A stretch of 64,000 nt of DNA from contig JBJLGL010000014.1 in assembly GCA_045564915.1 (NCBI GenBank), forward strand, positions 7,691-71,690. The letters are read 5' to 3'. Shown here piece by piece: positions 1 to 64,000 of the stretch. The DNA comes from Rhodospirillaceae bacterium. GTDB lineage: Bacteria > Pseudomonadota > Alphaproteobacteria > Rhodospirillales > Rhodospirillaceae. Both the position numbers and the translations under genes were made by a program. The notes under the pieces were generated by a model that was not told the DNA's origin, ran no database searches, and was given only the letters and a program-made list of their open reading frames with translations. Positions within the stretch are counted from its first letter, which is position 1, and the number at the start of each line of letters is the position of its first letter.

Positions 1-1544
1 CAAGTCGTTGTCTCGTTTAAACCCCGAGCCGCCAAAGCCCGTCTGATTCTCCTAACCCTGCGTTGCTGGGCTGAAAATGCTGGTTTTGCAATAGCGGGCC
101 TTGGCAAAGGCGTGGGGGGAATATCATCATATCCACGAATCCTTAGTACTTCTTCGAGAAGATCACTCTCCCCCTCCACATCGCGACGCCATGCAGGAAC
201 GGTTACCTGCCATGACTCAGCAGACTCCAATGCCACTGCGAAGCCGAGACGCTCCAGACAAACCTTGATTTCTTCTCGCTCGATATCAATCCCGCCAAGC
301 CTAGAAACCTTAGCGGGTCTGAACGAGACTTTTGGGAACGCAGTTGGCTCCGCTCCGCCTTGCGCTACATCAGAAGCTTCGCCACCGCATATTTCAATAA
401 TCATACGCGTTGCGATTTCAGCTCCCACAACCGCGGAGTTTATATCGACGCCACGTTCGAAGCAGTAACGGGCGTCTGAAACAATACCAAGAGACCTTCC
501 TGTAGTCGCAATATTTACTGTATCAAAAAGTGCAGACTCTAGAAAAACCTCCGTGGTTTCTTCGGTGCACCCTGAGAGAACGCCACCCATAATACCTGCA
601 ATAGCCAGGGCTTTGTCATTGTCTGCAATGACTAGCATGGAGTCTTTTAATTCATAGGTCGAACCATCAAGCGCTATGATTTTCTCCTTATTCTTGGCGA
701 GACGCGGCCCAACATCGCCGGATAACTTACTAGCGTCAAAAGTATGCAATGGTCGGCCCAAATCTACCGTTATGTATTGGGTGATATCGACAAGAGCTGA
801 CACTGGACGCAATCCGATCGCAGTGAGTCTATCTTTGAGCCAGCCTGGGCTCTCCTGGTTCTTCACTCCACGAATAGTTCGCCCAACAAAGTGAGGGCAA
901 AGATGCGCGTTGTCGCGATTCAAATTCATCGCAACCGTTCTGGAACTCTCAAATGCACCTTGGGTAGACGACTCATCGATTGGTTTCAGCATTCCAAGCC
1001 CTGCAGCAGCGAGGTCACGAGCAATACCTCGCACTCCAAGGGCATCCACTCTATTCGGGGTTAACGCGACATCAATCACCGGCTCAAGGGACAGCGCATC
1101 GACAGCTGAGGAGCCAGCTAAGGCGTCAGTGTCTAGTTCGATGATACCATCTTGATCATCACCAAGTTTCAGTTCTTGGGCAGAGCACATCATACCCCTA
1201 CTCTCAACGCCACGGATCTCTCCGGACTTCAGAACCGCCCCAGTCGACGGGATCATATCACCTGGCCTAGCAAGAATTCCTTTAAGTCCGGAACGGGCAT
1301 TCGGTGCGCCACAGACTACTTGAATCTCTTCTGATCCGATACTGATGCGGCAGACCTTAAGGCGGTCTGCATTAGGGTGCTTTTCAGCGCTTATAACCTC
1401 GGCAACAATAAATGGCGCTAGGGCCTTAGCTGGGTTATCTACACCTTCAACCTCCAGCCCAATTGCCGTCAATTTGTCAGTGATCTGTTCGAGATCTGCA
1501 TCTGTATCCAGGTGGTCCATGAGCCAGGATAAGGTAAACTTCAT
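1..1544 (-). CDS. pheT: phenylalanine--tRNA ligase beta subunit, N-terminal part (gene runs off the left edge)
   Basis: Absent from the ORF track because no stop lies in the window. Minus-strand ATG at 1544-1542 overlaps the pheS stop (ATGA). My translation starts [34 protein letters not shown]...[12 protein letters not shown], a typical PheT N-terminus. The + strand ORFs 112-1731 are antisense artefacts. Confidence 0.9.
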
Positions 1545-2617
1545 TGACTCAACCCCCCCACCAATGAAGGCGCATCAAATACAGAAAAACCGTAATGACG
1601 CAGCCAGCGGAGATCAGAATCAAAAAATGTTCTTAGGTCGGGTATGCCGTATTTCAGCATTGCTACACGTTCGACGCCCAGGCCAAAAGCAAATCCTTGA
1701 TACTCGTCTGGGTCCAGACCACAGGCCTTGATCACATTGGGGTGCACCATGCCGCAGCCAAGGATTTCTAGCCAGTCTGCACCAGTACCGATCTTGAATT
1801 CACCATCATTTCGCGAACACCCAATGTCCATTTCAGCAGAGGGCTCTGTGAATGGAAAATACGATGGACGAAAACGGAGAGGCGGGCTGTCTACTTCAAA
1901 GTAGGCGTTAGCAAACTCAATCAGACAACCTTTCAGATGACCCATGTGGCTGGTCTTATCTATAACCAGGCCTTCCACCTGATGAAACATTGGCGTGTGA
2001 GTGATGTCATAGTCACACCGATATGTTCGTCCAGGTGCTAGCACCCGAATAGGTGGCTTCTGCTCCTGCATAACCCTAACCTGTACTGGCGATGTATGCG
2101 TCCGCAGAAGGTAGCGTGTGCCGTCATCCAACGAAGGTAAGAAAAATGTATCGTGCATCTCGCGCGCTGGATGATCCGGTGGAAAATTGAGAGCCGTAAA
2201 ATTGTGAAAGTCATCCTCGATATCCGGTCCCTCAGCAACTTCAAATCCCATCGGGCCAAAAATGGCAATAATTTCTTCAATTGTCTGGCTTATCGGGTGC
2301 AGCGTACCCTGCGTTTCAGGGCGTATGGGTAAGGAGACATCAACCCTTTCATGCTTAAGCCGCTCCGTAATATCCTGATTCTCAAGTTCATTTTTGCGTT
2401 GGTCAATTAGACTTGAAATCTCGTCCTTAAGAAGATTCAGACCCTGACCTGCAACCTTCCGCTCTTCCGGAGCCATATTTCCGAGGCCCTTCATCAGTAA
2501 TGTAATACGCCCTTTCTTCCCAAGGGCAGTGACCCGGATAGTGTGGAGGTCGTCTAGATCCTTAGCACCAGAAACTTCTTCTAATAGATCATCGCGAAGT
2601 TGGGTGAGTTGTTCCAT
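1541..2617 (-). CDS. pheS: phenylalanine--tRNA ligase alpha subunit
   Basis: 358-aa ORF with class II aaRS motifs ([21 protein letters not shown]). Lies directly upstream of pheT. Confidence 0.95.
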
Positions 2618-2737
2618 AAGTGTGCCTCGATCTGAACTATTGTTAATCCATACCGGTTATGGCGGCAGGCCCTGCGGCAGCCTCCACCGAGACAATTCTC
2701 TTACGAGGTGGCTGGCGCCAATATAGCGCCAAAGGTC

Positions 2738-3094
2738 TTAGCCAAGTGCCGCTTCAGCCTGTTTGACCAGGCTCGCAAAGGTTTCAGGCTCACGCACAGC
2801 GATATCAGCGAGTACTTTACGATCCAAGCCAATGCCCGATTTCCGTAGCCCATCCATAAATCGAGAATAAGTCAACCCGTGCTCCCGGGCTCCCGCGTTA
2901 ATGCGTTGTATCCAGAGCGAACGGAAATTGCGCTTTCTTACGCGCCGGTCACGGTAGGCATACTGAAGACCTTTTTCGACTTTCTGCTTGGCTACTCGGA
3001 AATTCTTCGAATTGCGTCCCTGGTAACCTTTGGCCGCCAGGAGCACTTTCTTGTGGCGAGCATGAGTGGTGACACCCCTTTTTACACGTGACAT
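2738..3094 (-). CDS. rplT: 50S ribosomal protein L20
   Basis: 118 aa, [16 protein letters not shown]... Sits in the infC-rpmI-rplT context. Confidence 0.95.
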
Positions 3095-3106
3095 CTAAGG
3101 CCTCCG

Positions 3107-3310
3107 TTACGACGTGCCATAGGGCAGGAATTTTCTTATTATCTTGGCATCAGAATCAGCCAAAACAAAGGAGCCCCGCGCCTTGCGCTTCATTTTCTGA
3201 GTTTTTGACCCGAGACAGTGACGCTTATAGGCAAAGTTACCCTTAAGCTTGCCAGAGCCCGTCGTTCGGAAGCGCCGTTTCGTGGCACTTTTCGTCTTCA
3301 TTTTGGGCAT
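3107..3310 (-). CDS. rpmI: 50S ribosomal protein L35
   Basis: 67 aa, MPKMKTKSATKRRF..., basic protein between infC and rplT. Confidence 0.95.
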   Translation of the reverse strand: MPKMKTKSATKRRFRTTGSGKLKGNFAYKRHCLGSKTQKMKRKARGSFVLADSDAKIIRKFLPYGTS

Positions 3311-3512
3311 TTTTCATTCCTTATTCTCTAGTATTTCCAACGGATCGGCATGCCCAGGCTCTAAAATCGCCTCTCGCCGGACCGTCATTGGCCTATAAAA
3401 TAGGCAGTCCTCACAGTATTATCTGCAAAGGAAGCGGCGGTTTATACCGCTAGACTATTGAATTTGCAAGAAAGTAAACGGTTCGATAGCACTCCTTGGA
3501 GACCCTAAAGGG

Positions 3513-4013
3513 TTAACGTGGGGCTACCACCATCACCATTTGACGGCCCTCCATTTTGGCCTCTTGTTCCACTTTAGCAATTTCGCCGATATCCGACCTG
3601 ACCCTATTGAGCACGTCGACGCCCAACTCCTGATGAGCCATCTCACGACCACGAAACCTCAGTGTTACCTTGACTTTATCGCCGTCACCAAGAAATCGTC
3701 TCATGTTACGCATCTTAACATCATAGTCATGGCTATCGATATTAGGACGAAGCTTGATCTCCTTTACATCGATGACCTTTTGCTTTTTCTTTGCTTCATT
3801 CTTTTTTTTCTGTGCTTCATACTTGTACTTGCCGTAGTCAAGAATCTTACACACTGGAGGATCAGCATTGGGTGATATCTCCACAAGGTCTAAGCCCGCC
3901 TCATCGGCGTGCCCCATAGCTTCCTGGGCAGTAACGACGCCAATGTTTGCACCATCTGCTCCAATAAGACGTACCTGTGGAACATCAATTCCCTCGTTTA
4001 CAGCGCGGTCCAT
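3513..4013 (-). CDS. infC: translation initiation factor IF-3 (as given by the ORF track; the N-terminus is problematic, see findings)
   Basis: 166 aa with [14 protein letters not shown]...[26 protein letters not shown]. An in-frame TGA lies 8 codons upstream of the ATG. Confidence 0.9.
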
Positions 4014-4050
4014 CCTTGGACGGCGGCGTCGTGGTCATGGGTCTAGATAT
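3985..4050 (-). other. alternative-frame segment encoding an IF-3-like N-terminal tail, with its own SD and AUA start
   Basis: AAGGAG (4064-4059), 8-nt spacer, ATA 4050-4048, then TCT AGA CCC ATG ACC ACG ACG CCG CCG TCC AAG GAT GGA CCG CGC = (I/M)[15 protein letters not shown]. This frame ends at TGA 3987-3985. Confidence 0.6.
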
Positions 4051-4169
4051 TTAAGAGTCTCCTTTATTTCGTTTAAGAACTCGCTTTAATATAGAACTGA
4101 ATTTAGCCTCAATGCACCAGCCACGCGGTTAACGACATTAGGCTTAGGTCTAATATAATTTTACATCCT

Positions 4170-6125
4170 TCAAGAACCGGGTGGGGTAGCTTCTGAGTTG
4201 AGTGTATCGACTGCCTCTGTAAGGGCAAGTATTTCTTGGGTTTTGCCGCTTAAGCGCCGCAGGGCAACCGTTTGGGACTCTGCTTCTTTCTGACCTACAA
4301 CTGCTATCACTGGAACCTTGGCGTGAGAATGCTCGCGAACCTTGTAATTAATTTTTTCATTCCGCAGATCTGTCTCCACCCGAAGCCCACAGGACCGTAA
4401 TGAGTCCGCCACAAAAACAGCGTAAACATCAGCTTCCGACGTGATCGTCGCCACAACTACCTGTACAGGTGCAAGCCACAGCGGAAACTTGCCACTATAG
4501 TTTTCGATTAGGATTCCAATAAAGCGTTCCAAACTGCCAAGAATAGCGCGGTGCAGCATAACTGGGCGATGTTTCTCTCCATCCTGACCCACATAAACAG
4601 CATCGAGTCGTTCTGGCAAAACGAAATCGAGCTGAATGGTTCCGCACTGCCAGGTCCGACCAATCGCATCCTTAAGGTGAAACTCTAGCTTGGGTCCATA
4701 GAACGCTCCCTCACCGGGAATTATTGCATATTCCAGCTGCGCTGCTTTGACTGCAGCTTCAAGCGCTTCCTCAGCCTGGTCCCATGTGGAGTCTTCCCCA
4801 GCGCGCACCTCCGGCCTAGTGGCTAATTTGACCTCTAATTCGTCAAATCCGAGGTCTTTATATACGGACTGTAGCAGCGCGCAAAACTGTGTCGTCTCTT
4901 CTGTAACTTGGTCTTCCCGACAGAAGATATGTGCATCATCTTGGGTCATCTGCCTCACACGCATCAAGCCGTGAAGTGCTCCATGCGGTTCATTCCTGTG
5001 GCAGCATCCAAATTCTGCCATACGGATCGGCAGGTCGCGGTAACTGCGGATGTCATTCTTATAGATCTGCACATGTGCAGGACAGTTCATAGGCTTGATA
5101 GCCATCAAGCGGGCGTTCTTTGGCAAGACTGGTGCATCGTCATCAATACTTGGAATCTCATCTGGTACTACAAACATATTTTCTCTGAATTTTGACCAAT
5201 GCCCTGACTGCTCCCAGAAAGCCGAGTCAAGTAGCTGGGGAGTCTTGACCTCAACATATCCGGCATCATCTAAACGGCTACGGATATATTTTTCCAGAAC
5301 CAGCCAGATAGTGTAGCCTTTAGGGTGCCAGAAGACCGACCCCTGAGCCTGTTCTTGGAGATGAAATAGGTCCATTTCACGGCCCAACTTTCGATGATCT
5401 CGCTTTTCTGCCTCCTCAAGCATTATAAGATAAGCTTTGAGTTGTTTAGCATCTGCCCAACACGTGCCATATATTCGCTGCAGCATCTCATTTCGATGAT
5501 CGCCACGCCAATATGCACCAGCTAGCTTCATAAGCTTAAATGCATGCCCCAGTTTGCCTGTCGACGGCAAATGAGGTCCACGGCACAAGTCTAGCCATGC
5601 CCCCTGTCTATAAATTCCAACCTCTTCATCCGCAGGAAGATCTTCAATTATTTTTGCTTTGTATTTCTCACCTGCATCATTGAAATAAGCTAAGGCCTTA
5701 TCGCGTTCCCATACTTCTCTATCAATTTGCTCGTCGCGATCTACAATCACCCTCATCCGCTTCTCGATTTCTTCTAAATCACCAGGCGTAAAAGGTTCAG
5801 ACCGAGCAAAGTCGTAAAAGAAGCCGTTTTCGATGACAGGCCCAATAGTGACCTGGGTTTCTGGGTATAGTTCTTGAACAGCCTCTGCCATAACATGAGC
5901 AGCATCATGTCTCAGCAATTCCAGGGCTATTGAGTCCTTGGCAGTGATTATTGCGACATTCGAATCATGGGAAATGACAGTTTTGAGATCTCGCATTTCA
6001 CCATTAAGATTTATAGCCAGTGCGGCTTTAGCTAAGCCCGGACCAATGTCAGCAGCCAGTGCTGTGCCTGTTACAGGGTCTGCAAATTCACGCACACTGC
6101 CGTCTGGCAGGGTGATGGCAACCAT
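4170..6125 (-). CDS. thrS: threonine--tRNA ligase
   Basis: 651 aa with a TGS-like N-terminus, class II core and anticodon-binding C-terminus. Sits upstream of infC, as in many bacteria. Confidence 0.95.
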
Positions 6126-6189
6126 GGGATTCCCTTTTCATACTCAAGGACGACGAAGCGCGGGCAATCTAAGAAGATAGCCAAACAAG

Positions 6190-7158
6190 TCAAGTTATTG
6201 TCTTTTTATTTAGGGCCTGGACTACTTCAGCAACCGCAATTGAAGCGAGAGTATGCCGGCGTAGTATGGTCACATCTGGCCCGCGATGGCCACTCAGGGC
6301 CGCATCAGACCCCGGGTCATAAAGAACAACACTTCTGCATCCAGCTGCAGCTAATAGGTGCATAAAGCTATTGTCGGCCCCAATGGCACAAGACGCAGCC
6401 CAAGCTAGAAAAACAAGCTCTATGTAGGAGGCTTGGCCGCATAAATTGATAGTTTCAGGAACAACCCCAACAACAGCTTCGGTAATATCTTGAGCCTTTT
6501 TTTCCCCAATTAACACCGGACGTTCGCCCCTAGCCGACGAAACTGCTGCCATTTCGGCATAGTGACTTGGAGTCCACTGGACGCCATTTACTCCTCCCGG
6601 GTCGAGGGCAAACAGAATGAATGGCTCGCTGAGAGAAAGTGGCAGCGAGAAAGTGCCAACTGAACGTGACACCCATGCTAAGCTTGCGGGGGGATGCTCG
6701 CTTATTCCAGCAACCCCAATTTGGGTCATGAGACTATCACTACAGTGCGCTGTTGATTGGTCAGAATTTGTATAGAAATAAGAACACCCCTTTGCATGAC
6801 CACACCAAGGGATTGGCTGTTCGAAGCCCAGCCTTTGCCTCCACGTTTTAGCTAGAGTAAATACCTGTTTCGTTCTTGTTGAAGTATCAAGATCATAAAC
6901 CCTGTCAAATGTTTGCCCGCGCACGAGTGAACACAACCCCAGAACTGAACCTGTGTCTGGGATTACCTCGTCAAAATAAGGGGCTACACGCGCAAAATCG
7001 ACCATAGCCTTACTGCATACCAGGGTAATTCCAGCACCATCATGATGCATACGAATTGCAGAAAAAGCGCGCAAGGCATATACGAATGACTCTAGCGACT
7101 TGGTTTGGATGACCAAGATCGATTGTTTCTCTTCATGTTTTAATTGGCTATTAATCAC
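6190..7158 (-). CDS. glycosyltransferase family 9 (heptosyltransferase-like)
   Basis: 322 aa. The C-terminal GADNSFMHLLAAAGCRSVVLY resembles the GT9 signature, and the N-terminal ILVIQTKSLESF resembles the GT9 start. Confidence 0.65.
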   Translation of the reverse strand: MINSQLKHEEKQSILVIQTKSLESFVYALRAFSAIRMHHDGAGITLVCSKAMVDFARVAPYFDEVIPDTGSVLGLCSLVRGQTFDRVYDLDTSTRTKQVFTLAKTWRQRLGFEQPIPWCGHAKGCSYFYTNSDQSTAHCSDSLMTQIGVAGISEHPPASLAWVSRSVGTFSLPLSLSEPFILFALDPGGVNGVQWTPSHYAEMAAVSSARGERPVLIGEKKAQDITEAVVGVVPETINLCGQASYIELVFLAWAASCAIGADNSFMHLLAAAGCRSVVLYDPGSDAALSGHRGPDVTILRRHTLASIAVAEVVQALNKKTIT

Positions 7159-7169
7159 GTCTCTTATAT

Positions 7170-8342
7170 TTATTTCCCGGATTGATAGATCATGCTTTCA
7201 TATATCTTGAGCGTTTTATCGGTCATGTTTTTTTTGCTAAAATGGTTGATGACATGTTCTCTCGCACGGTCCGCGAGATCCTCGCGCATGCCTTTTTTAA
7301 GGGTAGCAGCTCGCCTGATCGCACCAGCAAGTGATTTTGCATCTCCAGGCGTGAAAAGCCACCCAGTAACACCGGGCAACATGATTTCTTGAGCCGCACC
7401 ATGTGCTGGCGCCACCACAGGCCGCCCCATTGCTTGCGCCTCTGCAACAATGCGGCCAAATGCTTCTGGCCTGGTCGATGCTGAAATGACCACATCGGCA
7501 ACCATATATGCAGCAGCCATATCACGACAATCTTCAATGATTTGTATGTCTCCTCCAACACCATGAGATTCAATATATGACTCTAGACGTGACCTATATG
7601 CTGACCCTTCAGATGAAGGCCCCACCATAAGGCAGCGCCAACCCTCTGGCATACCGTTTGAGGATTTAAGAATTGAAAGGGCATCAGCAACAAGTGCGTG
7701 GCCCTTCCAACTTGCTAAACGGCCTGGCAGCATTACTATTGGACCACCATCTGGAAGCCGCCATTTCTTTGCCAGGTCTATAATGCGCGCTGGAGTTACT
7801 GACCTTGGATCGAATACTTCCGTATCAATCCCACGATAAATAGTTTGGATGATACTCTCATCGACCTCATATTCATTGGCGATATAGTTGGCAATAAAAT
7901 CTGAAACTGCAATAGTTGGTGTCCCCAAGGTCATAATGCGATTGTATGGCTTCTTAAGACCTAGCAGACCTCGGCTATACGTGCCGTGGAAAGTCGTGAT
8001 CAAGGGAAACTCTATAGAATTTTTTGCCCAGTGCGCACTCCAGGCTGGAGCCCGCGACCTAGCGTGTACAATATCGATTGATTGATTTGATATCAATTCA
8101 GCCAACTGCTTGCTATTTAGCCACATCCTTAATGGTGATTTTGTTGCGAGTGGCAAAACAAAATGTTCTGCGCCGGTCCGCTCCAACTCTCGCAACCGCG
8201 GGCCCCCTTCAGAAGCTACGAGTGCCCTCCAGCCTTCCCTAACGAGGGCTTGGGCCATATCAATGGTACCACGCTCAACACCGCCAGTACCAAGCGAAGG
8301 CAGAATTTGCAGGCAAGTCTTGATGATAGGTTTAGATGACAT
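7170..8342 (-). CDS. glycosyltransferase family 4 (GT-B, group 1)
   Basis: 390 aa with the EX7E-type motif EAFGRIVAEAQAMGRPVVA. Confidence 0.75.
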   Translation of the reverse strand: MSSKPIIKTCLQILPSLGTGGVERGTIDMAQALVREGWRALVASEGGPRLRELERTGAEHFVLPLATKSPLRMWLNSKQLAELISNQSIDIVHARSRAPAWSAHWAKNSIEFPLITTFHGTYSRGLLGLKKPYNRIMTLGTPTIAVSDFIANYIANEYEVDESIIQTIYRGIDTEVFDPRSVTPARIIDLAKKWRLPDGGPIVMLPGRLASWKGHALVADALSILKSSNGMPEGWRCLMVGPSSEGSAYRSRLESYIESHGVGGDIQIIEDCRDMAAAYMVADVVISASTRPEAFGRIVAEAQAMGRPVVAPAHGAAQEIMLPGVTGWLFTPGDAKSLAGAIRRAATLKKGMREDLADRAREHVINHFSKKNMTDKTLKIYESMIYQSGK

Positions 8343-8422
8343 ATTAATGCTAGTTTACGGTACTTGAGCGATCAAATCAGTATTAAGTATTACACTTTCT
8401 TACTTCGTTTGGAATTTTACCT

Positions 8423-9190
8423 TTGAAACCCAATGCCACCACTTTACAGCGTCCCGATGGAGCCGTAATCGCCTACGATAGAGTTGCGGGCAAGGCACCT
8501 GGTATTTTTTTCCTACACGGACTTAGATCGGACAGAAAAGGTTCTAAGGCTGCAGCTCTCATGGCCTACTGCCAGGAATCTAATCTGGCATTTCTATCGA
8601 TTGATATGTACGGACATGGAGAATCATCCGGAGACTTTCGCGACGGATGTATTAGCCAATGGACCGATGATGCAGTAGCAGCTATCGATCATCTAACAGA
8701 AGGGCCACAGATTCTGGTTGGCTCCAGCATGGGAGGTTGGGTGATGTTGCGTGCAGCCCTTGCCCGGCCACACCGTGTTAGTGGACTGGTTGGAATTGCA
8801 GCCGCGCCAGATTTTACCGAAGACCTTATCTGGAATGCCTTGAGCAAAGAAGAACAAAATGAAATGAAGAAAGACGGTTTTCTTGAGCAACCAAGCGATT
8901 ATGATCAAGAGCCTTATTATATTTCATATGGCTTAATAGAGGACGGACGAGACTGTCTAGTAATGCACGACACAATACCTATTCATAGTCCGGTCCGTCT
9001 CTTACATGGCCAGAAAGATAATGATGTCCCTTTTTCAACGTCGCTTGCATTGGCAGAAATTATCACATCAAGCGATGTTGAAACGATTTTGATCAAGGAT
9101 GGTGATCACCGGCTCTCTCAACCAGATGATCTGTCTCGATTGGTTACCATAATTGAGCAGCTCCGTATGACTATTAGTGCCAGCTTATGA
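8423..9190 (+). CDS. alpha/beta-fold hydrolase
   Basis: 255 aa with nucleophile elbow GSSMGGW and a C-terminal DGDH. Confidence 0.7.
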   Translation: MKPNATTLQRPDGAVIAYDRVAGKAPGIFFLHGLRSDRKGSKAAALMAYCQESNLAFLSIDMYGHGESSGDFRDGCISQWTDDAVAAIDHLTEGPQILVGSSMGGWVMLRAALARPHRVSGLVGIAAAPDFTEDLIWNALSKEEQNEMKKDGFLEQPSDYDQEPYYISYGLIEDGRDCLVMHDTIPIHSPVRLLHGQKDNDVPFSTSLALAEIITSSDVETILIKDGDHRLSQPDDLSRLVTIIEQLRMTISASL

Positions 9191-9501
9191 CTTCTCCTGA
9201 CCCCAAAGTTAAAAATACCCTTGCTGTCTTAAACGACGCACTTGAACGGGATCCAATCGCTCTAACACAACTGTTGAACGCCCGGGTAGAATGCAACGAA
9301 AAACTTGCGAAACACCCAACTGTTCAGACGGGCCGATATGGCAATAAAGAAAAAATTGGGGTCCTCGGTCTGATTAATGGCATTCTGGGTTACAAGCAGG
9401 GGGGTATTGGTGCTGAAGGAGATGTTGACCCGAGAACTGGTCGGTTTGTTCGTATTCGGAGATTCATTCATGTAAAGAGTGGTTTGAATGTCCGTGCATA
9501 G
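9187..9501 (+). CDS. hypothetical protein
   Basis: 104-aa ORF. Its start overlaps the upstream stop (ATGA). I recognise no family. Confidence 0.4.
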   Translation: MTSPDPKVKNTLAVLNDALERDPIALTQLLNARVECNEKLAKHPTVQTGRYGNKEKIGVLGLINGILGYKQGGIGAEGDVDPRTGRFVRIRRFIHVKSGLNVRA

Positions 9502-10327
9502 TATGTGGCTTCAGCAACCATATGCAGCGCAGAAAATGAGCTGCGCCACTTGCATTGCTTTTCTTACCTCCAGCGTGCTCGCTGCACCGAGCGCTTTAGA
9601 CACAACGATCTATGCAGATAATCAGGAAGACACCTATTATCGATGCCTGCAAGCTGCTGACACCAACCCTGAAATCGGCCTAGAAATGGCGCGAAGGTGG
9701 ATTCGGTTAAAAGGAAGAGAACCTGCACAGCATTGTGAAGCATTATCATTAATGTCTCTTGGAGACGCCGAAGAAGCTGCTCTACGCATGCAGAGCCTGG
9801 CGTCCCAATCTGCGAGTAATCGATCTATCAGATCTGGACTATGGGCGCATGCTGGCCGCGCCTGGATGCAGGTCAATGACTATAGTCGCGCATTAAGCGC
9901 TTTCACATCCGCCTTAGTACTAGATGATCGAGATAGAGGGGTCTACATGGACCGGGCATTGTGCCACGCTGCACTCGATGACCTATGGTCAGCTATAGAC
10001 GATCTTAATAGAGTCATTGATAGCGACCCCGAGTCTTTAGATGCTCTGGTTCTGCGTGGTAGTGCATACCGCCGACTGAAGCTACCCGACCTAGCTTACG
10101 ATGACCTTAACCGTGTGCTTATGGGCGACCCAAATTATGTGGACGCTTTACTGGAGCTAGGTTTGTTGGCGGAGAATCAGGGGGAAAAAGAATCAGCACG
10201 AGCTGCGTGGATAAAGGTTCTAGAGCTAGAGCCAGAGTCTGCAGCCGGGAATGCCGTTAGGGAGCATATAGAGCGTATCGATTTGAATCTTGGCCTAATC
10301 GATAATAAGGAAAAGCCAAAACCCTAG
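9488..10327 (+). CDS. TPR-repeat protein, probably secreted (start may be the Met at 9536)
   Basis: 279 aa. A signal-like MSCATCIAFLTSSVLAAPSA is followed by repeated A/L/Y-rich 34-aa-type motifs. Confidence 0.6.
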   Translation: MSVHSMWLQQPYAAQKMSCATCIAFLTSSVLAAPSALDTTIYADNQEDTYYRCLQAADTNPEIGLEMARRWIRLKGREPAQHCEALSLMSLGDAEEAALRMQSLASQSASNRSIRSGLWAHAGRAWMQVNDYSRALSAFTSALVLDDRDRGVYMDRALCHAALDDLWSAIDDLNRVIDSDPESLDALVLRGSAYRRLKLPDLAYDDLNRVLMGDPNYVDALLELGLLAENQGEKESARAAWIKVLELEPESAAGNAVREHIERIDLNLGLIDNKEKPKP

Positions 10328-10992
10328 AAGTCTAGGTTAGCATAGATTGGAGCTGGGCTAATTCCCATCACTACATCTCCCAAAAGGGGTCTAAAACAAG
10401 GACGAGATTTAAGTCGCGCATACCATTCCTTGGCCAAGGGATGCTGCTCCCATGGGACATCGTTTGTGTAATCTATTAGAGAAATGTGCGCGCCAGCCGC
10501 TAGGTCAGCGACAGACAAGTTATCGCCTGCAAGCCACCTTCGGCGATCGGTCAGCCAGGCAATATATTCTAGGTGCGCATGGATGTTTTGACGCCCGGCA
10601 CGAATGGCCCTTGAGTCCGGCTCCTCACTCTTAGCTAACCTTTTAAAGAGCTTCTCTTTAGACAAGAACTCCGTCACTTCTGAGTTAAATTTGGATTCGA
10701 ACCAGTGCAGCAACCTTCTCGCTTCGGCGCGAGCTTTGCTGGTAGATCCAACTAAAGGCACCTCCGGATATACCTCTTCTAGGTATTCAACAATCGCATA
10801 CCCTCCTGAAATAACGACATTTTCCTCCTCGACGAGCACAGGCACCTCCCCCGCTGGGTTAAGGACCAAGAAGTGCTCCTGCCCCATCCAATATGGCTCG
10901 ATGCGTTCATCAGCTTCAAGGTGCTTCTCTTTCATTATTAATCTAATGATTCGTGACAATGTTGATATGGGGTGATGAACTAGCGTACGCAT
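10324..10992 (-). CDS. glutathione S-transferase family protein
   Basis: 222 aa with a thioredoxin-like N-domain (NPAGEVPVL) and a helical C-domain. Confidence 0.7.
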   Translation of the reverse strand: MRTLVHHPISTLSRIIRLIMKEKHLEADERIEPYWMGQEHFLVLNPAGEVPVLVEEENVVISGGYAIVEYLEEVYPEVPLVGSTSKARAEARRLLHWFESKFNSEVTEFLSKEKLFKRLAKSEEPDSRAIRAGRQNIHAHLEYIAWLTDRRRWLAGDNLSVADLAAGAHISLIDYTNDVPWEQHPLAKEWYARLKSRPCFRPLLGDVVMGISPAPIYANLDF

Positions 10993-11053
10993 AAAACTCT
11001 AATAGAACATTGCGGCTTTCTTCACCAGTAGAACTAGACTAATCCGCAGCTGC

Positions 11054-12700
11054 CTAAGTATGTTGCACCTTTAAGCCAAGAGCTGCGGATAATAGAGAGC
11101 GTGTATAAAGCTCTCGGGGCGCTTCAAATACTGCAGCAGCTCGGCCACTTTCCACTACCTGCCCCTCTTTCATGACGATAATGTCATCTGCCATAGCGCG
11201 GACCACGCGCAGATCATGGCTAATGAATATATAACCAAGATTAAACCGGTCTTGAAGTTCATGTAGAAGGTCAACAATTTGGGCCTGAACCGAGACATCG
11301 AGCGCGCTAGTGGGTTCATCCAGGACTATTAATTTTGGCTCTAAAACTAATGCACGCGCTATAGCGATTCTCTGACGCTGTCCTCCAGAAAACTCATGTG
11401 GATAACGATCCATAACATCAGGATCCAAACCCACATCGGCCAGCGCGCGCGACACATGCTCTCGCCTATGAGTTAGGTCACTTACTAGCCCATGCACAAT
11501 AAGACCCTCTTCGACAATTTGGCTTACTGACAACCTCGGACTCAAAGCACTGTATGGATCTTGAAAGACCATCTGCATGGATCTACGAAGAGGACGTACT
11601 TCTTTTGAGGCGTAGGCCTCTATATTGGTTCCTTGAAAACGAATAGTGCCTGAACTGCTAATTAAACGCAGCAGGGCTAGACCAAGAGTGGTCTTGCCAG
11701 ATCCACTCTCTCCCACTACACCAAGTGTTTTGCCAGCACTTAGAGAAAAAGTTACATCATCCACGGCCTTTATGTGACCAACCGTGCGTCGGACCAACCC
11801 TGTCTTGATGGGGAACCACACCTTCAAATGCTCCACCGAAATCAGATTTCCTTCTGCGCTCTTGTCTCGCAGGGCACCCAACTTTGGCTGGGCAGCTAAC
11901 AACTCTTGCGTATATGAATGCGCCGGCTTCTCGAAAACATCCCGGATAGAGCCTTCTTCTACTACCTTGCCAGCCTTCATCACACAGACCCGATTGGCAA
12001 TTCGTTGGACGATAGAAAGGTCGTGCGTGATGAATAGAATAGCCATCCCAAGCCGGCTCTGAAGCTCCTCAAGGATATCCAGAATTTGCGCTTGAATTGT
12101 AACATCCAGTGCCGTTGTAGGTTCATCCGCAATCAGAATATCCGGCTCTAATGCAAGAGCCATCGCAATCATAACTCTTTGGCGCTGACCCCCCGAAAGT
12201 TCATGAGGCAAAGCTCCCAACCTATTTTGTTCGCTTGATAGGCCAACCATATCGAGAAGCTCCAGAACACGCTTGCGTATCTGTCCAGCATCGAGGTTTC
12301 GGTGAATCTCTAGCACTTCCCCAATTTGCTTTTCGATTGATTGGAGCGGATTGAGAGAAGTCATAGGCTCCTGAAAGATAATTCCCACTTTATCACCGCG
12401 TATTTGTCGAAGATCTGTTTCGCATCCGCCAATGACTTGCTTATCACCCACCATTATTTTTCCGTTTGGAAATTTTGCTGAGGTAGGCAGTAACTGCAGC
12501 ACTGAAAGTGCTGTTACCGTCTTACCTGAACCGCTCTCTCCTACCAAGGCAAGTATTTCGCCCGCATGGAGATCAAACGAAACACCGTCTACAGCCAACG
12601 TTTCTGTCTGACTCTGCTGAAAATTGACTGATAGATTTTGCACCGAGAGAACCCGTTTGCGGTCGTGCTTAGATGCTATGGATTTTGTTGCCTCTATCAC
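11054..12700 (-). CDS. yejF: ABC transporter ATP-binding protein with duplicated ATPase (YejF-type)
   Basis: 548 aa with two Walker A motifs (GESGSGKT twice) and two LSGGQRQR signatures. Confidence 0.85.
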   Translation of the reverse strand: MIEATKSIASKHDRKRVLSVQNLSVNFQQSQTETLAVDGVSFDLHAGEILALVGESGSGKTVTALSVLQLLPTSAKFPNGKIMVGDKQVIGGCETDLRQIRGDKVGIIFQEPMTSLNPLQSIEKQIGEVLEIHRNLDAGQIRKRVLELLDMVGLSSEQNRLGALPHELSGGQRQRVMIAMALALEPDILIADEPTTALDVTIQAQILDILEELQSRLGMAILFITHDLSIVQRIANRVCVMKAGKVVEEGSIRDVFEKPAHSYTQELLAAQPKLGALRDKSAEGNLISVEHLKVWFPIKTGLVRRTVGHIKAVDDVTFSLSAGKTLGVVGESGSGKTTLGLALLRLISSSGTIRFQGTNIEAYASKEVRPLRRSMQMVFQDPYSALSPRLSVSQIVEEGLIVHGLVSDLTHRREHVSRALADVGLDPDVMDRYPHEFSGGQRQRIAIARALVLEPKLIVLDEPTSALDVSVQAQIVDLLHELQDRFNLGYIFISHDLRVVRAMADDIIVMKEGQVVESGRAAAVFEAPRELYTRSLLSAALGLKVQHT

Positions 12701-13749
12701 GACGCGTCTTTACGAGGATCGAAAGCATCCCTAACGGCTTCTCCGACAAAGACTAACAAAGTCAACATGCCGGCTAATGCAAAAAAGGCTGTTAGCCCCA
12801 GCCACGGCGCCTGGAGGTTTTCCTTACCTTGTCGTAAGAGTTCACCAAGCGACGGAGAGCCTGCTGGCAAGCCAAGTCCAAGGAAGTCGAGAGACGTGAG
12901 AGCAACAACTGAGCCAGACAGAATAAAAGGAAGAAAGGTAACGGTCGCTACCATTGCATTCGGCAATACGTGCTTAACCATAATCTTAGCATCATGCATG
13001 CCCAGTGCTCTTGCGGCCCTAACGTAATCAAAATTTCGTGCGCGCAAGAACTCGGCCCTGACTACAGCCACCAAAGCTGTCCAACTAAATAAAAGTAGGA
13101 CAATAAGAAGGGTCCAGAAACCCGCCGCTATAAAAGACGAAACGATGATCAATACAAAAAGTTGAGGAAGGCCATTCCAGATTTCAATAAACCTCTGAAA
13201 TAGTAGGTCAGTCCAACCTCCAAAATATCCTTGCACTGCACCAGCCGTGACCCCAATGATTGATGCAAGAAGCGTGAGGCTGATACCGAAGAAAAGAGAA
13301 AGGCGAAACCCATACAGTACACGCGCAAACACATCGCGAGCCTGATCATCCGTACCGAACCAATTCTCTTCCGAGGGTGGAGAAGGTGCAGGGACCTCAA
13401 GACGATAGTTTATGGTGTCGTAACTAAAACGTACTGGTGGCCACAAGACCCAACCAGATTTCTCAATGAGGCCTTCAATATAAGGATCGCGGTAGTCTGT
13501 CGGAGTTGAGAAGTCTCCTCCAAAGTCCGTTTCAGGATAATCGAAAAAGACGGGAAAATAGAACTCATCTTCAAAAGATAAAAAGATTGGCTTGTCATTA
13601 GCTATAAACTCAGCAAACAAAGCAAAGATGGTCAAGATTACAAGGATATAAAGCGACCACAGTCCACGTCGATTAGCTTTAAAATTAGCAATTCTACGTC
13701 TGCTCAATGGGGAAATTCTTGCTGATAGAAACGCTACTCCGAGAGTCAT
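12697..13749 (-). CDS. yejE: ABC transporter permease (YejE-type)
   Basis: 350-aa multi-TM protein of the oligopeptide-type permease family, in the yejABEF gene order. Confidence 0.8.
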
Positions 13750-14822
13750 GACATTTGACTTTCAAAGTCGATACGCGGGTCAACCATATGATACGCAATG
13801 TCATTTACAAGATTTAGGACTAGACCGATTAGGCTGAACACATAGAGTGTGCCAAAGACTACGGGATAATCCCGATTTATTATGGCCTCAAACCCCAATA
13901 GCCCAAGGCCATCTAGAGAAAAAATAACTTCGACCAGCACTGAACCAGTAAATAACATACCCACGAGTGTCGCTGGGAAACCGGCAATTATGATCAGCAT
14001 AGCATTACGAAAGACGTGGCCATATAGCACCCTACTAGGTGAGAGACCTTTAGCACGGGCTGTCAGGACGTATTGTTTGTTGATTTCATCCAGAAAAGAG
14101 TTCTTTGTTAACATGGTTAGAGAAGCAAATCCCCCCACCACCATAGCCGTAACAGGAAGTGTTAAATGCCAGAAATAGTCTATGGTCTTGCCTATCAGGC
14201 TTAAATCATCCCAATTGTCAGAGGTTAAACCACGCAGGGGAAACCAATCTAGAAAACGCCCGCCCGCAAACAGAATAATTAATAATATTGAAAACAAGAA
14301 GGCCGGAATCGCATATCCAATAAAGACTGCATAAGATGTCGCAATATCAAATCTAGATCCATCGCGCACCGCCTTTGTAATGCCCAAAGGAATAGACACC
14401 AAATAGATGATCAACGTCGACCACACACCTAATGATATAGAAACAGGTAGCTTATCAATAATAAGTTCAAACACACCTTGCGAACGGAAGTAACTTTCAC
14501 CGAGATCAAAAGTTGCATAGTTACGAATCATTAGAATAAACCGTTGTAGTGGAGGCTTGTCGAAGCCAAATTGGCGCTCAATATCCGCTACAATTTCTGG
14601 CGGCAGGCCCTGGGCCCCGCGATATGTGCTTGATGTAGAAACAGACTCACCGGCGACACCTGCTATGCGGGCTGTCGCGGCAACCTCCAGCCCTTGGAGT
14701 TGAGCTAGAGCCTGCTCAACAGGGCCGCCTGGCGCGAACTGAACAATTGCAAAATTTACTGCAATAATTCCGAAAAGCGTAATGGGAATAAGCGCGATGC
14801 GGCGAGCAATATAGGTGGTCAT
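13746..14822 (-). CDS. yejB: ABC transporter permease (YejB-type)
   Basis: 358-aa multi-TM protein with an overlapping stop/start with yejE. Confidence 0.8.
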
Positions 14823-14842
14823 TCTCTAATTACGCTATTCTA

Positions 14843-16870
14843 TCACCGACTGCGACGCCGTACGAGGTTCCACAAGAGCAAAACCATACCGATGATCGCG
14901 ATCAAAACGATTAGTGCTCTATCATCAGGAGCATCTGGTGGATTAGATCCCACCCCAACAACATCTGGCTTTATAGCTTCACTTTTTTCTCGCCCACTGT
15001 CGACTTCCTCCCCATCTAACGTTGTGGCCCTTGCCTTATCATACCACCAAGTAGAAAAGGCAACACCGCGCAGTGGCACTTCCTCAGGGTGTGAGAATTT
15101 GTTCCACGACGCAACTCGATTATTAGGTGTATGCCAATGTGGGATGACATAGTAGCCCCACTGTAGAACACGGTCTAGCGCACGCACGTGCGCCACCAAG
15201 CCTTCCCTGGTATTTGCAAGAATTAGTTTCTCAATTAGTTCGTCTACTACCTGGTCTTTAATGCCTGAAAAATTACGCGACCCTTCTTGATTAGCGGCTG
15301 CAGATCCCCAGTAATCTCTCTGCTCATTCCCAGGCGACAGTGTCTGGCCCCAAGGAAACACAATCATGTCAAAGTCAAAGGCCTGAACGCGATTAACCCA
15401 TTGGGAAGTGTCAACAGTTCTAACTGTGGCATTTATTCCTATGCGTTTAAGATTCTGAATAAATGGAGCAATAATTCGCTCCCACGTTGGGTTGCGTAGT
15501 AATATCTCAAATGTAAATAATGTTCCGTCAGCATGTTTTAGCCCATCCGCTTCCTGTGACCATCCAGCTTCTTTAAGAATGGCTTGAGCCTTCAATAGAT
15601 TTTCTCTGATATTACCACTGCCGTTTGTTGTTGGAGGGCGATATTCATCATCAAAAAGTTCTGGTGGTAGTTGATCACGATATGGCTCAAGAATCTCAAG
15701 TTCGAGACCTACAGGCAGGCCAATTGCCGCAAGTTCAGAATTCTCATAATAGCTGCGCGTTCTCTCATACTGGTCGTAGAAAATAGTCTTATTGGTCCAT
15801 GGAAAATCAAATGCAAACGCTAGAGCCTTGCGAACCTCCCGATCAGCAAAGACAGGCCGCCGTGTGTTGTAGACAAATCCTTGCATACCCGACGGGGTCT
15901 GGTCAGGAAATTCTTCCTTAACGATTCGGCCTTGCTCAAGGTCATCACCCTTATAACCAATAGACCAATTTCGAGCGGAGTTCTCATAACGAATATCATA
16001 CTCACCAGCGAGAAAGGCTTCGAACTCCACTACTTGATCGCGATAATAGTCAAAGCGAATAGAGTCAAAATTATGCCTTCCGACATTTACTGGCAAATCA
16101 GCGCCCCAATAGCCTCGGTTCCTTTCGTATTCAATAAAGCGGCCCGGCTCGAATCTCTTTATTCGGTATGGGCCGCTCCCAAGTGGGGAAATTAAACCTG
16201 GGTCCTGGAAATCTTTATTTATCCAATACGCACGAGACAGGATCGGCATTTCCCCAAGAATGAGCGGTAACTCATTGTTGCTTGTTCTAAAGAAAAAGGT
16301 AACTTCTCGATCTCCAGTTTCTTCTACACGATCAACATCACCAAAATAGGCCCGGTAGAGAGGTGCTCCTTCAGATGTCAAAATGTTGAACGAGAAAATG
16401 ACATCATCTACAACAATTTGGGATCCGTCCTGAAACTGGGCCTCGGGCCGGAGACGAAACTTCACAGATGTTCTATCTTTTGGCACCTCTATAGTTTCTG
16501 CAATCAGGCCGTACATTGTAAACGGCTCATCAAGGCTGCTGATCATCAAACTTTCAGAAATGGGGGTAGAAATGGCAGGAAGGTGATCATGCTGATGCAG
16601 TCCAGAAAGTCCGGCGGCTGGTGTGCCCTTCAGTATGAAAGGGTTAAGAGAGTCAAATGTAGTGGAGCCAGCGCGCACAATGACCTTTCCCGCCTTGGGT
16701 GCTTTGGGATTAACGTAATCAAAATGCAGAAAACCTTTTTGGTATTTCGGTGAGTTATGAATTGCAAAACCATGGACAGGCGTACCGTATTCAGCAACGG
16801 CTGAGGAAGTGTAAAAACTGTAGCAGGCTGCAAGTAAAAGGTTGGTGAACAGCTTGTTTCCAATCTTCAT
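14843..16870 (-). CDS. yejA: extracellular solute-binding protein family 5 (YejA-type)
   Basis: The ORF track extends to 16960, which would overlap the upstream gene. The Met at 16870 gives the signal peptide MKIGNKLFTNLLLAACYSFYTSSAVA. Confidence 0.8.
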   Translation of the reverse strand: MKIGNKLFTNLLLAACYSFYTSSAVAEYGTPVHGFAIHNSPKYQKGFLHFDYVNPKAPKAGKVIVRAGSTTFDSLNPFILKGTPAAGLSGLHQHDHLPAISTPISESLMISSLDEPFTMYGLIAETIEVPKDRTSVKFRLRPEAQFQDGSQIVVDDVIFSFNILTSEGAPLYRAYFGDVDRVEETGDREVTFFFRTSNNELPLILGEMPILSRAYWINKDFQDPGLISPLGSGPYRIKRFEPGRFIEYERNRGYWGADLPVNVGRHNFDSIRFDYYRDQVVEFEAFLAGEYDIRYENSARNWSIGYKGDDLEQGRIVKEEFPDQTPSGMQGFVYNTRRPVFADREVRKALAFAFDFPWTNKTIFYDQYERTRSYYENSELAAIGLPVGLELEILEPYRDQLPPELFDDEYRPPTTNGSGNIRENLLKAQAILKEAGWSQEADGLKHADGTLFTFEILLRNPTWERIIAPFIQNLKRIGINATVRTVDTSQWVNRVQAFDFDMIVFPWGQTLSPGNEQRDYWGSAAANQEGSRNFSGIKDQVVDELIEKLILANTREGLVAHVRALDRVLQWGYYVIPHWHTPNNRVASWNKFSHPEEVPLRGVAFSTWWYDKARATTLDGEEVDSGREKSEAIKPDVVGVGSNPPDAPDDRALIVLIAIIGMVLLLWNLVRRRSR

Positions 16871-16871
16871 A

Positions 16872-17663
16872 TTACAAAGACTCCTGGGATAGAATTGCCA
16901 CAGCATCCGCGTGTATAGAAAGATTAGATGATGCAAGAACTTGCCTATACTCAGTTCCATTCAACGGCAGACCCCCCCAGTCCGTCATGACACCACCTGC
17001 ATTCTCGATAATGGGAACCATCGCGCCGTATTCGTATACACTAAGCTTCTCGCAAACCATATCCGTCCACCCGCTAGCGACCATACCATAATGGTAACAG
17101 TCCGTTCCGCCGTACCGACGTGCCTTTACTGCTTTGGTCAATCGGTCAACTGCAAGGCACTCTTCGGGATCGAAGAAATCAGGCGAGGTTATGTAAAGAG
17201 ACGCAGCGGACAACGATGCGCAGGAACCTACCTTAGCAAGTTTTCCATTCAGCATCGTGGCTTGGCTGGCGCCGCCGATCCAGCGCTCTTTTAATACTGG
17301 CTGGTCTATCAGGCCGAGCCAGGGCTCACCGTTCTTTACAATGCCTACAATAGTTGTAAAAAGTGGGACTCCGTTTATGAATGATACGGTTCCATCTACC
17401 GGATCTAATACCCATACGTAATCTGCATCAGGCCGGTCGGTGCCATATTCCTCACCGATAATACCATGTTCAGGAAAAGCCTTCTCAATGAGCGAGCGCA
17501 AAGCCGCCTCTGTTTCCCGATCGGCAAGAGTGACCGGACTGTTGTCAGCCTTATCCTCCACAGCTACATCGTTGCGAAAATAGGAGAGTGTTATCTCTGA
17601 AGCAGCATCCGCTAGTTGCTGCGCAAGAGCAAAACAATCAGAGGCGAGTTTTTTTTCTGCCAT
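16872..17663 (-). CDS. inositol monophosphatase family protein (possibly histidinol-phosphatase type)
   Basis: 263 aa containing WVLDPVDGT and the other IMPase motifs. Confidence 0.8.
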   Translation of the reverse strand: MAEKKLASDCFALAQQLADAASEITLSYFRNDVAVEDKADNSPVTLADRETEAALRSLIEKAFPEHGIIGEEYGTDRPDADYVWVLDPVDGTVSFINGVPLFTTIVGIVKNGEPWLGLIDQPVLKERWIGGASQATMLNGKLAKVGSCASLSAASLYITSPDFFDPEECLAVDRLTKAVKARRYGGTDCYHYGMVASGWTDMVCEKLSVYEYGAMVPIIENAGGVMTDWGGLPLNGTEYRQVLASSNLSIHADAVAILSQESL

Positions 17664-17674
17664 TGAAGGCGCGA

Positions 17675-18349
17675 TTATGGCATTTCCACAGCGTCATCAG
17701 CCGCTTCAACAACATTGTCTATACCCGCATCCATGATGTTACTCTCCGTCTCAGCTGATTCTCCAATGAGTGCTTCCACTGGATCTAAAATCACTTCAGG
17801 TGGGCTCTCCGTCTTACTCATCAAGAATTTGATGATGGAAGCGCGATCTTTGGGTTTGCGTAAACCTATAAAAGACATGGTGCCTTTAGGAGCAAAACTC
17901 TTAGGATCTTCCAAGTATGCGTTCAGATTGTCATAAGTCCAAACATCAGCACCAGCCAGTATCGATTCTGACAGCTTGAAGCCGTCTCGAGGACGGTCTG
18001 CTAAACTTGCGCCAACAATATTGTAAAGGTTAGGGCCGGTGCCATTGCGCTCACCCTGTTCAAATGTGTGACATGATTGGCACTTGCGAGCCACTTTTGT
18101 TCCATCTTCAACAGCTGCTGTGGCTAATAGCGGTTTAACATCGACCAAGATATCATCAACTACCTCGCCCCCGCCGGCCCCGAATCCCTCTGGAATTTCA
18201 ATTTCATAGCCAAATGTAGTAAAACCATCGTCGTCAGGAACTAGGAAATGGCTAACTTCATTTGCACCGATGGTCAGCCAAACAGCCGCAAACCCGGCCA
18301 TCATTGCCGAATTGGACTTAAACTTGTCGGGGGACTGTTTTTCCGCCAT
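17675..18349 (-). CDS. membrane-anchored c-type cytochrome (CycM-like)
   Basis: Heme motif CQSCH, one N-terminal TM (AMMAGFAAVWLTIGA) and an acidic C-terminal tail. I placed the start at Met13 of the track ORF (MAEKQ). Confidence 0.7.
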   Translation of the reverse strand: MAEKQSPDKFKSNSAMMAGFAAVWLTIGANEVSHFLVPDDDGFTTFGYEIEIPEGFGAGGGEVVDDILVDVKPLLATAAVEDGTKVARKCQSCHTFEQGERNGTGPNLYNIVGASLADRPRDGFKLSESILAGADVWTYDNLNAYLEDPKSFAPKGTMSFIGLRKPKDRASIIKFLMSKTESPPEVILDPVEALIGESAETESNIMDAGIDNVVEAADDAVEMP

Positions 18350-18513
18350 TTTCTGGTCCTTAGCCAGTAACGATGCCCATCCCATAAAGGGTTAGGTCGC
18401 TAATCTCAATAGATATCCTAAACTGGGACCTATTATCATGTTAAGAGGCAAAAAAGTGAAGCCTTTCCATGGCTTGTTAGAATCAAAAGGATGAGAAGGT
18501 TTAGATTGAAAAA

Positions 18514-19254
18514 ATGACTCACAAAAACACCCTGGTCGTTATACCGGCGCGATTGGCTGCATCGCGGCTTCCGGATAAGCCCTTAGCTCGGATCGGATCT
18601 GAGCCTATGATTATTCATGTATGGAAAAAAGCAATTGCCGCAGATGTTGGGCCAGTATTAGTAGCGTGCGGTGATGAGGCTATCGCTGATGCCGTGCGGG
18701 AGGCTGGTGGTACGGCGGTAATGACCGCACCGGACCTACCCAGTGGGTCTGATCGGGTCTGGGTGGCCACTGAAACATTCGATCCTGATCACGAGTTTGA
18801 CCATGTAATTAATGTGCAAGGTGACTTGCCAACCATGGACCCACGAATCGTCAATACTGCGATTGACGCTCTCGTGCGCGGTAAAACTGATATTGGCACT
18901 CTGGTTGCCGAAATTACCGACAAGCACGAACTCGAAGACCGAAATGTAGTCAAGGTAGCAATTGATTTTCCACCCGGGGTCAAAATTGCGCCAGCACTCT
19001 ATTTCAGCAGGAGCTTAATTCCATCAGGCGAGGGCCCAGTCTACCATCACATCGGAATTTATTCCTACACGCGTCGGGCGTTAAGCCGGTTCGTCAAGTT
19101 TCAGCCTTCGGGACTTGAAGTGAGAGAGCAGCTTGAGCAGTTGCGCGGCCTAACCAATGGAATGACTATTTCTGCCGGTCTCGTTGACAGCGTTCCCTTT
19201 GGTGTTGATACTCCGGCTGACCTTGAGAGGGCAAGGCAGATTTTGGCACCCTAA
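18514..19254 (+). CDS. kdsB: 3-deoxy-manno-octulosonate cytidylyltransferase
   Basis: 246 aa with N-terminal VIPARLAASRLPDKPL. Confidence 0.9.
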   Translation: MTHKNTLVVIPARLAASRLPDKPLARIGSEPMIIHVWKKAIAADVGPVLVACGDEAIADAVREAGGTAVMTAPDLPSGSDRVWVATETFDPDHEFDHVINVQGDLPTMDPRIVNTAIDALVRGKTDIGTLVAEITDKHELEDRNVVKVAIDFPPGVKIAPALYFSRSLIPSGEGPVYHHIGIYSYTRRALSRFVKFQPSGLEVREQLEQLRGLTNGMTISAGLVDSVPFGVDTPADLERARQILAP

Positions 19255-19276
19255 CCCCGGTCACGGCTTATCTCAA

Positions 19277-20158
19277 ATGTCTCAATCACCAACTAATCAT
19301 GCTTCTAAGACTATAGCGTTCCAAGGCGCACTCGGAGCAAATTCTCACCTTGCATGCCAATCTGCCTACCCGGAAATGAGATATATGGCATGCCAAGGAT
19401 TTGAGGATGCATTCTCCGCTGTAAGGGAAAATCAAGCCTTGCTTGCCATGATTCCTGTGGAAAACTCCGTCATGGGCCGGATTGCCGATATTCATCACAT
19501 TCTGCCAGACTCGGGCTTACATATCATCGGTGAACATTTTCAGCACGTAAATCACCAATTACTTGCGGTGAAAGGTGCAACACTTGAGGACCTAAAGGTT
19601 GTGGAAAGCCAATTACCAGCATTGTCACAATGCCGTAACTTCATAAAAAAGTATGGATTAGAGCAAGTTTCTGCCAGCGACACCGCTGGAGCGGCCCGGG
19701 ATGTTGCAAAACGGGGCGACCCAACCGTAGGTGCAATTGCCTCGTCTTTAGCAGCAAAAATATATGGCCTAAACGTACTAGCCTCAAATATCGAAGATGC
19801 TGCGCACAACACAACACGCTTTATTATTATGTCTCAGAATTCGCAGATACCAAAGCAAGGTAGTGGAGCTGTTGTGACCTCTATAGTTTTCCGAGTGCGC
19901 AACGTCCCGGCTGCCCTGTATAAAGCCATGGGCGGATTAGCAACCAATGGTGTCAACATAACCAAACTTGAAAGCTATATGCTTGGAGGGCACTTTACGG
20001 CGACCCAATTTTATGCCGACATAGAGGGGCATCCTGAAGAACGCCCAGTCAAGCTCGCCCTTGAAGAACTTAACTTTTATACAAAAGAAGTAAGAATTTT
20101 AGGGACCTATCCAGCTCATCCTTACCGGCTAGAAGCAGCCTCCCCAGATGAAAATTAG
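19277..20158 (+). CDS. pheA: prephenate dehydratase
   Basis: PDT domain (IAFQGALGANSHLAC) plus a C-terminal ACT-like domain. The track ORF starts at 19184 inside kdsB, so I prefer the Met at 19277. Confidence 0.85.
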   Translation: MSQSPTNHASKTIAFQGALGANSHLACQSAYPEMRYMACQGFEDAFSAVRENQALLAMIPVENSVMGRIADIHHILPDSGLHIIGEHFQHVNHQLLAVKGATLEDLKVVESQLPALSQCRNFIKKYGLEQVSASDTAGAARDVAKRGDPTVGAIASSLAAKIYGLNVLASNIEDAAHNTTRFIIMSQNSQIPKQGSGAVVTSIVFRVRNVPAALYKAMGGLATNGVNITKLESYMLGGHFTATQFYADIEGHPEERPVKLALEELNFYTKEVRILGTYPAHPYRLEAASPDEN

Positions 20159-20167
20159 CTTAAGCAT

Positions 20168-21106
20168 TTAGTCCCCCTCAGCACGCCAGCGCTCCAAGAG
20201 CATGCGGGCAATAGAAAACGTGTTGGGGAGTTTCGGGCCAGTAGTGTCATCTCCCATTTCACCATATGTAGATAATTCCTCGCGTGTAACCCAACGAATG
20301 TCTTCGAGTTCGTCATCTCCAGGATTAAATCCTACATTCAGGGCCCGTGCGGTAAATCCCAACATAAGAGACGACGGGAACGGCCAGGGCTGTGAAGCGA
20401 CATATCGGATGTCTGTGGTTTCCACACCTGTCTCTTCTCTAATTTCACGCTGAACACACTCTTCAAGAGATTCGCCTGGCTCCACAAATCCCGCAACAAC
20501 TGAATACATACCCTCAGGCCAGCGACTTTGGCGACCGAGAAGACACTTGCCACCATCTGGATGCACAACCAAAGTGATTACTGCGGGGTCAGTTCTAGGA
20601 AACGTGCGGTATCCACACTCGGAATTTCTACATACTCGGACGTGGCCACCATCAAATGCACTAGTTGGCGCGCCACAGCGTCCACAATGTAAGTGATTCA
20701 TATGCCAAAGCACCATGCCTCTGGCATATGAAAGTAGGGCTGCTTGATCGGCTGGCAAGGAACCAACACGAGGGTGGAGTTGCTCAAACCTACCCAATTG
20801 CAACAAAGATTTAGGTGCTTCGTTGCCGGTGAGAGATAATGCGAACCATACTATATTGTCACCGCGCCCCAGAAAAATAAGGGCACTCTCTGTTTCCATA
20901 ATTTCTGTAGCATCATGCTTAGAAATCCATTGTCTCTCTCCGCTAGCCTCACAAAAGAAATGATTGCCCTTCCAGACCGGCAAAATGCGTACATCTTCAT
21001 AACTTGCAAAGTCTTGGACATTCCCCTGCGACGAACGAAGCTCGGCCGCACGGTCCAGTGAACCCCCAGTGTATGTGAGACGCCATGAAAAATTCTCGGT
21101 GTTCAA
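20168..21106 (-). CDS. nudC: NAD+ diphosphatase (NudC-type Nudix hydrolase)
   Basis: Zinc ribbon CGRCG...C..C followed by the Nudix box GFVEPGESLEECVQREIREETGV. Confidence 0.8.
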   Translation of the reverse strand: MNTENFSWRLTYTGGSLDRAAELRSSQGNVQDFASYEDVRILPVWKGNHFFCEASGERQWISKHDATEIMETESALIFLGRGDNIVWFALSLTGNEAPKSLLQLGRFEQLHPRVGSLPADQAALLSYARGMVLWHMNHLHCGRCGAPTSAFDGGHVRVCRNSECGYRTFPRTDPAVITLVVHPDGGKCLLGRQSRWPEGMYSVVAGFVEPGESLEECVQREIREETGVETTDIRYVASQPWPFPSSLMLGFTARALNVGFNPGDDELEDIRWVTREELSTYGEMGDDTTGPKLPNTFSIARMLLERWRAEGD

Positions 21107-21127
21107 GAATCTAATCCAACCTAAAAT

Positions 21128-21589
21128 TCAGTGTCTTCGATGGTACGGGTGTTCTGTCAGAATACAATGGGTGCGATATAATTGTTCAACGAGCATAGCC
21201 CGAACTAACATGTGAGGCCATGTTGCCCGACCAAACGACAGTGCAAGGTCGGTTGAATCTACACCGCCCTTTTCTAGCCCATTTGGGCCGCCAATAAGAA
21301 ATGCAAGGCTGGAAAACCCGTCGTCTCGCCAGGCCCTTACTCTATCAGCAAATTCATTACTGGTCATGGACTTGCCCCTCGAGTCAAGGCAAATGGTTCG
21401 TGCTCTCTTAGGAACCAAATCAAGCAAGGCCTGGGTCTCACTCCGAATAGCTACGTTTAATTGAGTGCTGTTTTTATGATCAATTTCTCGAATGTCTACT
21501 GACCAGGGTAAACGTGTGAGGTAGGTGTCAATAATAGATTTCTCTGGCCCATTTTTCATACGCCCCACGGCTGCAATAACGATATTCAC
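21128..21589 (-). CDS. rlmH: 23S rRNA (pseudouridine1915-N3)-methyltransferase
   Basis: 153-aa SPOUT-type protein downstream of rsfS. Confidence 0.9.
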   Translation of the reverse strand: MNIVIAAVGRMKNGPEKSIIDTYLTRLPWSVDIREIDHKNSTQLNVAIRSETQALLDLVPKRARTICLDSRGKSMTSNEFADRVRAWRDDGFSSLAFLIGGPNGLEKGGVDSTDLALSFGRATWPHMLVRAMLVEQLYRTHCILTEHPYHRRH

Positions 21590-21623
21590 GAATGCGCCTT
21601 CTGCAAATATAGCATTGTAATCC

Positions 21624-21980
21624 CTATAAAGCAGGTGTAGTGCAAATTACAGTAGGGCCAGAATCCGAAGACTGCATGGACACACCCCATATTTTCTCAA
21701 TGCTATAAAAAGCACGGACCTCTGGCCTAAAAAGATGTACAATGATATCTCCAGCATCGATCAAGACCCAATCACTCTGGGAGCGCCCTTCCGCTTTAGG
21801 GGTAACGCCAAGCTCTTTGAGTTTTTGAATAATGTGATCAGACATTGCGCTAACCAACCTAGCTGAATTGCCAGATGCTATAATCATACGGTCTGCAATG
21901 GAGGTTTTTCCCACAAGGTCAATGACCGAGATATCTTGGGCTTTATCGTCTTCTAGAGAAGATTCAATGCATTCGACCAT
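21624..21980 (-). CDS. rsfS: ribosome silencing factor
   Basis: 118 aa with LEDDKAQDISVIDL..., in the nadD-rsfS-rlmH context. Confidence 0.85.
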   Translation of the reverse strand: MVECIESSLEDDKAQDISVIDLVGKTSIADRMIIASGNSARLVSAMSDHIIQKLKELGVTPKAEGRSQSDWVLIDAGDIIVHLFRPEVRAFYSIEKIWGVSMQSSDSGPTVICTTPAL

Positions 21981-22028
21981 TTGTTCCAGGTCGACCGGAG
22001 AACGTTTTGAACTAATGATCTGCTCCTT

Positions 22029-22661
22029 CTAATAGCTTTTAACAATAGAGGATAGTATGCCACCCAGCCGGATAACTGTTGAAGATGCGGGGTGACGCCG
22101 TTGAGAGAAATAAATCCATCTAGAATCTTTAGTTGCCCAAAATGCCTTACCATGCAAGGCCTGTAATCGCCGTCTTGCAAATCGCTTTGAGGCCCTACCA
22201 TAGAGAACTTTGTGAGAGTAAGGAGAGCGGTCAAACACTGCAACATGAACCGTTTGAAAGATTCTTGCCCAGCGGGCCCAGCGGGGAATTTGCTCTAAAT
22301 TATCGGCCCCCATGAGCCAAACAAATTTAGTCCTAGGAAACCGCATTTTCAGGATATCCAAGGTATGCCAGGTACGAAATGACCTCAAATCTTTTTCCAG
22401 ATTAAGCACATGAATCCGGGGTGCCCGCGCGATTCTCTGGGCCAGGATAGTTCGGTCACACAGGCTCATATCATGCTTCGGTTTCAAAGGGTTCTGGGGG
22501 CTGACTAACCACCAAACCTGATTCAGATCCAGCTTCCTAATGGCTTCCTCGCTGATATGCACATGACCTTCATGGGCCGGATTGAAAGATCCACCAAGCA
22601 GGCCAACTCTCATGCAGCGCCGATCCCCCCATTTCGTAGGCTTAAACACATCTAAATCCAA
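22029..22661 (-). CDS. nadD: nicotinate-nucleotide adenylyltransferase (start may be the Met at 22613)
   Basis: GGSFNPAHEGH motif and a C-terminal SSTVIR. Confidence 0.85.
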   Translation of the reverse strand: MDLDVFKPTKWGDRRCMRVGLLGGSFNPAHEGHVHISEEAIRKLDLNQVWWLVSPQNPLKPKHDMSLCDRTILAQRIARAPRIHVLNLEKDLRSFRTWHTLDILKMRFPRTKFVWLMGADNLEQIPRWARWARIFQTVHVAVFDRSPYSHKVLYGRASKRFARRRLQALHGKAFWATKDSRWIYFSQRRHPASSTVIRLGGILSSIVKSY

Positions 22662-22664
22662 AAT

Positions 22665-23960
22665 CTACGGGCGCGTAGTACCGTTACCACGGACTTTATA
22701 CTTAAAGGTAGTTAACTGCTCCACACCAACAGGGCCACGCGCATGCATTTTTCCCGTCGCGATTCCTATTTCCGCACCCATACCAAACTCACCGCCATCT
22801 GCGAATTGAGTCGAAGCATTGTGCATGACAATTGCACTCGACAGCCCATTCATAAAAGCTTCCGCTACATCTGAATCTTCTGTGACGATAGCATCGGTAT
22901 GCTCAGAACCATATTTGTTTATATGTTCAATCGCTTCTTCAACATTATCGACAACTTTAATGGATACAATAGCGTCTAGATATTCAGTAGACCAATCAGA
23001 ATCTTTGGCCCCCTTAACTAAGCTGTTAACTGACTGAACGGATTCATCACCCCGCACTTCACACCCAGCTTCAACTAGATCTTCGACCATAAGAGCGAGT
23101 AAATTCGGCACTATCAAACGGTCAACAAGGATCGTTTCAGTTGCACCACAAATACCAACCCGGCGCATCTTAGCATTGAGCACTATGCGCCTCGCTTTGA
23201 CTACATCAGCATCAGCGTGAATATAAGTGTGACACAAACCAACCAGATGCTGAAAGGTTGGAATCCGACTCTCCCGCATTACCCTCTCCGTCAAAGACTG
23301 GCCACCTCGCGGCACAATAACATCAACAAAATCGGTCATTGTCAGGAGTTTCCCGACTGCTGCTCTGTCTGTTGTTGGAACCATTTGAATACAAGAGATA
23401 GGCAAACCAGATACTGCTAATCCGTCATGGAGGCAGGAAAGAATAGCCGCGGAACTGTAGTAACTCTCAGAGCCACCTCGCAGTATACAAGCATTTCCAG
23501 CTTTAAGACATAAGGCGCCAGCATCCGCAGTTACATTAGGGCGAGATTCGTAGATGACACCAATTACACCCAACGGTGTCCTTACACGTTCAATCTTTAG
23601 GCCGCTTGGTCTTTGGAAGGCATCAATAATCTCACCAACCGGATCCTTCAATTCGGCGATATCCTCTAATCCCCCGGCCATGCCTTCTATACGGGCCTCA
23701 GTCAGTTCTAATCGATCAATAATCGCATTTTTTAGCCCCTTACTGCGGGCCCCTTCCATATCCAAGTCGTTCTGGGAAAGGAGTTGCTGAGAATTTTTTC
23801 TGAGGGCGCCTGCCGCCGCTCTGAGGGCAGAATTCTTTTGGTCCGTAGGCGCAATTGCTAGAACGCGCCCAGCGGTTACTGCACAACGTCCAACGTCTTC
23901 CATGATTTCATCTATGGTCTGACTAGCTCCATCATTTGATGTCTGCCCGCCACCGTTCAT
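22665..23960 (-). CDS. proA: glutamate-5-semialdehyde dehydrogenase
   Basis: 431-aa aldehyde-dehydrogenase-fold protein downstream of proB. Confidence 0.9.
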   Translation of the reverse strand: MNGGGQTSNDGASQTIDEIMEDVGRCAVTAGRVLAIAPTDQKNSALRAAAGALRKNSQQLLSQNDLDMEGARSKGLKNAIIDRLELTEARIEGMAGGLEDIAELKDPVGEIIDAFQRPSGLKIERVRTPLGVIGVIYESRPNVTADAGALCLKAGNACILRGGSESYYSSAAILSCLHDGLAVSGLPISCIQMVPTTDRAAVGKLLTMTDFVDVIVPRGGQSLTERVMRESRIPTFQHLVGLCHTYIHADADVVKARRIVLNAKMRRVGICGATETILVDRLIVPNLLALMVEDLVEAGCEVRGDESVQSVNSLVKGAKDSDWSTEYLDAIVSIKVVDNVEEAIEHINKYGSEHTDAIVTEDSDVAEAFMNGLSSAIVMHNASTQFADGGEFGMGAEIGIATGKMHARGPVGVEQLTTFKYKVRGNGTTRP

Positions 23961-24017
23961 TACATTTCTCCTTAATTAGATTTGCTCAGGTAATTCGCGC
24001 CTGTTTAGACCTAATAT

Positions 24018-25148
24018 CTAATTATTCAGTACGAGGTCATCCCGGTGTATGATTTCTCTGCGACCTGTATAACCAAGAATACCCTCAACCTCTGATGAAT
24101 GCCTTCCAATGATGCGCCTTACGTCATCAGATCCAAAAGCGCTAAGTCCTTTCCCCAGCGACTCACCATTTTGATTATTGATAGAGACGGCATCTCCACG
24201 ATCAAATTCACCCTCTACCCCAGCCACGCCGGCAGGCAATAAACTCTTGCCTTTATTCAGTGCATCAAGAGCCCCCGCATCGATGATCAGAGTGCCTGAC
24301 GGCTCCAACGTGCCGCTAATCCATTTCTTACGTGCTGCTTTTGGCTCAGCCGAACTCAAGAACCAAGTGCAGGGCTTGCCGCCCTCTAGAGCAGACAAAG
24401 GATTGGGTATGGACCCCAGTGCGATCGCCATATGACAACCTGCATCGGAGCAGATTTCGGCTGCATGCAACTTCGTCACCATGCCACCAGTCCCGTGTCC
24501 AGGCCTAGCTTTCCCCGCCATGCGTCGAATATTTTCGTCAACTTTATCAACCCGTTCAATACGTTCAGCGGCTGGGTCCTTTGTCGGATCACTGGTATAA
24601 AGCCCGTCTACATCAGAGAGTAGAATGCAGATATCCGCGCTAATCATCGCAGCCACGCGGGCTGCTAATCGATCATTATCGCCAAACCGAATTTCTTGAG
24701 TCGCCACCGTATCATTCTCATTAATGATGGGCACAGACCCCAGTTTTAGAAGTGTATCAAGCGTGGCCCGCGCGTTGAGAAACCGCCTACGATCTTCTGT
24801 ATCTTCAATAGTTAAGAGAATCTGGGCAACTGTCAGGTCATGCCGACTCAGGGATTCTTGATAGGCCTGGCTCAGGCGCATCTGCCCCGCCGCCGCCGCC
24901 GCCTGTTTTTCTTCTAGCCGCATACTACGCTGGGCAAGACCAAGAGGTCTGCGTCCAATCGCAATAGCTCCTGATGTGACAATTGCTACATACTGGCCTC
25001 GTTTTCGCATTGTCGCAATATCATCACATACAGCATCAAGCCACGCACGATGCAGGTCACCAGTTTCACCATCAACCAAAAGGACTGAGCCAATCTTGAC
25101 AACAACCCGTTCAGCACTAGCAATGTTAACAGATCTCAAGGAGTCCAT
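24018..25148 (-). CDS. proB: glutamate 5-kinase
   Basis: 376 aa with an amino-acid kinase domain plus a C-terminal PUA domain. Confidence 0.9.
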
Positions 25149-26188
25149 GATGTGTCTTCCAACAGCGCACCTTTTGGGGGTTCAAGGGGATCCGTCTTAA
25201 CCTTTAAAGGTATGCTATTAAACAAGGCGCGCAATAGTTTCGTCCGGCCACGACCAGATATACCCGATAATGGGAAAACATGTCTAAGACCCGCTGCCAA
25301 TAGCGCGCTCTTCCGCTCAACAATATCATTTTCCACCATTGCGTCGCACTTGTTGAGCGCCACGACCTCTATTTTGTCATCCAGACCGGAACCATACTCC
25401 ACCAATTCATTTCGTACCGTTAGATAGGAAAGCACAGGATCATCGGCCGTTCCATCAATCAAATGCAACAAGACGCCACAGCGCTCAATGTGCCCAAGAA
25501 ACCGAGTCCCAAGGCCAACCCCTTTATGAGCACCTTCAATTAGCCCAGGAATATCCGCAATTACAACTTCACGATCATCAACTGACGCTACACCCAGGTT
25601 TGGATGCAGTGTTGTGAATGGATAGCCAGCAATTTTTGGCCGAGCACGGGTCACACTTGCTAAGAATGTAGATTTGCCCGCATTCGGCAGCCCAACCAAC
25701 CCAATATCCGCAAGGAGCTTTAGCCGAAGCCAAACCCACTGTTCTTCTCCGGGCTGCCCTGGATTGGCATTGCGTGGCGCCTGATTTGTCGAACTCTTAA
25801 ATCGGGCATTGCCCCAACCACCATTGCCACCAGAAAGAAAAACAAATTCGGCGCCCTGTTCGGTGAGATCAGCTAAGACAATTTCACGGTCTTCGGCGAG
25901 TATTTCCGTTCCAACGGGAACAGGAATCCGAAGAGGAGAACCGCTTTTCCCAGACCGATCGCTTCCCGCTCCAGCTTCACCGCTCGGCGCTTTAAAATGC
26001 TGGCGATACCTGAAATCAATAAGGGTGTTCAAAGAAGAGTCGGCATAAAATATTATATCCCCGCCGCGACCTCCATCGCCGCCATTAGGGCCACCAAATT
26101 CAATGTATTTCTCGCGACGAAAGGCGACACAGCCCGGACCGCCATTACCGCTTCGTATAAATATCTTTGCCTGATCGAGAAATTTCAT
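25136..26188 (-). CDS. obg: GTPase Obg/CgtA
   Basis: 350 aa, [27 protein letters not shown]..., with G1 motif GLPNAGKST. Confidence 0.95.
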
Positions 26189-26230
26189 GATTTTGTTGCC
26201 GACAGCTTGTCACCAATGCACTTGAAGACC

Positions 26231-26262
26231 AAAGAAAAAGGGGAATGGAAGCCCATTCCCCC
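26231..26262 (-). terminator. Rho-independent terminator after rplU-rpmA
   Basis: Perfect 9-bp stem GGGGAATGG (26240-26248) / CCATTCCCC (26253-26261) with a 4-nt loop. On the minus strand it is followed by TTTTTCTTT. Confidence 0.7.
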
Positions 26263-26304
26263 CTCATAACTATAGTCGGTGCGAGAACGTTCTTGGGTTT
26301 TGGG

Positions 26305-26562
26305 TCAGCTTACTGGATCGACGGATACAAAAGTACGCCCCTTAGCGCCCTTTTTAAAACTTACTTTGCCATCGGCTCGAGCGAAGATCGTGTAGTCGCG
26401 CCCCAAACCAACGTTTTCACCCGGATGCCATTTTGTTCCACATTGACGAACAATAATATTACCAGCGATAACTGCTTCACCGCCGAACTTCTTAACACCT
26501 AAGCGCTTGCCAGCAGAATCACGCCCATTGCGAGAACTGCCGCCTGATTTCTTATGCGCCAT
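26305..26562 (-). CDS. rpmA: 50S ribosomal protein L27
   Basis: 85 aa, [16 protein letters not shown]... Confidence 0.95.
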
Positions 26563-26577
26563 TTTCCATATCTCCTA

Positions 26578-27024
26578 TCAGCTTTCCTCGGCAGAGACTT
26601 TTTCAGGTCTTGCCACTTCAGCTTCCTTCGCAGTCGCCTTTTTAGCAGTCGCCTTTTTAGCAGTCGCCTTTTTAGCAGTCGCCTTTTTGGCAGTCGCCTT
26701 TTTGGCAGTCGCCTCTGGCTTTTTGACAGGATCAATATCTGTAATTTGAATGACGGTCAAATCCTGCCGATGACCAGCTGTCCTTTTGTAGTCCTTGCGA
26801 CGTTTCTTCTTGAAGACAACAATCTTATCGCCGCGCGACTGTTCAACAATTCTGCCCTTAACACTGGCTCCGGCAACATTAGGTGTCCCAGCCTTGTCGC
26901 CCACCATGAGCACCTCATCAAAGGTAACGGATGCACCAGAAACTCCGGCAACTCGTTCGACGGTTATGACGTCATCCTTTGTTACGCGGTACTGTTTGCC
27001 GCCTGTCTTTATGACTGCGTACAT
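26578..27024 (-). CDS. rplU: 50S ribosomal protein L21 with a repetitive Ala/Lys/Thr C-terminal extension
   Basis: The canonical start [14 protein letters not shown] is at 27024; the track ORF extends to 27153. The C-terminus is KKPE(ATAKK)5[19 protein letters not shown]. Confidence 0.9.
26630..26716. repeat. 15-bp tandem repeat, about 6 units (gcagtcgccttttta/g), inside the rplU 3' end
   Basis: Units start at 26630, 26645, 26660, 26675, 26690 and 26705. The first five are near-identical, differing only by a/g. Confidence 0.9.
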
Positions 27025-27239
27025 GATCGACCTTCCGAGAAACGAAAACAGCGGGACCACGCCCGCTCGATTTGGCGGAAATATACGCACCCAACCCTCT
27101 GAGTCAACGGTTTGGGCTCTAATCTGCAGTATTCTTAGCGCTATACGTGCCAAATCCTGCCAAAAAAAGTAATTTAGCCTAATTGAAGCATAAAACAGCT
27201 TACTGTAGTGTCCCTCTCCCCTTCAATCGATGACCTTGC

Positions 27240-27329
27240 GGAGAGGTGCCGGAGTGGTCGAACGGGGCGGTCTCGAAAACCGTTGCGCGCGCGAGTGTGC
27301 CGTGGGTTCGAATCCCACCCTCTCCGCCA
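27240..27329 (+). tRNA. tRNA-Ser (anticodon CGA), canonical copy
   Basis: GGAGAGG acceptor stem, anticodon loop CUCGAAA, long variable arm GCGCGC-GCGA-GTGTGC, T arm GTGGG-TTCGAAT-CCCAC, discriminator G, encoded CCA. Confidence 0.9.
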
Positions 27330-27601
27330 TTTACCCGGAATAAGTTCTTTTTATCAATAGGTTATAATATGCCCTTGTCTGCATGGGCGCTAGCTTTGCC
27401 ACTGCCAGGCGTTTTGGTTTCCTTATAAATACAGGCGAAATGCAAGCGAAGCAGGTGAAGCAAGCGTATCCCATATGGGGGAGTTGGGACAGTGGTACAT
27501 CCAGCCGCAGCAGTTAGTGCAGGCGACGAAGAGAAATCATGTGATACAAATACCGGTGGCCGTTAGCATGTCGTAAACATTGGATTGTAGAAGGTGAGAC
27601 C

Positions 27602-28306
27602 GTGAGCGAACTCAATTACGATGATATTGTCCGCATTCTTGATCAAAAGGGATTCACTGTTAGTCCGAAAGCCGCGGTGCGGGATTATGATAAATATCTG
27701 GATCAGAGCGAGTTTCGCTACATTCTTTGGCTTGACCGTATCTTCCAGAAAATTCAGCGTGTTCCTGGTCATATTGTTGAAATCGGTGTTGCACGCGGGC
27801 GAAATGCCCTCATCTTTGGTCACCTCATCAAGATGAATGGCGAAGATAGCATCAGGAATTACTATGGCTTTGATACCTTCGAAGGATACACCGAAGAAGA
27901 TTTACGCAGGAGCCCTCACCTATCTGCTGATGAATGGAAACAAACTACCTTTGATTTCGTCAGGGACCGTATCCATCTACAAGGTTTGAGCAATTCCTGC
28001 CATCTCTTTAAGGGCGACATTAAGGAGGTTGCACAAGATTTTATCAATTCTAAGCAGGCAAAATTCAACCCGGGAAAAATGAAGGTGGCATTACTCTATA
28101 TTGATTGTAACGCTTATTTACCGGCAAAGTTTTCCATGGATTTTTTCAAAGACTACATGTCACCGGGAGGCATTGTTTGTATTGACGAGAAATTACAAGG
28201 TGGAGAAATAGAAGCGTTAATGGAATTTTGCAGTGAGAACGGTTTAATCGCGGAAAAAGACCCGGGTCCATTCGGCATGCCAGCCTATACCGTTTTCAGG
28301 CCGTAA
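27602..28306 (+). CDS. TylF/MycF-like SAM-dependent O-methyltransferase
   Basis: 234 aa with a GTG start. Contains GHIVEIGVARGRNA, YGFDTFEGY and LLYIDCNAY, resembling the macrocin O-methyltransferase family. Confidence 0.65.
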   Translation: MSELNYDDIVRILDQKGFTVSPKAAVRDYDKYLDQSEFRYILWLDRIFQKIQRVPGHIVEIGVARGRNALIFGHLIKMNGEDSIRNYYGFDTFEGYTEEDLRRSPHLSADEWKQTTFDFVRDRIHLQGLSNSCHLFKGDIKEVAQDFINSKQAKFNPGKMKVALLYIDCNAYLPAKFSMDFFKDYMSPGGIVCIDEKLQGGEIEALMEFCSENGLIAEKDPGPFGMPAYTVFRP

Positions 28307-28357
28307 AAGTGATTAATCCGTATTAGCGCCTTTTGCCATTTTAGCATGCCTAGACAC

Positions 28358-28709
28358 TCACTGCGGCTCTGAAAGATATAGCGTTTTTGTGAGAAGTGCT
28401 TGATCATGCTTGACCATATTTTCCATTATACGCGGTATGATCGTTGCAGCCTGCCATCCACATATCTGTTCAATGAGGTTTGGTTTGAAAACCAAGAATG
28501 GCCTTACCTCAACTTTTTCGCCATCAAAGTAATCGCGCCAATCTAATCCGACAGCTTCAAACGCCACATCGAGAAGGTCCTTGAGAAACGTGGCTTTGCC
28601 GGATGAAGTAATAAAAGCTTCATTGAGGCCCATGTCGGCCATCATGGCCAGTAGCTCCGGTGGTCAAAACTGTTTCTAGTTTACCGAGATTAGAATCAGT
28701 ATCTGTCAT
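28358..28709 (-). pseudogene. Gmd-like NDP-sugar 4,6-dehydratase/epimerase remnant with a large internal deletion
   Basis: The ATG at 28709 overlaps the upstream stop (ATGA) and encodes MTDTDSNLGKLETVLTTGATGHDG, then a stop at 28622-28620. A shifted frame (28645-28358) encodes only the C-terminal ~90 aa (...AFEAVGLDWRDY...CGWQA...MVKHD). Confidence 0.6.
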
Positions 28710-29974
28710 CCCGTAACAAGAGTAAATTCTGGCAGGGGAAACAATAGCGTTCCGCCCCCATCCAAGAAGGATCGTTCTCGTCGAATAATCTCGTCACGAA
28801 AATGCCAAGGGAACACCACAAATATATCCGGACCCATGGCGCGGCCTTTAGCCTCAGATACGATGGGAATGTTGGTGCCCGGTGTGCGGCAACCGAATTT
28901 TCTCGGGTCCCTCTCGGCAATAGCTGGCATGAGGTCAGGCGTTATACTACAATATTGCAGAAGTACGTTTCCCTTCGTCGACGCGCCGTAGCCCAAAACC
29001 ATCCGACCATCCGCATTAGCTTTGAGAATATAGTTGCGAAACCTCTCTCTGTGACTAATAACCCGTTCGCAAAACTGTGCCCATGTATTGGTGTTTTCTA
29101 GCCCCATTTGATTCTCTAAATCTAACAATCTGTTAAGAGCTACACTGTTAGGCCGGTAATCAGAGTCATCTTGGGCAAAGAGAACAGAAAAGCTGCCACC
29201 ATTAACTGAGTTTCTGCGTGTATCTATAGCTTTCAATCCAACTTTCTTGCCAAGATCCATCAGTATTTTGAGTGTGAGGTATGTGACATGCTCATGGCAG
29301 ATGGAATCGTAGCAAAGCTGGTCAAACATAGCCCCAGCGTGGCTTTGTTCTGTGAACCAAACGCCATCATTTGCCAAAAGGCTCTGGACGTCAGTCATAA
29401 AATCCGACAAGGCCTCGATGTCGTAAAGCATCGCTACTGACGTTATAGCTTTGAATTGTACGCCTGGCCTGACACGCTTAACCGCTTCGGTTGAGAAAAA
29501 GTCTACTTCAAGTGCGGCTTCAGATACATACCGATCACGATATTGCTCTGCAGATGGGTCTATGCCCGTGAGCAACAAGTCTTGATTCTTAAAATTCGAG
29601 AGAAGCGTGCCATCATTGCTGCCTATATCGAGAATAGCGTCACCGGGGCGGAGGCGGGCCCACCCGGATACATACCCGGCAATATCGGCTAGGTGACTGC
29701 GCATGGTTGCCGTGATAGCCGAAGCGTAGCCGTATGTTTCGCCATACATCTCTGATGGTGCGAAACTTCGAGAAAGTTGTACGAGGCCACAACCTTTATT
29801 TTTATCGCCAGCTTCACATATGACCAATCCCACACAACCCGTTGAGGGATCTGGTTCTCCGGATGCCGGGAAACGTCCACTTAGTGCTTGGTACCCCAAG
29901 TCCAAGATGGGACGCAGAACCTGACTACCGCAGGCACGACAATTCAGGACGGGTTCGTCAACTATACTAGTCAC
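28706..29974 (-). CDS. NDP-hexose C-methyltransferase-type enzyme (zinc-ribbon N-domain, class I MTase, C-MT C-terminal domain)
   Basis: 422 aa. Has N-terminal CRACGS...LDLGYQALSGRF...CGLVQL and a central DIGSNDG SAM motif. The architecture resembles TylCIII/EryBIII-type enzymes. Confidence 0.7.
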   Translation of the reverse strand: MTSIVDEPVLNCRACGSQVLRPILDLGYQALSGRFPASGEPDPSTGCVGLVICEAGDKNKGCGLVQLSRSFAPSEMYGETYGYASAITATMRSHLADIAGYVSGWARLRPGDAILDIGSNDGTLLSNFKNQDLLLTGIDPSAEQYRDRYVSEAALEVDFFSTEAVKRVRPGVQFKAITSVAMLYDIEALSDFMTDVQSLLANDGVWFTEQSHAGAMFDQLCYDSICHEHVTYLTLKILMDLGKKVGLKAIDTRRNSVNGGSFSVLFAQDDSDYRPNSVALNRLLDLENQMGLENTNTWAQFCERVISHRERFRNYILKANADGRMVLGYGASTKGNVLLQYCSITPDLMPAIAERDPRKFGCRTPGTNIPIVSEAKGRAMGPDIFVVFPWHFRDEIIRRERSFLDGGGTLLFPLPEFTLVTG

Positions 29975-30006
29975 GCAACCGAACTTTCCATGTTTTCACC
30001 TTGTAC

Positions 30007-30816
30007 TTACTCTGAATTGGTCAATGCTCTTGCAAGGTCGACAACCTCTGCCCGCACAAAATCATCAAAAAAATTTGGCGGGCGATCAAAACAATCCGCT
30101 AGAGAGAGATCCTCATTGCGCACATAGAAGCGATTAAGGCCATCATAGTATGCGAAAGTATAATTGGCTTCCAACAAAATAAACTCCCATTGCTCCCAAT
30201 TGGGTCGATCAGTCTCTGGATAGGTGGCTTCAGCAAGCACAATTCTCGGCCGATGACGTTGCCAGTCACCGCCTACAATTACGTCATACTCAGCACCTTC
30301 GACATCTATTTTTAGAAAATCAATTGTCCTTGATGCGTACTCGTCCAAAAGAGAAGCTAAAGTCCGAGTAGGTACCTCGCACTCCCGAATTTCCAGCCCT
30401 CTCTTTTTATAAGAGGCCGCCAATTCAGCAAGAGCCGTTGTACGGGAAGTATTTGGGAGCGAATAGATTTTGGTGTCTCCGTCTTTCTGGCCGATAGCAA
30501 AACACAAATTGGTGTCTTTCGGTCGCAACTGATTAAAAAGTTCAATATTTTTTTCGTCCGGATCGATGTTCACACCCGACCAACCGCGCAATTGAAAGTG
30601 CTGAGTTACAGAATTCTTCACTGGGTGAAAAGCACCAATGTCGACAAAGAAACCGTTTGTTTGATCAGGAAAAGCGCGGCGCAAAAGTACATCTTCATAA
30701 TTCTGGGCATAGGAAACCATAGCGCCGTCATTCACTCTTGCTATCACCATGGATGCAAGGTTATAGGCCGACGAACGCTGAGAATTGTCCGGTAAACCGC
30801 TCATAATTATAACCAC
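30007..30816 (-). CDS. FkbM-family methyltransferase
   Basis: 269 aa with FVDIGAFHPV and IDFLKIDVEGAEYDVI. Confidence 0.8.
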   Translation of the reverse strand: MVIIMSGLPDNSQRSSAYNLASMVIARVNDGAMVSYAQNYEDVLLRRAFPDQTNGFFVDIGAFHPVKNSVTQHFQLRGWSGVNIDPDEKNIELFNQLRPKDTNLCFAIGQKDGDTKIYSLPNTSRTTALAELAASYKKRGLEIRECEVPTRTLASLLDEYASRTIDFLKIDVEGAEYDVIVGGDWQRHRPRIVLAEATYPETDRPNWEQWEFILLEANYTFAYYDGLNRFYVRNEDLSLADCFDRPPNFFDDFVRAEVVDLARALTNSE

Positions 30817-31122
30817 TCCGCGACGCTCATCAATTTACTACAACGTCCAGATTCTTAGAAAAGGGGTAAACTGGCGCGTATTGTGCTCTCATTCTTTGTT
30901 TCAAAGACAAAAATCTCTGTCCCTCATCTATTCTACGTCAAATGGCAATATTGACGATACCGCAAACTCACATGGCCCCTTGATTAAAATACTTTGTGAC
31001 GCCACTTGTTGATGACCTAGATTAGCACCTATCCCAATTGTTTAGTATTTGCGAGGCATGAGGACCTTTATATTTTTTTTGTCTGCAGAGATTTTTACGA
31101 CCTCTAGGACTATAATATTCGA

Positions 31123-32586
31123 CTAAGATTTTGGGAAAAAATTTGCCGAAAAAAGATGATAATAAATTGTGGGATTATCTTGAGACAGCTCCTCACCCAT
31201 CATACTTGCAAACTCTGGGAGCGTGTTATTAAGCTGCATGACAGTCTCAGACCAATTTCCGATAGAGAGGCGTTTTTCTGTCTCGGCAAAAAGGCCTGTT
31301 AAACGAGCGCGTAATTTTAAATCAAGTTCATGGCCAAGAATCTCATCCTTCATTTCCAAAACGTTCTCAGCATTACTCGAGAGCAAGATAAACGAAGCTC
31401 TTAAAACTTTAAGGATAAGTGGGTCTAGGTTGTCATCTTGCTCAGCAATGATTTCCCATTTCTTTTGCGGATCATTTTCTGAGAAGAACTTTTCTAAACG
31501 CTTGAGACTGCTATCCAATGACGAACTCAATTCTCCCTTTTCACACGCCTGCACAATTGACTCTATTGATTTTCCGAATCCGAACGATATGAGATGCCCC
31601 ATAGCGTCTAAACAGTATTCTGAAACACCCTGTTTTGGTTCTGCCGCACTTGCGGTGACTTGGTAATGGATGGCATTTGCTGGCCTACTCGGAAGTTTTC
31701 GTGGAACTACAGATTGAACATCAAAATGGTGTAAATTGAAGTCCGAAAAACATTTTGCTCCACTGATTCCAGGAACACTTTGTCTGTTTACAAAATAGAA
31801 AATTCCAGTCGCAGTAAGGTGCTTAAGAATCCATTGCGAATACGCCTGCGCAGTTTTTAGAGGCATTTCGCCCATGCTAGCCACGTTAATGACAAGATCG
31901 AAGTCCCGCCTCTCTATCTTGTCGATAATGTCTGGCACACAAAAATTTAAGTCGCGGTCACATGACAGTGTGTCCGGCTCATCGGCGAATACTACGCCAT
32001 GAGTCTTACCCGGCATGCAAAGCGGAAGATACATGGAAGCAAGATATAGATTCTCAGGCAGGTCAATGACGGTATAGGAGCTTATATCAAGGTATTCGTG
32101 CAAAGCGTACGCTGTCGAGCCGAATCCAGCGCCGATCTCGCACACTTTCAGATCCGATGTCTTGGCAGAGAAAGCATTAAATCTCTCTGCTATGGTGTAC
32201 GCAGAGACAACATTCTTTGCAAAGTTTGCGCTGAAAAGGTTCCCTTGGTATGAAAACACTTCAGGTGTTCCCAAAGTTGGCTCAGTAACCGTTTTAAAAA
32301 TATCTGCGGGAACATCATACAACATCAGCAGCCTGAGCATGGACTCAAAAAAGCGCTTTCTTTCTTGATACCCTGCTGTTGAATCCCCCAGGCCTACAGC
32401 ACCACCGACCGACGAATTTCTAAAAAGGTGAAATTTTTCCTCGGACATAAAGTTTGGTCTGTTGCTGAACAAACCCTGCCATAACTCAGATACACTGGCA
32501 TACACGTTATCGGTAGCACCTTTAGAAAGGAGCTCAAACTCTTCCCGACGTCGTTTAGATAGATTAGCAATGTGCTTAAAATCCAT
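31123..32586 (-). CDS. class I SAM-dependent methyltransferase with a ~170-aa helical C-terminal extension (sugar O-methyltransferase-like)
   Basis: 487 aa with VCEIGAGFGSTAYAL and TVIDLPEN. GGAG lies 10 nt upstream of the ATG. Confidence 0.55.
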   Translation of the reverse strand: MDFKHIANLSKRRREEFELLSKGATDNVYASVSELWQGLFSNRPNFMSEEKFHLFRNSSVGGAVGLGDSTAGYQERKRFFESMLRLLMLYDVPADIFKTVTEPTLGTPEVFSYQGNLFSANFAKNVVSAYTIAERFNAFSAKTSDLKVCEIGAGFGSTAYALHEYLDISSYTVIDLPENLYLASMYLPLCMPGKTHGVVFADEPDTLSCDRDLNFCVPDIIDKIERRDFDLVINVASMGEMPLKTAQAYSQWILKHLTATGIFYFVNRQSVPGISGAKCFSDFNLHHFDVQSVVPRKLPSRPANAIHYQVTASAAEPKQGVSEYCLDAMGHLISFGFGKSIESIVQACEKGELSSSLDSSLKRLEKFFSENDPQKKWEIIAEQDDNLDPLILKVLRASFILLSSNAENVLEMKDEILGHELDLKLRARLTGLFAETEKRLSIGNWSETVMQLNNTLPEFASMMGEELSQDNPTIYYHLFSANFFPKS

Positions 32587-33026
32587 ACGTCAGGGCTCTC
32601 CTATTAAATCAAAATCATGAGGCATAGCTAAAAACTGCCCCACCTTATGCATGCTAATTATTAGATCACGCACTACCATTACGCCGATTATGCGTAGTAA
32701 TTCAATGCGTATAACTAGATTTTTAGGGCCATATCTGGTGAGTATAGTTGCGTCGCGAACCGTGAATACCTCAGAAGATACGCTGGCGGTTATGACGAGA
32801 ATCCCAACTCCTTATCCGGTCTGCTAATCAAACAATATACCATGCTACTGCATAGCCAGCCATTACATGCGGTAAAACAATGTTGTTTAGGGATGAATAA
32901 GCGGGGATTGCTATGACTTCCGGATCAGCGATAATCCCGAGGAAATAGATTTTTGAGTAATACTACCAGCAGGGCAATACCTACAGTCAAGAATGACCTA
33001 AGTTGGTTCAATTGCTGACTGGAGTA

Positions 33027-35024
33027 TTACAAACGCTCGACCTCTGAGACAATATCCTCGCCTGCCTGCTTAGGGATTGTCGGCGCACGCTCGGTTTCAT
33101 AAAAATAAGAACCCGTGCGGTTCCCAAACCATACGACCTCGCGGCACCAGTCGTCGAGCTTCTGCCATTGGTCTTTAGCTCTTAGAACCCGAACTCTTTC
33201 TGATGCTCGCCCACCATTCAGCTCTACTTTAACAACACTCTCCCATAGATCTAGAACCTGCGTTTTCAGAGGAACCACTAAGTCCTCTCCCACAAATGGA
33301 ACCTTTAGAAGAACTTTATTAAGATGGATAGCTTCGTCGATAAGCAACTCATCCATCTCGATGTTTGACGCAGCAACATACTCCAAAAGAAGTCGTTTTG
33401 ATTCATCGTAAAACTGATCGATTCTGCCATCCGCGACAATTCTCATCACCATAATTTCATCAGGTTTCCAAAATGAATTTAAAAAGCGCTCCTCATGGTA
33501 ATATTCGCCACTACCAGACTGTATTGCTTGAGCATGCCCCCGTAAAAAATCACCCACTTCAGCAATAAGCGGATAATCAGACGCATCTGCATCGAGTATA
33601 TATTCTATAATAGACCGGTATTCGCCTTCACCCGCCTGATTAACCATTACCATCGGTATTTGTAGCATTTTATCAAAGTGGAGAAAGTCAGCCATCCAGG
33701 CGAAGACTCTGGTCTTTCGCCACTCGGCCGGAGGCATAGTCTTAGTCGAGACAACCAAATATTGATATTCTTGTACATCATCTTCGTGTTCAACATTTTC
33801 TCCATATCCGTTGACGACCGGTATTCTGACGGTTTCCATCTTATGGGTTTTCTGATACCTGGGGTCACCCATTTCGGCATTCGGCAATATACTAAGGTTG
33901 TTGAACCGAATTCTATTGTGCTGGCCGTTGGAGATCAGATCATCCACACTACTAGCGAAAGTATCGTATGTATCGCCCGGAAGCCCCAATATCAGCTCTG
34001 AATACGTTTCGATATTGTGGTGGGTAAAGCGTTCCTGAAGTGTCTGATAACTATCGAGGCTAATGTTTGCACGTCTTATGATCTCAAGGGTTTTGGGGTT
34101 CGTGCTTTGCATCGATAAAGACACTCCCTTACTCAGACCCGCATCAGAAAGTATCTTCTGCACTTCAAAGGAACGACCGGTAGCATTCTTGGTGTTTTGA
34201 ACAGAGAAGATAACCGGATAACCGGATCGACGTTTCTGTTCCGCCATTTGTTCAGCGATGGTTTCGTCCCTGGGCAGAATGCCAAAATTGGCATCACAGC
34301 AGTAGATGAACGGTATACGGTTATGTGAAAACCACTCGATTTCCTCTAGAAGCCGCTCCGTTCCAAAACGAGCCACCTTCGATGCCGTATTGGAGCCCCA
34401 GTCGCAAAACGTACAACTGAAAGGACATCCGCGGTTAGTTTCCCATAATGCCGTCCATTTCTCGTCTGGATTCTCCTCGAACAATTTGTCAAAGACACCC
34501 GTTAAGTACGGCGAAGGAATATCATCTAAATTACGCAACCTTGGAGCGCCCAATGTAGTCACGACCTCACCATTGATACGGTATGAAACACTTGAAATAT
34601 TGGTCCAGTCGTTTGATGGATAACTTTCAAGCAGATCAAGAAATACTCTTTCTCCCTCGGCGTGCACAACAACATCAATCATGGCATTGTCCGCTAAGAA
34701 CTCATCTGAGCGAGAAGGGACTTGAGGTCCGCCGACAATAATCAATGTATCCGGGCTTTGCTCTTTAACCCTCCTTGCAACCTCTAGAGAAATTCCCTCA
34801 TTCCAAGTATACAAGCTAATAGCTACTATATCTGCCTGCGCTAACTTACTAACGATATCTCTAACAGGTTCTCGTTTGAAGATTGGTGTCAAAAATTCAT
34901 AGGACTCTGGTCGGGATGAATATGTGACAGCATAGGATTGCAGCATCCCTACGGAGTAAGGAACCCAACTTTGACCTGCAAAGCCCCCGTTGATTTGAAC
35001 CAAGCCTATCTTAGTCTGTTCCAT
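33027..35024 (-). CDS. B12-binding-domain radical SAM protein (class B, probable methylase)
   Basis: 665 aa. The N-terminal cobalamin-binding-like region is ADIVAISLYTWN...LIIVGGPQ, and the CX3CX2C cluster is NRGCPFSCTFCDWG. Confidence 0.8.
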   Translation of the reverse strand: MEQTKIGLVQINGGFAGQSWVPYSVGMLQSYAVTYSSRPESYEFLTPIFKREPVRDIVSKLAQADIVAISLYTWNEGISLEVARRVKEQSPDTLIIVGGPQVPSRSDEFLADNAMIDVVVHAEGERVFLDLLESYPSNDWTNISSVSYRINGEVVTTLGAPRLRNLDDIPSPYLTGVFDKLFEENPDEKWTALWETNRGCPFSCTFCDWGSNTASKVARFGTERLLEEIEWFSHNRIPFIYCCDANFGILPRDETIAEQMAEQKRRSGYPVIFSVQNTKNATGRSFEVQKILSDAGLSKGVSLSMQSTNPKTLEIIRRANISLDSYQTLQERFTHHNIETYSELILGLPGDTYDTFASSVDDLISNGQHNRIRFNNLSILPNAEMGDPRYQKTHKMETVRIPVVNGYGENVEHEDDVQEYQYLVVSTKTMPPAEWRKTRVFAWMADFLHFDKMLQIPMVMVNQAGEGEYRSIIEYILDADASDYPLIAEVGDFLRGHAQAIQSGSGEYYHEERFLNSFWKPDEIMVMRIVADGRIDQFYDESKRLLLEYVAASNIEMDELLIDEAIHLNKVLLKVPFVGEDLVVPLKTQVLDLWESVVKVELNGGRASERVRVLRAKDQWQKLDDWCREVVWFGNRTGSYFYETERAPTIPKQAGEDIVSEVERL

Positions 35025-35095
35025 ATTCTATTCCGTAAGTCGCCATGACCGGGAACTCCAGTAACCAACTTTCTGTAAAAGCAATGAGATCAGCC

Positions 35096-36199
35096 CTAAT
35101 ACTTTACCTTTTCGGTAACATCATATTTCAGAATCTTGTCCACACATTCGCTCAAAAAAAATTGTTCTTCAGTTCCAACTGTCTTGTAAAGACGGGCACG
35201 CTCTTGAATGTGCGGCAGTTGAGCGCCGTCATGCCCTAAAGTCCCTAACAATCTTCCTCCAACAATCCGTGCAAACCCCTCCTTTGCAACTGCTAACGCA
35301 TCCTGAATAGCCACGCCGTCAACATCAGATATTATTCGGGCAATATGATTCACGAACAAATTAGCATCATATTGCCAATGGGGCCTCAATATTGCCTCAG
35401 TTATCGATCTATCCGTATCATCTAAGATCCCATCTCTTATATTACCTTCGTGTTTCTGCCTAACAGCCTGCAGGTCATTTATCAGTCGAATCTTACCCTT
35501 TAATACTGGCGTAAACATCCATAAATACTCAGCCGAAAAATGAGGGAAATTTATCTTGTAAGCATCTGGTGGCACACACTCAATGTATCGGTCTGCCCTT
35601 GTCATCAGATACATCGTATTACAAAAATGTCTAATGAAGTGAAAAAGCCTATTCGTTGCTGTTGCTTCCATGTTCTCAAAAGTTGCATGCAACATCCCAG
35701 TATCTGGCACCACCCCGTTAACATAATCCCTTTTGTTGAGCTGATCATTAAGCCAAAGAAATACATGGTCCCCTAGAACACCCCCAACGTCTTTATCTTT
35801 ATCCATGATAATGCTGGCTTTTTCTAAGGTAATCGGTATCGGAATATCATCATCACACGTCATTGTGACGTACTTTGTCTCCACCATCGTAGCGGCCACA
35901 GCAATTGCCTGATTTAAACTTATAGCCAGCGGCATACCCGGGGACTTTGGCACTGAGATATGTTCGACATGATAAGATGGCTCCAAGTTCTGAATCAGAT
36001 CATTAGTGATGCCAAACTCTCTACGTTCACTGGAATCAGACAAAAACAATTGGCCGCCAAAATCTAACTCATCCAGCCCGCCGATCATTCTCGCCAAAAA
36101 ATGAGATCTTCGGTAGGTTGGAACAATGATTGTAAAATCTTTACCGTACATCATTAATTTCCTCGCCCCCTCAATCAGAAGGCTGTTTATACGTTCCAT
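35096..36199 (-). CDS. glycosyltransferase family 2-like protein (tentative)
   Basis: 367 aa with TIIVPTYRRSHFL near the N-terminus and an acidic TCDDD motif. The rest is unrecognised. Confidence 0.4.
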   Translation of the reverse strand: MERINSLLIEGARKLMMYGKDFTIIVPTYRRSHFLARMIGGLDELDFGGQLFLSDSSERREFGITNDLIQNLEPSYHVEHISVPKSPGMPLAISLNQAIAVAATMVETKYVTMTCDDDIPIPITLEKASIIMDKDKDVGGVLGDHVFLWLNDQLNKRDYVNGVVPDTGMLHATFENMEATATNRLFHFIRHFCNTMYLMTRADRYIECVPPDAYKINFPHFSAEYLWMFTPVLKGKIRLINDLQAVRQKHEGNIRDGILDDTDRSITEAILRPHWQYDANLFVNHIARIISDVDGVAIQDALAVAKEGFARIVGGRLLGTLGHDGAQLPHIQERARLYKTVGTEEQFFLSECVDKILKYDVTEKVKY

Positions 36200-36240
36200 T
36201 GTTTAATAATGGGACAACGCATAATGTCAGTATAACAAAA

Positions 36241-36295
36241 GGTTAAATGATCCGTTAGCGCAATTCTGCGTAAAACTCATAAAGACATTTGGCCA
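36241..36295. repeat. direct repeat copy A1 (30 nt identical, then ~18/25 identical, to 42815-42869)
   Basis: ggttaaatgatccgttagcgcaattctgcg is identical in both copies. It spans the stop and last codons of a minus-strand 36-aa ORF (36255-36365, ...AKCLYEFYAELR*). Confidence 0.85.
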
Positions 36296-36395
36296 CACTA
36301 TCTGGATCATTGTCGGGCTGGTAATCAGCACCCCCGACAATACATGGCTTGGCATCTGGTCTCATCTCACCGGCTCTTTCAATCGATGAATAAGC

Positions 36396-36485
36396 GGAGA
36401 GGTGCCTGAGTGGTCGAACGGGGCGGTCTCGAAAACCGTTGTGCGCGCGAGCGTACCGTGGGTTCGAATGCCACCCTCTCCACCA
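36396..36485 (+). tRNA. tRNA-Ser (anticodon CGA), second divergent copy, possibly impaired
   Basis: Shows 84/90 identity to 27240-27329 and has the same anticodon loop. The variable arm is GTGCGC-GCGA-GCGTAC. The T arm GTGGG-TTCGAAT-GCCAC has a G:G mismatch at the loop-closing pair. The discriminator is A. Confidence 0.65.
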
Positions 36486-36493
36486 TCTATGGC

Positions 36494-37543
36494 CTATAGG
36501 GATGCTGACGAAAGTATGACCCTCTCCATCCCCTCGCGCTCTACCTTGACTCCAAAGCTCTGTTCTAGCGCATTAAATAGTGTATCCACATTACCGACCT
36601 TTAAGAATCCTCCAAACCGCAATTCTTTAAGCGCCGGATCTTGTATTACGATTTGGATGTCGGTGTAACGGCTCACTTCAGAGACTACTGCCGCCAGAGG
36701 TTCTCCGGCAAAGGCAAGCAGACCCTGCCGCCAGGCCAGCTTCCGATTCATTTCAGGCGGAGAAATGGTGGTCACCTTCTCGATTGTATCACTGACGATG
36801 GCATTCTCCCCTGCGGTCAAGCCAACCAAAAGGTCATTGAAGGTTTCACCGCCCACGTTTGCTTCGGGGCGAGGATTCTCAGGCAACACATATAATCTGA
36901 CGTCCCCTTCGGTGACAGTGACTTCAATATTTTTTTCCCGCCGGTATACACTGAAAGCTGTGCCAACTGCTGTTATAACCCGATTATCAACATATACGGA
37001 AAATGGACGCTTCTTTTCGACCGCGACAGTGAAATGCACCTCACCCCGCTGAAGCCTGACGTTGCGAGACTCTTTAGTCAGCACTACTTCAATTTCACTA
37101 TCAGTGTTCAATTGAAGCTCTGACCCATCTGTCAGCAAAACTGTTTTTTGAGTGCCGATAACGGTACGGTGAATCTGTGGCACATCAGTCCGCGGCAAGA
37201 AGAATGGCTGCCCAAGGATCAAGACCACCGCCACAGCTGCTGCACTCCCCAACACTGCGATGCGGTGACGAACCTCAAATCCAAAGCGTTCAAGCAAAGT
37301 CGGCTGAGCCATTGAGTTTGCTTTTCTGCCCTTCAAGGAAGCTAACATGTCAGAGTTGGCCCAAGTCTGAGCAGCCCGGTCGGCTGCTTCCTGATGTTGC
37401 CGACTCTGGGTGCACCAAGCTTCAAATGCTGCCCGGTCCCGATCAGACGCGCTATCGACATCCAAACGGACGATCCAAGTCGCCGCTTCAGCGTCTAGCA
37501 CTTCCGTGTCGGGGAAGGTCACGATCTTGTCATCGTCACTCAT
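36494..37543 (-). CDS. FecR-family anti-sigma factor / transmembrane sensor
   Basis: 349 aa with an N-terminal anti-sigma region, one TM (IAVLGSAAAVAVVLILG) and a periplasmic FecR-like LLTDGSELQLNTDSE. Confidence 0.8.
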   Translation of the reverse strand: MSDDDKIVTFPDTEVLDAEAATWIVRLDVDSASDRDRAAFEAWCTQSRQHQEAADRAAQTWANSDMLASLKGRKANSMAQPTLLERFGFEVRHRIAVLGSAAAVAVVLILGQPFFLPRTDVPQIHRTVIGTQKTVLLTDGSELQLNTDSEIEVVLTKESRNVRLQRGEVHFTVAVEKKRPFSVYVDNRVITAVGTAFSVYRREKNIEVTVTEGDVRLYVLPENPRPEANVGGETFNDLLVGLTAGENAIVSDTIEKVTTISPPEMNRKLAWRQGLLAFAGEPLAAVVSEVSRYTDIQIVIQDPALKELRFGGFLKVGNVDTLFNALEQSFGVKVEREGMERVILSSASL

Positions 37544-38192
37544 CTTTAGTACTTCGTCTCAGGTTGGAGGTTCCGGTAATATATAAACTTGTAGTTTTCT
37601 CTAGAGCAAAGCGCCCTTTATTGCGTTTCGGATCACCAAAGTCTGCCGGGTTGTAACCCTTTCGCCGTAATGTATCCATACACTTCAACAAACCCGTGGC
37701 GACATGTTTCTCAATGGTACTTGGGGAAAGTTTCATACGCTTGGCTATTTCTTTGTAAGACAGACCATCTACCTTTCTAAGTTCGAAAGCCCTGCGGCAT
37801 TGCGGCGGCAAGGTCATAACTACCTCACTCATGATGACAAGGCGTTGCCGATCGGATACTTGTTCATCGACGGCAACCTGGCCGCTGTCAGTTAAGACCT
37901 CCGGACTAACAAAATCCTCTATATAGTCCGTCGTCGCCAAAGACTTTTTTGCCAGAAAATTGAGCGCAAGGTTTTTAGCTACTCTAAAGAGATATGCTTT
38001 AGGCGCTCGGATCGGACGTTCGGATTCCGCGACGAACGCGTGCAAAAAAGTCTCCTGAGTTAAGTCTTCTATGTCCTGCTGACGTGGCAGGTAGCGTGCC
38101 AGCAAACGGCGGAGAGCCGCTTCGTTTTCCACAAAAACCTTGTGAATCAGAGACATTCCTAACTCCGTTCTTCCTGCTATCTTGCTTCTCAA
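37536..38192 (-). CDS. ECF (sigma-70 family) RNA polymerase sigma factor (start may be the Met at 38156)
   Basis: Region 2 is DIEDLTQETFLHAF and region 4 is LSYKEIAKRMKLSPSTIEKHV. It overlaps fecR by 8 nt. Confidence 0.85.
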   Translation of the reverse strand: MRSKIAGRTELGMSLIHKVFVENEAALRRLLARYLPRQQDIEDLTQETFLHAFVAESERPIRAPKAYLFRVAKNLALNFLAKKSLATTDYIEDFVSPEVLTDSGQVAVDEQVSDRQRLVIMSEVVMTLPPQCRRAFELRKVDGLSYKEIAKRMKLSPSTIEKHVATGLLKCMDTLRRKGYNPADFGDPKRNKGRFALEKTTSLYITGTSNLRRSTKDE

Positions 38193-38343
38193 ATAGCGTC
38201 ACAACATTATACTTACCGTTATGCGATGGTGGAAAACAAGAAAATCGGCAAATTTTATGGCGGATTCTCTTATGTTGTCGGTCTTATACAGCGAGGCTGG
38301 TGAAAATAGAGTTCCGCTGTTGTTGATTACCTTGCCGACGAGA

Positions 38344-41070
38344 ATGACGCCGCGTGCCTTTGTGAGGCGAAACGCGGTATGGGGGTTATTTTTTGCTCTA
38401 ATGCTATCAGTCAGCACTGTCAATTCGGCGCTGGCAAAATCAGACCGGCATTATGATCTCGAAATCCGGGATCGCCGGTTAGGCGATGCCGCGCAAAATC
38501 TTTCGCGGCAGACCGGACTTGAGCTGCTGTTTCCCTTCGAGTTGGCAGACACTGTTGGCATAAACCTGGTCGTGGGTCGTTATACGGTGCCGGAAGCACT
38601 AGACGTAATGCTTAGTGACACGGGTTACTCAGGCAGCCTGACTACTGACGGAGTTATAACGATTTTTCGCCGCGCCACGAATGATGCAGGTCAACCGGAG
38701 GTAAATATGTCTGAATATCAAAAACCAAGCCAATCTCTTCTTGGCCGCATGCTGACGTCCGTCGCCGCGGTGTTAACAGCGACAGCAGCAACGCCGGACT
38801 CACCGGTCCGTGCTCAAGAGGTTGCACTCGAGGAAATTGTGGTCACCACCCGTAAGCGAGAAGAAAGCCTTCAGGATGTGCCGCTTTCTATTACAGCGCT
38901 GACCCTCGAAGATATTACCCGACGTAATATCACTGACCTTGAAAGTGTGGCCCGTCAAACCGCCGGCCTGATTTATGAGGACCTTTCGACCACTTTTAAT
39001 GGCGTTCTGACCATCCGCGGTCTGGCCCAAGCGGAAGTCCAAAACCGGGTGCAAAACGTGGCCGTATTCGTCGACGGTGTGTATATCCCGCGCAATTATT
39101 CCGTCGATATGGGAATCAGCGATTTTGAACGAATTGAAGTGGTTAAAGGCCCTCAAAGCGCACTCTATGGCCAAAATGCATTCGCCGGCGCCTTGAACTA
39201 CGTCACACTTAAGCCCTCTTTGACCGACTTTGAGGGGTCAGCTGAACTGACATTGGGGACGGCAGGACGTTTGGATTACAAGTTCGCAGCGGGAGGGCCA
39301 ATTGTCGAAGATGTCTTAGCCGTTCGCGGATTCTACGGCTCGACCGAATTCAACGGCAACCGGCGCAACAATTTTCCCAATATCCCCAAAAGCCTTGAGA
39401 AGACCGGTGGCTATGATCGCGAAGCCATAAATCTGAGTGCCATTTTCACACCGGCGGAAAACCTAGAAATCGACCTTCTTTACAAACATGTCGAGCGCTC
39501 AGAAGAAGTGCGGCCAGGGTATACGGTCTCGGGCAACAGACCACAGATTCTGCTCAATTGCGGCCCGGCAACACCAAACACAAATGGCAACCCGGCGTTT
39601 TATTGCGGCGAAATACCTAATTCTGCAAATCCATTTCAATCGCCGCTATCCCGTCGGCTGCCGGGTGATCTTTTCGCACCTCAGCCGGGCAGTGATACCG
39701 AATCAGACCTTTATCGGGCGAGTCTGGGTTATCAGTTCGATGATGCTTGGCGCTTTGACTACACCTATGGCCGCGTCGAAGCTAAAGGCCAGGAGATTGC
39801 CCACATCACCGATGATCCTGCCGGTTTCGGTGTTTCCACATCACAAAAGGAAGGTGGCATCAACGACTTCGAGAGCCACGAAGCACGGGTTTCATATACG
39901 CCTGCAGACAGCCCTTTCTCCGCCGAACTTGGGTTTTATAACGCAGACCAACAAGATGACTTCGTATTCCATCTTGGCCTGGTGTTCGGATTCCTTGGCC
40001 CTGTTGTTATCGAAGACACAACCTCGGGTTTTCTCGACACCACCGGATTCTTTATTCCGTTGCGCAATTTCGTGGTTAATGAAACTACTGACGCATTGTT
40101 TGGAAGCCTGAGCTATGACTTCGCTGATGATCGTGCGACCCTCACTGTTGAGGCCCGCAATTCATGGGTCGACGTCAATTTCTTCGATAACGTCGCTCGA
40201 ATTGCTGAACAGACCGACAATTATAACAACTTCACTCCACGTATCACTTTGGAATACGACGCAACGGAAGACTCCATGCTGTATGCGTCAGTTGCCAAGG
40301 GCGTCAAGGCGGGCGGCTTCAACGGTTTCGTCGCCGGGCCCGTTAATCTCCTTGCTGCGGAACAAACCTTTAGTGAGGAAAAAAACTGGACCTATGAGAT
40401 AGGTAGCAAAAATACATTTGCTGACGGGCGGTTTGCGTTCAATGCAGCCGCCTACTATGTCGATTGGTCATCTGCACAGGTCCAATCTCTGCCCAGTAAT
40501 TTCGATACAGTCAACCTCCAGGCAGGTAGTGTGGCCCCAACCATTTTTCTCAATATCGGCGATGTCAAAAGTTGGGGTATTGAACTTGATGGAACCTATG
40601 TCATCAATGAGAACTTCAGCATTAATTTCTCGGCCACCACATCTGATCCGAAATATAAGAGCGGCACGAAAGTGGGCCAGTTTGTGGGTATTTGCGATGG
40701 CATTTTCTGCCCAGCGGACGGGGATGTGAGCGGCAACAGTTTGCCACGTCAATCTAAAACTCAAGCCACGTTTGGCGCTCAATACGAAACACCCATCCTC
40801 AGTGACTATGAGTTTTATGCCCGCGCTGACCTAACCTACCAATCCAAACGCATCACAGACGCCATGAATTTCGCCTGGGCCCCAGAGCGTTACAATCTAA
40901 GCGCTAGTGCGGGGATCATTGGAGATAATTGGTCGCTTACCGCCTGGGGGGATAATCTTACAGCTGAAAAATATGCGACAAGTTCATTGTTCATCATACA
41001 GTTCAGCCGTTATGGGCCAGCTGTAAATGACGGTCCGGCCGGTGGCCTAACGTTGAAAGTCAATATCTAA
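38344..41070 (+). CDS. TonB-dependent receptor with an N-terminal signalling (STN) extension
   Basis: I prefer the Met at 38344 (MTPRAFVRRNAVWGLFFALMLSVSTVNSALA). The STN-like region is YDLEIRDRRLGDAAQNLSRQTGLELLF and the plug starts EEIVVTTRKREESLQDVPLSITAL. The track ORF starts at 38221. Confidence 0.85.
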   Translation: MTPRAFVRRNAVWGLFFALMLSVSTVNSALAKSDRHYDLEIRDRRLGDAAQNLSRQTGLELLFPFELADTVGINLVVGRYTVPEALDVMLSDTGYSGSLTTDGVITIFRRATNDAGQPEVNMSEYQKPSQSLLGRMLTSVAAVLTATAATPDSPVRAQEVALEEIVVTTRKREESLQDVPLSITALTLEDITRRNITDLESVARQTAGLIYEDLSTTFNGVLTIRGLAQAEVQNRVQNVAVFVDGVYIPRNYSVDMGISDFERIEVVKGPQSALYGQNAFAGALNYVTLKPSLTDFEGSAELTLGTAGRLDYKFAAGGPIVEDVLAVRGFYGSTEFNGNRRNNFPNIPKSLEKTGGYDREAINLSAIFTPAENLEIDLLYKHVERSEEVRPGYTVSGNRPQILLNCGPATPNTNGNPAFYCGEIPNSANPFQSPLSRRLPGDLFAPQPGSDTESDLYRASLGYQFDDAWRFDYTYGRVEAKGQEIAHITDDPAGFGVSTSQKEGGINDFESHEARVSYTPADSPFSAELGFYNADQQDDFVFHLGLVFGFLGPVVIEDTTSGFLDTTGFFIPLRNFVVNETTDALFGSLSYDFADDRATLTVEARNSWVDVNFFDNVARIAEQTDNYNNFTPRITLEYDATEDSMLYASVAKGVKAGGFNGFVAGPVNLLAAEQTFSEEKNWTYEIGSKNTFADGRFAFNAAAYYVDWSSAQVQSLPSNFDTVNLQAGSVAPTIFLNIGDVKSWGIELDGTYVINENFSINFSATTSDPKYKSGTKVGQFVGICDGIFCPADGDVSGNSLPRQSKTQATFGAQYETPILSDYEFYARADLTYQSKRITDAMNFAWAPERYNLSASAGIIGDNWSLTAWGDNLTAEKYATSSLFIIQFSRYGPAVNDGPAGGLTLKVNI

Positions 41071-41150
41071 GCAAGCAACTAAGTGCGTATTTAGAGGAAT
41101 CCGTGGGACTGCTGTATGCTGTGGCATTTGACTCAATAGGCGAGGTTTAG

Positions 41151-41918
41151 ATGGAAACTCGTACGGTGCCGCAGCGGTTGCGCGCTCAGATTGACTTGCC
41201 AACACCCGTTGCTATTTGGGTCATCAGTGCACATGCAATCGCCCAGTTCACCCCGTTGGTGTTACTGTGGGTTGTCTACACCAATTGGGAGTTTGTCGCC
41301 GCCAACACATATGCACCGGGGCTCTTCTACCTCGCCGTCGCTATAATGATGGCGACGTCAGCCTTTGAAATTGCCCAGAACACCTTTGACAATTGGTATC
41401 TCGAGCCAGGTATGGGTAGTACGGATCAGCCTGCGCTAGCAGATTTTGTGTTCTATCTTTTTTCTTCTACCAGCTTGGTAGTGTTGATCGCAGCTTGCAT
41501 GGGGCACCTGTGGTGGCTGGTCTTTGGTAGCGCAGCTTTGGTTGGCGTTTTTGCCTTTCTCTATTTGACCGGACGCGCGCCTTTTGCCGTTCTCGGAATT
41601 CTTGGACTGGTCTCAACTATTATTTTGTTTCTAGCCTTCGGCAACCCCATCATATTCTTGCAGTTCGTCACTGTGCAGCTCACGCTTTACTTTTTCACAC
41701 TGCTTCTCAAAACAAAGGCGCAATCCATGCACGGGTTCACAGCCTTCACCAGCACACTGGGATTGTGGGTGCTGGCCTGGGCCATCATCGGTAGCGCCGC
41801 CGGTCAACCTAAGAGCTGGGTTTTTGTACTCATACTTGCGGCCGGTATTGGACTGGCAGCGCTCTTATTGAAAGCGAGACTAGAGAAACTCACGGCAACA
41901 TCGCATCGTTCCGTATAG
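41151..41918 (+). CDS. integral membrane protein, about 8 predicted TM helices, unknown family
   Basis: 255 aa that is almost entirely hydrophobic. Its stop lies 1 nt before the next start. Confidence 0.5.
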   Translation: METRTVPQRLRAQIDLPTPVAIWVISAHAIAQFTPLVLLWVVYTNWEFVAANTYAPGLFYLAVAIMMATSAFEIAQNTFDNWYLEPGMGSTDQPALADFVFYLFSSTSLVVLIAACMGHLWWLVFGSAALVGVFAFLYLTGRAPFAVLGILGLVSTIILFLAFGNPIIFLQFVTVQLTLYFFTLLLKTKAQSMHGFTAFTSTLGLWVLAWAIIGSAAGQPKSWVFVLILAAGIGLAALLLKARLEKLTATSHRSV

Positions 41919-41919
41919 G

Positions 41920-42807
41920 ATGACCGTGAGCGACGATATGGACGGCAAGGTTTGTCTGATTACCGGGGCTGCTAGCGGTCTCGGCCGCATCGCCGCCAGA
42001 GAGCTGGCTAAGCTTGGCTCCCAGGTCATTCTAGTGGATATCGAAATCGAGGAAGGACGGCAAGCCCGGGATGAAATCGTCTCGCTTACTGGAAACAACG
42101 ATGTCGAATTTCAAGGCTGCGATATTTCATCGTTTGCTCAAGTGCGCCGATTGGCAGATGATGTGATGGCAAAATACCCGAGACTTGACGTTCTCATCAA
42201 TAACGCCGGCCTGACTCAGCCATTATACACTTTGAGTGATGATGGTTTTGAAACCCACATGGCGACGTGCCATTTAGGTCATTTTCTACTGACTCAGTTG
42301 TTGCTCGATAGACTCAAAAGCAGTGCGCTAGCCCGCATCATTCAGATTTCTTCCGATGCCCATAAGGCCGGACCAGGTTTAGATTGGAATGATATGAACT
42401 GCGAAAAGGTTTGGAAGGGCCGCAAAGCGTCAAAGCGTGGCGCGTTTGTCGCGTATCAGCGCGCTAAGCTGGCCATGGTCTTATACACCTATGAACTGGC
42501 TAAGCGTACAGAAGGTACGGGCGTAACGGTTAATGTGGTGTCACCAGGATATTTTGTTAGGACCAACGTTTACCGTCATATGCCCCGTTTTTTTAAGATG
42601 TGGATATGGTTGATCCGCCCTTTGCTTGCCGACCCCGAGAAAAGTGCCCAAACATATGTCTACCTTGCGACGTCACCCGAAGTGGAAGGCGTCAGCGGCA
42701 AATACTGGGAGTACTGTGCCCTCAAAGAAAGCTCTGACCACTCTCATGATGATGCTGAAATGCAGCGGCTTTGGGCGTGGAGCGAAAACGCAACGGGATT
42801 GGCGTAA
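41920..42807 (+). CDS. short-chain dehydrogenase/reductase (retinol-dehydrogenase-like)
   Basis: 295 aa with TGAASGLG, NNAG and YQRAK (YxxxK). Confidence 0.85.
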   Translation: MTVSDDMDGKVCLITGAASGLGRIAARELAKLGSQVILVDIEIEEGRQARDEIVSLTGNNDVEFQGCDISSFAQVRRLADDVMAKYPRLDVLINNAGLTQPLYTLSDDGFETHMATCHLGHFLLTQLLLDRLKSSALARIIQISSDAHKAGPGLDWNDMNCEKVWKGRKASKRGAFVAYQRAKLAMVLYTYELAKRTEGTGVTVNVVSPGYFVRTNVYRHMPRFFKMWIWLIRPLLADPEKSAQTYVYLATSPEVEGVSGKYWEYCALKESSDHSHDDAEMQRLWAWSENATGLA

Positions 42808-42814
42808 GTCTAAG

Positions 42815-42869
42815 GGTTAAATGATCCGTTAGCGCAATTCTGCGCAGAACTCTTGCAGACCATTGGCCA
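42815..42869. repeat. direct repeat copy A2
   Basis: Matches 36241-36295. The minus strand keeps only MANGLQEFCAELR* of the homologous ORF. Confidence 0.85.
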
Positions 42870-42922
42870 TTGTGAGACTTATTTATAGGGACAAGTTTGA
42901 GGACAAAAAACAAAAATGTTTC

Positions 42923-44488
42923 TTAGTCGGCAACGCGCACTAGCTCATAAAGAACAAATGAGCCTTCTGTACGATAATCACTAATGTTCGGACCTAACGC
43001 TGTAAGATTGGCTGCTTCATAGAGAAAAAGACCCTGGGCTTGCTCATGGCTATAGTCCATGATCTGACGAGTCAGCCTCTTACGACGTTCCATGTCTGGC
43101 TCGTCAAATGCTTCCTCAATCAACGGCATGATAGCTTGGTCGCAGTACCATGGCTTTGGCCAAAGACAAGATTGGGTGAGCATAGAACGCAGGGCATCGT
43201 AGTTGGGAGTGAAGTATCCAGAGGGGAAAGCAGATCCTGCCCAACCACCGTCTTGGAGGTTCCTTAGAAACTTTGGCCGAGTAAGCGTCAGAATTGTCAT
43301 CTCCACACCCACACGTGCCAGATCCGCAGCCACCTGCTGATGGATGTTTAAGGTTAGGGAGGACTCATTTGAGACTTCCATGACAAACGAAAAACCATCT
43401 CCATACCCGGCTTCGGCCAATAGCTGCCGTGCCATACCAGGATCATAGGGATAAGGCTCGATATTGGAGTTGTAGCCAACAGCGGAGCGCGGCGCAGGCT
43501 GGCTAGCAATAACGGTAAGCCCCTTGAATAACACGTCGATAATGACCTGCTTATTAACTGCGTAGTTGAGTGCACGCCGCACCTTAGGATCTTGAAAGCG
43601 GGAGTCCTTCACCGCATTAAAAATTATAGCAAAAGCAGCGGGGACACTGTTCTGCCGAATGCTTCCACCAAGCGCCTCGACTTCGGCGACGTTATCCGGA
43701 CTGATCTGGCTGGCGATATCAAAACGGCCTGATTTGAAACCAGTGAACCTAGCACTGGCGTCACGAGCTTCAAATAACTCTAAGCTTCGCATATGGGGCT
43801 GCCGCCAGGACGATTGCACAGCATCGAATTCGATGCGATCCACCCCCCAAGAGGTAATCTGGAACGGACCAGTACCGATTGGCCTAGAGGCAACTGCGTC
43901 GGAACCCCGCGCCCTCCAAGTCTGTGGCTCTGGAATCATCATCAAGCTGAGCTCGTAAGGCATAAATGGGCGCGGCCCGTTGGCTGTTACACGTACCGTA
44001 TGGGAGTCGATAGCTTCCGCAAAAACCAGATGTGATAGCTCACGCCCCAATAGGTCTGTGCGCCCAGTTGGGCTTTTGAGGTACGAGATTGTTTCGACAA
44101 CAGCATCTGCCTCGAACTTACGGCCATTGGAAAAGGTGACATCTTTACGCAACGTAAAAACCCAAGTACGCGCCGTCTCCTGTCGCCATTCGGTTGCCAA
44201 CCAGGGTTTTAGAGTACCGTCACTCGCAACCACGGTCAGCGGATCGAGCAGGGCTGACCATGTTCCGAGAAAATCAATCACTGCCGTGTGGGGATTGCTT
44301 TTATTCTGAGGAATACTGCTAAGAGCGACACGCAAAGTTTGCGTAGATCCAGGACTCGACACACCAATCAATGCGATCAAAAGACATGCCGCGCGCGCAA
44401 ATGCGACGGCAAGCCGGCACCTCTGTGATTTGATAACAGTCACGGACTTCGAGCTGGAGCCTCCAGGGGCAAGGATCTCAGGAGGCAT
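42923..44488 (-). CDS. ABC transporter substrate-binding protein, family 5, with no adjacent permease or ATPase
   Basis: 521 aa with a signal-like AACLLIALIGVSSPGST and family-5 SBP features. Confidence 0.75.
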   Translation of the reverse strand: MPPEILAPGGSSSKSVTVIKSQRCRLAVAFARAACLLIALIGVSSPGSTQTLRVALSSIPQNKSNPHTAVIDFLGTWSALLDPLTVVASDGTLKPWLATEWRQETARTWVFTLRKDVTFSNGRKFEADAVVETISYLKSPTGRTDLLGRELSHLVFAEAIDSHTVRVTANGPRPFMPYELSLMMIPEPQTWRARGSDAVASRPIGTGPFQITSWGVDRIEFDAVQSSWRQPHMRSLELFEARDASARFTGFKSGRFDIASQISPDNVAEVEALGGSIRQNSVPAAFAIIFNAVKDSRFQDPKVRRALNYAVNKQVIIDVLFKGLTVIASQPAPRSAVGYNSNIEPYPYDPGMARQLLAEAGYGDGFSFVMEVSNESSLTLNIHQQVAADLARVGVEMTILTLTRPKFLRNLQDGGWAGSAFPSGYFTPNYDALRSMLTQSCLWPKPWYCDQAIMPLIEEAFDEPDMERRKRLTRQIMDYSHEQAQGLFLYEAANLTALGPNISDYRTEGSFVLYELVRVAD

Positions 44489-45449
44489 GGTTTATGGGTG
44501 GTACCAGAGATGGTCCGCCACGCGCCTTCACTTCTTCTTCGTAGCTCTTTCTTTGAGCACTCTCCTGCTCAAGGCGCTCGCGAACGTCCTCAGACCAAGT
44601 TGTTGCGAACCCACCCGGGTACTTCTCAGTGTCATCTTTGCGTCCCTCCGCCGACCATATCAAAGGGATCAGCGGCCCTTGCGGTTTTTCACCAGGTATC
44701 ATTTCGTCAAGACTTATCCCGGCAATGTTGACGCACTCTGGACGGGGTTCCCATAAGATGTCGTCTCCAAACACTCGGATGGAAATAGCAATTCGCCAGT
44801 CATCTGTGGGGTTGCCTGAAGAATAGTGAAGACACCATGGATGGACAAGCAAAGCATCTCCTGGTTCCATATCCCACGTCATAAATCTGTAGTCAGGGTT
44901 GTTACGCACTTCTTCGCCGTCAGGCACGTTGAGACGGTCATCGGGCTTGATCATCTTCCGAGAATTAGCGGTCATGTTCCAATAGACGACGTCGTTTTTG
45001 TGAGTTCCAGCGATCACTTCTAAACAATTTTTTTTGACTATAGGGGTCAGCGGCATCCAAAAGGACGGTGCCATGGTGCCTCGGACAGGCCAGCCACCGC
45101 GGTCACTATGCCACACAGTCTTTGAGTCCGACTTGGGCGCCTTAGCAAAGAACTGGTCCAGGAAAAAACGAATTTCCTGTGACCTCATAACCTTGCCACA
45201 GGCCTCGCCCAAAGGAGAATTGAAGGCGAGTTCCCTGCACTCCGGGATTTTCCGTGCCAGCCAAACACCGGGGACGTTGGGAAGTAGACCAAAATCCTCC
45301 TTATCTACTATAACGCGCCTGGCTACGGGTAATAGAGTATCAATCCAATCTTGGCTAAACACCTGGCGCAAGCATACTGCACCATCGCGAGCATAGGTTG
45401 CGCGATCCTCGTCTGTGATATCCCTTATGGGATGTCGATTGAGTGTCAC
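44478..45449 (-). CDS. phytanoyl-CoA dioxygenase (PhyH) family Fe(II)/2-oxoglutarate oxygenase
   Basis: 323 aa with a GTG start. Contains a WHSD motif and a later H. The stop overlaps the SBP start by 11 nt. Confidence 0.65.
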   Translation of the reverse strand: MTLNRHPIRDITDEDRATYARDGAVCLRQVFSQDWIDTLLPVARRVIVDKEDFGLLPNVPGVWLARKIPECRELAFNSPLGEACGKVMRSQEIRFFLDQFFAKAPKSDSKTVWHSDRGGWPVRGTMAPSFWMPLTPIVKKNCLEVIAGTHKNDVVYWNMTANSRKMIKPDDRLNVPDGEEVRNNPDYRFMTWDMEPGDALLVHPWCLHYSSGNPTDDWRIAISIRVFGDDILWEPRPECVNIAGISLDEMIPGEKPQGPLIPLIWSAEGRKDDTEKYPGGFATTWSEDVRERLEQESAQRKSYEEEVKARGGPSLVPPINHAS

Positions 45450-45554
45450 TTTTCGTGCCTTCTTCTCTTCTTCTAATAACCTTTATTAGTTTCTTACCGA
45501 GATTGACCTAGAATATCATCGCTCACAGCTACTAGCGGAAGTCTGGCAATAAAA

Positions 45555-46250
45555 TTAATCATCATCATCCAACACATATCCAAACCCACGTACAGTGCGG
45601 ATGAGGTTTGGTTTGTTGTTGCCGCCCAGAGCCGTGCGTAGACGCTTGATATGAACATCGACCGTACGATCTTCAATATAAATGCCCGGCCCCCAAGCCA
45701 GATCAATAATTTGCCGTCTGGACAGCACCCGCCCTGGCCGCTCCATAAAGCTCTGGAGGAGGCGGAATTCCGTCGGTCCGAGACGCACAGCTTCACCACT
45801 GCGCCTGACTTTATGGGCTATCACATCAAGAACCACATCAGAAAATTCCAGCTTTTCTGCAACCCGCTCTGGTGAGGTGCGGCGCAACACTGCATTAATG
45901 CGAGCGATGAGCTCTCCAGAGGAATAAGGCTTCACCATGTAATCGTCTGCACCCACATCGAGGGCACGGATGCGATCGTCCTCTTCCCCTCTGGCTGTAA
46001 CCATGATGATCGGCAGGTTGTCCTTTTCTTTGCCTTTTCTGATCTGGCGACATATCTCAATGCCCGAGACCTCTGGCATCATCCAGTCCAGGATCAGGAA
46101 ATCAAGCTGTTGCTCTTCAATAAGCAGCAGGGCTTTTGCGCCATCTGCAGCAATACTCACATCAAATCCAGCCGCCTTGAGGTTGTACTTAAGAACTTCC
46201 GCTTGAGCTGGGTCATCTTCAGCAATCAGAATATTTATGTTTTCCCTCAC
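45555..46250 (-). CDS. phoB: phosphate regulon response regulator
   Basis: 231 aa with a receiver domain plus an OmpR-type winged helix, directly downstream of phoU. Confidence 0.9.
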   Translation of the reverse strand: MRENINILIAEDDPAQAEVLKYNLKAAGFDVSIAADGAKALLLIEEQQLDFLILDWMMPEVSGIEICRQIRKGKEKDNLPIIMVTARGEEDDRIRALDVGADDYMVKPYSSGELIARINAVLRRTSPERVAEKLEFSDVVLDVIAHKVRRSGEAVRLGPTEFRLLQSFMERPGRVLSRRQIIDLAWGPGIYIEDRTVDVHIKRLRTALGGNNKPNLIRTVRGFGYVLDDDD

Positions 46251-46978
46251 GAAGTACCCTTACCCCCGTCATCTTCTAGAAGAATTGCCGTGGACATGTC
46301 ATCCTTTGGCCTATCGTCTTCTAGAACATTACCTTCGAGCATGTAGATAACCTTCTCAGCAACATTTGTGGTGTGATCGCCGATACGCTCCACATTCTTT
46401 GCAATAAAAACCAAATGAGTACAAAGCGAGATTTGGGTCGGGTCAGCGGCCATGGTCTCCATAAAATCTCGAAATAAACTAGTGTACATGCGATCGACGT
46501 CCACATCCCGTTGAATCACCGCATTTGCCAAACCAGCATTACGATTAGAATAAGCGTCTAGCACATCACTGATCATATCCTGTACCATCTCTCCCATATG
46601 TTTGATGGACTGAGTTGCTGAGGCTAGCAGAGGCGCACGGGTCAAAGTCACAGCACGTTTGGCGATGTTCTTTGCGTAGTCGCCCATGCGCTCCAGATTG
46701 GCGGACAACTTTAAAGCCACGAGAACAATCCGTAGATCCTGCGCCATAGGCTGACGTAAGGCTAACATCTCAGTGGCATAAGTATCGATTTGGTGCTCGT
46801 AGTCATCAACCACTTTATCTTGTGCAATCACCTTTTCAGCCGCCTCGGGATCAAGACGAACGAGCGCATCCAATGCGGCGGCCAATTGGCTTTCGACCAG
46901 TCCGCCCATTTCGCTGATCAGCCTATCCAATTCTCTTAGGTCTTTATCATAGGCAGAAACAATATGTCCTTCGTTCAT
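46247..46978 (-). CDS. phoU: phosphate signalling complex protein PhoU
   Basis: 243 aa with two PhoU repeats (ERMGDYAKNIA / ERIGDHTTNVA). Confidence 0.9.
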   Translation of the reverse strand: MNEGHIVSAYDKDLRELDRLISEMGGLVESQLAAALDALVRLDPEAAEKVIAQDKVVDDYEHQIDTYATEMLALRQPMAQDLRIVLVALKLSANLERMGDYAKNIAKRAVTLTRAPLLASATQSIKHMGEMVQDMISDVLDAYSNRNAGLANAVIQRDVDVDRMYTSLFRDFMETMAADPTQISLCTHLVFIAKNVERIGDHTTNVAEKVIYMLEGNVLEDDRPKDDMSTAILLEDDGGKGTS

Positions 46979-46993
46979 TGATCTACTCCCTAC

Positions 46994-47824
46994 CTATCCA
47001 ATGGACCCAGTCACATAGGCGCGCGTGCGCTCATCGGACGGATTGGTGAAGATGATTCTCGCCTCATTTTCCTCGACAAGTTCACCAAGGTGGAAAAAGG
47101 CCGTGCGCTGAGAGACCCGCGCCGCCTGCTGCATGGAATGGGTAACAATAATGATGGTATATTTTGTCTTGAGGTCATCAATCAGCCCCTCAATGCGAGC
47201 CGTGGCAATGGGATCGAGGGCTGAACACGGCTCATCCATCAAGATCACATCAGGCTCAACAGCAATGGCACGGGCAATACAGAGCCGCTGCTGTTGACCA
47301 CCCGATAACCCTGTGGCTGGAGCATCGAGTCGATCCTTCACTTCCTCCCATAGTCCAGCCCGAACTAAACTGCCCTCAATGATTTCTTCTAGCGCATCAC
47401 CCTTCTTTGCCAAACCGTGGATGCGGGGGCCATAAGCAACATTCTCATAAATCGATTTAGGGAACGGGTTTGGTTTTTGGAATACCATGCCGATACGACG
47501 CCGGAGAACTACGGAATCAATATCTGGTCCGTATATATCTTCGCCATCAAGCGTAATTTTCCCGGTTACCTTACAACCCTCAATCAGATCATTCATACGA
47601 TTGAGGCAGCGAAGGAATGTGGTCTTGCCGCAACCGGAAGGACCAATCAGGGCGGTGACCGCTTTGGCATACACGTCAAGGTTTACACCTTTAATAGCAG
47701 ACCTACCGCTGTAAGAAACATTGACGCCCGTAGCTTCAATCCGTTTGTGGCTTGCCTCTAAACTGCCTACCCCTTCATCTTTGCCGGTAGCTGCCCATTT
47801 CTCTGTGAGTGCTGTTTTTAGCAT
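46994..47824 (-). CDS. pstB: phosphate ABC transporter ATP-binding protein
   Basis: 276 aa with GPSGCGKTT and LSGGQQQR. Confidence 0.95.
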
Positions 47825-49110
47825 TATTTTTCAACTTTCTGGCGGATTATAACAGCTAGCAGATTCATCATCAGCAAGAAAGCTAGCAGGACAATAATGG
47901 CGCCGGCTGTCTTTTCTGCAAAGGCCCGTTCCGGACTGTCGGCCCACAAGTAGACCTGTACAGGCAAAACCGTAGCTGGCTGTGTAAGAGACGCTGGCGG
48001 GTCGGCAATAAAAGCCACCATACCAATCATCAAGAGCGGCGCTGTCTCGCCAAGAGCACGGGCCATACCTATAATTATCCCGGTCAGAATTCCGGGCAAG
48101 GCTAGGGGCACAACATGGTGAAAGACGGTTTGAACATGACTAGCACCGATGCCGAAGGCAGCTTCACGAATGGAAGGAGCCACAGCCTGCAATGCAGCAC
48201 GAGAACTGATGATAACAGTTGGTAGTGTCATCAAAGCGAGAACCATACCCCCCACCATAGATGCAGAGCGGGGCAAACCAAAAAAACTAAGGAAAATAGC
48301 TAGTCCCAAGAGGCCAAAAGTAATAGACGGTACGGCTGCCAAATTGTTGATGTTGGTATTAATAAATTGCGTCCACCAGTTACGGGCCGCAAATTCTTCA
48401 AGATATATGGCGGCTAAGACGCCGACGAAACACGACAGCACCAAACATACGGTAAGGGTAAGAATCGATCCTACTATTGCTCCCCATACCCCGGCCACTT
48501 CAGGATCGCGTGAATCGCTGCTAGTCAAGAAAGTCCAATTGAATCGAGTCTTAATGCGACCCTCTTCGTCAAACATTGCAAACCACTGACGCTGTTTGTC
48601 GCTGAGCTTTGTCTGCTCATCTGGTATCTTCCCCCTCCCCCCTTTGGAATAGAGGTCCACATCATCAGATGCAGTTAGCCATAGACTAATAATCGAACCA
48701 ACCAATCCGGGCTCTGACAAGAGATGATCGCGCAGTTCAAATTCAGCTGCTGCTCCTAACAACTGATACAGTGCCCGGCTATCGCGCCGATTTAACTCTT
48801 CGGACACAGACGTACGCATGGCTGCACGCACGATGGAACGGTAACTAAGACTCAATAAATCGTCTTCTGAGAAACTCTCATCAAGAGAAAGCGCAGATGT
48901 TGTAAGATCAATGTCGATCTTGATCGCTGTCTGAAGAAAAGCACCATAGCCCGTAATTATGATAGAAAATAAAAAGAAAGCTAGAAACGATAGACTAGCA
49001 ATAATCGCAGCCAGGCCGAGACGACGAAAGCGCTCTTCAGCTCGGTGCCTCTTATTGACACCAGGAAAGGCATGACTGGATAGAAGAGACGCCATATTTC
49101 GGTCAGTCAT
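47824..49110 (-). CDS. pstA: phosphate ABC transporter permease PstA
   Basis: 428-aa multi-TM protein; second permease of the pst operon. Confidence 0.9.
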
Positions 49111-50050
49111 ATTGCTCTTTGAACCGGTTCACGATGGTACTTCCAATAACATTGAGAACAAGTGTGACGATAAACAACGTCAATCCCAGAGCAAAAGCAG
49201 CAAGTGTTTTGGTACTATCAAATTCTTGATCCCCGGTCAGCAATACTACAATCTGCACCGTGACTGTGGTCACCGCATTCAAAGGATTAAATGTCAGATT
49301 GGCAACTAATCCAGCCGCCATGACAACAATCATAGTCTCTCCCACGGCCCGGGAAATGGCTAGCAGAATACCCCCAGCGATGCCCGGCAACGCTGCTGGC
49401 AGAACCACTTTTCGGATAGTTTCAGACTTGGTAGCGCCCAGTCCGCGGGATCCTTCACGCAAGGTGTCAGGTACTGCATTGATGATATCGTCCGACAGTG
49501 AGGAGATCAGCGGAATAATCATTACGCCCATAACAAGACCTGCAGCAAGCGCACTCTCGTAAGCCACTTCCAAACCAATGCGTGTGCCTAGTTTGCTAAG
49601 AGCTGGTGCAATTACAATGGCAGCAAAAAATCCATACACTACGGTCGGAATACCAGCGAGAATCTCGATCAAAGGTTTAACATAAGATCGCACACCATCA
49701 CCGGCGTACTCGGCTAAATAGATTGCTGAGAAGATACCCAAAGGTGCACTCACAAATAATGCTACTGTACTGATGAGAGCCGTGCCCACAAATAAAGGTA
49801 CAGCACCAAAACGGCCCGAGGCGCCTACTTGATCTTCCCTCAAAGCAGTTTGCGGACTCCACTCCAGCCCAAACAGAAATTCAGGAATGGAGACTGATTG
49901 GAAGAACCTAAGCGCTTCAAAGATAAGAGAAGCTACAATTCCAAGTGTTACAAAAATCGCAACTGCCGAGCAACTTAACAGGATCGACCTGATGAGCCGC
50001 TCGGTCAGCAATTGCCGTGGATGTCTCAAGGTGAGTGTATGGTTTGCCAT
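49103..50050 (-). CDS. pstC: phosphate ABC transporter permease PstC
   Basis: 315-aa multi-TM protein; first permease after pstS. Confidence 0.9.
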   Translation of the reverse strand: MANHTLTLRHPRQLLTERLIRSILLSCSAVAIFVTLGIVASLIFEALRFFQSVSIPEFLFGLEWSPQTALREDQVGASGRFGAVPLFVGTALISTVALFVSAPLGIFSAIYLAEYAGDGVRSYVKPLIEILAGIPTVVYGFFAAIVIAPALSKLGTRIGLEVAYESALAAGLVMGVMIIPLISSLSDDIINAVPDTLREGSRGLGATKSETIRKVVLPAALPGIAGGILLAISRAVGETMIVVMAAGLVANLTFNPLNAVTTVTVQIVVLLTGDQEFDSTKTLAAFALGLTLFIVTLVLNVIGSTIVNRFKEQYD

Positions 50051-50088
50051 ATTTTTTGGGTATGAGACTATCTATAGGTTTCTTATTA

Positions 50089-51150
50089 TCAGCTCATTGA
50101 ACTAAAGCTGAGCACTTTACTCACCCAGTCCTTACGCTCTTCACCACCCATGGGAATTAGACCACGATCCCCAAGATAGCCATCCTCACCTGAGGCATCA
50201 TCAGAAATAAATTCCATAACGAATTCGCGCAAGCCAGGAATGGCATCTAGATGCGCTTTCTTGACATAGAAAAAAAGAGGCCTAGCAACAGCGTAGACTC
50301 CATCAGCGATATTCTCAAAAGTGGCGTCAGACCCATTTATGATACTGGCCTGAACTTTGTCCATGTTCTGATCAAGAAAGCTATACCCAAAGATACCGAG
50401 TGCGTTTTTATTAGCATCGAGTTTCTGAATGATCAGGTTATCATTCTCTCCAGCTTCAATAAAAGCGCCATCTTCACGCATGCTATGGCATATTGCTTGG
50501 TAACGTTTCTTATCGGATTTTTTCACGTCACTGATCCAGTCAAAGCTCTTACAACCTGACTCCATGGCCAGTTCGGCCCAAGCATCGCGTGTGCCAGATG
50601 TTGGCGGTGGCCCGAGCACTTCAATCTTGGTGTCAGGAAGCAATGGATTCACATCCCTCCATGTTTTGGAGGTATTGGGGATCAGACTGCCGTTCCCGGA
50701 GGGAACATCCTTAGCCAAAGCCAGAAAGATGTCGCGCGTAGAGAGATTGTATCTTGTTGCATTGCGAGAATTAGCAAGAACAATGCCATCATACCCGATT
50801 TTAACTTCAACAATATCGGTCACGCCATTTTTGTCGCAGAGTTTAATCTCTGAAGATTTAATAGCCCGAGATGCGTTGGATACGTCAGGTGTCCCTTCAC
50901 CAAGACCCGAGCAAAACAGCTTAAGACCGCCACCAGTGCCCGTGCTCTCAATAACTGGCGTCTTGTAATTCGTGATCCGGCCGAACCGTTCAGCCACAAC
51001 GGTTGAGAAGGGATAGACAGTAGAGGATCCAACTACACGGACCTCGTCTCGCGCCAATGTGGTTTGTGCTGTCGTAGTTAATCCCAGCGCTGCCGTCACT
51101 ATAAGTGTTGAGAAAGTCACTATTTTCATTTCTTTACCCTTGAAAATCAT
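50089..51150 (-). CDS. pstS: phosphate-binding protein PstS (start possibly the Met at 51129)
   Basis: Signal peptide MKIVTFSTLIVTAALGLTTTAQT followed by VVGSSTVYPF. Confidence 0.85.
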   Translation of the reverse strand: MIFKGKEMKIVTFSTLIVTAALGLTTTAQTTLARDEVRVVGSSTVYPFSTVVAERFGRITNYKTPVIESTGTGGGLKLFCSGLGEGTPDVSNASRAIKSSEIKLCDKNGVTDIVEVKIGYDGIVLANSRNATRYNLSTRDIFLALAKDVPSGNGSLIPNTSKTWRDVNPLLPDTKIEVLGPPPTSGTRDAWAELAMESGCKSFDWISDVKKSDKKRYQAICHSMREDGAFIEAGENDNLIIQKLDANKNALGIFGYSFLDQNMDKVQASIINGSDATFENIADGVYAVARPLFFYVKKAHLDAIPGLREFVMEFISDDASGEDGYLGDRGLIPMGGEERKDWVSKVLSFSSMS

Positions 51151-51249
51151 CTTCGCGAATGGGCGTATCCCGTCCGCTCCAACATGCTCTATAGGGCCTA
51201 TCCAAGACGGCTTGTTTACAGTTGGGTTAAGTTTTTATGACGAAGTTTT

Positions 51250-51267
51250 GTTACAGTAATATGACAG
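51250..51267 (-). promoter_or_regulatory. Pho box upstream of pstS
   Basis: The minus strand reads CTGTCAT-atta-CTGTAAC, about 100 nt upstream of the pstS start. Confidence 0.6.
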
Positions 51268-51318
51268 ATTAGGAAAAACTAAATTGAAGCATCAGACCTA
51301 AGGATTGTTAGCCAGGGA

Positions 51319-52335
51319 TCACTCTGCAATAGGGAAAAAGACGGAGAAAGTAGTCCCTTTTTGTTCCGTACTTTCAATCTCTAGAGTTCCTCCGTGGTGA
51401 TTTACGATATGCTTTACGATGGACAGACCGAGACCTGTTCCTTCAAGCTTACGTGACCGGCTTTTTTCTACCCGATAAAAGCGCTCAGTCAGCCGCGGAA
51501 GATGTTCCGAAGGTATGGGGGCTCCCGTGTTGTGCACTGAAACACAAATACCTTTAGCTGTTTCAGTAGCCATGACACCCATCTCACTGCCAGGTGCACC
51601 ATACTTGATCGCGTTACTCATCAGGTTGTCAAACACCTCAAGTATCTCTTCTTCAACGCCATGAATTTTGGGCAAGTCTTCCGCAATAGAGATGACAATC
51701 GTACTGTCATTTTGTGAGGCACGGTTATGCATTCGGTCGCGAGCTATATCCAAGAGAGTCCCCACATTCACTAACTGGTTCGGACGGATATATTCCTTTG
51801 CTTCAACTCGTGAAAGCGATAGCAAATCATCAATGAGATTTTTCATGCGGAGTGCCTCCTGGCCAATAAGCGAAAGCATGCGCAAGCGCTCCTCGGAGCT
51901 GTCTCCAGCTGGTCCCTCAAGGGCTTCCACAGCCCCCATCACCGCTGTCAAAGGTGAGCGCAATTCATGGCTGACATTGGCAACAAAAGTGGAACGTACA
52001 TCCTCCATATGATGCATAGATGTAAGGTCCATAAATACCAGAAAAACATGTCGGCTGCGCTCAAGTGTTACTTTAGAAACAGTTACCTGATACGTCCGAG
52101 ACGGTTTTGGCCTATGTTCCATCTCACAGACCACAGTCCCTCCATGACCTAGCACCTGGTCTACAGCGTCAATCAATGCTGGACTTCTAAAAGAGCTGGA
52201 AAGATCTGCCCCAATAAGATCAACACCTAGTGAAAACCTAGCCGTTTCGTTAAAGGCTACAACGCTCCGGTTCTCATCTAGCAGAAGGGTCGGCAAGGGG
52301 AGAGCCTCTAGCAATGTCTTAGTATCTAACTCCAT
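51319..52335 (-). CDS. phoR: phosphate regulon sensor histidine kinase with no predicted transmembrane segment
   Basis: 338 aa with a PAS-like N-terminus, H-box HELRSPLT and a C-terminal ATPase domain. An in-frame TAG lies at 52371-52369. Confidence 0.85.
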   Translation of the reverse strand: MELDTKTLLEALPLPTLLLDENRSVVAFNETARFSLGVDLIGADLSSSFRSPALIDAVDQVLGHGGTVVCEMEHRPKPSRTYQVTVSKVTLERSRHVFLVFMDLTSMHHMEDVRSTFVANVSHELRSPLTAVMGAVEALEGPAGDSSEERLRMLSLIGQEALRMKNLIDDLLSLSRVEAKEYIRPNQLVNVGTLLDIARDRMHNRASQNDSTIVISIAEDLPKIHGVEEEILEVFDNLMSNAIKYGAPGSEMGVMATETAKGICVSVHNTGAPIPSEHLPRLTERFYRVEKSRSRKLEGTGLGLSIVKHIVNHHGGTLEIESTEQKGTTFSVFFPIAE

Positions 52336-52415
52336 GGGTGGTGCACTCTCATTTGATATACCTCTTTCCTAATACCTCTTGCGTAACGCGTCTATGGTGG
52401 AAAACCATATTTCGG

Positions 52416-52499
52416 CTGTAATCAAACTGTCATCCAATTTTCATGCTCTAGTCACCAATCTGTCATCGCGCAGTCACCTGATTGGATCATGAGTGTCAT
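52416..52499 (+). promoter_or_regulatory. array of 11-bp-phased Pho-box half sites (about three tandem Pho boxes) in the phoR / porin divergent region
   Basis: 7-mers at 52416 CTGTAAT, 52427 CTGTCAT, 52438 TTTTCAT, 52449 TAGTCAC, 52460 CTGTCAT, 52471 CAGTCAC and 52493 GTGTCAT. Confidence 0.7.
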
Positions 52500-52568
52500 C
52501 TCTATTCTTGATGTTACCTAATGGCTACGGCTTGACACATAAACAAATCACTAGGGTATGAAAGAACG

Positions 52569-53879
52569 ATGACAAAGATGAAAAAAATAAAGATGCGCGG
52601 TTTACTTGTTGCCGCGGTTACAGGTCTTGCAGCAATTCCATTTAATGCTGAAGCACAATCACAGCAGAACCTGCAAATTCAAATCAATGCAATGAAGCTT
52701 CAACTTGAAGACATGCAAAAGCAAATGGAAGAGTTTGAAAACTCAGGCGATGCGGTGACAGTCAAGTGGGAACCTGCTCCAGCTGTCAGCAGCCCAGATG
52801 GAAAATTTGAGATGAACCTACGCGGCCGCATTTTGGCTGATACATCATGGATTTCTGATGGCGACAATAATATCGACACAAAGGCAACGGAATTCCGTAC
52901 CGTTAGGCTAGGCATCGAAGGTAAGGCTTGGAAGGACGTCAAATACAAATTCGAAAGCGACTTCGCGGATAATGAAGTTGGTGTCAAAGATGCCTATATG
53001 GAATGGAAAGCCGCACCAGGAACAAAGATAGCAATTGGACAGTTCAAGACACACAACTCACTAGATGAGCAAACAAGTTCCCGGCACATTTCAGTTATGG
53101 AGAGGGCCTCCTTCACAGATGCATTTGGATTAGCTCGACGCATTGGAGTCAGCGTAGGTTTAGGAGACAAAAACTGGACTGCAAAGGCTGGGCTATTCCG
53201 GGGTTCAAACGGCATAGATGAAGAGAATGAGGGTTCTGAAGTGGCCGCTCGGGTGACCTACAGTCCAAAAGTAGGCGATGTCCAGGCGCATTTCGGGGCA
53301 TCCGTCCGGGCACGTAAGGCTGGTGATCAGTCTAATTTCCGTTACCGCCAACGTCCACACCAGCACCTATCACCCGTGCGTTTCGTTAACACGGGCCGTG
53401 TAGCCAATAAAGACCTATTCTACGGCGCCGAAATTGGCGCCCTGCTTGGTCCCTTCTGGGCTGTGGCTGAGTACAGCGGTCTAAAGGCTGATGCTAATGA
53501 CCCGGTTTTCGAAGATCCCACATTTACCGGCGGATATGCTGAAATCGGATTCTTCCTCACGGGCGAAACGCGTGGTTATAAGGCAGACAAGGGCGCTTGG
53601 GATAGGCCTAAGGTCAATATGCCGGTTCATGAAGGCGGCGTAGGCGCTTGGGCAATAACAGCCCGCTACGATACCCTTGACCTGACCGAACCTGGCTTCC
53701 AAGGCGGTAATCAGAACAGCTTTATAGTAGGTGTAAACTGGTACCTAAACCGTCACACGCGAATGATGCTCAACTACAATAATGCTAGAATAAGAAACGC
53801 CTTTGACGTCGACCTCAATGGTACGGACGGCAAGAATAATGTGGATGGCTTTGGTCTTCGTGCACAGATCGATTGGTAA
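52569..53879 (+). CDS. phosphate-selective porin O/P family protein
   Basis: 436 aa with a signal peptide, an N-terminal coiled segment (QQNLQIQINAMKLQLEDMQKQMEEFE), a beta-rich body and a C-terminal ...AQIDW. Pho boxes lie upstream. Confidence 0.75.
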   Translation: MTKMKKIKMRGLLVAAVTGLAAIPFNAEAQSQQNLQIQINAMKLQLEDMQKQMEEFENSGDAVTVKWEPAPAVSSPDGKFEMNLRGRILADTSWISDGDNNIDTKATEFRTVRLGIEGKAWKDVKYKFESDFADNEVGVKDAYMEWKAAPGTKIAIGQFKTHNSLDEQTSSRHISVMERASFTDAFGLARRIGVSVGLGDKNWTAKAGLFRGSNGIDEENEGSEVAARVTYSPKVGDVQAHFGASVRARKAGDQSNFRYRQRPHQHLSPVRFVNTGRVANKDLFYGAEIGALLGPFWAVAEYSGLKADANDPVFEDPTFTGGYAEIGFFLTGETRGYKADKGAWDRPKVNMPVHEGGVGAWAITARYDTLDLTEPGFQGGNQNSFIVGVNWYLNRHTRMMLNYNNARIRNAFDVDLNGTDGKNNVDGFGLRAQIDW

Positions 53880-53983
53880 AGGTAGTGTTTGTGGTTAGCT
53901 AGTTACCATTTCCCTTTATGTAGTTTTTCCTTTTATTACGACGGCTAGGGCTCTCCCCCCTCACCCAATCAGCCCCGGCTACA

Positions 53984-54020
53984 AGCGGCGAACTCCATCA
54001 AGAGTTCGCCGCTCTTCTTT
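53984..54020 (+). terminator. Rho-independent terminator after the porin gene
   Basis: Stem GCGGCGAACTC (53985-53995) / GAGTTCGCCGC (54002-54012) with a 6-nt loop, followed by a T-rich tail tcttcttt. Confidence 0.65.
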
Positions 54021-54131
54021 GTAATCCGCATAAACATATTTTTTGTATGATATGCCTTTGGAAGCAATAGTGGCTATTGAATATAAATTTGTCACTTTCG
54101 GTAATGAGAGCCAGGCTCTATAGAATAGCTA

Positions 54132-56105
54132 ATGGATCAAGATCTTACAGCTGCCGACAAGGCCTTCAATTTAGGTGACTTCGATAGAGCAGAAATCCTG
54201 TATGCTGAAGCCATGCGGGCCAAGCTGAGGCATCCGAGCACACTGAAAAATCTTGCAACAATTGCACTCTATAAGAATCGTTCCGATGTCGCATTGCGTT
54301 TAACCAAAGAAGTACCTTCTGCAAGCCAGGAATCCGCGGAATTTCTTCACTTACACGGTTTGAGTCTACTCACTGCAGGGTATGTCGACAAGGCTGAGGC
54401 TGCCCTAAGGCACGCCATTTTATTAGCGCCAGACGATAGCCGATTAGCAAACACTTTTGGGCATGCTCTTTTACAGTCAGGACGATGCGAAGATGCCGTC
54501 CAACAATTCTATAAGGCCGCTAAGGCGAACGATGGGGTCATCGAATACTGGCGAGACTTAGAACAAGGCCTAGGGTCTTTATCTAACAATCTTTTTCTAA
54601 GAAATAACATTGGCATCCTTACAGACCTTCTAGGCATACAAGCGGTTAATCGTAAGAAGTGCTCAATACTTGCCCGACAGATAGCACAACCTCTTCTTGA
54701 GGAATTATATGTAGTCTTAAGAAGTAACGAATTTGGGGCTATCCAGGAATGGATAGCGGATCGATATCTAGAAGATAATTTTCAACTTCTGATAGCGCTT
54801 GTCGAAAATACGCCATGTGCAGACCAGGCTCTGGAAAATTTTCTCACAACTTTGCGGACAGTATTTTCTAGTGAAGTTAATAATATCAAAGAAATTAGCT
54901 CCCTAAATTTTCTGGCGGCATTGGCGTCACAATGCATTTTAAACTCTTATGCATTCTACATAAGTGACTCCGAGAATAATCTGGCGAGTAGACTTCAAAA
55001 AGATGTACAAGAAATATTAACAAACGGCGGAGTGGTAAGCCCGCAATATATTGCGTTGTATGCTACGTACCGCCCGTTACACACACTGAGAGATGTAGAA
55101 AATATCATTGAAGCTTTTCCTCTAGAGGAAGGCATAAAAACTCGGTTTACTAAATTGTTTCGTATGCAAATTACGGAACCAATTGAAAGACAAAAACGTC
55201 GTAGTGAAATTCCTGCCCTGACTGGAATAAGCAACGAGATTTCCATTCAAATTCGGGATCAATATGAGGAAAGTCCATATCCACTTTGGCAAGGAGCTAG
55301 ATGGCAGACTAACGAACTGCCTATTGGGTTCCGGCAATCAACCCCAAATCCAATAAACCGCAATCGAGGGGAAGGTCACCGTGTCCTTATTGCCGGCTGT
55401 GGTACAGGACAACATGCCTATGTATACAGTCTCGCTCTGCCAAAAGCTGATATCACCGCAATAGACCTTAGTCTTGATAGTCTAGCCTACGCAGAACAAA
55501 AAAAATTAGAGCTTTGTATGCAAAACGTAACTTTCTGCCAGGGTGACATCCTTCGCCTTCCTGAAACCGGACTTGAATTTGACGAAATATCCTGCATTGG
55601 AGTGCTCCACCACTTACAGAATCCCTTAGATGGTTTAATAGCATTAAGAAGAGTATTCACGGGGGAAGGTGAATTTAGGCTAGCCGTATATACAGAAAGT
55701 GGGCGTGCTGATGTCGTTTCAGGGATCAAATTGCGCGAGCAAGAGCGTTTTTCTTCAACACCAAAAGATATTCGCAGATTCAGAAAACGTGTTCTTGAAT
55801 TAGATGAAAAACACCAAGCAAAGAGGCTTGTAAAATGGGGGGATTTCTATTCTCTTGATGCTTGCCGAGACCTTATCTTCAACGTGCAAGAACATCGGTT
55901 TAATCTAATGACACTATCGAAGCTAATTGTAGACGCGGGATTCGTACTCTCCTCCATAAGAACGAAACCTCGGGTCAAGGACCTCTATCACAAGAAGTAC
56001 TCTGATACAGGTGATGAGATAAATATTCAGAATTGGTATATATTGGAGCAAGAGAATCCCGGCATCTTTGGATCAATGTATGATGTAAACTTAAGTATTA
56101 GATAG
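54132..56105 (+). CDS. TPR-repeat protein fused to a class I SAM-dependent methyltransferase
   Basis: 657 aa with N-terminal TPR-like repeats and a C-terminal VLIAGCGTGQHA...ISCIGVLHHL. Confidence 0.7.
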   Translation: MDQDLTAADKAFNLGDFDRAEILYAEAMRAKLRHPSTLKNLATIALYKNRSDVALRLTKEVPSASQESAEFLHLHGLSLLTAGYVDKAEAALRHAILLAPDDSRLANTFGHALLQSGRCEDAVQQFYKAAKANDGVIEYWRDLEQGLGSLSNNLFLRNNIGILTDLLGIQAVNRKKCSILARQIAQPLLEELYVVLRSNEFGAIQEWIADRYLEDNFQLLIALVENTPCADQALENFLTTLRTVFSSEVNNIKEISSLNFLAALASQCILNSYAFYISDSENNLASRLQKDVQEILTNGGVVSPQYIALYATYRPLHTLRDVENIIEAFPLEEGIKTRFTKLFRMQITEPIERQKRRSEIPALTGISNEISIQIRDQYEESPYPLWQGARWQTNELPIGFRQSTPNPINRNRGEGHRVLIAGCGTGQHAYVYSLALPKADITAIDLSLDSLAYAEQKKLELCMQNVTFCQGDILRLPETGLEFDEISCIGVLHHLQNPLDGLIALRRVFTGEGEFRLAVYTESGRADVVSGIKLREQERFSSTPKDIRRFRKRVLELDEKHQAKRLVKWGDFYSLDACRDLIFNVQEHRFNLMTLSKLIVDAGFVLSSIRTKPRVKDLYHKKYSDTGDEINIQNWYILEQENPGIFGSMYDVNLSIR

Positions 56106-56339
56106 AAGGTTTAATTGAACGAAATTCTATATCAGCGGATTAGCTGCCCAAGTTCAGCTCACCATGCAATATCTCAGTAAATGAAGGCAGAGATTCAAAG
56201 CATTTCCATATCCGCTTATGGCTAAGAAAAGTTATCATTTCACTCGGCATCATTCGCGACCGGTTCCCTATAGGCATGCTGCCTCTGCCGCGTTAGTCTA
56301 TTACGAAATCAACTTAAGAACCGTTAATGGGAGAGCATC

Positions 56340-57749
56340 ATGTCGAATGTGTGGGATGTCATTTGTGTAGGAGCTGGCTCAGCTGGTCTACCTTTGGCTA
56401 TTAAGGCAGCAGAGCGAGGCGCTACGGTCTTGCAGATCGATGCGGATAAGAGGATCGGCGGAACACTACATTGGTCGTCGGGTCAAATCTCCGCAGCTGG
56501 TACTCGTTTACAGAAGGAGAACAACATTGATGATTCTCCAGACGCTCATTACGAAGACGCACAGCGGATCGCAAATGATCAAATAGACCCAACGGTATTA
56601 AGGCTTTTTGTCGACAGCGCGGCAAGCACTATTGATTGGTTGATAGATATCGGCTTCAAACCGGCGGCGGGGACCCCCGTCGCTGGCGAAGCACACGAAG
56701 CATACAGTACGCGCCGCTATCTCTGGGGAGACAATGCAGCAATCTCTATTCTAGATACGTTGCGGCCGGTGCATGAGAAACTTGTGGCAGACGGAAAAAT
56801 TGATCTGCGGCTGGAACACCGTCTGAAGGGCCTAATTTCTGACGATGAGGGTGCCGTTATTGGCGTAACCGTTGATACAGCCAATGGGGAACAAACCTTC
56901 CACGGAAAGAATATAGTATTAGCCTGTGGTGGTTATGCTGCAGGCCCTGAATTGTGGAATGAAATTAACCCTGAAATTCCTCTGTGCTCTTACTGTAATC
57001 CATTTTCGCGGGGTGATGGAATTATCGCAGCTCAGGACCTGGGTGCACGGATAGACGGCAAAGAAAAGTTTCTCTGCACCTTTGCCGGTTTTCTTAACAA
57101 TCCAACCGATCCAACATCAGGTGAGTTCCTGGCTTTGTCACCCAAGGCCCGCAATATCTGGGAAATCTTCGTCGATACGAACGGAGAACGGTTTATGCAA
57201 GAAGATCATCAGAGTATCGACTATCGGGAACGCCGTTTGCTTGAACAGCCCGGTATGCGTATGAATATTGTATTTGACGAAGGCATCCGTCAGAACGCCT
57301 CACCAATTACATTAATGGACTCTAATACCTTTAAAGAAAAGCTTGGCAATCACCCGGCATTTGTAAAAGCAGATACACTTGAAGACCTAGCGGTTCAGCT
57401 AGACGTTCCCGTGGATGCTCTGAAAGCGACCGTTACTAATTACAACGCCGCAGTTGAATCAGAAGAAGACAGAGACTGGGGTAAGTTTTTTCTCATCCGC
57501 AAGATAGAGAACCCGCCCTACTACGGAATAAAGGCTATGGGTATTACGGTGCTAAGTCCCGCAGGTCTTGCCGTTGATGACCAGCTACGCGTTGTTACCG
57601 CAGATGGTACGCCCATTCCGAATGTTTACGCTGCTGGCGAAATACTTGGCTTTGGACGCACATCGGGGAACGCATTTGTCGGTGGATTATCACTGACACC
57701 CGCACTTGCCTTCGGCAAGATTCTGGGCGAGCGGTTACTGCACTGGTAA
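56340..57749 (+). CDS. FAD-dependent oxidoreductase (fumarate reductase / KstD-like flavoprotein fold)
   Basis: 469 aa with the dinucleotide motif DVICVGAGSAGL. Confidence 0.75.
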   Translation: MSNVWDVICVGAGSAGLPLAIKAAERGATVLQIDADKRIGGTLHWSSGQISAAGTRLQKENNIDDSPDAHYEDAQRIANDQIDPTVLRLFVDSAASTIDWLIDIGFKPAAGTPVAGEAHEAYSTRRYLWGDNAAISILDTLRPVHEKLVADGKIDLRLEHRLKGLISDDEGAVIGVTVDTANGEQTFHGKNIVLACGGYAAGPELWNEINPEIPLCSYCNPFSRGDGIIAAQDLGARIDGKEKFLCTFAGFLNNPTDPTSGEFLALSPKARNIWEIFVDTNGERFMQEDHQSIDYRERRLLEQPGMRMNIVFDEGIRQNASPITLMDSNTFKEKLGNHPAFVKADTLEDLAVQLDVPVDALKATVTNYNAAVESEEDRDWGKFFLIRKIENPPYYGIKAMGITVLSPAGLAVDDQLRVVTADGTPIPNVYAAGEILGFGRTSGNAFVGGLSLTPALAFGKILGERLLHW

Positions 57750-57774
57750 AATTACAGAGACAGGCAAGCATTTC

Positions 57775-58566
57775 ATGCATACTGCACCGCGGGCCTTCGA
57801 CGCAGCAGCGTCGGAAAGGGTAGATCGCATATATCAGAACCAGGATATTGTCACTCAGAGAAGGATTATGCTCAAACGCCTTGCCCTAAAACAAGGTGAC
57901 CATGTTCTTGATATTGGTTGTGGTCCAGGACTCCTTGCTCTGGATATGGCCAATTCTATTTCGCCAGCAGGAGCGATTATCGGCGTCGACCCAAGTGCCG
58001 AAATGCGAGCACTTGCCGAGAAGCGATGCAAGGGTGTCGCCAGTATAAATATAATGGATGGTGATGCAGTTAAGCTTCCTTGTGACAGTTCTTCCTTAGA
58101 CATAGCCATCGCAACCCAAGTTTATGAATATGTCACAGAGATCGAAAATGCCCTCTTGGAGGCTTATCGCGTCCTTAAGCCGGGTGGCAGAATCGCGATC
58201 ATCGACACAGATTGGGATAGTGCGGTGGTGCACACCTCTAACCGTAAACGCATGCATGCCGTCATGGAGATTCACCGGGATCACTTTGTTCACCCAGACC
58301 TACCAGGAAAACTACCCTCCCTTCTCGTCAAAGCTGGATTTAGCCTCACCTATGCGGGAACCATACCGATTATTAATATGTCGCTTTCTCCAGAAAATTT
58401 CTGCGGTGACGTACTACGTGGGCTCGCTAAACGCGCATACAAGAGTGACCATGTGGGGCCAGCCATGGCAGAAGCTTGGCTGGAAGAACTGGAAGCTTTG
58501 GATAAAGTGGGAGAGTTTTTTTTCAGTCTGGCGCGGTTTTTTTTCATTGCAACCAAACCATGTTAA
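57775..58566 (+). CDS. class I SAM-dependent methyltransferase
   Basis: Contains VLDIGCGPGLL. The track ORF starts at 57706 inside the upstream gene, so I prefer the Met at 57775. Confidence 0.75.
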   Translation: MHTAPRAFDAAASERVDRIYQNQDIVTQRRIMLKRLALKQGDHVLDIGCGPGLLALDMANSISPAGAIIGVDPSAEMRALAEKRCKGVASINIMDGDAVKLPCDSSSLDIAIATQVYEYVTEIENALLEAYRVLKPGGRIAIIDTDWDSAVVHTSNRKRMHAVMEIHRDHFVHPDLPGKLPSLLVKAGFSLTYAGTIPIINMSLSPENFCGDVLRGLAKRAYKSDHVGPAMAEAWLEELEALDKVGEFFFSLARFFFIATKPC

Positions 58567-58653
58567 TTACTTTCTCTCGTTTTGGAATCGGAATGACCTA
58601 TACGGTTAGGTACACTTTTTAGGTAAAATCGGAGCACCTCGACGGGGACCAAA

Positions 58654-61020
58654 ATGAATTCTTTAATATCTATCTTTTCCTTGCTCTTTCTGTTCGCGCA
58701 CATTCCCGATGCGCTTACCCAGGCTGTTCGTCAAACCAAGGCGCCCTGGGACGACAAATTTCGCCAGCTTGACGAAATCTGGCCTACAGCTAGCGCCTAT
58801 CGCACAGCATCCGGAGCACCTGGTCATGCTTACTGGCAGCAGCGTGCTGACTACAATATTTCTGTGAAACTAAAAGAAGAAGAACGGGAACTCATCGGAG
58901 ACGCCATAATCACCTATACTAATAATTCGCCAGATACTCTTCATTATCTCTGGCTTAATTTGGATCAGAATCGGTTTGCGAGCGACTCAATGCATGTTGC
59001 CCAACGCACATCCAATGGGGATAAGAAAGAATCTTATGGTACGTTAAGGTCAGGCTACGAATATAGAGATGGCGAGTATGGTTTTAGGCTTAATAACGTT
59101 CTAGACGATTCCGGCACTGCATTAGATTACACAATCGTCGACACTTTAATGCGAGTCGACCTTGCCGCACCTCTAGAACCTGGAGGGAAAAGTACCTTTT
59201 CGATCGGCTGGTCGCACAAGATCATCGAAACAGAAATATTGTCAGGTCGAGGTGGCTATGAACATTTTGAGGAAGATAGAAATGATATTTTCCAGATATC
59301 CCAATGGTATCCTCGGATGGCCGTCTACTCAGACGACGAAGGATGGCATCAAAAAAATTTCCTAGGGCGCAGCGAATTCGCTCTAGAGTTTGGTGATTTC
59401 GATGTGAAAATCACCGTTCCGGACGACCATATTGTTGCTTCAACCGGTGTGCTGCAAAACCCAACAGACGTACTTACTAATACGCAGCAGGACCGTCTTG
59501 CCAAAGCGGAGAAAGCCAAATCACCGGTTATGATTGTCACGGAATCTGAGGCAATTTTGAACGAGGCAGAGGGAACTAACGGAATAAAAACCTGGCACTT
59601 CAAAGCTGAAAGTGTGCGTGATTTTGCCTGGGCTTCATCACGTAAATTCCAGTGGGATGCTCAGGGGTACAAGAACCGAGATGATCATACCGTTCTAGCA
59701 ATGTCATATTATCCCAGGGAAGCTAATCCGTTGTGGGGTCGTTACTCGACAGCAGCCTTGATTCATTCGATGGATGTTTTTGGGAAAGCAGTATTTCCGT
59801 ACCCCTATCCAGTTCTAATTTCCGTGAATGGTAAGGTTGGCGGCATGGAATACCCCATGCTAGCGTTTAATGGCCCGAGGCCAGATAAAGACGAAAAGAC
59901 AGGCAAAATAACCTATTCTCGGGCGACAAAGAATGCGCTGATCTCAGTGGTTATTCATGAAGCAGGCCACAATTGGTTCCCTATGATCGTTAATTCTGAC
60001 GAGCGGCGCTGGACTTGGATGGATGAAGGTCTTACCACCTATCTTCAATTCCTTGCTGAACAATTGTGGGAAGACGATTTCCCTTCGCGGCGTGGTGAGC
60101 CACGCGATATTACCGATTTCATGAAGAGTCTGAATCAGGTCCCAATCATGACTGATGGTGAATCACTAAAGAACACCGGTCAAAATGCATACGCCAAGGC
60201 TGCAACTGCTTTGGTAATTCTCCGGGAAACAATCTTAGGGCGCGAATTATTTGATTTTGCTTTTGCAGAGTATTCTAGGCGATGGATGTTTAAGCACCCT
60301 TCGCCCACTGATTTTTTTAGGACAATGGAAGATGCGTCTGGCGTAGACCTTGACTGGTTTTGGCATGGTTGGTTTTACACAACCGACCATGTAGACGTTT
60401 CTATTGAGAAAGTTACTCAGTATCGAATTGATACAAAAGATCCTGATACAGAAATGCCTTGGAAACGAGATCAGCTGGAAAATAGACCACTATCGTTAAC
60501 TCAACAACGAAATGATAAACTGCCTAAAGCCACAGACAATAACCGGGCTTTAAGAGATTTCTACAACAAGAATGATCGCTATACGGTTTCCAACGCAGAC
60601 CGCAACAAATATAAATCCACAATCAATAACCTAAAGGAATGGGAAGCTGAATTGCTTGAGAATGAAGACTATTTCACCATGGTCGACTTCACGAATATTG
60701 GTGGATTAGTGACACCTATCATTCTTGAGATAACCTATAGTAACGGCACTAGGGATGAAGTGCATATTCCAGCAGAAGTTTGGCGGCGCGATACCAAGAA
60801 ATTCTCAAAGCTGCTAGTAACTGATCTTGAGATCAGCAGCATCACACTCGACCCACACCTAGAAACGGCTGATGTAGATCTTAATAATAATTATTGGCCT
60901 ACGAGGGCTGTTGAGTCTCGACTTGAATTGTTTAAAAGAAAGGGCCGCCGCAGCCGTAATTTGATGAAAGATATCGACACTACACTAAATGGAAACAGGA
61001 ACGATCCTAGCGAACAATAG
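58654..61020 (+). CDS. secreted M1-family zinc metallopeptidase
   Basis: 788 aa with a signal peptide, HEAGHNWF, and a downstream WMDEG glutamate. Confidence 0.85.
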   Translation: MNSLISIFSLLFLFAHIPDALTQAVRQTKAPWDDKFRQLDEIWPTASAYRTASGAPGHAYWQQRADYNISVKLKEEERELIGDAIITYTNNSPDTLHYLWLNLDQNRFASDSMHVAQRTSNGDKKESYGTLRSGYEYRDGEYGFRLNNVLDDSGTALDYTIVDTLMRVDLAAPLEPGGKSTFSIGWSHKIIETEILSGRGGYEHFEEDRNDIFQISQWYPRMAVYSDDEGWHQKNFLGRSEFALEFGDFDVKITVPDDHIVASTGVLQNPTDVLTNTQQDRLAKAEKAKSPVMIVTESEAILNEAEGTNGIKTWHFKAESVRDFAWASSRKFQWDAQGYKNRDDHTVLAMSYYPREANPLWGRYSTAALIHSMDVFGKAVFPYPYPVLISVNGKVGGMEYPMLAFNGPRPDKDEKTGKITYSRATKNALISVVIHEAGHNWFPMIVNSDERRWTWMDEGLTTYLQFLAEQLWEDDFPSRRGEPRDITDFMKSLNQVPIMTDGESLKNTGQNAYAKAATALVILRETILGRELFDFAFAEYSRRWMFKHPSPTDFFRTMEDASGVDLDWFWHGWFYTTDHVDVSIEKVTQYRIDTKDPDTEMPWKRDQLENRPLSLTQQRNDKLPKATDNNRALRDFYNKNDRYTVSNADRNKYKSTINNLKEWEAELLENEDYFTMVDFTNIGGLVTPIILEITYSNGTRDEVHIPAEVWRRDTKKFSKLLVTDLEISSITLDPHLETADVDLNNNYWPTRAVESRLELFKRKGRRSRNLMKDIDTTLNGNRNDPSEQ

Positions 61021-61125
61021 ATTCGCAATGGCGTCTATTGAATCTCGCCGAAAATACATAAAGAATAATGGTGGGTGTCAAAGAAATAATATCGCTATTG
61101 GCTTTCCGGGCCCGCCCATAGTTGT

Positions 61126-61410
61126 CTACTCTTCTACAGTAACACCATTCCAGAAAGCTACATGGTCTTCGATATTCGCAGCAGCTTCTTTGGGGCTGGA
61201 ATAATACCAAGCAGCATTCGAATTTTCTGCACCATCAACTATGACATGGAAGTAATTAGCTGTCCCTTTCCACGGACAGAATGACGTATGTTCACTAGTT
61301 TTTAAGTGCTTCTTGATGATTGCATTCTTTGGAAAATAAATGTTGCCCTCAACTGTCTCAAAGGTTTCCGTTTCAGCAATTACGGTGTTATTCCAACATG
61401 CGCGTGCCAT
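61126..61410 (-). CDS. DUF427-domain protein
   Basis: 94 aa with NIYFP...CPWKGTANYF. Confidence 0.65.
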   Translation of the reverse strand: MARACWNNTVIAETETFETVEGNIYFPKNAIIKKHLKTSEHTSFCPWKGTANYFHVIVDGAENSNAAWYYSSPKEAAANIEDHVAFWNGVTVEE

Positions 61411-61457
61411 ATTTATCTCCTAATTTCATAGCGACCTAGGCATGATTTTTTATGCAG

Positions 61458-62747
61458 TCACATAGTCCGAGGTAAGGCGGTCACTATATCTGGGAAAAGT
61501 GCGATTAGGATAACCATCCCAACCATAATCAAGAAAAATGGTAATGAAGCTTTAGCAATCTTTCCAATAGGCGCTCCTGTGAGACCTTGCACAACAAACA
61601 GGTTAAAACCAACTGGTGGCGTAATCTGTGACATTTCAACTACAATCACCAGGAATATACCAAACCAAACTTGATCAAAGCCTGCAGCTGTAACCAATGG
61701 CAATACAAGCGATAACGTCATAACGATAGCCGATAGGCCGTCTATGATACAGCCGAGAATAATATAAAAAATCGTCAACAAGACGACCAAGCCAACTGGT
61801 CCGAGGTCTAGCCCAGAAATCATACCTGCTGCTGCCTGAGGAATGCCGAGCAATGCCATTGCTTTTGACAGAAACAGAGCGCCTGCAACAATAAGCCCTA
61901 TCATAGAGCTTGTCTTTATTGCCCCGAGCAAAGATTGTTGGAAGGTGTGACGTGTAAGAGCGCCTTGTGTGATCGCGACAAACAGAGCGCCAGCTACACC
62001 AACTGTCGCCGCCTCTGTGGGACTAGCAATGCCAGCGTACATAGAGCCAATGATTGCCACAATTAGTGCAATCACAGGCCAGAGTTTGGAAAGGGCAGCA
62101 AACCGGTCCTGCCAAGACTCACAATATTCCTCATGCGGAACTAACTTCGGATCCAGCACCGAACGGATGACGATATAACCCATATAAGCGGCCGCCAACA
62201 TGACCCCAGGTACAATACCCGCGACAAATAAGTCGATAATCGAAGTCTCCGACAAGACCCCGTAAAGTATAAGAATAATACTGGGCGGTATTAAGAATCC
62301 TAATGTTCCAGCTCCGCAAAGCGAACCCATAGCTAAGCTCTCATCATAACCACGCGCTCGCAATTCTGATAAAGTCATTCGACCGACAGTGGCCGTAGTA
62401 GCGGCAGAAGAGCCAGATACAGCGGCAAATAAGGTGCAACCAATTACATTTGTGTGAAGAAGCCGTCCAGGTACAGCGCTAATCCATGGAGATAAGCCAC
62501 GAAAAATGCTTTCCGATATACTAGTGTGATAAAGAATTTCCCCCATCAATATAAAAAGTGGCAGCGCTACTAGCTCTGGGGTGTTGAGGCTATTCCAAAG
62601 GTCAAACGCAAGAAATATGCCAACTGGAATATCTCTAAATAAGGATAGGCTGACCAGCCCTACCCCCATCAAGCTAAGGCCTACCCAGAGGCCAGCGCCT
62701 AACAATATAGCTAGTGTGCCAAGCACAATAACAATTGGTAAAATCAT
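61458..62747 (-). CDS. dctM: TRAP transporter large permease
   Basis: 429-aa multi-TM protein following the small permease. Confidence 0.9.
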   Translation of the reverse strand: MILPIVIVLGTLAILLGAGLWVGLSLMGVGLVSLSLFRDIPVGIFLAFDLWNSLNTPELVALPLFILMGEILYHTSISESIFRGLSPWISAVPGRLLHTNVIGCTLFAAVSGSSAATTATVGRMTLSELRARGYDESLAMGSLCGAGTLGFLIPPSIILILYGVLSETSIIDLFVAGIVPGVMLAAAYMGYIVIRSVLDPKLVPHEEYCESWQDRFAALSKLWPVIALIVAIIGSMYAGIASPTEAATVGVAGALFVAITQGALTRHTFQQSLLGAIKTSSMIGLIVAGALFLSKAMALLGIPQAAAGMISGLDLGPVGLVVLLTIFYIILGCIIDGLSAIVMTLSLVLPLVTAAGFDQVWFGIFLVIVVEMSQITPPVGFNLFVVQGLTGAPIGKIAKASLPFFLIMVGMVILIALFPDIVTALPRTM

Positions 62748-62764
62748 GGCCCCGCTACCTCAAC

Positions 62765-63280
62765 CTACTCATTCTCGGCCATTATCTTGGGGTCACGGTC
62801 CTCCCCCCGAATCAATCTTATTAGCCGCGCGCATAGCGCAATACATAGTGTAAGTGGTCCAAACGACAGAAAGAATTGCGGAAGAGCTAATGGAGTCTCA
62901 CTCGGAAAATAAGAAACTGTGCCGCGAAACCAGGTGCCCATCGCATAGGTGAATAAAGAAGCCGTCAATATAATTGCAATACAAAGAGCAACTAGCACAG
63001 CTGCTATATCTAACCGATACGCCATAACTGGCGAGACATGTTCCCGCAAAAGCGTAACGCGAACATGCTCACCTTGAGACAAAGTCCAGCCTGATCCAAG
63101 AAATAAAACAAGGACAAGTAAATACCCCGCATATTCCACGGCAAACGGCAAGCTAATTTGAAAAGCACTTCTCAACACAATTTCCAAAGCACCCAAGAAA
63201 AAAAGCATGGCCAGCAAGAGCGCTGCAACGGCAGCCCCAAAAAAACAAAGGCGATCCATCAGCAAAAGAAGTCTGTTCAT
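62765..63280 (-). CDS. dctQ: TRAP transporter small permease
   Basis: 171 aa with about 4 TM helices. Confidence 0.8.
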   Translation of the reverse strand: MNRLLLLMDRLCFFGAAVAALLLAMLFFLGALEIVLRSAFQISLPFAVEYAGYLLVLVLFLGSGWTLSQGEHVRVTLLREHVSPVMAYRLDIAAVLVALCIAIILTASLFTYAMGTWFRGTVSYFPSETPLALPQFFLSFGPLTLCIALCARLIRLIRGEDRDPKIMAENE

Positions 63281-64000
63281 AGGGTTAAGGGCCGTCCGGC
63301 TTTAGCCATGTAGCCCTCAATCAAAGCCTGGGATTCGGGAACTCGCTCCATAAATGCAGCCCATATGGGGGCAGCGACCGCCCGCATTTCTGCCATGAGA
63401 GACTCACTCGGTTGCTGGGTAATCATACCGTTCGCCTCTAGAATCTTGAGCTTATCTTGATCATCATTTCGGCTTACATTCCAGAATTCAGGCTCTAGCT
63501 CATGCGCACGTTGAAGTACGATTTCTTGATAGCGCTCAGGTAGGGCTTGGAAACTGGCATCAGACAAAGTCATTATATTACATGACCATATATGATTAGA
63601 CCGGACAGTATATTTTAGAAATTCCCAATACTTCTGTGCCACAGCAGTTGTGGTCGAAGTCATTACACCATCTAAGGCACCCGATGCGAGAGCCGGAACA
63701 ACGTCAGGAGATGGCATCTGAATCGGGTTCATGTTTAGACCCCTCACGAGATCAGTTGACGACTTGTCGTAAGACCGCATAGTTAGGCCTTCAAAATCCC
63801 TGATAACCTCGATGGGTTTGTCGAAAAAGAAATTTTGATTTGGCCACGGCACAATGTACAGCACTCGCAAACCGTGGCGGATATAAGCGTCTTCAACGGA
63901 TGTCCGAATGATCGAGTATAGCAGGGCTAACTCATCTATCGTATCCATCAGGTAGGGTAGTGATTCTAATCCGAGGATAGGCTCGGTCCCTACTTGATGA
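63277..64000 (-). CDS. dctP: TRAP transporter substrate-binding protein (C-terminal part; gene runs off the right edge)
   Basis: The frame is open to the window end. The track ORF starts at an internal Met (63948). It overlaps the dctQ start. Confidence 0.75.
   Translation of the reverse strand, partial: HQVGTEPILGLESLPYLMDTIDELALLYSIIRTSVEDAYIRHGLRVLYIVPWPNQNFFFDKPIEVIRDFEGLTMRSYDKSSTDLVRGLNMNPIQMPSPDVVPALASGALDGVMTSTTTAVAQKYWEFLKYTVRSNHIWSCNIMTLSDASFQALPERYQEIVLQRAHELEPEFWNVSRNDDQDKLKILEANGMITQQPSESLMAEMRAVAAPIWAAFMERVPESQALIEGYMAKAGRPLTL

Follow-up and report, generated by a model that had tools for sequence, protein, structure and literature searches.

The window analysed here, a stretch of 64,000 nucleotides on contig JBJLGL010000014.1 of a Rhodospirillaceae bacterium, carries on its minus strand the genes thrS, infC, rpmI, rplT and pheS (Table 1), and it is the second of these, which encodes translation initiation factor IF-3, that concerns us. 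In itself this is a normal infC, set in a classical thrS-infC-rpmI-rplT-pheS cluster, and it is the single infC of the assembly, which comprises 2.9 Mb in 15 contigs and is estimated to be 89.65% complete. In the deposited record, the gene is nonetheless divided between two reading frames, and the place where they part is a single base at position 4002.

Table 1. Features of the infC locus and its neighbours in the window (coordinates on the forward strand; strand as indicated)
Feature	Position	Strand	Basis or remark
thrS, upstream neighbour of infC	4170..6125	-	TIGR00418, 687.3 bits
Shine-Dalgarno AAGGAG of infC	4059..4064	-	8 nt upstream of ATA
ATA, probable true infC start codon	4048..4050	-	adjoins TAA 4053-4051; ATA/ATC at homologous codon of relatives
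infC codons 2-16, ATA frame	4003..4047	-	matching peptide in-frame with body in 29/29 relatives
out-of-frame ATG within codons AAG GAT GGA	4011..4013	-	AAGGATGGACC string also in intact-frame relatives, e.g. L003
extra base, T on minus strand	4002..4002	-	private to assembly; source of apparent frameshift
infC remainder, ...APR and stop, IF3_N and IF3_C domains	3513..4001	-	TIGR00168, PF05198, PF00707
rpmI (L35), downstream neighbour of infC	3107..3310	-	TIGR00001, 69.3 bits
rplT (L20)	2738..3094	-	TIGR01032, 159.8 bits
pheS	1541..2617	-	TIGR00468, 337.7 bits

Read along the minus strand, the Shine-Dalgarno motif (4064-4059) is followed by an 8-nt spacer, ACTCTTAA, and then by ATA (4050-4048), which a TAA immediately precedes. 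The frame of this ATA encodes the conserved N-terminus of IF-3 and ends at TGA 3987-3985, forming an ORF of 21 codons. The long infC ORF lies in a different frame, where it runs from ATG 4013 to 3513 and specifies 166 aa, its upstream extension being blocked by an in-frame TGA at 4037-4035. The ATA frame and the body frame overlap across 4034-3988, and if CGC and the following T (4005-4002) are taken as one step, the frames are joined and a full-length IF-3 of 178 residues results. Without the extra base, the long ORF would not start at ATG 4013; AAGG abuts this ATG directly, and there is no spaced Shine-Dalgarno motif in front of it. Base 4002 lies outside any homopolymer run. A sequence-only reading of this DNA had given the same positions for the Shine-Dalgarno motif, the spacer, the ATA, both TGA codons and ATG 4013, all of which proved correct when we re-read the minus strand. 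It had further assigned the conserved N-terminus, the Shine-Dalgarno motif and the ATA start to infC, split from the body by one base at 4002, and had noted that dropping this T rejoins the N-terminus to the body; both statements are borne out here.

The protein family is recognized with or without the N-terminal piece. The read-through protein scores 265.5 bits against the IF-3 equivalog TIGR00168 (cut-off 60), spanning profile positions 3-168 of 170, and the 166-aa ORF without that piece reaches 262.7 bits, covering positions 6-168 of 170. Both IF-3 domains are complete in the two forms, with PF05198 matched over profile positions 1-70 of 70 and PF00707 over 1-85 of 86; within the 166-aa ORF, IF3_N occupies residues 5-74 and IF3_C residues 81-165.

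Comparison with related genomes speaks directly to the origin of the offset. Each of 40 related genomes has one infC, with open frames of 178-312 aa as against 173 aa in the window. We read the loci of 29 of these relatives (L002-L030), among them G017 (94% identity) and the same-genus G001 (90% identity), while the remaining eleven genomes were assessed by their reported open-frame length alone. In all 29 loci the N-terminal peptide starts (I)(A/P) and runs in-frame into the VNE... body. The peptide of the upstream frame in the window gives a local alignment score of 93 over 25 residues with its counterpart in G017 (BLOSUM62), and because of this score, and because the relatives carry the matching peptide in a single frame, the similarity of the upstream frame to IF-3 N-termini is, as judged from these alignments, not due to chance. 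When the 30 5' regions are aligned with MAFFT, one column is occupied solely by the window, which reads ccgcgcTGTAAAC where the closest relatives read ccgcgc-GTCAAC. Neither the frame offset nor the insertion at 4002 occurs in any of the 29 relatives' loci; the sister genomes have one base fewer at this point, the very pattern that the sequence-only reading had named as the mark of a plain indel error.

Exact-pattern scans for the infC site, in which base 4002 was left optional, returned no match in the metagenome or genome contig collections. A scan with a shorter pattern returned a sole locus, L051, a public metagenome contig of 622 nt, which we rejected since it is an unrelated high-GC gene with 21 specified bases in common by chance.

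The relatives also bear on another of the explanations put forward earlier, namely a programmed +1 ribosomal frameshift like that of prfB, by which ribosomes would pass from the ATA frame into that of the body at CGC-U-GUA. The overlap of the frames across 4034-3988 would accommodate such an event, a +1 step at 4002 yields a perfect IF-3, and the CGC codon is preceded, at a distance of 7 nt, by an SD-like AAGGA. The likeness to prfB, which encodes RF2, is one of formal geometry only, in that a short upstream frame precedes a body in the +1 frame. At a prfB-type site, the P site is occupied by a slippery codon and the A site by a stop or hungry codon, and an SD-like stimulator sits about 3 nt upstream, whereas the infC site, CCG CGC UGU AAA, has no slippery codon, CGC not being one, and no in-frame stop at the point of the shift; the next zero-frame codon is UGU, and the zero-frame stop (TGA 3987-3985) comes 15 nt further on. 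The AAGGA consists simply of the Lys-Asp-Gly codons, which are also found in intact-frame relatives, and its spacing is 7 nt rather than the 3 nt of prfB. Moreover, the offset is not conserved in a single one of the 29 relatives, the open frames of all 40 related genomes are long enough for the whole protein, and the extra base is missing from near-identical DNA in all four of the public sequencing runs described below. Given that the site lacks these features, that relatives do not share the offset and that the contigs of the population do not carry the base, we consider it extremely improbable that infC is read by programmed frameshifting, and this part of the earlier interpretation is best abandoned.

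Public metagenome data allow the same question to be asked of DNA that is nearly identical to the window. Of 24 listed public runs, 20 contain the window stretch wholly or partly, and we aligned the Logan contigs of four marine metagenome runs from four studies (X1, X2, X6 and X7) to window positions 1-12000. As flagged possible sources of the window, X1 and X2 do not count as independent evidence; X6 and X7 carry no such flag. The contigs of the four runs are 99-100% identical to the window, and in each of them the sole indel across the 12,000 bases is one letter missing at 4002. The depth that shows this gap equals the full depth at the site (14.6, 8.4, 7.3 and 4.76 in the four runs). The X1 contig, at 14,609 nt the longest of those that cross the site, matches window 1-11408 with no substitutions and the one gap at 4002, and the site-crossing contigs of X2 (2,969 nt), X6 (1,630 nt) and X7 (1,057 nt) show the same gap and no other difference. 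A missing base near 4002, the mark of an indel error in the sequence-only reading, is thus seen in four of four public runs on contigs, which stand here in place of raw reads and which lose rare variants, so that a minority allele bearing the T could escape this comparison. The protein collections tell a similar story. No exact copy of the 166-aa protein encoded by the T-bearing ORF occurs among about 15 billion public proteins, while the 174-aa product that starts at ATG 4038 once the T is left out is present letter-for-letter in the same collection, on five contigs (Logan, ENA). The 90% cluster of this T-less product has 19 members, and all 15 of those listed are 173-174 aa long.

These data also weigh on a second alternative, in which the T is real in the binned strain or in a subpopulation of it, and the cell initiates or reinitiates at ATG 4013 and so makes an IF-3 that is short of the 16-residue N-terminal tail. 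Such a protein is conceivable, as the 166-aa ORF retains both complete domains and its score of 262.7 bits on TIGR00168. The C-terminal domain of IF-3 by itself supports growth of E. coli (PMC9723500), and a tail-less IF-3 could accordingly be tolerated. The compared assembly shows no other indel errors, and the absence of a minor allele cannot be shown from contigs. At the same time, the base is missing from the contigs of all four runs, including the two that are possible sources of the window, the insertion is found in none of the 29 relatives, and the exact product of the T-bearing ORF has no counterpart among public proteins. ATG 4013 is a poor candidate for initiation, with no spaced Shine-Dalgarno motif, and an essential gene would lose both its ATA start and its autoregulatory arrangement. 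We therefore regard a genuine mutation as unlikely, and we retain it at this level mainly because our evidence consists of contigs and not of raw reads. Less likely still is the specific version in which the T allele is real in the binned population, a tail-less IF-3 is made by reinitiation at ATG 4013 inside the 21-codon upstream ORF, and AUA-based autoregulation is lost. What can be kept of the earlier proposal of a mutation followed by reinitiation at ATG 4013 is that it is conceivable for a rare allele; as an account of the gene in this population, it finds no support in the contigs or in the proteins.

If the record were generally prone to indels, other genes should be broken in the same manner, and we searched the assembly accordingly. 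Translation of 400 kb of G017 gave 560 ORFs of at least 150 aa, which were compared with the window genome; 213 of them had a good match there, defined as at least 55% identity over at least 80 aa. None of the 213 was matched by colinear pieces in differing frames. Among 75 unaligned ends that we next checked for matches in the other frames, ten were flagged and nine of these were inspected; the one left aside, at the N end of L042_-_6423_7710, had a score of 35, which was too weak. Of the inspected ends, that of infC alone had an off-frame peptide that was meaningful and conserved (score 93). The other eight of the nine were rejected as frameshifts of the window genome, because in them a G017 ORF extends, in the wrong frame or antisense, into a neighbouring gene; one of these eight is an antisense G017 ORF across ilvC-ilvH, and ilvC and ilvH are both intact in the window genome.

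Within the window itself, 69 ORF matches from G017 and G001 covering 29,957 bases revealed no other real frameshift. Two places where matches fell in several frames have simple explanations: that at 8014-9151 is due to an antisense ORF (8014-8352) of the gene at 7173-8354, and that at 26795-27333 to short matches at 27240-27333, which lie on or beside a tRNA-Ser gene. The latter is a tRNA-Ser(CGA) gene at 27240-27329, and its presence explains the short multi-frame protein matches. Elsewhere, in L042 (G017:C2:650001-670000), a minus-strand ORF (5478-6303, oriented) has 38 last residues that match the homologue in the window genome off-frame only. That off-frame stretch of the homologue (C11:241797-242495) contains stops, and its in-frame continuation is sensible, which suggests a frameshift or a divergent C-terminus in G017 rather than in the window genome.

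The extra base at 4002 is thus an isolated event, and a generally error-prone assembly is not to blame for it, since the 12 kb contain no second indel and the search for further broken genes found none. Overall, we believe that T 4002 is very probably an extra base confined to this one deposited assembly, a consensus or assembly error; a T-bearing minority allele would be at most a rare variant in the source sample. Without this base, infC would be an ordinary uninterrupted gene of 178 codons that would begin at ATA 4050, with AAGGAG 8 nt ahead of it, and there would be no need to assume recoding, reinitiation or pseudogenisation. An assembly indel was the first of the explanations offered from the sequence, and it is the one that both the 29 relatives and the contigs of the four runs, each with one base fewer, support. 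In this context, the case resembles the single-base indel errors of draft and metagenome-assembled genomes, in which a conserved essential gene is split by one inserted base that is private to the record and at odds with independent assemblies of that sequence. It differs from them in being isolated, with no further indels where the comparison was made, and in affecting a base that is not part of a homopolymer. For annotation, the consequence is that infC, a gene that is intact in the organism, will be called from this record as a pseudogene or a truncated protein of 166 aa.

Regardless of how the base entered the record, the intact form of the gene raises a point about its start codon. Among the 29 relatives, the codon homologous to ATA 4050 reads ATA in 22 cases and ATC in seven. 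In 8 of the 29 loci, this homologous ATA or ATC is the sole listed codon of the set ATG, GTG, TTG, CTG and ATH in the open frame before the Val that opens the conserved body, and in most of the 29 a GGAG-type motif stands at a similar distance upstream, as read from the alignment by eye and uncounted. ATA 4050 is therefore the probable true start codon of infC, and, as far as comparative sequence can tell, infC in this alphaproteobacterial group would appear to keep a non-AUG (AUA or AUC) start behind a strong Shine-Dalgarno motif, which is already a known point for the gene.

Such a start would fit the known autoregulation of infC by IF-3, by analogy with E. coli, and one source describes the AUU and AUC starts of infC as the target of this control (PMC5499595). 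The infC genes of the window and of E. coli are alike in belonging to the same protein family (TIGR00168, with IF3_N and IF3_C) and in lying in the same gene neighbourhood, and the non-AUG start of the AUH type behind a Shine-Dalgarno motif would probably be shared as well. They differ in that E. coli uses AUU where the window has a probable AUA start (and 7 of 29 relatives AUC), and in the Pro/Thr-rich N-terminal tail that the window protein bears. A closer parallel in the codon itself is Staphylococcus aureus, for which an AUA start of infC has been reported, likewise behind a strong Shine-Dalgarno motif (PMC13009471); S. aureus belongs to another phylum, however, and in the window organism the AUA start is predicted from sequence. 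A brief literature search for an AUA or ATA start of infC found no paper on alphaproteobacteria. Gene finders restricted to ATG, GTG and TTG would miscall the start of infC even in intact genomes, where they would pick an internal ATG (codon 5 or 6) if there is one, and another start codon if there is not.

The region downstream of infC offers one further observation. A spacer of about 200 nt (3311-3512, minus strand) separates the stop of infC from the start of rpmI and has no Rfam match at E values up to 1. An Rfam scan of window positions 2500-4500 at the same limit likewise detected no leader RNA, its sole match, to mir-132, being a chance one. In other bacteria, L20 regulates rpmI-rplT through a leader, and by analogy the 3311-3512 spacer could be the putative site of a promoter or leader for L20 control of rpmI-rplT in this organism.

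Follow-up and report, generated by a model that had tools for sequence, protein, structure and literature searches.

A tRNA-Ser(CGA) gene beside rplU as a site of gene gain in a Rhodospirillaceae bacterium, with a degenerate whole-gene tRNA duplicate as its scar

The window, i.e., the whole 64-kb stretch of DNA analysed here, holds a flexible genomic island of an ordinary type with an unusual scar. Two tandem modules, each composed of a tRNA-Ser gene, a cargo, and a 58-nt repeat (repeat B), extend from 27.3 to 36.3 kb (module 1) and from 36.5 to 42.8 kb (module 2). As judged by sequence comparison with relatives, the tRNA-Ser(CGA) gene divergent from rplU is a conserved insertion hotspot in this marine alphaproteobacterial lineage, and the explanation that we moderately favor is that module 1 was added at this tRNA by an integrase-independent, homology-driven event. 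Many transfer hotspots beside tRNA genes contain no recognizable mobile element, and the route by which DNA enters them is mostly inferred from statistics. Here, the scar is readable and speaks to that route, since it comprises a tRNA duplicated over its full length together with a portion of its leader, a staggered second repeat, and a decaying duplicate that can be set against its selected twin.

Organization of the locus and the tRNA-Ser(CGA) pair

The syntenic block nadD-proA-proB-obg-rpmA-rplU ends with rplU (bL21; 26578–27024, minus strand; Pfam Ribosomal_L21p), a core gene divergent from the first tRNA copy. ARAGORN calls exactly two tRNAs in the 64-kb window, both tRNA-Ser(CGA) on the plus strand, at 27240–27329 (copy 1) and 36396–36485 (copy 2), and both calls are upheld by Rfam. 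The two copies are identical at 84 of 90 positions by sequence reading, with six differences, in full agreement with an earlier note made on this DNA. In blastn, the segment 27222–27333 (repeat A, plus strand, consisting of copy 1 and the duplicated flank) aligns with 36378–36489 at 90% over 112 nt (E = 7e-38). The 18-nt upstream duplication described in the earlier note is present at both sites, as the motif TTCAATCGATGANNNNGC occurs only at 27222 and 36378 (0.07 matches expected by chance), but its true extent is about 22 nt, since the homology of copy 2 with outgroups reaches slightly farther upstream, to approximately −22 (36374). Repeat A′, as defined by blastn and the outgroup alignment, accordingly spans 36374–36489 on the plus strand and includes copy 2 with about 22 nt of upstream and about 4 nt of downstream flank.

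The pair flanks 9.1 kb of DNA with six intact sugar-modification genes and one epimerase remnant; the earlier description of this interval, which listed only methyltransferase, radical-SAM, and glycosyltransferase genes, was right for the six and missed the remnant. On the other side, the stop codon of fecR (ORF end 36494) lies 8 nt from the end of copy 2, as previously stated. An upstream block, CTGTAGTGTCC (27203–27213, plus strand), recognized by alignment and present before the tRNA of relatives as CTGTAGGGTCC, precedes copy 1 only and is lacking before copy 2. This block may be a promoter element, and a simple sigma-70 scan gave no match.

A functional copy and a decaying copy of the tRNA gene

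Copy 1 is the ancestral, functional gene. Its position beside rplU and its upstream block are common to five relatives, it scores 57.9 bits with Rfam with zero bad pairs, its minimum-energy fold is a cloverleaf, and it retains G12, C61, and G73. The ancestral tRNA inferred for the pair equals the sequences of L220, L098, and L154 and lies three steps from each copy, which gives the changes their polarity. In copy 1, the three private changes all fall in the stem of the variable arm and keep its pairing, being a compensatory replacement of U-A by C-G and a change of G-C to G-U. In copy 2, the three private changes are G12U, C61G, and G73A, which break the D and T stems. Among homologues, G12 is found in 118 of 118 and the G53-C61 pair in 108 of 108, and nearly all carry G73.

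Copy 2 reaches only 42.5 bits with Rfam, its U12.C23 and G53.G61 are non-canonical pairs with negative scores, its discriminator base is A73, and its minimum-energy fold is not a cloverleaf. The same mutations recur in the independent contigs L001, L002, and L216. Thus, this full-length but degenerate duplicate, which the earlier note had called complete, is not functionally so, as it lacks the intact D and T stems, the G53-C61 pair, and the family discriminator base of a functional elongator tRNA-Ser. From its sequence, copy 2 is probably a pseudogene and may well be silent, and the appropriate annotation would be that of a probable tRNA pseudogene.

The insertion hotspot in relatives

A single tRNA-Ser(CGA) gene is located beside rplU in five relatives from three species-level groups, and the downstream genes are unrelated to those of the window. 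Synteny with L085, L086, and L089 extends from 16.5 kb to 27.3 kb and ends at the tRNA 3′ end. L218 and L219, which are strains of one relative, match at 100% as far as the final base of the tRNA, beyond which a P4-type integrase island sets them apart; in L219, the integrase and AlpA genes directly adjoin the tRNA 3′ end. A single gene distinguishes L085 from L086 at this point. The earlier proposal that accessory DNA begins at the tRNA 3′ end is, therefore, well founded. Homologous integrases adjoin the same tRNA in L114, L187, and L212, and prophage contigs in IMG/VR abut it. The integrase-type repeats found at this tRNA elsewhere comprise 15–31 nt of its 3′ end (L095, L139, and L212), and an integrase-free duplicate of the whole gene is indeed atypical, as the earlier note had held.

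In this way, the gene content at a fixed site differs among relatives, with the conserved boundary identified on the left only, and mobility proteins are absent from the window. The integrase island present at the same tRNA in a relative suggests that DNA enters this site both with and without the help of an integrase. The species is rare in collections, where no same-species genome with an empty site or a single module was found, so that the insertion is deduced from genus-level relatives only.

Gene content and origin of module 1

The cassette of module 1 begins with a TylF/Methyltransf_24-type SAM-dependent methyltransferase gene (27602–28306, plus strand; Pfam), whose product shows 67% amino acid identity to its L214 counterpart and which lies in the opposite relative orientation to it. 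It is followed, on the minus strand, by a pseudogene remnant of an NAD-dependent sugar epimerase/dehydratase (28358–28645), a 95-aa ORF in which tblastn recovers the C-terminal 87 aa at 61% identity to the C-terminus of the intact 334-aa L214 gene product. The remaining genes are all on the minus strand and encode an NDP-hexose C-methyltransferase of the TylCIII type (28706–29974; Pfam Methyltransf_13/14; 79% identity to that of L214, both of 422 aa), an FkbM-family methyltransferase (30007–30816; Pfam and NCBIfam TIGR01444), a NanM-like putative sugar O-methyltransferase (31123–32586; NCBIfam TIGR04371, 82 bits against a cut-off of 44), a cobalamin-dependent radical-SAM methyltransferase (33027–35024; Pfam B12-binding and Radical_SAM), and a glycosyltransferase with a TIGR04440 domain (35096–36154; NCBIfam, 84.5 bits against a cut-off of 70). 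The nearest named model for the radical-SAM enzyme is the KedN5 family (NF033712), at 260 bits and under the cut-off of 700, and its homologues in L214 and L215 are 82–83% identical, the next best being 52%. The glycosyltransferase has 352 aa in the gene calls of the independent contigs L216 and L217, and its ORF could be extended to 36199. The six intact genes thus encode two C-methyltransferases (one of them B12/radical-SAM), TylF-like and NanM-like putative O-methyltransferases, one FkbM-family enzyme, and one glycosyltransferase. Module 1 probably decorates a surface glycan, which would make the cassette a candidate determinant of strain-specific surface-glycan methylation, a trait that bears on recognition by phages and grazers in marine bacteria.

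By gene order and identity, the cassette represents a colinear portion of a larger nonulosonic-acid glycan cluster located elsewhere in two relatives. The clusters of L214 and L215 combine NeuB and a CMP-sugar synthetase with TylCIII-type, FkbM, NanM-like, and B12-radical-SAM methyltransferases. The L214 order of glycosyltransferase, radical-SAM, NanM-like, FkbM, C-methyltransferase, epimerase, and TylF-like genes matches that of the window cassette, with 61–82% amino acid identity. However, the cassette is an excerpt only, without NeuB, a CMP-sugar synthetase, or an aminotransferase; its epimerase is reduced to 87 residues and its TylF-like gene is inverted. Moreover, the cassette adjoins a tRNA, whereas L214 and L215 have none within 10 kb on either side of the radical-SAM gene.

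The impression of a more AT-rich cassette, formed by eye in the earlier note, stands in a mild form (GC 0.447 against 0.483 in the left flank and 0.506 in the right flank), but it carries no sign of foreign origin. The deficit resides in codon positions 1 and 2, GC3 is 0.443 compared with 0.439–0.458 in core genes, and the codon-usage distance of 0.10–0.18 falls within the core range of 0.07–0.24. The codon usage of the cassette is native, and a foreign base composition or codon usage was rejected on these grounds. The dN between cassette genes and their L214 orthologues is 0.11–0.26, similar to that of core genes against genus-level relatives (0.06–0.20), and ω is below 0.1 in the four intact cassette genes with estimable dS, this value not being computable for the C-methyltransferase and TylF-like genes. 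Together, these values speak for an in-clade donor and for genes that remain in use.

Repeat B and module 2

The first copy of the 58-nt direct repeat, repeat B, lies at 36238–36295 on the plus strand (blastn, 86% over 58 nt) and contains a core of 30 identical nt (36241–36270) that occurs twice in the window, with 0 occurrences expected by chance. The second copy, B′ (42812–42869, plus strand; blastn, core match), begins 5 nt past the stop codon of an SDR gene and is separated by 54 nt from the stop codon of a convergent SBP_bac_5 gene. Module 2 is a fecR/ECF-sigma/TonB-receptor uptake unit, with a cargo (36494–42807; Pfam and NCBIfam) that encodes FecR and an ECF sigma factor on the minus strand and a TonB-dependent receptor, a 255-aa protein, and an SDR oxidoreductase on the plus strand. 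This cargo has a GC3 of 0.53 and is missing at the equivalent position in relatives.

The staggered arrangement of B and B′ yields two modules of equal architecture, as expected if the tRNA on one side and B on the other bound alternative cargos. Two features complicate this picture. The 82-nt linker between B and copy 2, which includes a perfect 9-bp hairpin (ATTGTCGGG/CCCGACAAT; 36309–36341; sequence and centroid fold), is unlike the sequence after B′, so that a simple allelic model needs an additional illegitimate join. In addition, the high GC3 around B′ extends into SBP_bac_5 and PhyH, so that the variable region may not end at B′. Alternatively, the perfectly conserved core of B might represent a functional site or some small repeat element.

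An integron cassette array was considered and rejected, as no integrase was found in the ORFs tested, the B copies do not show by eye the paired inverse-core and core sites of attC, and there are just two of them, with multi-gene blocks between. A simple tandem segmental duplication was rejected as well, because the two modules have nothing in common apart from the tRNA (112 nt) and B (58 nt), their cargos being unrelated in blastn.

Route of acquisition and alternative explanations

In the homology-driven explanation, a related strain would have supplied the DNA from its corresponding locus, complete with a whole tRNA-Ser gene and a B repeat of its own. This DNA might have entered by a single crossover of a circularized fragment within the tRNA, by a one-sided homologous crossover whose other end was joined illegitimately some 22 nt upstream of the resident tRNA, or by an unequal crossover, and the three routes would lead to the same product. 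Copy 1, with its native upstream region, would stay under selection, while copy 2, in which the break with that region lies some 22 nt before the gene, would be redundant and free to decay. Since the repeat contains the whole gene and about 22 nt of its own upstream region, it resembles the locus itself and not an attP.

The earlier note had left the choice between a decayed island array and homologous exchange, and the evidence leans to the latter. A decayed integrase-mobilized island, in which attP happened to carry a whole tRNA copy (e.g., through imprecise excision from an earlier host), copies 1 and 2 represent attL and attR, and the mobility genes were later deleted, seems rather unlikely. 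It would agree with the proven role of this tRNA as attB for P4-type integrases in the clade, with the abutting prophage contigs, with the decay inside the cassette (the epimerase stump and the inverted gene), and with known arrays of degraded elements and leftover tRNA pieces (bioRxiv 10.1101/2020.12.28.424599). Nevertheless, none of the ORFs tested in the 64-kb window contains a Phage_integrase or rve domain, tblastn with the L219 integrase, AlpA, and neighboring protein found no remnant there (best E = 0.66), and no integrase fragment appears in the window even at E ≤ 50, all in line with the earlier reading that an integrase is absent. An integrase could lie outside the window or have since been deleted, but the whole gene with its 5′ leader is not what integrases duplicate at this tRNA elsewhere, the cargo contains no phage or conjugation genes, the codon usage is native, and the B/B′ repeat is left unexplained. 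On the lack of a recombinase gene in the window and on a repeat that comprises the full 90-nt gene and about 22 nt upstream instead of a short 3′ part, the locus was not assigned to the integrase-mobilized tRNA islands. It is improbable that the segment from tRNA to B was duplicated locally by unequal sister-chromosome exchange and that the cargo of the first unit was then replaced by a piece of the cell's own glycan cluster. The staggered A..B-A′..B′ layout is the product expected of such a duplication, and native composition and genus-level divergence from L214 and L215 fit an intragenomic origin; yet the two cargos are wholly dissimilar, the linker behind B does not match what follows B′, and two or three separate events would be needed, compared with one or two in the homology-driven explanation.

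An old, stable locus with two functional tRNA-Ser(CGA) genes and native intervening genes is largely refuted and highly improbable. Native GC3 and codon usage, six intact genes (the four with estimable dS being under strong purifying selection), and junctions reproduced in sequencing runs from other samples would all suit it. The earlier note had held that relatives all carrying both copies with the same intervening genes would speak for such a locus, but all five relatives examined have a single copy with unrelated genes downstream; moreover, copy 2 is altered at three positions that vary little or not at all among more than 100 homologues, scores 15 Rfam bits less, has lost the cloverleaf fold, and lacks the conserved upstream block. 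A contig mis-joined across the repeated tRNA is extremely improbable. Short-read contigs of the same species do break within the tRNA in every sample seen, and none of the independent contigs retrieved spans 27313–28662, the left junction of the cassette. Against this, L083 joins rplU, G12, and the copy-1-type variable arm, L216 joins the cassette, B, the linker, and the 5′ part of copy 2 with T12, and L001 and L002 join the 3′ part of copy 2 (G61 and A73) to fecR; these contigs were obtained in separate sequencing runs, and their identity to the window is 99.4–100%.

Relation to known systems

Horizontal-transfer hotspots without mobile elements, whose contents diversify through homologous recombination in the conserved flanks, have been documented (Oliveira, Touchon, Cury and Rocha 2017, PMC5635113), and "flexible genomic islands" are described in marine bacteria such as Alteromonas (PMC4898812). 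The locus is similar to both in its fixed site among conserved genes by a tRNA with content that varies between relatives, in the absence of both integrase and transposase, and in its native-like composition and usual cargo of surface-glycan modification and TonB-dependent uptake. What sets it apart from the mobile-element-free hotspots is that the tRNA gene is duplicated in full, together with a portion of the leader, and that another, staggered repeat is present. This scar suggests an additive single-crossover or one-sided event in place of the clean double crossover proposed for the known hotspots.

With the tRNA-targeting integrase islands, i.e., P4-type islands, prophages, and the tycheposons of Prochlorococcus (bioRxiv 10.1101/2020.12.28.424599), the locus shares the target gene, which holds a P4-type island in L219, as well as direct repeats of tRNA sequence that flank the insert and a tandem array with older modules displaced from the tRNA. 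It differs from them in that the window has no integrase, excisionase, or replication genes, the repeat is a whole tRNA with about 22 nt upstream instead of a 15–31-nt 3′ piece, and the distal copy is mutated at invariant tRNA positions.

A bolder and quite improbable proposal is that the segment from tRNA-Ser to B is a portable homology frame, bounded by a whole tRNA and, at the opposite end, by the 30-nt B core, that moves with each cargo. If so, a tRNA gene would serve as the basis of a cassette system free of integrases, in which strains could add or swap multi-gene surface-glycan and nutrient-uptake cassettes through housekeeping recombination only, for example after the uptake of DNA pieces of about 9 kb by transformation or gene-transfer agents, and the redundant, decaying tRNA copies would be countable scars of past additions.

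Two tRNA-Ser(CGA) genes and the edge of conserved synteny

The window contains exactly two tRNA genes, identified by ARAGORN over the 64 kb and in agreement with Rfam, and both are tRNA-Ser(CGA) genes on the plus strand, at 27240-27329 (copy 1) and 36396-36485 (copy 2). They differ at 6 of 90 positions, so the 84/90 identity and direct orientation read by eye in the earlier note hold. Both genes are embedded in longer repeats, A (27222-27333) and A' (36378-36489), which are 90% identical over 112 nt (blastn). The claim that the duplication reaches 18 nt upstream is also borne out, since the upstream motif occurs at only two sites, before each copy, against 0.07 chance matches expected; the homology of copy 2 starts only ~22 nt before the gene. 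The fecR stop lies 8 nt from copy 2, the distance originally reported.

Seven relatives whose bL21, the product of the core gene rplU, is 80-86% identical to that of the window (L085, L086, L087, L089, L218, L219, and L220) have only one tRNA-Ser(CGA) apiece, which diverges from rplU as copy 1 does. The pattern that the earlier note named as the mark of an old stable locus, both copies with the same intervening genes in all relatives, is thus not seen at the genus level. The protein-level synteny shared with relatives covers the stretch between 16.5 kb and the tRNA and ends at the tRNA 3' end, with nothing in common downstream, in keeping with the proposal that accessory DNA begins at this point. 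The same edge is found in two strains of one relative, L218 and L219, whose bL21 is the same and whose DNA matches at 100% over 10.7 kb, as far as the final base of tRNA-Ser(CGA) (the comparison being listed as positions 1-9694), and is unrelated beyond it. At the tRNA 3' end, L219 carries a 415-aa P4-type integrase (Arm-DNA-bind_3, Phage_int_M, and Phage_integrase domains), AlpA, DUF3631, and an IS3 transposase, in an island whose attR lies outside the 10 kb fetched, whereas L218 has a PQQ-dehydrogenase and other genes at the corresponding point. Integrases homologous to that of L219 adjoin tRNA-Ser(CGA) in L114, L187, and L212, and classical 3'-end repeats of 15-31 nt are present at this tRNA in L095, L139, and L212. 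Thus, integrases do use tRNA-Ser(CGA) in this clade; however, their islands show short 3' repeats, whereas the window shows a whole-gene repeat. Smaller changes also take place at this site, as L086 differs from L085 by one extra gene, a glyoxalase, directly at the tRNA-Ser 3' end (L086 8795-9694; L085 6358-6659), with no mobility gene near the insertion. In addition, twelve predicted prophage contigs of other alphaproteobacteria in IMG/VR contain a full tRNA-Ser(CGA), ~1 kb from the contig end or right at the end, with C61 and G73 kept in all of them, a layout consistent with prophages integrated beside this tRNA.

A resident and a decaying tRNA copy

An upstream block common to the relatives, CTGTAGGGTCC, is kept before copy 1 and absent before copy 2. 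The inferred ancestor sequence, which L220 and the metagenome loci L098 and L154 carry unchanged as their tRNA, is three steps from each copy. All three steps of copy 1 fall in the variable-arm stem and keep its pairing (a compensatory change of U-A to C-G, and G-C to G-U), whereas those of copy 2 are G12U, C61G, and G73A. In a set of tRNA-Ser(CGA) genes drawn from metagenomes and relatives, 118/118 have G12 and all but about two have G73, and the G53-C61 pair occurs in 108/108 distinct sequences. Infernal marks U12.C23 and G53.G61 of copy 2 as negative non-canonical pairs and scores this copy at 42.5 bits, vs. 57.9 bits for copy 1, and the minimum-energy fold is a cloverleaf for copy 1 but not for copy 2. 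The copy-2 mutations recur in independent assemblies from other runs (L001, L002, and L216) and, therefore, are not sequencing errors. It is concluded that copy 1 is the resident gene under selection and that copy 2 is a redundant, decaying duplicate. Copy 2 is probably silent, because it is severed from the native upstream region; promoter and terminator scans around both copies were uninformative.

Gene content and origin of the cassette

The ~9-kb cassette between the copies (cargo 1) encodes a TylF-like methyltransferase (27602-28306, plus strand), a TylCIII-type C-methyltransferase, an FkbM methyltransferase, a NanM-like sugar O-methyltransferase, a cobalamin/radical-SAM methyltransferase nearest to the KedN5 family, and a TIGR04440 glycosyltransferase. 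The methyltransferase, radical-SAM, and glycosyltransferase genes are those described earlier, but they are not the only ones, since a 95-aa sugar epimerase/dehydratase stump (28358-28645, minus strand) retains the C-terminal 87 residues of its gene. The radical-SAM protein has two close homologues (82% and 83% identity), after which identity falls to 52%. In the glycan-cluster locus L214, the order glycosyltransferase, radical-SAM, NanM-like, FkbM, C-methyltransferase, epimerase (intact, 334 aa), and TylF-like is colinear with the cassette, within a much bigger cluster that includes NeuB, a CMP-sugar synthetase, a DHDPS-like enzyme, and further methyltransferases; a second locus, L215, has the same genes in shuffled order. 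For L214 and L215, the radical-SAM gene was fetched with 10 kb on each side, and no tRNA occurs in these stretches. The TylF-like gene is inverted relative to the L214 cluster and, together with the epimerase stump, marks a rearrangement within the cassette, at its left end.

Cassette genes show dN of 0.11-0.26 against their L214 orthologues, similar to core genes against genus-level relatives (0.06-0.20), and omega is below 0.1 for the four intact cassette genes with estimable dS, that of the C-methyltransferase and TylF-like genes not being computable. The cassette is still under selection. The impression that it is AT-richer than its flanks is correct for overall GC (0.447, vs. 0.483 to the left and 0.506 in cargo 2, the fecR/ECF-sigma/TonB-receptor/SDR block after copy 2), but GC3 (0.443) and codon-usage distance are indistinguishable from those of core genes, and composition was rejected as a sign of foreign origin. 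The cassette is, therefore, read as a lineage-specific insertion at the tRNA site; its source would be either another member of the clade or the glycan cluster of the cell itself, and it is not compositionally foreign.

A second, staggered repeat

A further direct repeat, B (36238-36295) and B' (42812-42869), is 86% identical over 58 nt (blastn). B is located in the interval from the glycosyltransferase start to copy 2, and only 5 nt separate B' from the SDR stop codon before it, so that the layout A ... B - 82 nt - A' ... B' forms two modules of the form [tRNA-cargo-B]. The two cargos share no sequence (blastn). Both copies contain an identical 30-nt core, GGTTAAATGATCCGTTAGCGCAATTCTGCG, for which 0 occurrences are expected by chance, and all 8 mismatches fall in the right-hand 28 nt, which suggests that the core is constrained. 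B gave no Rfam match at E <= 1 and occurs neither in any of the relative loci fetched nor in IMG/VR, and a phage or satellite origin was rejected on this last ground; its likeness to a dif/Xer site or an integron attC is weak and partial by eye, and these were likewise set aside. The 17-aa ORFs readable on the minus strand over both B copies are probably due to chance. A RiPP reading was discarded, since the variable parts of these ORFs are not conserved and relatives have the radical-SAM enzyme within sugar clusters. A perfect 9-bp inverted repeat, ATTGTCGGG ... CCCGACAAT (36309-36341), with a 15-nt loop and without a T-run, is present in the linker that separates B from copy 2. No further tRNA fragment of at least 12 nt, as the end of a third module, was found near B'. 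GC3 is 0.48-0.59 across 36494-46250 (the fecR/ECF-sigma/TonB-receptor block, then SBP_bac_5, PhyH, and phoB), vs. 0.44-0.46 elsewhere in the window; B' lies inside this stretch, which runs into SBP_bac_5 and PhyH and, therefore, the right edge of the variable region is not fixed by B'.

Proposed mechanism of insertion

The structure is a flexible island of ordinary type at a tRNA hotspot; what sets it apart is the full-length, decaying tRNA duplicate and the second, staggered repeat, both of which point to integrase-independent insertion. A repeat reaching into the tRNA's own leader as far as an arbitrary point at ~-22, the travelling of B with cargo 1, the native codon usage, and the lack of a recombinase would be explained most simply if homology had driven the addition of DNA that came from the equivalent locus in a related strain. 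The route could have been a single crossover with a circularised fragment, a homologous crossover on one side combined with an illegitimate join at -22, or unequal exchange. For hotspots without mobile elements, turnover by homologous recombination has been proposed (PMC5635113); the window matches this class, but here the event added DNA and left its scar behind.

A decayed integrase island, of the kind described for tRNA island arrays that retain remnants (bioRxiv 10.1101/2020.12.28.424599), is a less likely reading and leaves the leader-inclusive repeat and B unexplained. Moreover, the apparent lack of an integrase was upheld, as the ORFs tested across the window yielded no integrase domain and a tblastn search, including intergenic DNA, with a relative's tRNA-Ser integrase returned no remnant (best E = 0.66). 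Pure tandem duplication would account for the paired tRNA genes only with extra replacement events, and an old locus with two tRNAs conflicts both with the relatives and with the condition of copy 2. Homology-driven addition is, in comparison, the simplest account.

Same-species contigs and other features of the window

The names borne by bL21 homologues point to a marine Rhodospirillales-like alphaproteobacterium. The species is rare in collections, with SRR28395889, SRR31420721, DRR683870/1, ERZ23491080, and ERZ978177 among the samples that contain it, and the insertion was judged against genus-level relatives. Exact look-ups of the FecR, bL21, SBP, and radical-SAM proteins of the window returned short contigs only, and those reaching either tRNA copy, assembled from short reads, break inside it; the 367-aa glycosyltransferase ORF and the SDR gave no exact match, the recorded gene calls using other start codons. 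The species-specific leader-plus-tRNA motif had no match in a metagenome scan, and a GTDB scan with bL21 retrieved distant genomes, with at most 62% identity among the matches listed. Among the contigs fetched, only the window's own spans the left cassette junction (27313-28662). Copy 1 is also where two metagenome assemblies of other samples (one of them labelled k127) come to an end, at window positions 27312 (L083) and 27285 (L084), although the longest exact repeat common to both copies is only 34 nt; heterogeneous strains beyond the tRNA, or just low coverage, may be the reason.

The bL21 C-terminal tail consists of about six ATAKK repeats (26578-26740, minus strand), and the antisense ORF at 26554-27102 (plus strand), with RLFSS repeats, mirrors this tail and is not a gene. 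Further downstream, a complete phosphate-starvation cluster (45555-53879) comprises phoB, phoU, pstB, pstA, pstC, a periplasmic phosphate-binding protein, a phoR-like histidine kinase, and a phosphate-selective porin O/P. The gene for a 657-aa TPR plus methyltransferase protein (54132-56105, plus strand) has the lowest GC3 in the window (0.369) and may be another acquired gene.

Follow-up and report, generated by a model that had tools for sequence, protein, structure and literature searches.

A genomic islet at tRNA-Ser(CGA) with a probable methyltransferase-rich tailoring arm detached from a larger surface-glycan cluster

What does a compact block of methyltransferase genes do when no genes to export or polymerise a product accompany it? 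Such a block lies in a 64-kb stretch of Rhodospirillaceae DNA (the window, 64,000 nt), and the original prediction suggested that it may be a portable, previously undescribed module. The ORFs that it listed were present, and their family assignments were upheld by Pfam, NCBIfam and PDB profile and sequence searches (Table 1). The cassette encodes four class-I methyltransferases: TylF-type, FkbM, NanM-type (TIGR04371) and a TylC3/TcaB9-type NDP-hexose 3-C-methyltransferase (3-C-MT). The predicted number of five is reached only by counting a radical-SAM enzyme with them. The reported lack of export and polymerisation genes was correct for the insert and for the scanned ORFs of at least 150 aa throughout the window.

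Table 1. Features of the islet and its boundaries, in window coordinates
Feature	Coordinates	Strand	Evidence
Direct repeat, left copy (tRNA + 18 nt upstream), 112 nt	27222..27333	+	Repeat search and alignment
tRNA-Ser(CGA), left copy	27240..27329	+	ARAGORN; Rfam tRNA 57.9 bits
TylF/Methyltransf_24-type O-methyltransferase, 234 aa	27602..28306	+	Pfam PF13578 9.8e-11, PF05711 1.4e-08
SDR 3' remnant (95-aa ORF), GMD/RMD-family pseudogene	28358..28645	-	C-terminal 87 residues left
SDR 5' stub, MTDTDSNLGKLETVLTTGATGHDGRHGPQ*	28620..28709	-	Pairwise alignment to L009
NDP-4-keto-6-deoxyhexose 3-C-methyltransferase, 422 aa, Zn-ribbon + class I MT + Methyltransf_14	28706..29974	-	Pfam, PDB
FkbM-family methyltransferase, 269 aa	30007..30816	-	PF05050 4e-25; TIGR01444 68.5 bits (cutoff 37.7)
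NanM-type (TIGR04371) sugar O-methyltransferase, 487 aa	31123..32586	-	NCBIfam 82 bits (cutoff 44)
Conserved non-coding leader 5' of NanM-type gene	32596..32766	-	tblastn similarity to L009
Cobalamin-dependent (class B) radical-SAM methylase, TokK/CysS/KedN5-like, 665 aa	33027..35024	-	Pfam B12-binding + Radical_SAM
GT-A (GT2-like) glycosyltransferase, TIGR04440	35096..36154	-	TIGR04440 84.5 bits (cutoff 70)
tRNA-Ser(CGA), right copy	36396..36485	+	ARAGORN; Rfam 42.5 bits only

The cassette is bracketed by two tRNA-Ser(CGA) genes, overlooked in the original prediction, within a 112-nt direct repeat whose copies are 90% identical at a spacing of 9156 nt. The left tRNA gene adjoins rplU, is intact and is probably the functional copy of the two; its D-arm, T-arm and discriminator are those of the single tRNA-Ser(CGA) of a relative (L065), and its variable arm differs. 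The right copy has the variable arm of L065, differs uniquely at three conserved positions (D-stem G to T, T-stem C61 to G, discriminator G to A), and appears to be degenerating. GC content of the cassette was 0.447 against 0.478 ± 0.014, the lowest of any 9-kb stretch in the window. The relative is syntenic from SBP_bac_5 to rplU, has no cassette, and loses synteny at the tRNA. A ~9.1-kb genomic islet has inserted here at the tRNA-Ser(CGA) gene beside rplU, and its sequence is 100% identical in contigs of two independent sequencing runs. No integrase, mobility or partner genes were found among the scanned window ORFs that are 150 aa or longer. Because the window contains no dehydratase, nucleotidyltransferase, flippase or acceptor genes, islet function depends on unseen loci.

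We compared the cassette with related loci to assess how its genes are arranged elsewhere. Its distinct genomic contexts number at least four, with at least three besides the window, in related Rhodospirillaceae MAGs in which the short-chain dehydrogenase-type gene (SDR) is intact. Locus L009 has all seven genes, the SDR intact, in the layout of the window but with ccoN/OsmC flanks; in L003 the cassette lies within a NeuB/CMP-transferase locus; and in L008 the gene set is rearranged, without the NanM-type gene. Together with the tRNA repeat, the low GC content and the unoccupied site in the relative, these contexts bear out the predicted portability. A core of GT-A, 3-C-MT, SDR and FkbM genes, usually with the TylF-type gene, was found across phyla, mostly beside a NeuB/CMP-transferase (nonulosonic-acid) block and sometimes beside GDP-mannose supply or ABC exporter genes. 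It adjoins ManC and PMM in Maridesulfovibrio ferrireducens, and is also carried by L019, L020 and L021; an ABC exporter is present in L019, and L020 has one together with ManC, canonical Gmd and a GDP-fucose-synthase-like SDR. The idea that the system is without precedent and has neither a recognisable precursor nor core biosynthetic enzymes found no support in this comparison: the same genes sit inside larger glycan loci with the NeuB/CMP-transferase block, and the cassette largely corresponds to a fragment of a locus found intact elsewhere, with exporters in L020 and L019. From the insertion, the recurrence in other contexts, and the position of the core beside NeuB, GDP-mannose or exporter genes, we therefore conclude that the cassette is not a self-standing system but a mobile arm that serves to tailor the product of a larger surface-glycan locus, itself uncharacterised.

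The NeuB neighbours suggest another possible pathway, which we consider unlikely. The C-MT and SDR would make a 6-deoxy-3-C-methyl-hexose nucleotide, and the TIGR04440 protein would be no transferase but an NDP-sugar hydrolase (like PseG or LegG) that frees the sugar. A NeuB-type synthase would condense the free sugar with PEP, with CMP-activation to follow, yielding a branched nonulosonic acid; and the O-methyltransferases and radical-SAM enzyme would decorate the nine-carbon acid, the window cassette relying on NeuB genes located outside the window. Of the six distinct non-window contexts with 10-kb flanks, five (L003, L008, L019, L020, L021) do have the core directly joined to genes for NeuB, a DHDPS-like aldolase and CTP_transf_3; in the remaining one, L018, there is a PEP-condensing enzyme of the KdsA type. 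Viral contig L038 contains the run Gmd - SDR - C-MT - DegT - NeuB - MT - CMP-transferase - Maf-like, with radical-SAM genes flanking, and a NeuC/LegG-type Epimerase_2 gene lies inside the flanks in L021 only. However, no NeuB gene is near the cassette in the window or in L009, the GT-A protein, whose structural neighbours are true transferases, contains a canonical DxD, and we know of no C-methyl-branched nonulosonic acid. Adjacency to NeuB could mean only that both sugars share one glycan.

Our preferred account, in which we have moderate confidence, is that the islet's genes are the tailoring arm of such a larger locus and contribute to a pathway whose substrates, step order, acceptor and radical-SAM target we infer from the family assignments. 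A 4,6-dehydratase encoded elsewhere would supply an NDP (probably GDP)-4-keto-6-deoxyhexose; the TylC3/TcaB9-type enzyme would methylate it at C3, and the cassette's GMD/RMD-family SDR would reduce C4. The GT-A enzyme would move the resulting 6-deoxy-3-C-methyl-hexose to a glycan or lipid-linked acceptor from other loci, and the FkbM, TylF-type and NanM-type enzymes would O-methylate it to a virenose/vinelose/nogalose-like, largely permethylated residue. The TokK/CysS-like enzyme would attach at least one methyl to this sugar, or to the nucleotide form that precedes it, at an unactivated carbon. The product made and transferred by the cassette is most likely an O-methylated 6-deoxy-3-C-methyl-hexose (virenose/nogalose-like), and the GMD-like SDR suggests GDP, not dTDP, as its carrier. 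The cassette had been predicted to per-methylate an acceptor made elsewhere; this would be only part of its role, because the 3-C-MT and SDR are expected to act at the sugar-nucleotide level and build the cassette's own donor sugar. A route from GDP-mannose through Gmd, a TylCIII-type C-methyltransferase and a reductase has been proposed for Coxiella virenose (PMC3539893).

The individual proteins fit these assignments. The 3-C-MT matched Pfam Methyltransf_13/23/14 (E 1e-46) and aligned over its full length with the solved structures of TylC3 (4rv9, 6.9e-48), TcaB9 and KijD1. The TylF-type gene is convergent with the minus-strand operon, and its product is 85%, 67% and 68% identical to the orthologues in L009, L003 and L008. 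In the 487-aa protein, residues 100-266 match the NCBIfam model 'putative sugar O-methyltransferase, NanM' (TIGR04371) and are followed by a ~220-aa C-terminal extension; Pfam and PDB sequence searches with this protein gave no match, and orthologues occur in L003, L009 and L012 only. Within the window, its conserved non-coding leader lacks both a start codon and an ORF, and it matches no Rfam family. The protein described as GT2-like is a genuine GT-A enzyme by TIGR04440 and by its AlphaFold model (pLDDT 92.7, GT-A fold), with a DDD motif at least 90% conserved among 80 homologues. The start listed for its ORF, 36199, probably lies 15 codons upstream of the real one, as homologues begin at Met16 (36154). 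The best Foldseek matches of the model were SpsA, the WrtF fucosyltransferase, RmlT and TarS; WrtF uses GDP-fucose and RmlT dTDP-rhamnose, a possible hint to the donor.

The SDR gene is disrupted in the window. Full-length orthologues have 331-334 aa; the remnant shares 61% identity with the L003 protein (334 aa) over residues 241-327 of the latter (E 3e-36) and is 75% identical to that of L009. Pairwise alignment showed that 656 bp, corresponding to L009 11547-12202, were lost and the frame shifted, with the junction at 28646/28647 within the microhomology GATGGCCG. The gene had been called a dead Gmd-like dehydratase; dead it is, but the enzyme, which combines the GMD fold with an NHES motif, was more likely a 4-ketoreductase than a dehydratase, because S-S-Q stands in all intact orthologues (S-S-H in L021) where GMD has its catalytic T/S-x-E (T-S-E). 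The deletion has inactivated the SDR, and unless another reductase substitutes, the pathway is therefore blocked or altered here; it is probably crippled in this genome, and the sugar described above is probably not made in this strain.

This damage raises the possibility, which we regard as doubtful, that the islet is only what remains of a fragment gained by horizontal transfer, of no use to the cell and with its remaining genes heading for loss. Besides the frameshifting deletion, the apparent degeneration of the duplicate tRNA and the lack of integrase or partner genes in the 64 kb would fit such decay. So would the dN/dS of the SDR remnant, 0.25 against 0.10 between intact SDR copies; the six intact genes gave 0.07-0.18 against L009 (TylF-type 0.08, 3-C-MT 0.07), pairwise values that average long branches and cannot show selection persisting since the deletion. 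However, those six genes are full length, free of frameshifts and premature stops, and 74-92% identical to their L009 orthologues, and the sequence is the same in both sequencing runs. The deletion may be recent or polymorphic rather than a product of long decay, because one of the two identical contigs ends ~17 bp from the junction.

As the islet is a detached, partly broken piece of a larger cluster, its chief interest is its uncharacterised vitamin-B12 radical methylase. The C200-x3-C204-x2-C207 motif of this protein is invariant in homologues, of which there are more than 6799, and its PDB matches include TokK (3.7e-97) and CysS (5.9e-59). The best NCBIfam model was KedN5, at 260 bits against a cutoff of 700, which places the protein outside the curated KedN5 subfamily. 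In contigs of both cellular and viral origin, homologues adjoin genes for bona fide Gmd, C-MT, NeuB or NTP-transferase. Antibiotic pathways are the source of the nearest characterised relatives of the radical-SAM enzyme (TokK, CysS, KedN5) and of the 3-C-MT (TylC3, TcaB9, KijD1), as they are of the TylF, FkbM and NanM families, and one could picture the cassette tailoring a glycosylated polyketide or aminoglycoside-like compound. We judge this very improbable: neither the window nor any related locus has PKS, NRPS, aminocyclitol or resistance genes, and the neighbours (NeuB, CMP-transferase, ManC, Gmd, Ugd, GT2/GT4, ABC exporters) are typical surface-glycan genes. An anti-phage defence system centred on the radical-SAM enzyme has, in our view, hardly any likelihood. 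PADLOC matched this protein to candidate family PDC-M51A (1.4e-29) and the 487-aa methyltransferase weakly to mad2 (1.9e-05), but these matches do not extend beyond the generic B12/radical-SAM core and SAM-binding fold, PADLOC matched none of the other four proteins, and the gene neighbours are sugar-nucleotide enzymes throughout.

Among known systems, the GDP-virenose branch of Coxiella burnetii phase I LPS, comprising Gmd, the TylCIII-type C-MT CBU_0691 and a reductase, is an in-silico model only (PMC3539893). It likewise pairs a TylCIII-type NDP-hexose 3-C-MT with GMD/RMD-family SDRs in a Gram-negative surface-glycan locus, for a 6-deoxy-3-C-methyl-hexose product, which in our case is predicted from the families. 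Unlike the cassette, it has no B12 radical-SAM enzyme or O-methyltransferase trio, and its genes lie within a contiguous O-antigen region rather than a tRNA-flanked islet.

The nogalose, mycarose and tetronitrose tailoring sets of antibiotic-producing actinomycetes (TylC3, TcaB9, KijD1) share the 3-C-MT fold over its full length; nogalose tailoring uses SnogG2 plus three O-methyltransferases. The proposed order would also be common to both: the 4-keto intermediate is C-methylated, its keto group is reduced, and the sugar is transferred and O-methylated several times. In contrast to those sets, the cassette has an alphaproteobacterial host and no aglycone genes, a GT-A (TIGR04440) instead of a GT-B/GT1 glycosyltransferase, a GMD-like SDR suggestive of GDP rather than dTDP, and relatives neighboured by NeuB/CMP-transferase genes. 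The radical-SAM enzyme shares with TokK, ThnK, CysS and KedN5 a B12-binding domain and a CX3CX2C radical-SAM core, but its context is sugar-nucleotide and surface-glycan genes, whereas theirs are carbapenem, cystobactamid or enediyne clusters.

Finally, the islet resembles tRNA-associated genomic islands in its insertion at a tRNA gene, flanking direct repeat, GC content below that of its flanks, absence from the relative's syntenic site, and surface-structure cargo. It differs in having no integrase or other mobility gene and in a repeat that takes in the whole tRNA gene and the 18 nt upstream of it, not the 3' half alone. Homologous (Campbell-type) recombination between tRNA alleles would fit this arrangement at least as well as site-specific integration.

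ORF listing and profile searches recovered every gene that the original prediction had named in the ~9-kb insert, and its products include members of the NDP-hexose 3-C-methyltransferase, class B radical-SAM, TIGR04440, TIGR04371, FkbM and TylF families. The predicted total of five methyltransferases holds solely when the radical-SAM enzyme is counted among the methylases; four are conventional. A GMD proper, a KedN5 subfamily member and a self-contained O-antigen or capsule locus are not present. The C-methyltransferase (C-MT) has the three-part architecture of TylC3, TcaB9 and KijD1, with an N-terminal Zn-binding domain (PF08421, 2.9e-10), a class I SAM domain (PF13489, 9e-11) and a C-terminal Methyltransf_14 domain (PF08484, 1.3e-46). 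These solved enzymes align with it end to end, and its residues 9-420 align with residues 10-416 of 4rv9 (6.9e-48). By sequence it is a member of the NDP-hexose 3-C-methyltransferase family, predicted to methylate C3 of an NDP-4-keto-6-deoxyhexose. The other conventional methyltransferases exceeded the cutoffs of their models: the NanM-type protein for TIGR04371 (82 bits, cutoff 44, residues 100-266, the C-terminal ~220 aa lying outside the model), the FkbM protein for PF05050 (89.3 bits, cutoff 22.7) and TIGR01444 (68.5, cutoff 37.7), and the TylF-type protein for PF05711 (34.8 bits, cutoff 23) and PF13578 (42.9, cutoff 26.3).

Features of the cassette and of the surrounding window
Feature	Position (nt)	Strand	Length
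15-nt tandem repeat, six copies	26612-26729		
tRNA-Ser(CGA), left copy	27240-27329		
Methyltransf_24/TylF protein	27602-28306	+	234 aa
C-terminal quarter of a 331-334-aa GMD-family SDR	28358-28645	-	95 aa
C-MT: Zn-binding, class I and Methyltransf_14 domains	28706-29974	-	422 aa
FkbM methyltransferase	30007-30816	-	269 aa
TIGR04371 'putative sugar O-methyltransferase (NanM)', no Pfam match	31123-32586	-	487 aa
Conserved stretch upstream of the NanM-type gene	32596-32766	-	~170 nt
B12-binding and radical-SAM enzyme	33027-35024	-	665 aa
TIGR04440 glycosyltransferase domain	35096-36199	-	367 aa
tRNA-Ser(CGA), right copy	36396-36485		
ORF with TPR repeats and class I methyltransferase domain	54132-56105		657 aa

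The insert is bracketed by two complete tRNA-Ser(CGA) genes, overlooked in the original prediction, that lie in a 112-nt direct repeat (90% identical) taking in the 18 nt that precede the tRNA. Between the two genes lie 9.07 kb, the window's lowest-GC 9-kb stretch (0.447 versus 0.478 +/- 0.014); cassette GC is below that of the flanks in comparison loci L009 and L003 too. A second low-GC stretch of the window (0.428) holds the 657-aa ORF. The left flank is a conserved rplU-rpmA-obg-proB-proA-nadD-rsfS-rlmH block, in which the tandem repeat encodes the KKATA-repeat C-terminal tail of ribosomal protein L21; on the right are FecR/ECF-sigma/TonB-receptor genes, then housekeeping genes. An empty site was located through Obg homologues: in the relative L065 (Obg 76% identical) the whole left block is syntenic, a single tRNA-Ser(CGA) stands beside rplU, there is no cassette, and synteny with the window stops exactly at the tRNA. 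A FecR-based metagenome scan for the empty site returned just 33-34% relatives. The insert thus shows the tRNA-derived direct repeats, atypical composition and absence from a relative's syntenic site by which tRNA-associated islands are recognized.

In the variable arm the two tRNA copies differ by compensatory changes (C-G to T-A). The right copy's variable arm is that of the single L065 tRNA (L065:8935-9024). At conserved positions the right copy alone is altered at three sites (D-stem, C61 of the T-stem, and discriminator G to A); it lacks the G53-C61 pair and the G73 discriminator, and scores 42.5 bits (Rfam). The left copy scores 57.9 bits; its variable arm is different, and the rest of it is intact. 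We infer that the cassette arrived through recombination within the tRNA gene, and that the left copy now serves as the functional gene and the right one is degenerating. Among the ORFs between 27330 and 36395 there was no integrase or other mobility gene. Because the repeat comprises the entire tRNA gene, site-specific integration is no more likely a route than homologous (Campbell-type) recombination.

The same cassette occurs in other contexts. In three loci (L009, L010 and L011; 81-87% nt identity) the seven genes are all present and arranged just as in the window, the TylF gene again convergent, and the SDR (331 aa) is intact; ccoN-like, OsmC and membrane-protein genes flank them, and there is no tRNA. 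In L012 and L013 (89% nt identity) the upstream junction is different again. L003, a MAG and the sole return from a scan of the genome collection with the glycosyltransferase alignment, has the seven genes on one strand (61-82% aa identity), and the NCBI-annotated radical-SAM protein comes from a Rhodospirillaceae MAG. Together with the tRNA repeat, the GC minimum and the empty site, these contexts bear out the prediction that the module is portable. Nearest relatives vary by gene: the window's glycosyltransferase gene is closest to that of L012 (dS 0.22) and distant from that of L009 (dS 1.07), and in the radical-SAM gene the closest pair is L009 and L012 (dS 0.34), each farther from the window copy. 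This pattern indicates a mosaic cassette that has recombined internally among strains.

Elsewhere the genes sit in larger loci. On one side of the L003 cassette are a NeuB-AP_endonuc_2 fusion, a GMD-like SDR, a DHDPS-like aldolase, a CMP-transferase and a 509-aa protein, and on the other are more methyltransferases (CmcI, TylF), a second TIGR04440 protein and PhyH dioxygenases. A rearranged cassette in L008, without the NanM-type gene, adjoins two NeuB genes, a CMP-transferase, a DHDPS-like gene and a LegC-type aminotransferase. We inspected four distant loci containing members of the glycosyltransferase family (L018-L021). Maridesulfovibrio ferrireducens (L018; WP_092159354) has SDR-C-MT-FkbM divergent from the glycosyltransferase gene, a KdsA-type gene, ManC and PMM. 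L019 contains a NeuB fusion/SDR/DHDPS/CMP-transferase block, an ABC exporter and IS elements; L020 contains ManC, Ugd, canonical Gmd, a GDP-fucose-synthase-like SDR and an ABC exporter, followed by C-MT-SDR-GT-FkbM-TylF-PhyH and the NeuB block; and in L021 (Tara) C-MT-SDR-GT is followed directly by NeuB, CMP-transferase, DHDPS, aminotransferase and a second NeuB. The glycosyltransferase gene is beside C-MT in 4/4 of these loci; the SDR described below, an FkbM gene and a TylF/Methyltransf_24-type gene are each present in 3/4, and the radical-SAM gene in 0/4. The NanM-type gene is limited to the window and to L003, L009 and L012; L018 has a 27% relative. This distribution defines a core of glycosyltransferase, 3-C-methyltransferase, SDR and FkbM genes, usually with TylF, to which the radical-SAM and NanM-type genes are clade-specific additions.

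As predicted, genes for export or polymerization are missing: no Wzx/Wzy, Wzm/Wzt, Kps or initiating transferase was found in the insert or in the scanned window ORFs of at least 150 aa. ABC exporters are carried by the related loci L004, L019 and L020. The proposal of an undescribed, self-standing system was not sustained, because the cassette is one piece of a larger locus that is complete elsewhere. Within the NeuB (nonulosonic-acid) block, a ~460-510-aa protein without a Pfam or NCBIfam match follows the CMP-transferase (L003:7139-8668; L008:14838-16367). The two copies are 45% identical and have a 22%-identical homologue at L021:17593-18984; L019 and L020 have unannotated genes of similar size at this position, with no detected homology. 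This protein may be a novel transferase that acts on the CMP-activated acid.

The SDR, a GMD/RMD-family gene, had been called a dead Gmd-like dehydratase. It is GMD-like and broken by a deletion; its active site points to a reductase. Relative to the intact L009 gene it lacks 656 bp, a gap lying between two copies of GATGGCCG, and a 29-codon stub in another frame and the 95-aa remnant are left, so that the window has no intact GMD (TIGR01472) ORF. Even the intact L003 orthologue scores 146 bits with this model (equivalog cutoff 415). The intact orthologues are similar to P. aeruginosa GMD (1rpn, 1e-37), with the YxxxK and NHES motifs preserved and the catalytic T/S-x-E motif missing. The T-S-E triad of 1rpn is S-S-Q in five close orthologues (L009, L003, L008, L018 and L020) and S-S-H in L021; Glu is retained by the canonical Gmd of L020 and by 'SDR350' of the NeuB block. 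In GMD this Glu is the general base for water elimination, and from its absence we infer that the SDR is probably a 4-ketoreductase (RMD-like), the step required after 3-C-methylation.

The deletion probably blocks or alters the product in the window genome. An independent metagenomic contig (Logan; 100% identical to the window) has one end within the right tRNA copy and the other ~17 bp from the deletion junction (window 28646-28663), a hint that the deletion may be recent or polymorphic in the natural population. That the islet is a functionless relic is improbable, though to be taken seriously: one gene is broken, and the six others are intact, with pairwise dN/dS of 0.07-0.18 against L009. 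A relic would be partly compatible with the model that we favour below.

The TIGR04440 protein, which probably starts at Met16, scores 84.5 bits with its model (cutoff 70) and falls below the Pfam GT2 gathering threshold (PF13641, 17.8 bits versus 27). An AlphaFold model built from 80 diverse homologues reached a pLDDT of 92.7, with a confident GT-A fold (five close sequences gave 32.7). Its nearest solved structures are SpsA, WrtF (a GDP-fucose enzyme), RmlT and TarS (Foldseek probability 1.00), and the DxD residues D101-D103 (352-aa numbering) are at least 90% conserved across the 80 sequences. An exhaustive HMM search placed the family in 679 clusters at 50% identity, just 14 of them at E<=1e-30. 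The recurrent NeuB genes raise the alternative that a NeuB-type synthase takes the branched sugar as its precursor and that this protein acts as a hydrolase; given the glycosyltransferase fold and conserved DxD, we consider this unlikely.

The radical-SAM enzyme has the class B (cobalamin-dependent) arrangement of an N-terminal B12-binding domain (PF02310, residues 56-131) followed by a radical-SAM core (PF04055, residues 196-362), whose CX3CX2C cysteines (C200, C204 and C207) are invariant in 10 homologues. Its closest characterized relatives, TokK (3.7e-97) and CysS (5.9e-59), methylate sp3 carbons iteratively. With the KedN5 model (NF033712) the enzyme reached 260.6 bits against a cutoff of 700, covering profile positions 61-400 of 624. 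A natural-product tailoring cassette could be read from such relatives and from the TylC3-like C-MT; homologues of the enzyme lie in polysaccharide loci, and we regard this reading as very improbable indeed. The family is large (>6799 matches at E<1e-10, hundreds of them full length at ~50% identity). In Ferrovibrio terrae and other genomes it stands beside aldo-keto reductase, NTP-transferase and GHMP kinase genes inside polysaccharide loci, and in Alphaproteobacteria and other bacterial MAGs members adjoin Gmd, C-MT, NeuB, NTP-transferase or GT genes. Full-length homologues (30-49% identical) are encoded by 43 IMG/VR viral contigs, often directly adjoining bona fide Gmd, and 19 of the 43 have a GMD-type SDR within 10 kb. 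One viral contig (L038, 54-11935) reads Maf-like - CMP-transferase - MT - NeuB - DegT - C-MT - SDR - Gmd (439 bits) - radical SAM, with two radical-SAM genes around the Maf-like-to-Gmd run, and another (L040, 5948-16643) reads SDR - radical SAM - Gmd - DegT - GTs - Ugd. These neighbours argue that the substrate is a 6-deoxyhexose nucleotide or a derivative.

We found no characterized member of the family within such glycan loci, and our literature searches returned no link between cobalamin radical-SAM enzymes and surface glycans (O-antigen, LPS or capsule), nothing on TIGR04440, and nothing on nonulosonic acids together with radical SAM; the one tangential item was an uncharacterized radical-SAM gene in the C. 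jejuni HS:19 capsule region. A bolder and decidedly speculative reading, to which we give little credence, is that the ~650-aa TokK/CysS-like family is an unrecognized class of sugar-nucleotide C-alkylases for cell-surface and phage-encoded glycans that, with the TIGR04440 protein as a sugar-nucleotide hydrolase, would feed a NeuB synthase and yield a new class of C-branched, permethylated nonulosonic acids.

Within the 441-bp gap between the radical-SAM and NanM-type genes, the ~170 nt upstream of the latter are conserved with L009 (60%, translated level). In the window this stretch has neither a start codon nor an ORF; it matches no Rfam family and may be a regulatory leader. A riboswitch or leader RNA was sought in the gap with Rfam at E<=1, which gave the two tRNAs alone; the 60-63-aa ORFs in the gap of L009 and L012 were rejected as genes, as their frames differ and the protein is not conserved. 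Promoter and terminator scans gave counts no different from those in shuffled sequence. A defence system has a next-to-negligible probability, the PADLOC matches that might suggest one being generic only, and a phage-family reading was likewise set aside, the sole PHROG match being a generic methyltransferase, for FkbM.

We lean, by a modest degree of confidence, towards the cassette as a mobile tailoring arm that makes, transfers and methylates a branched sugar. An NDP (likely GDP)-4-keto-6-deoxyhexose produced elsewhere would be converted by the cassette into a 6-deoxy-3-C-methyl-hexose and transferred by the GT-A enzyme; the sugar could be O-methylated up to three times, the radical-SAM enzyme contributing a further C-methyl. 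The predicted product is a surface-glycan residue resembling virenose or nogalose. Bacterial surface glycans are rarely capped by C- and O-methylated deoxysugars; such caps are strongly antigenic and shape recognition by phage, complement and grazers. The window alone is of modest biological importance; its cassette is detached from partner genes and one step is broken. Interest rests mostly on the uncharacterized radical-SAM/glycan association, which suggests a so far unexplored chemistry, radical C-methylation, on sugars of primary metabolism, and less on this partly broken copy. Enzymology has defined targets in the intact cassette of L009 or L003 and in the locus of Maridesulfovibrio ferrireducens, a named species with an isolate-type genome record.

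A gene set with the look of an antibiotic sugar-tailoring cassette instead recurs, as a mobile arm, in the surface-glycan loci of different phyla. Its logic is that of the proposed Coxiella virenose branch (PMC3539893) and of actinomycete deoxysugar tailoring sets. The cassette differs in its GT-A transferase, its GMD-like reductase, its recurrent link to nonulosonic-acid genes and its B12 radical-SAM methylase.
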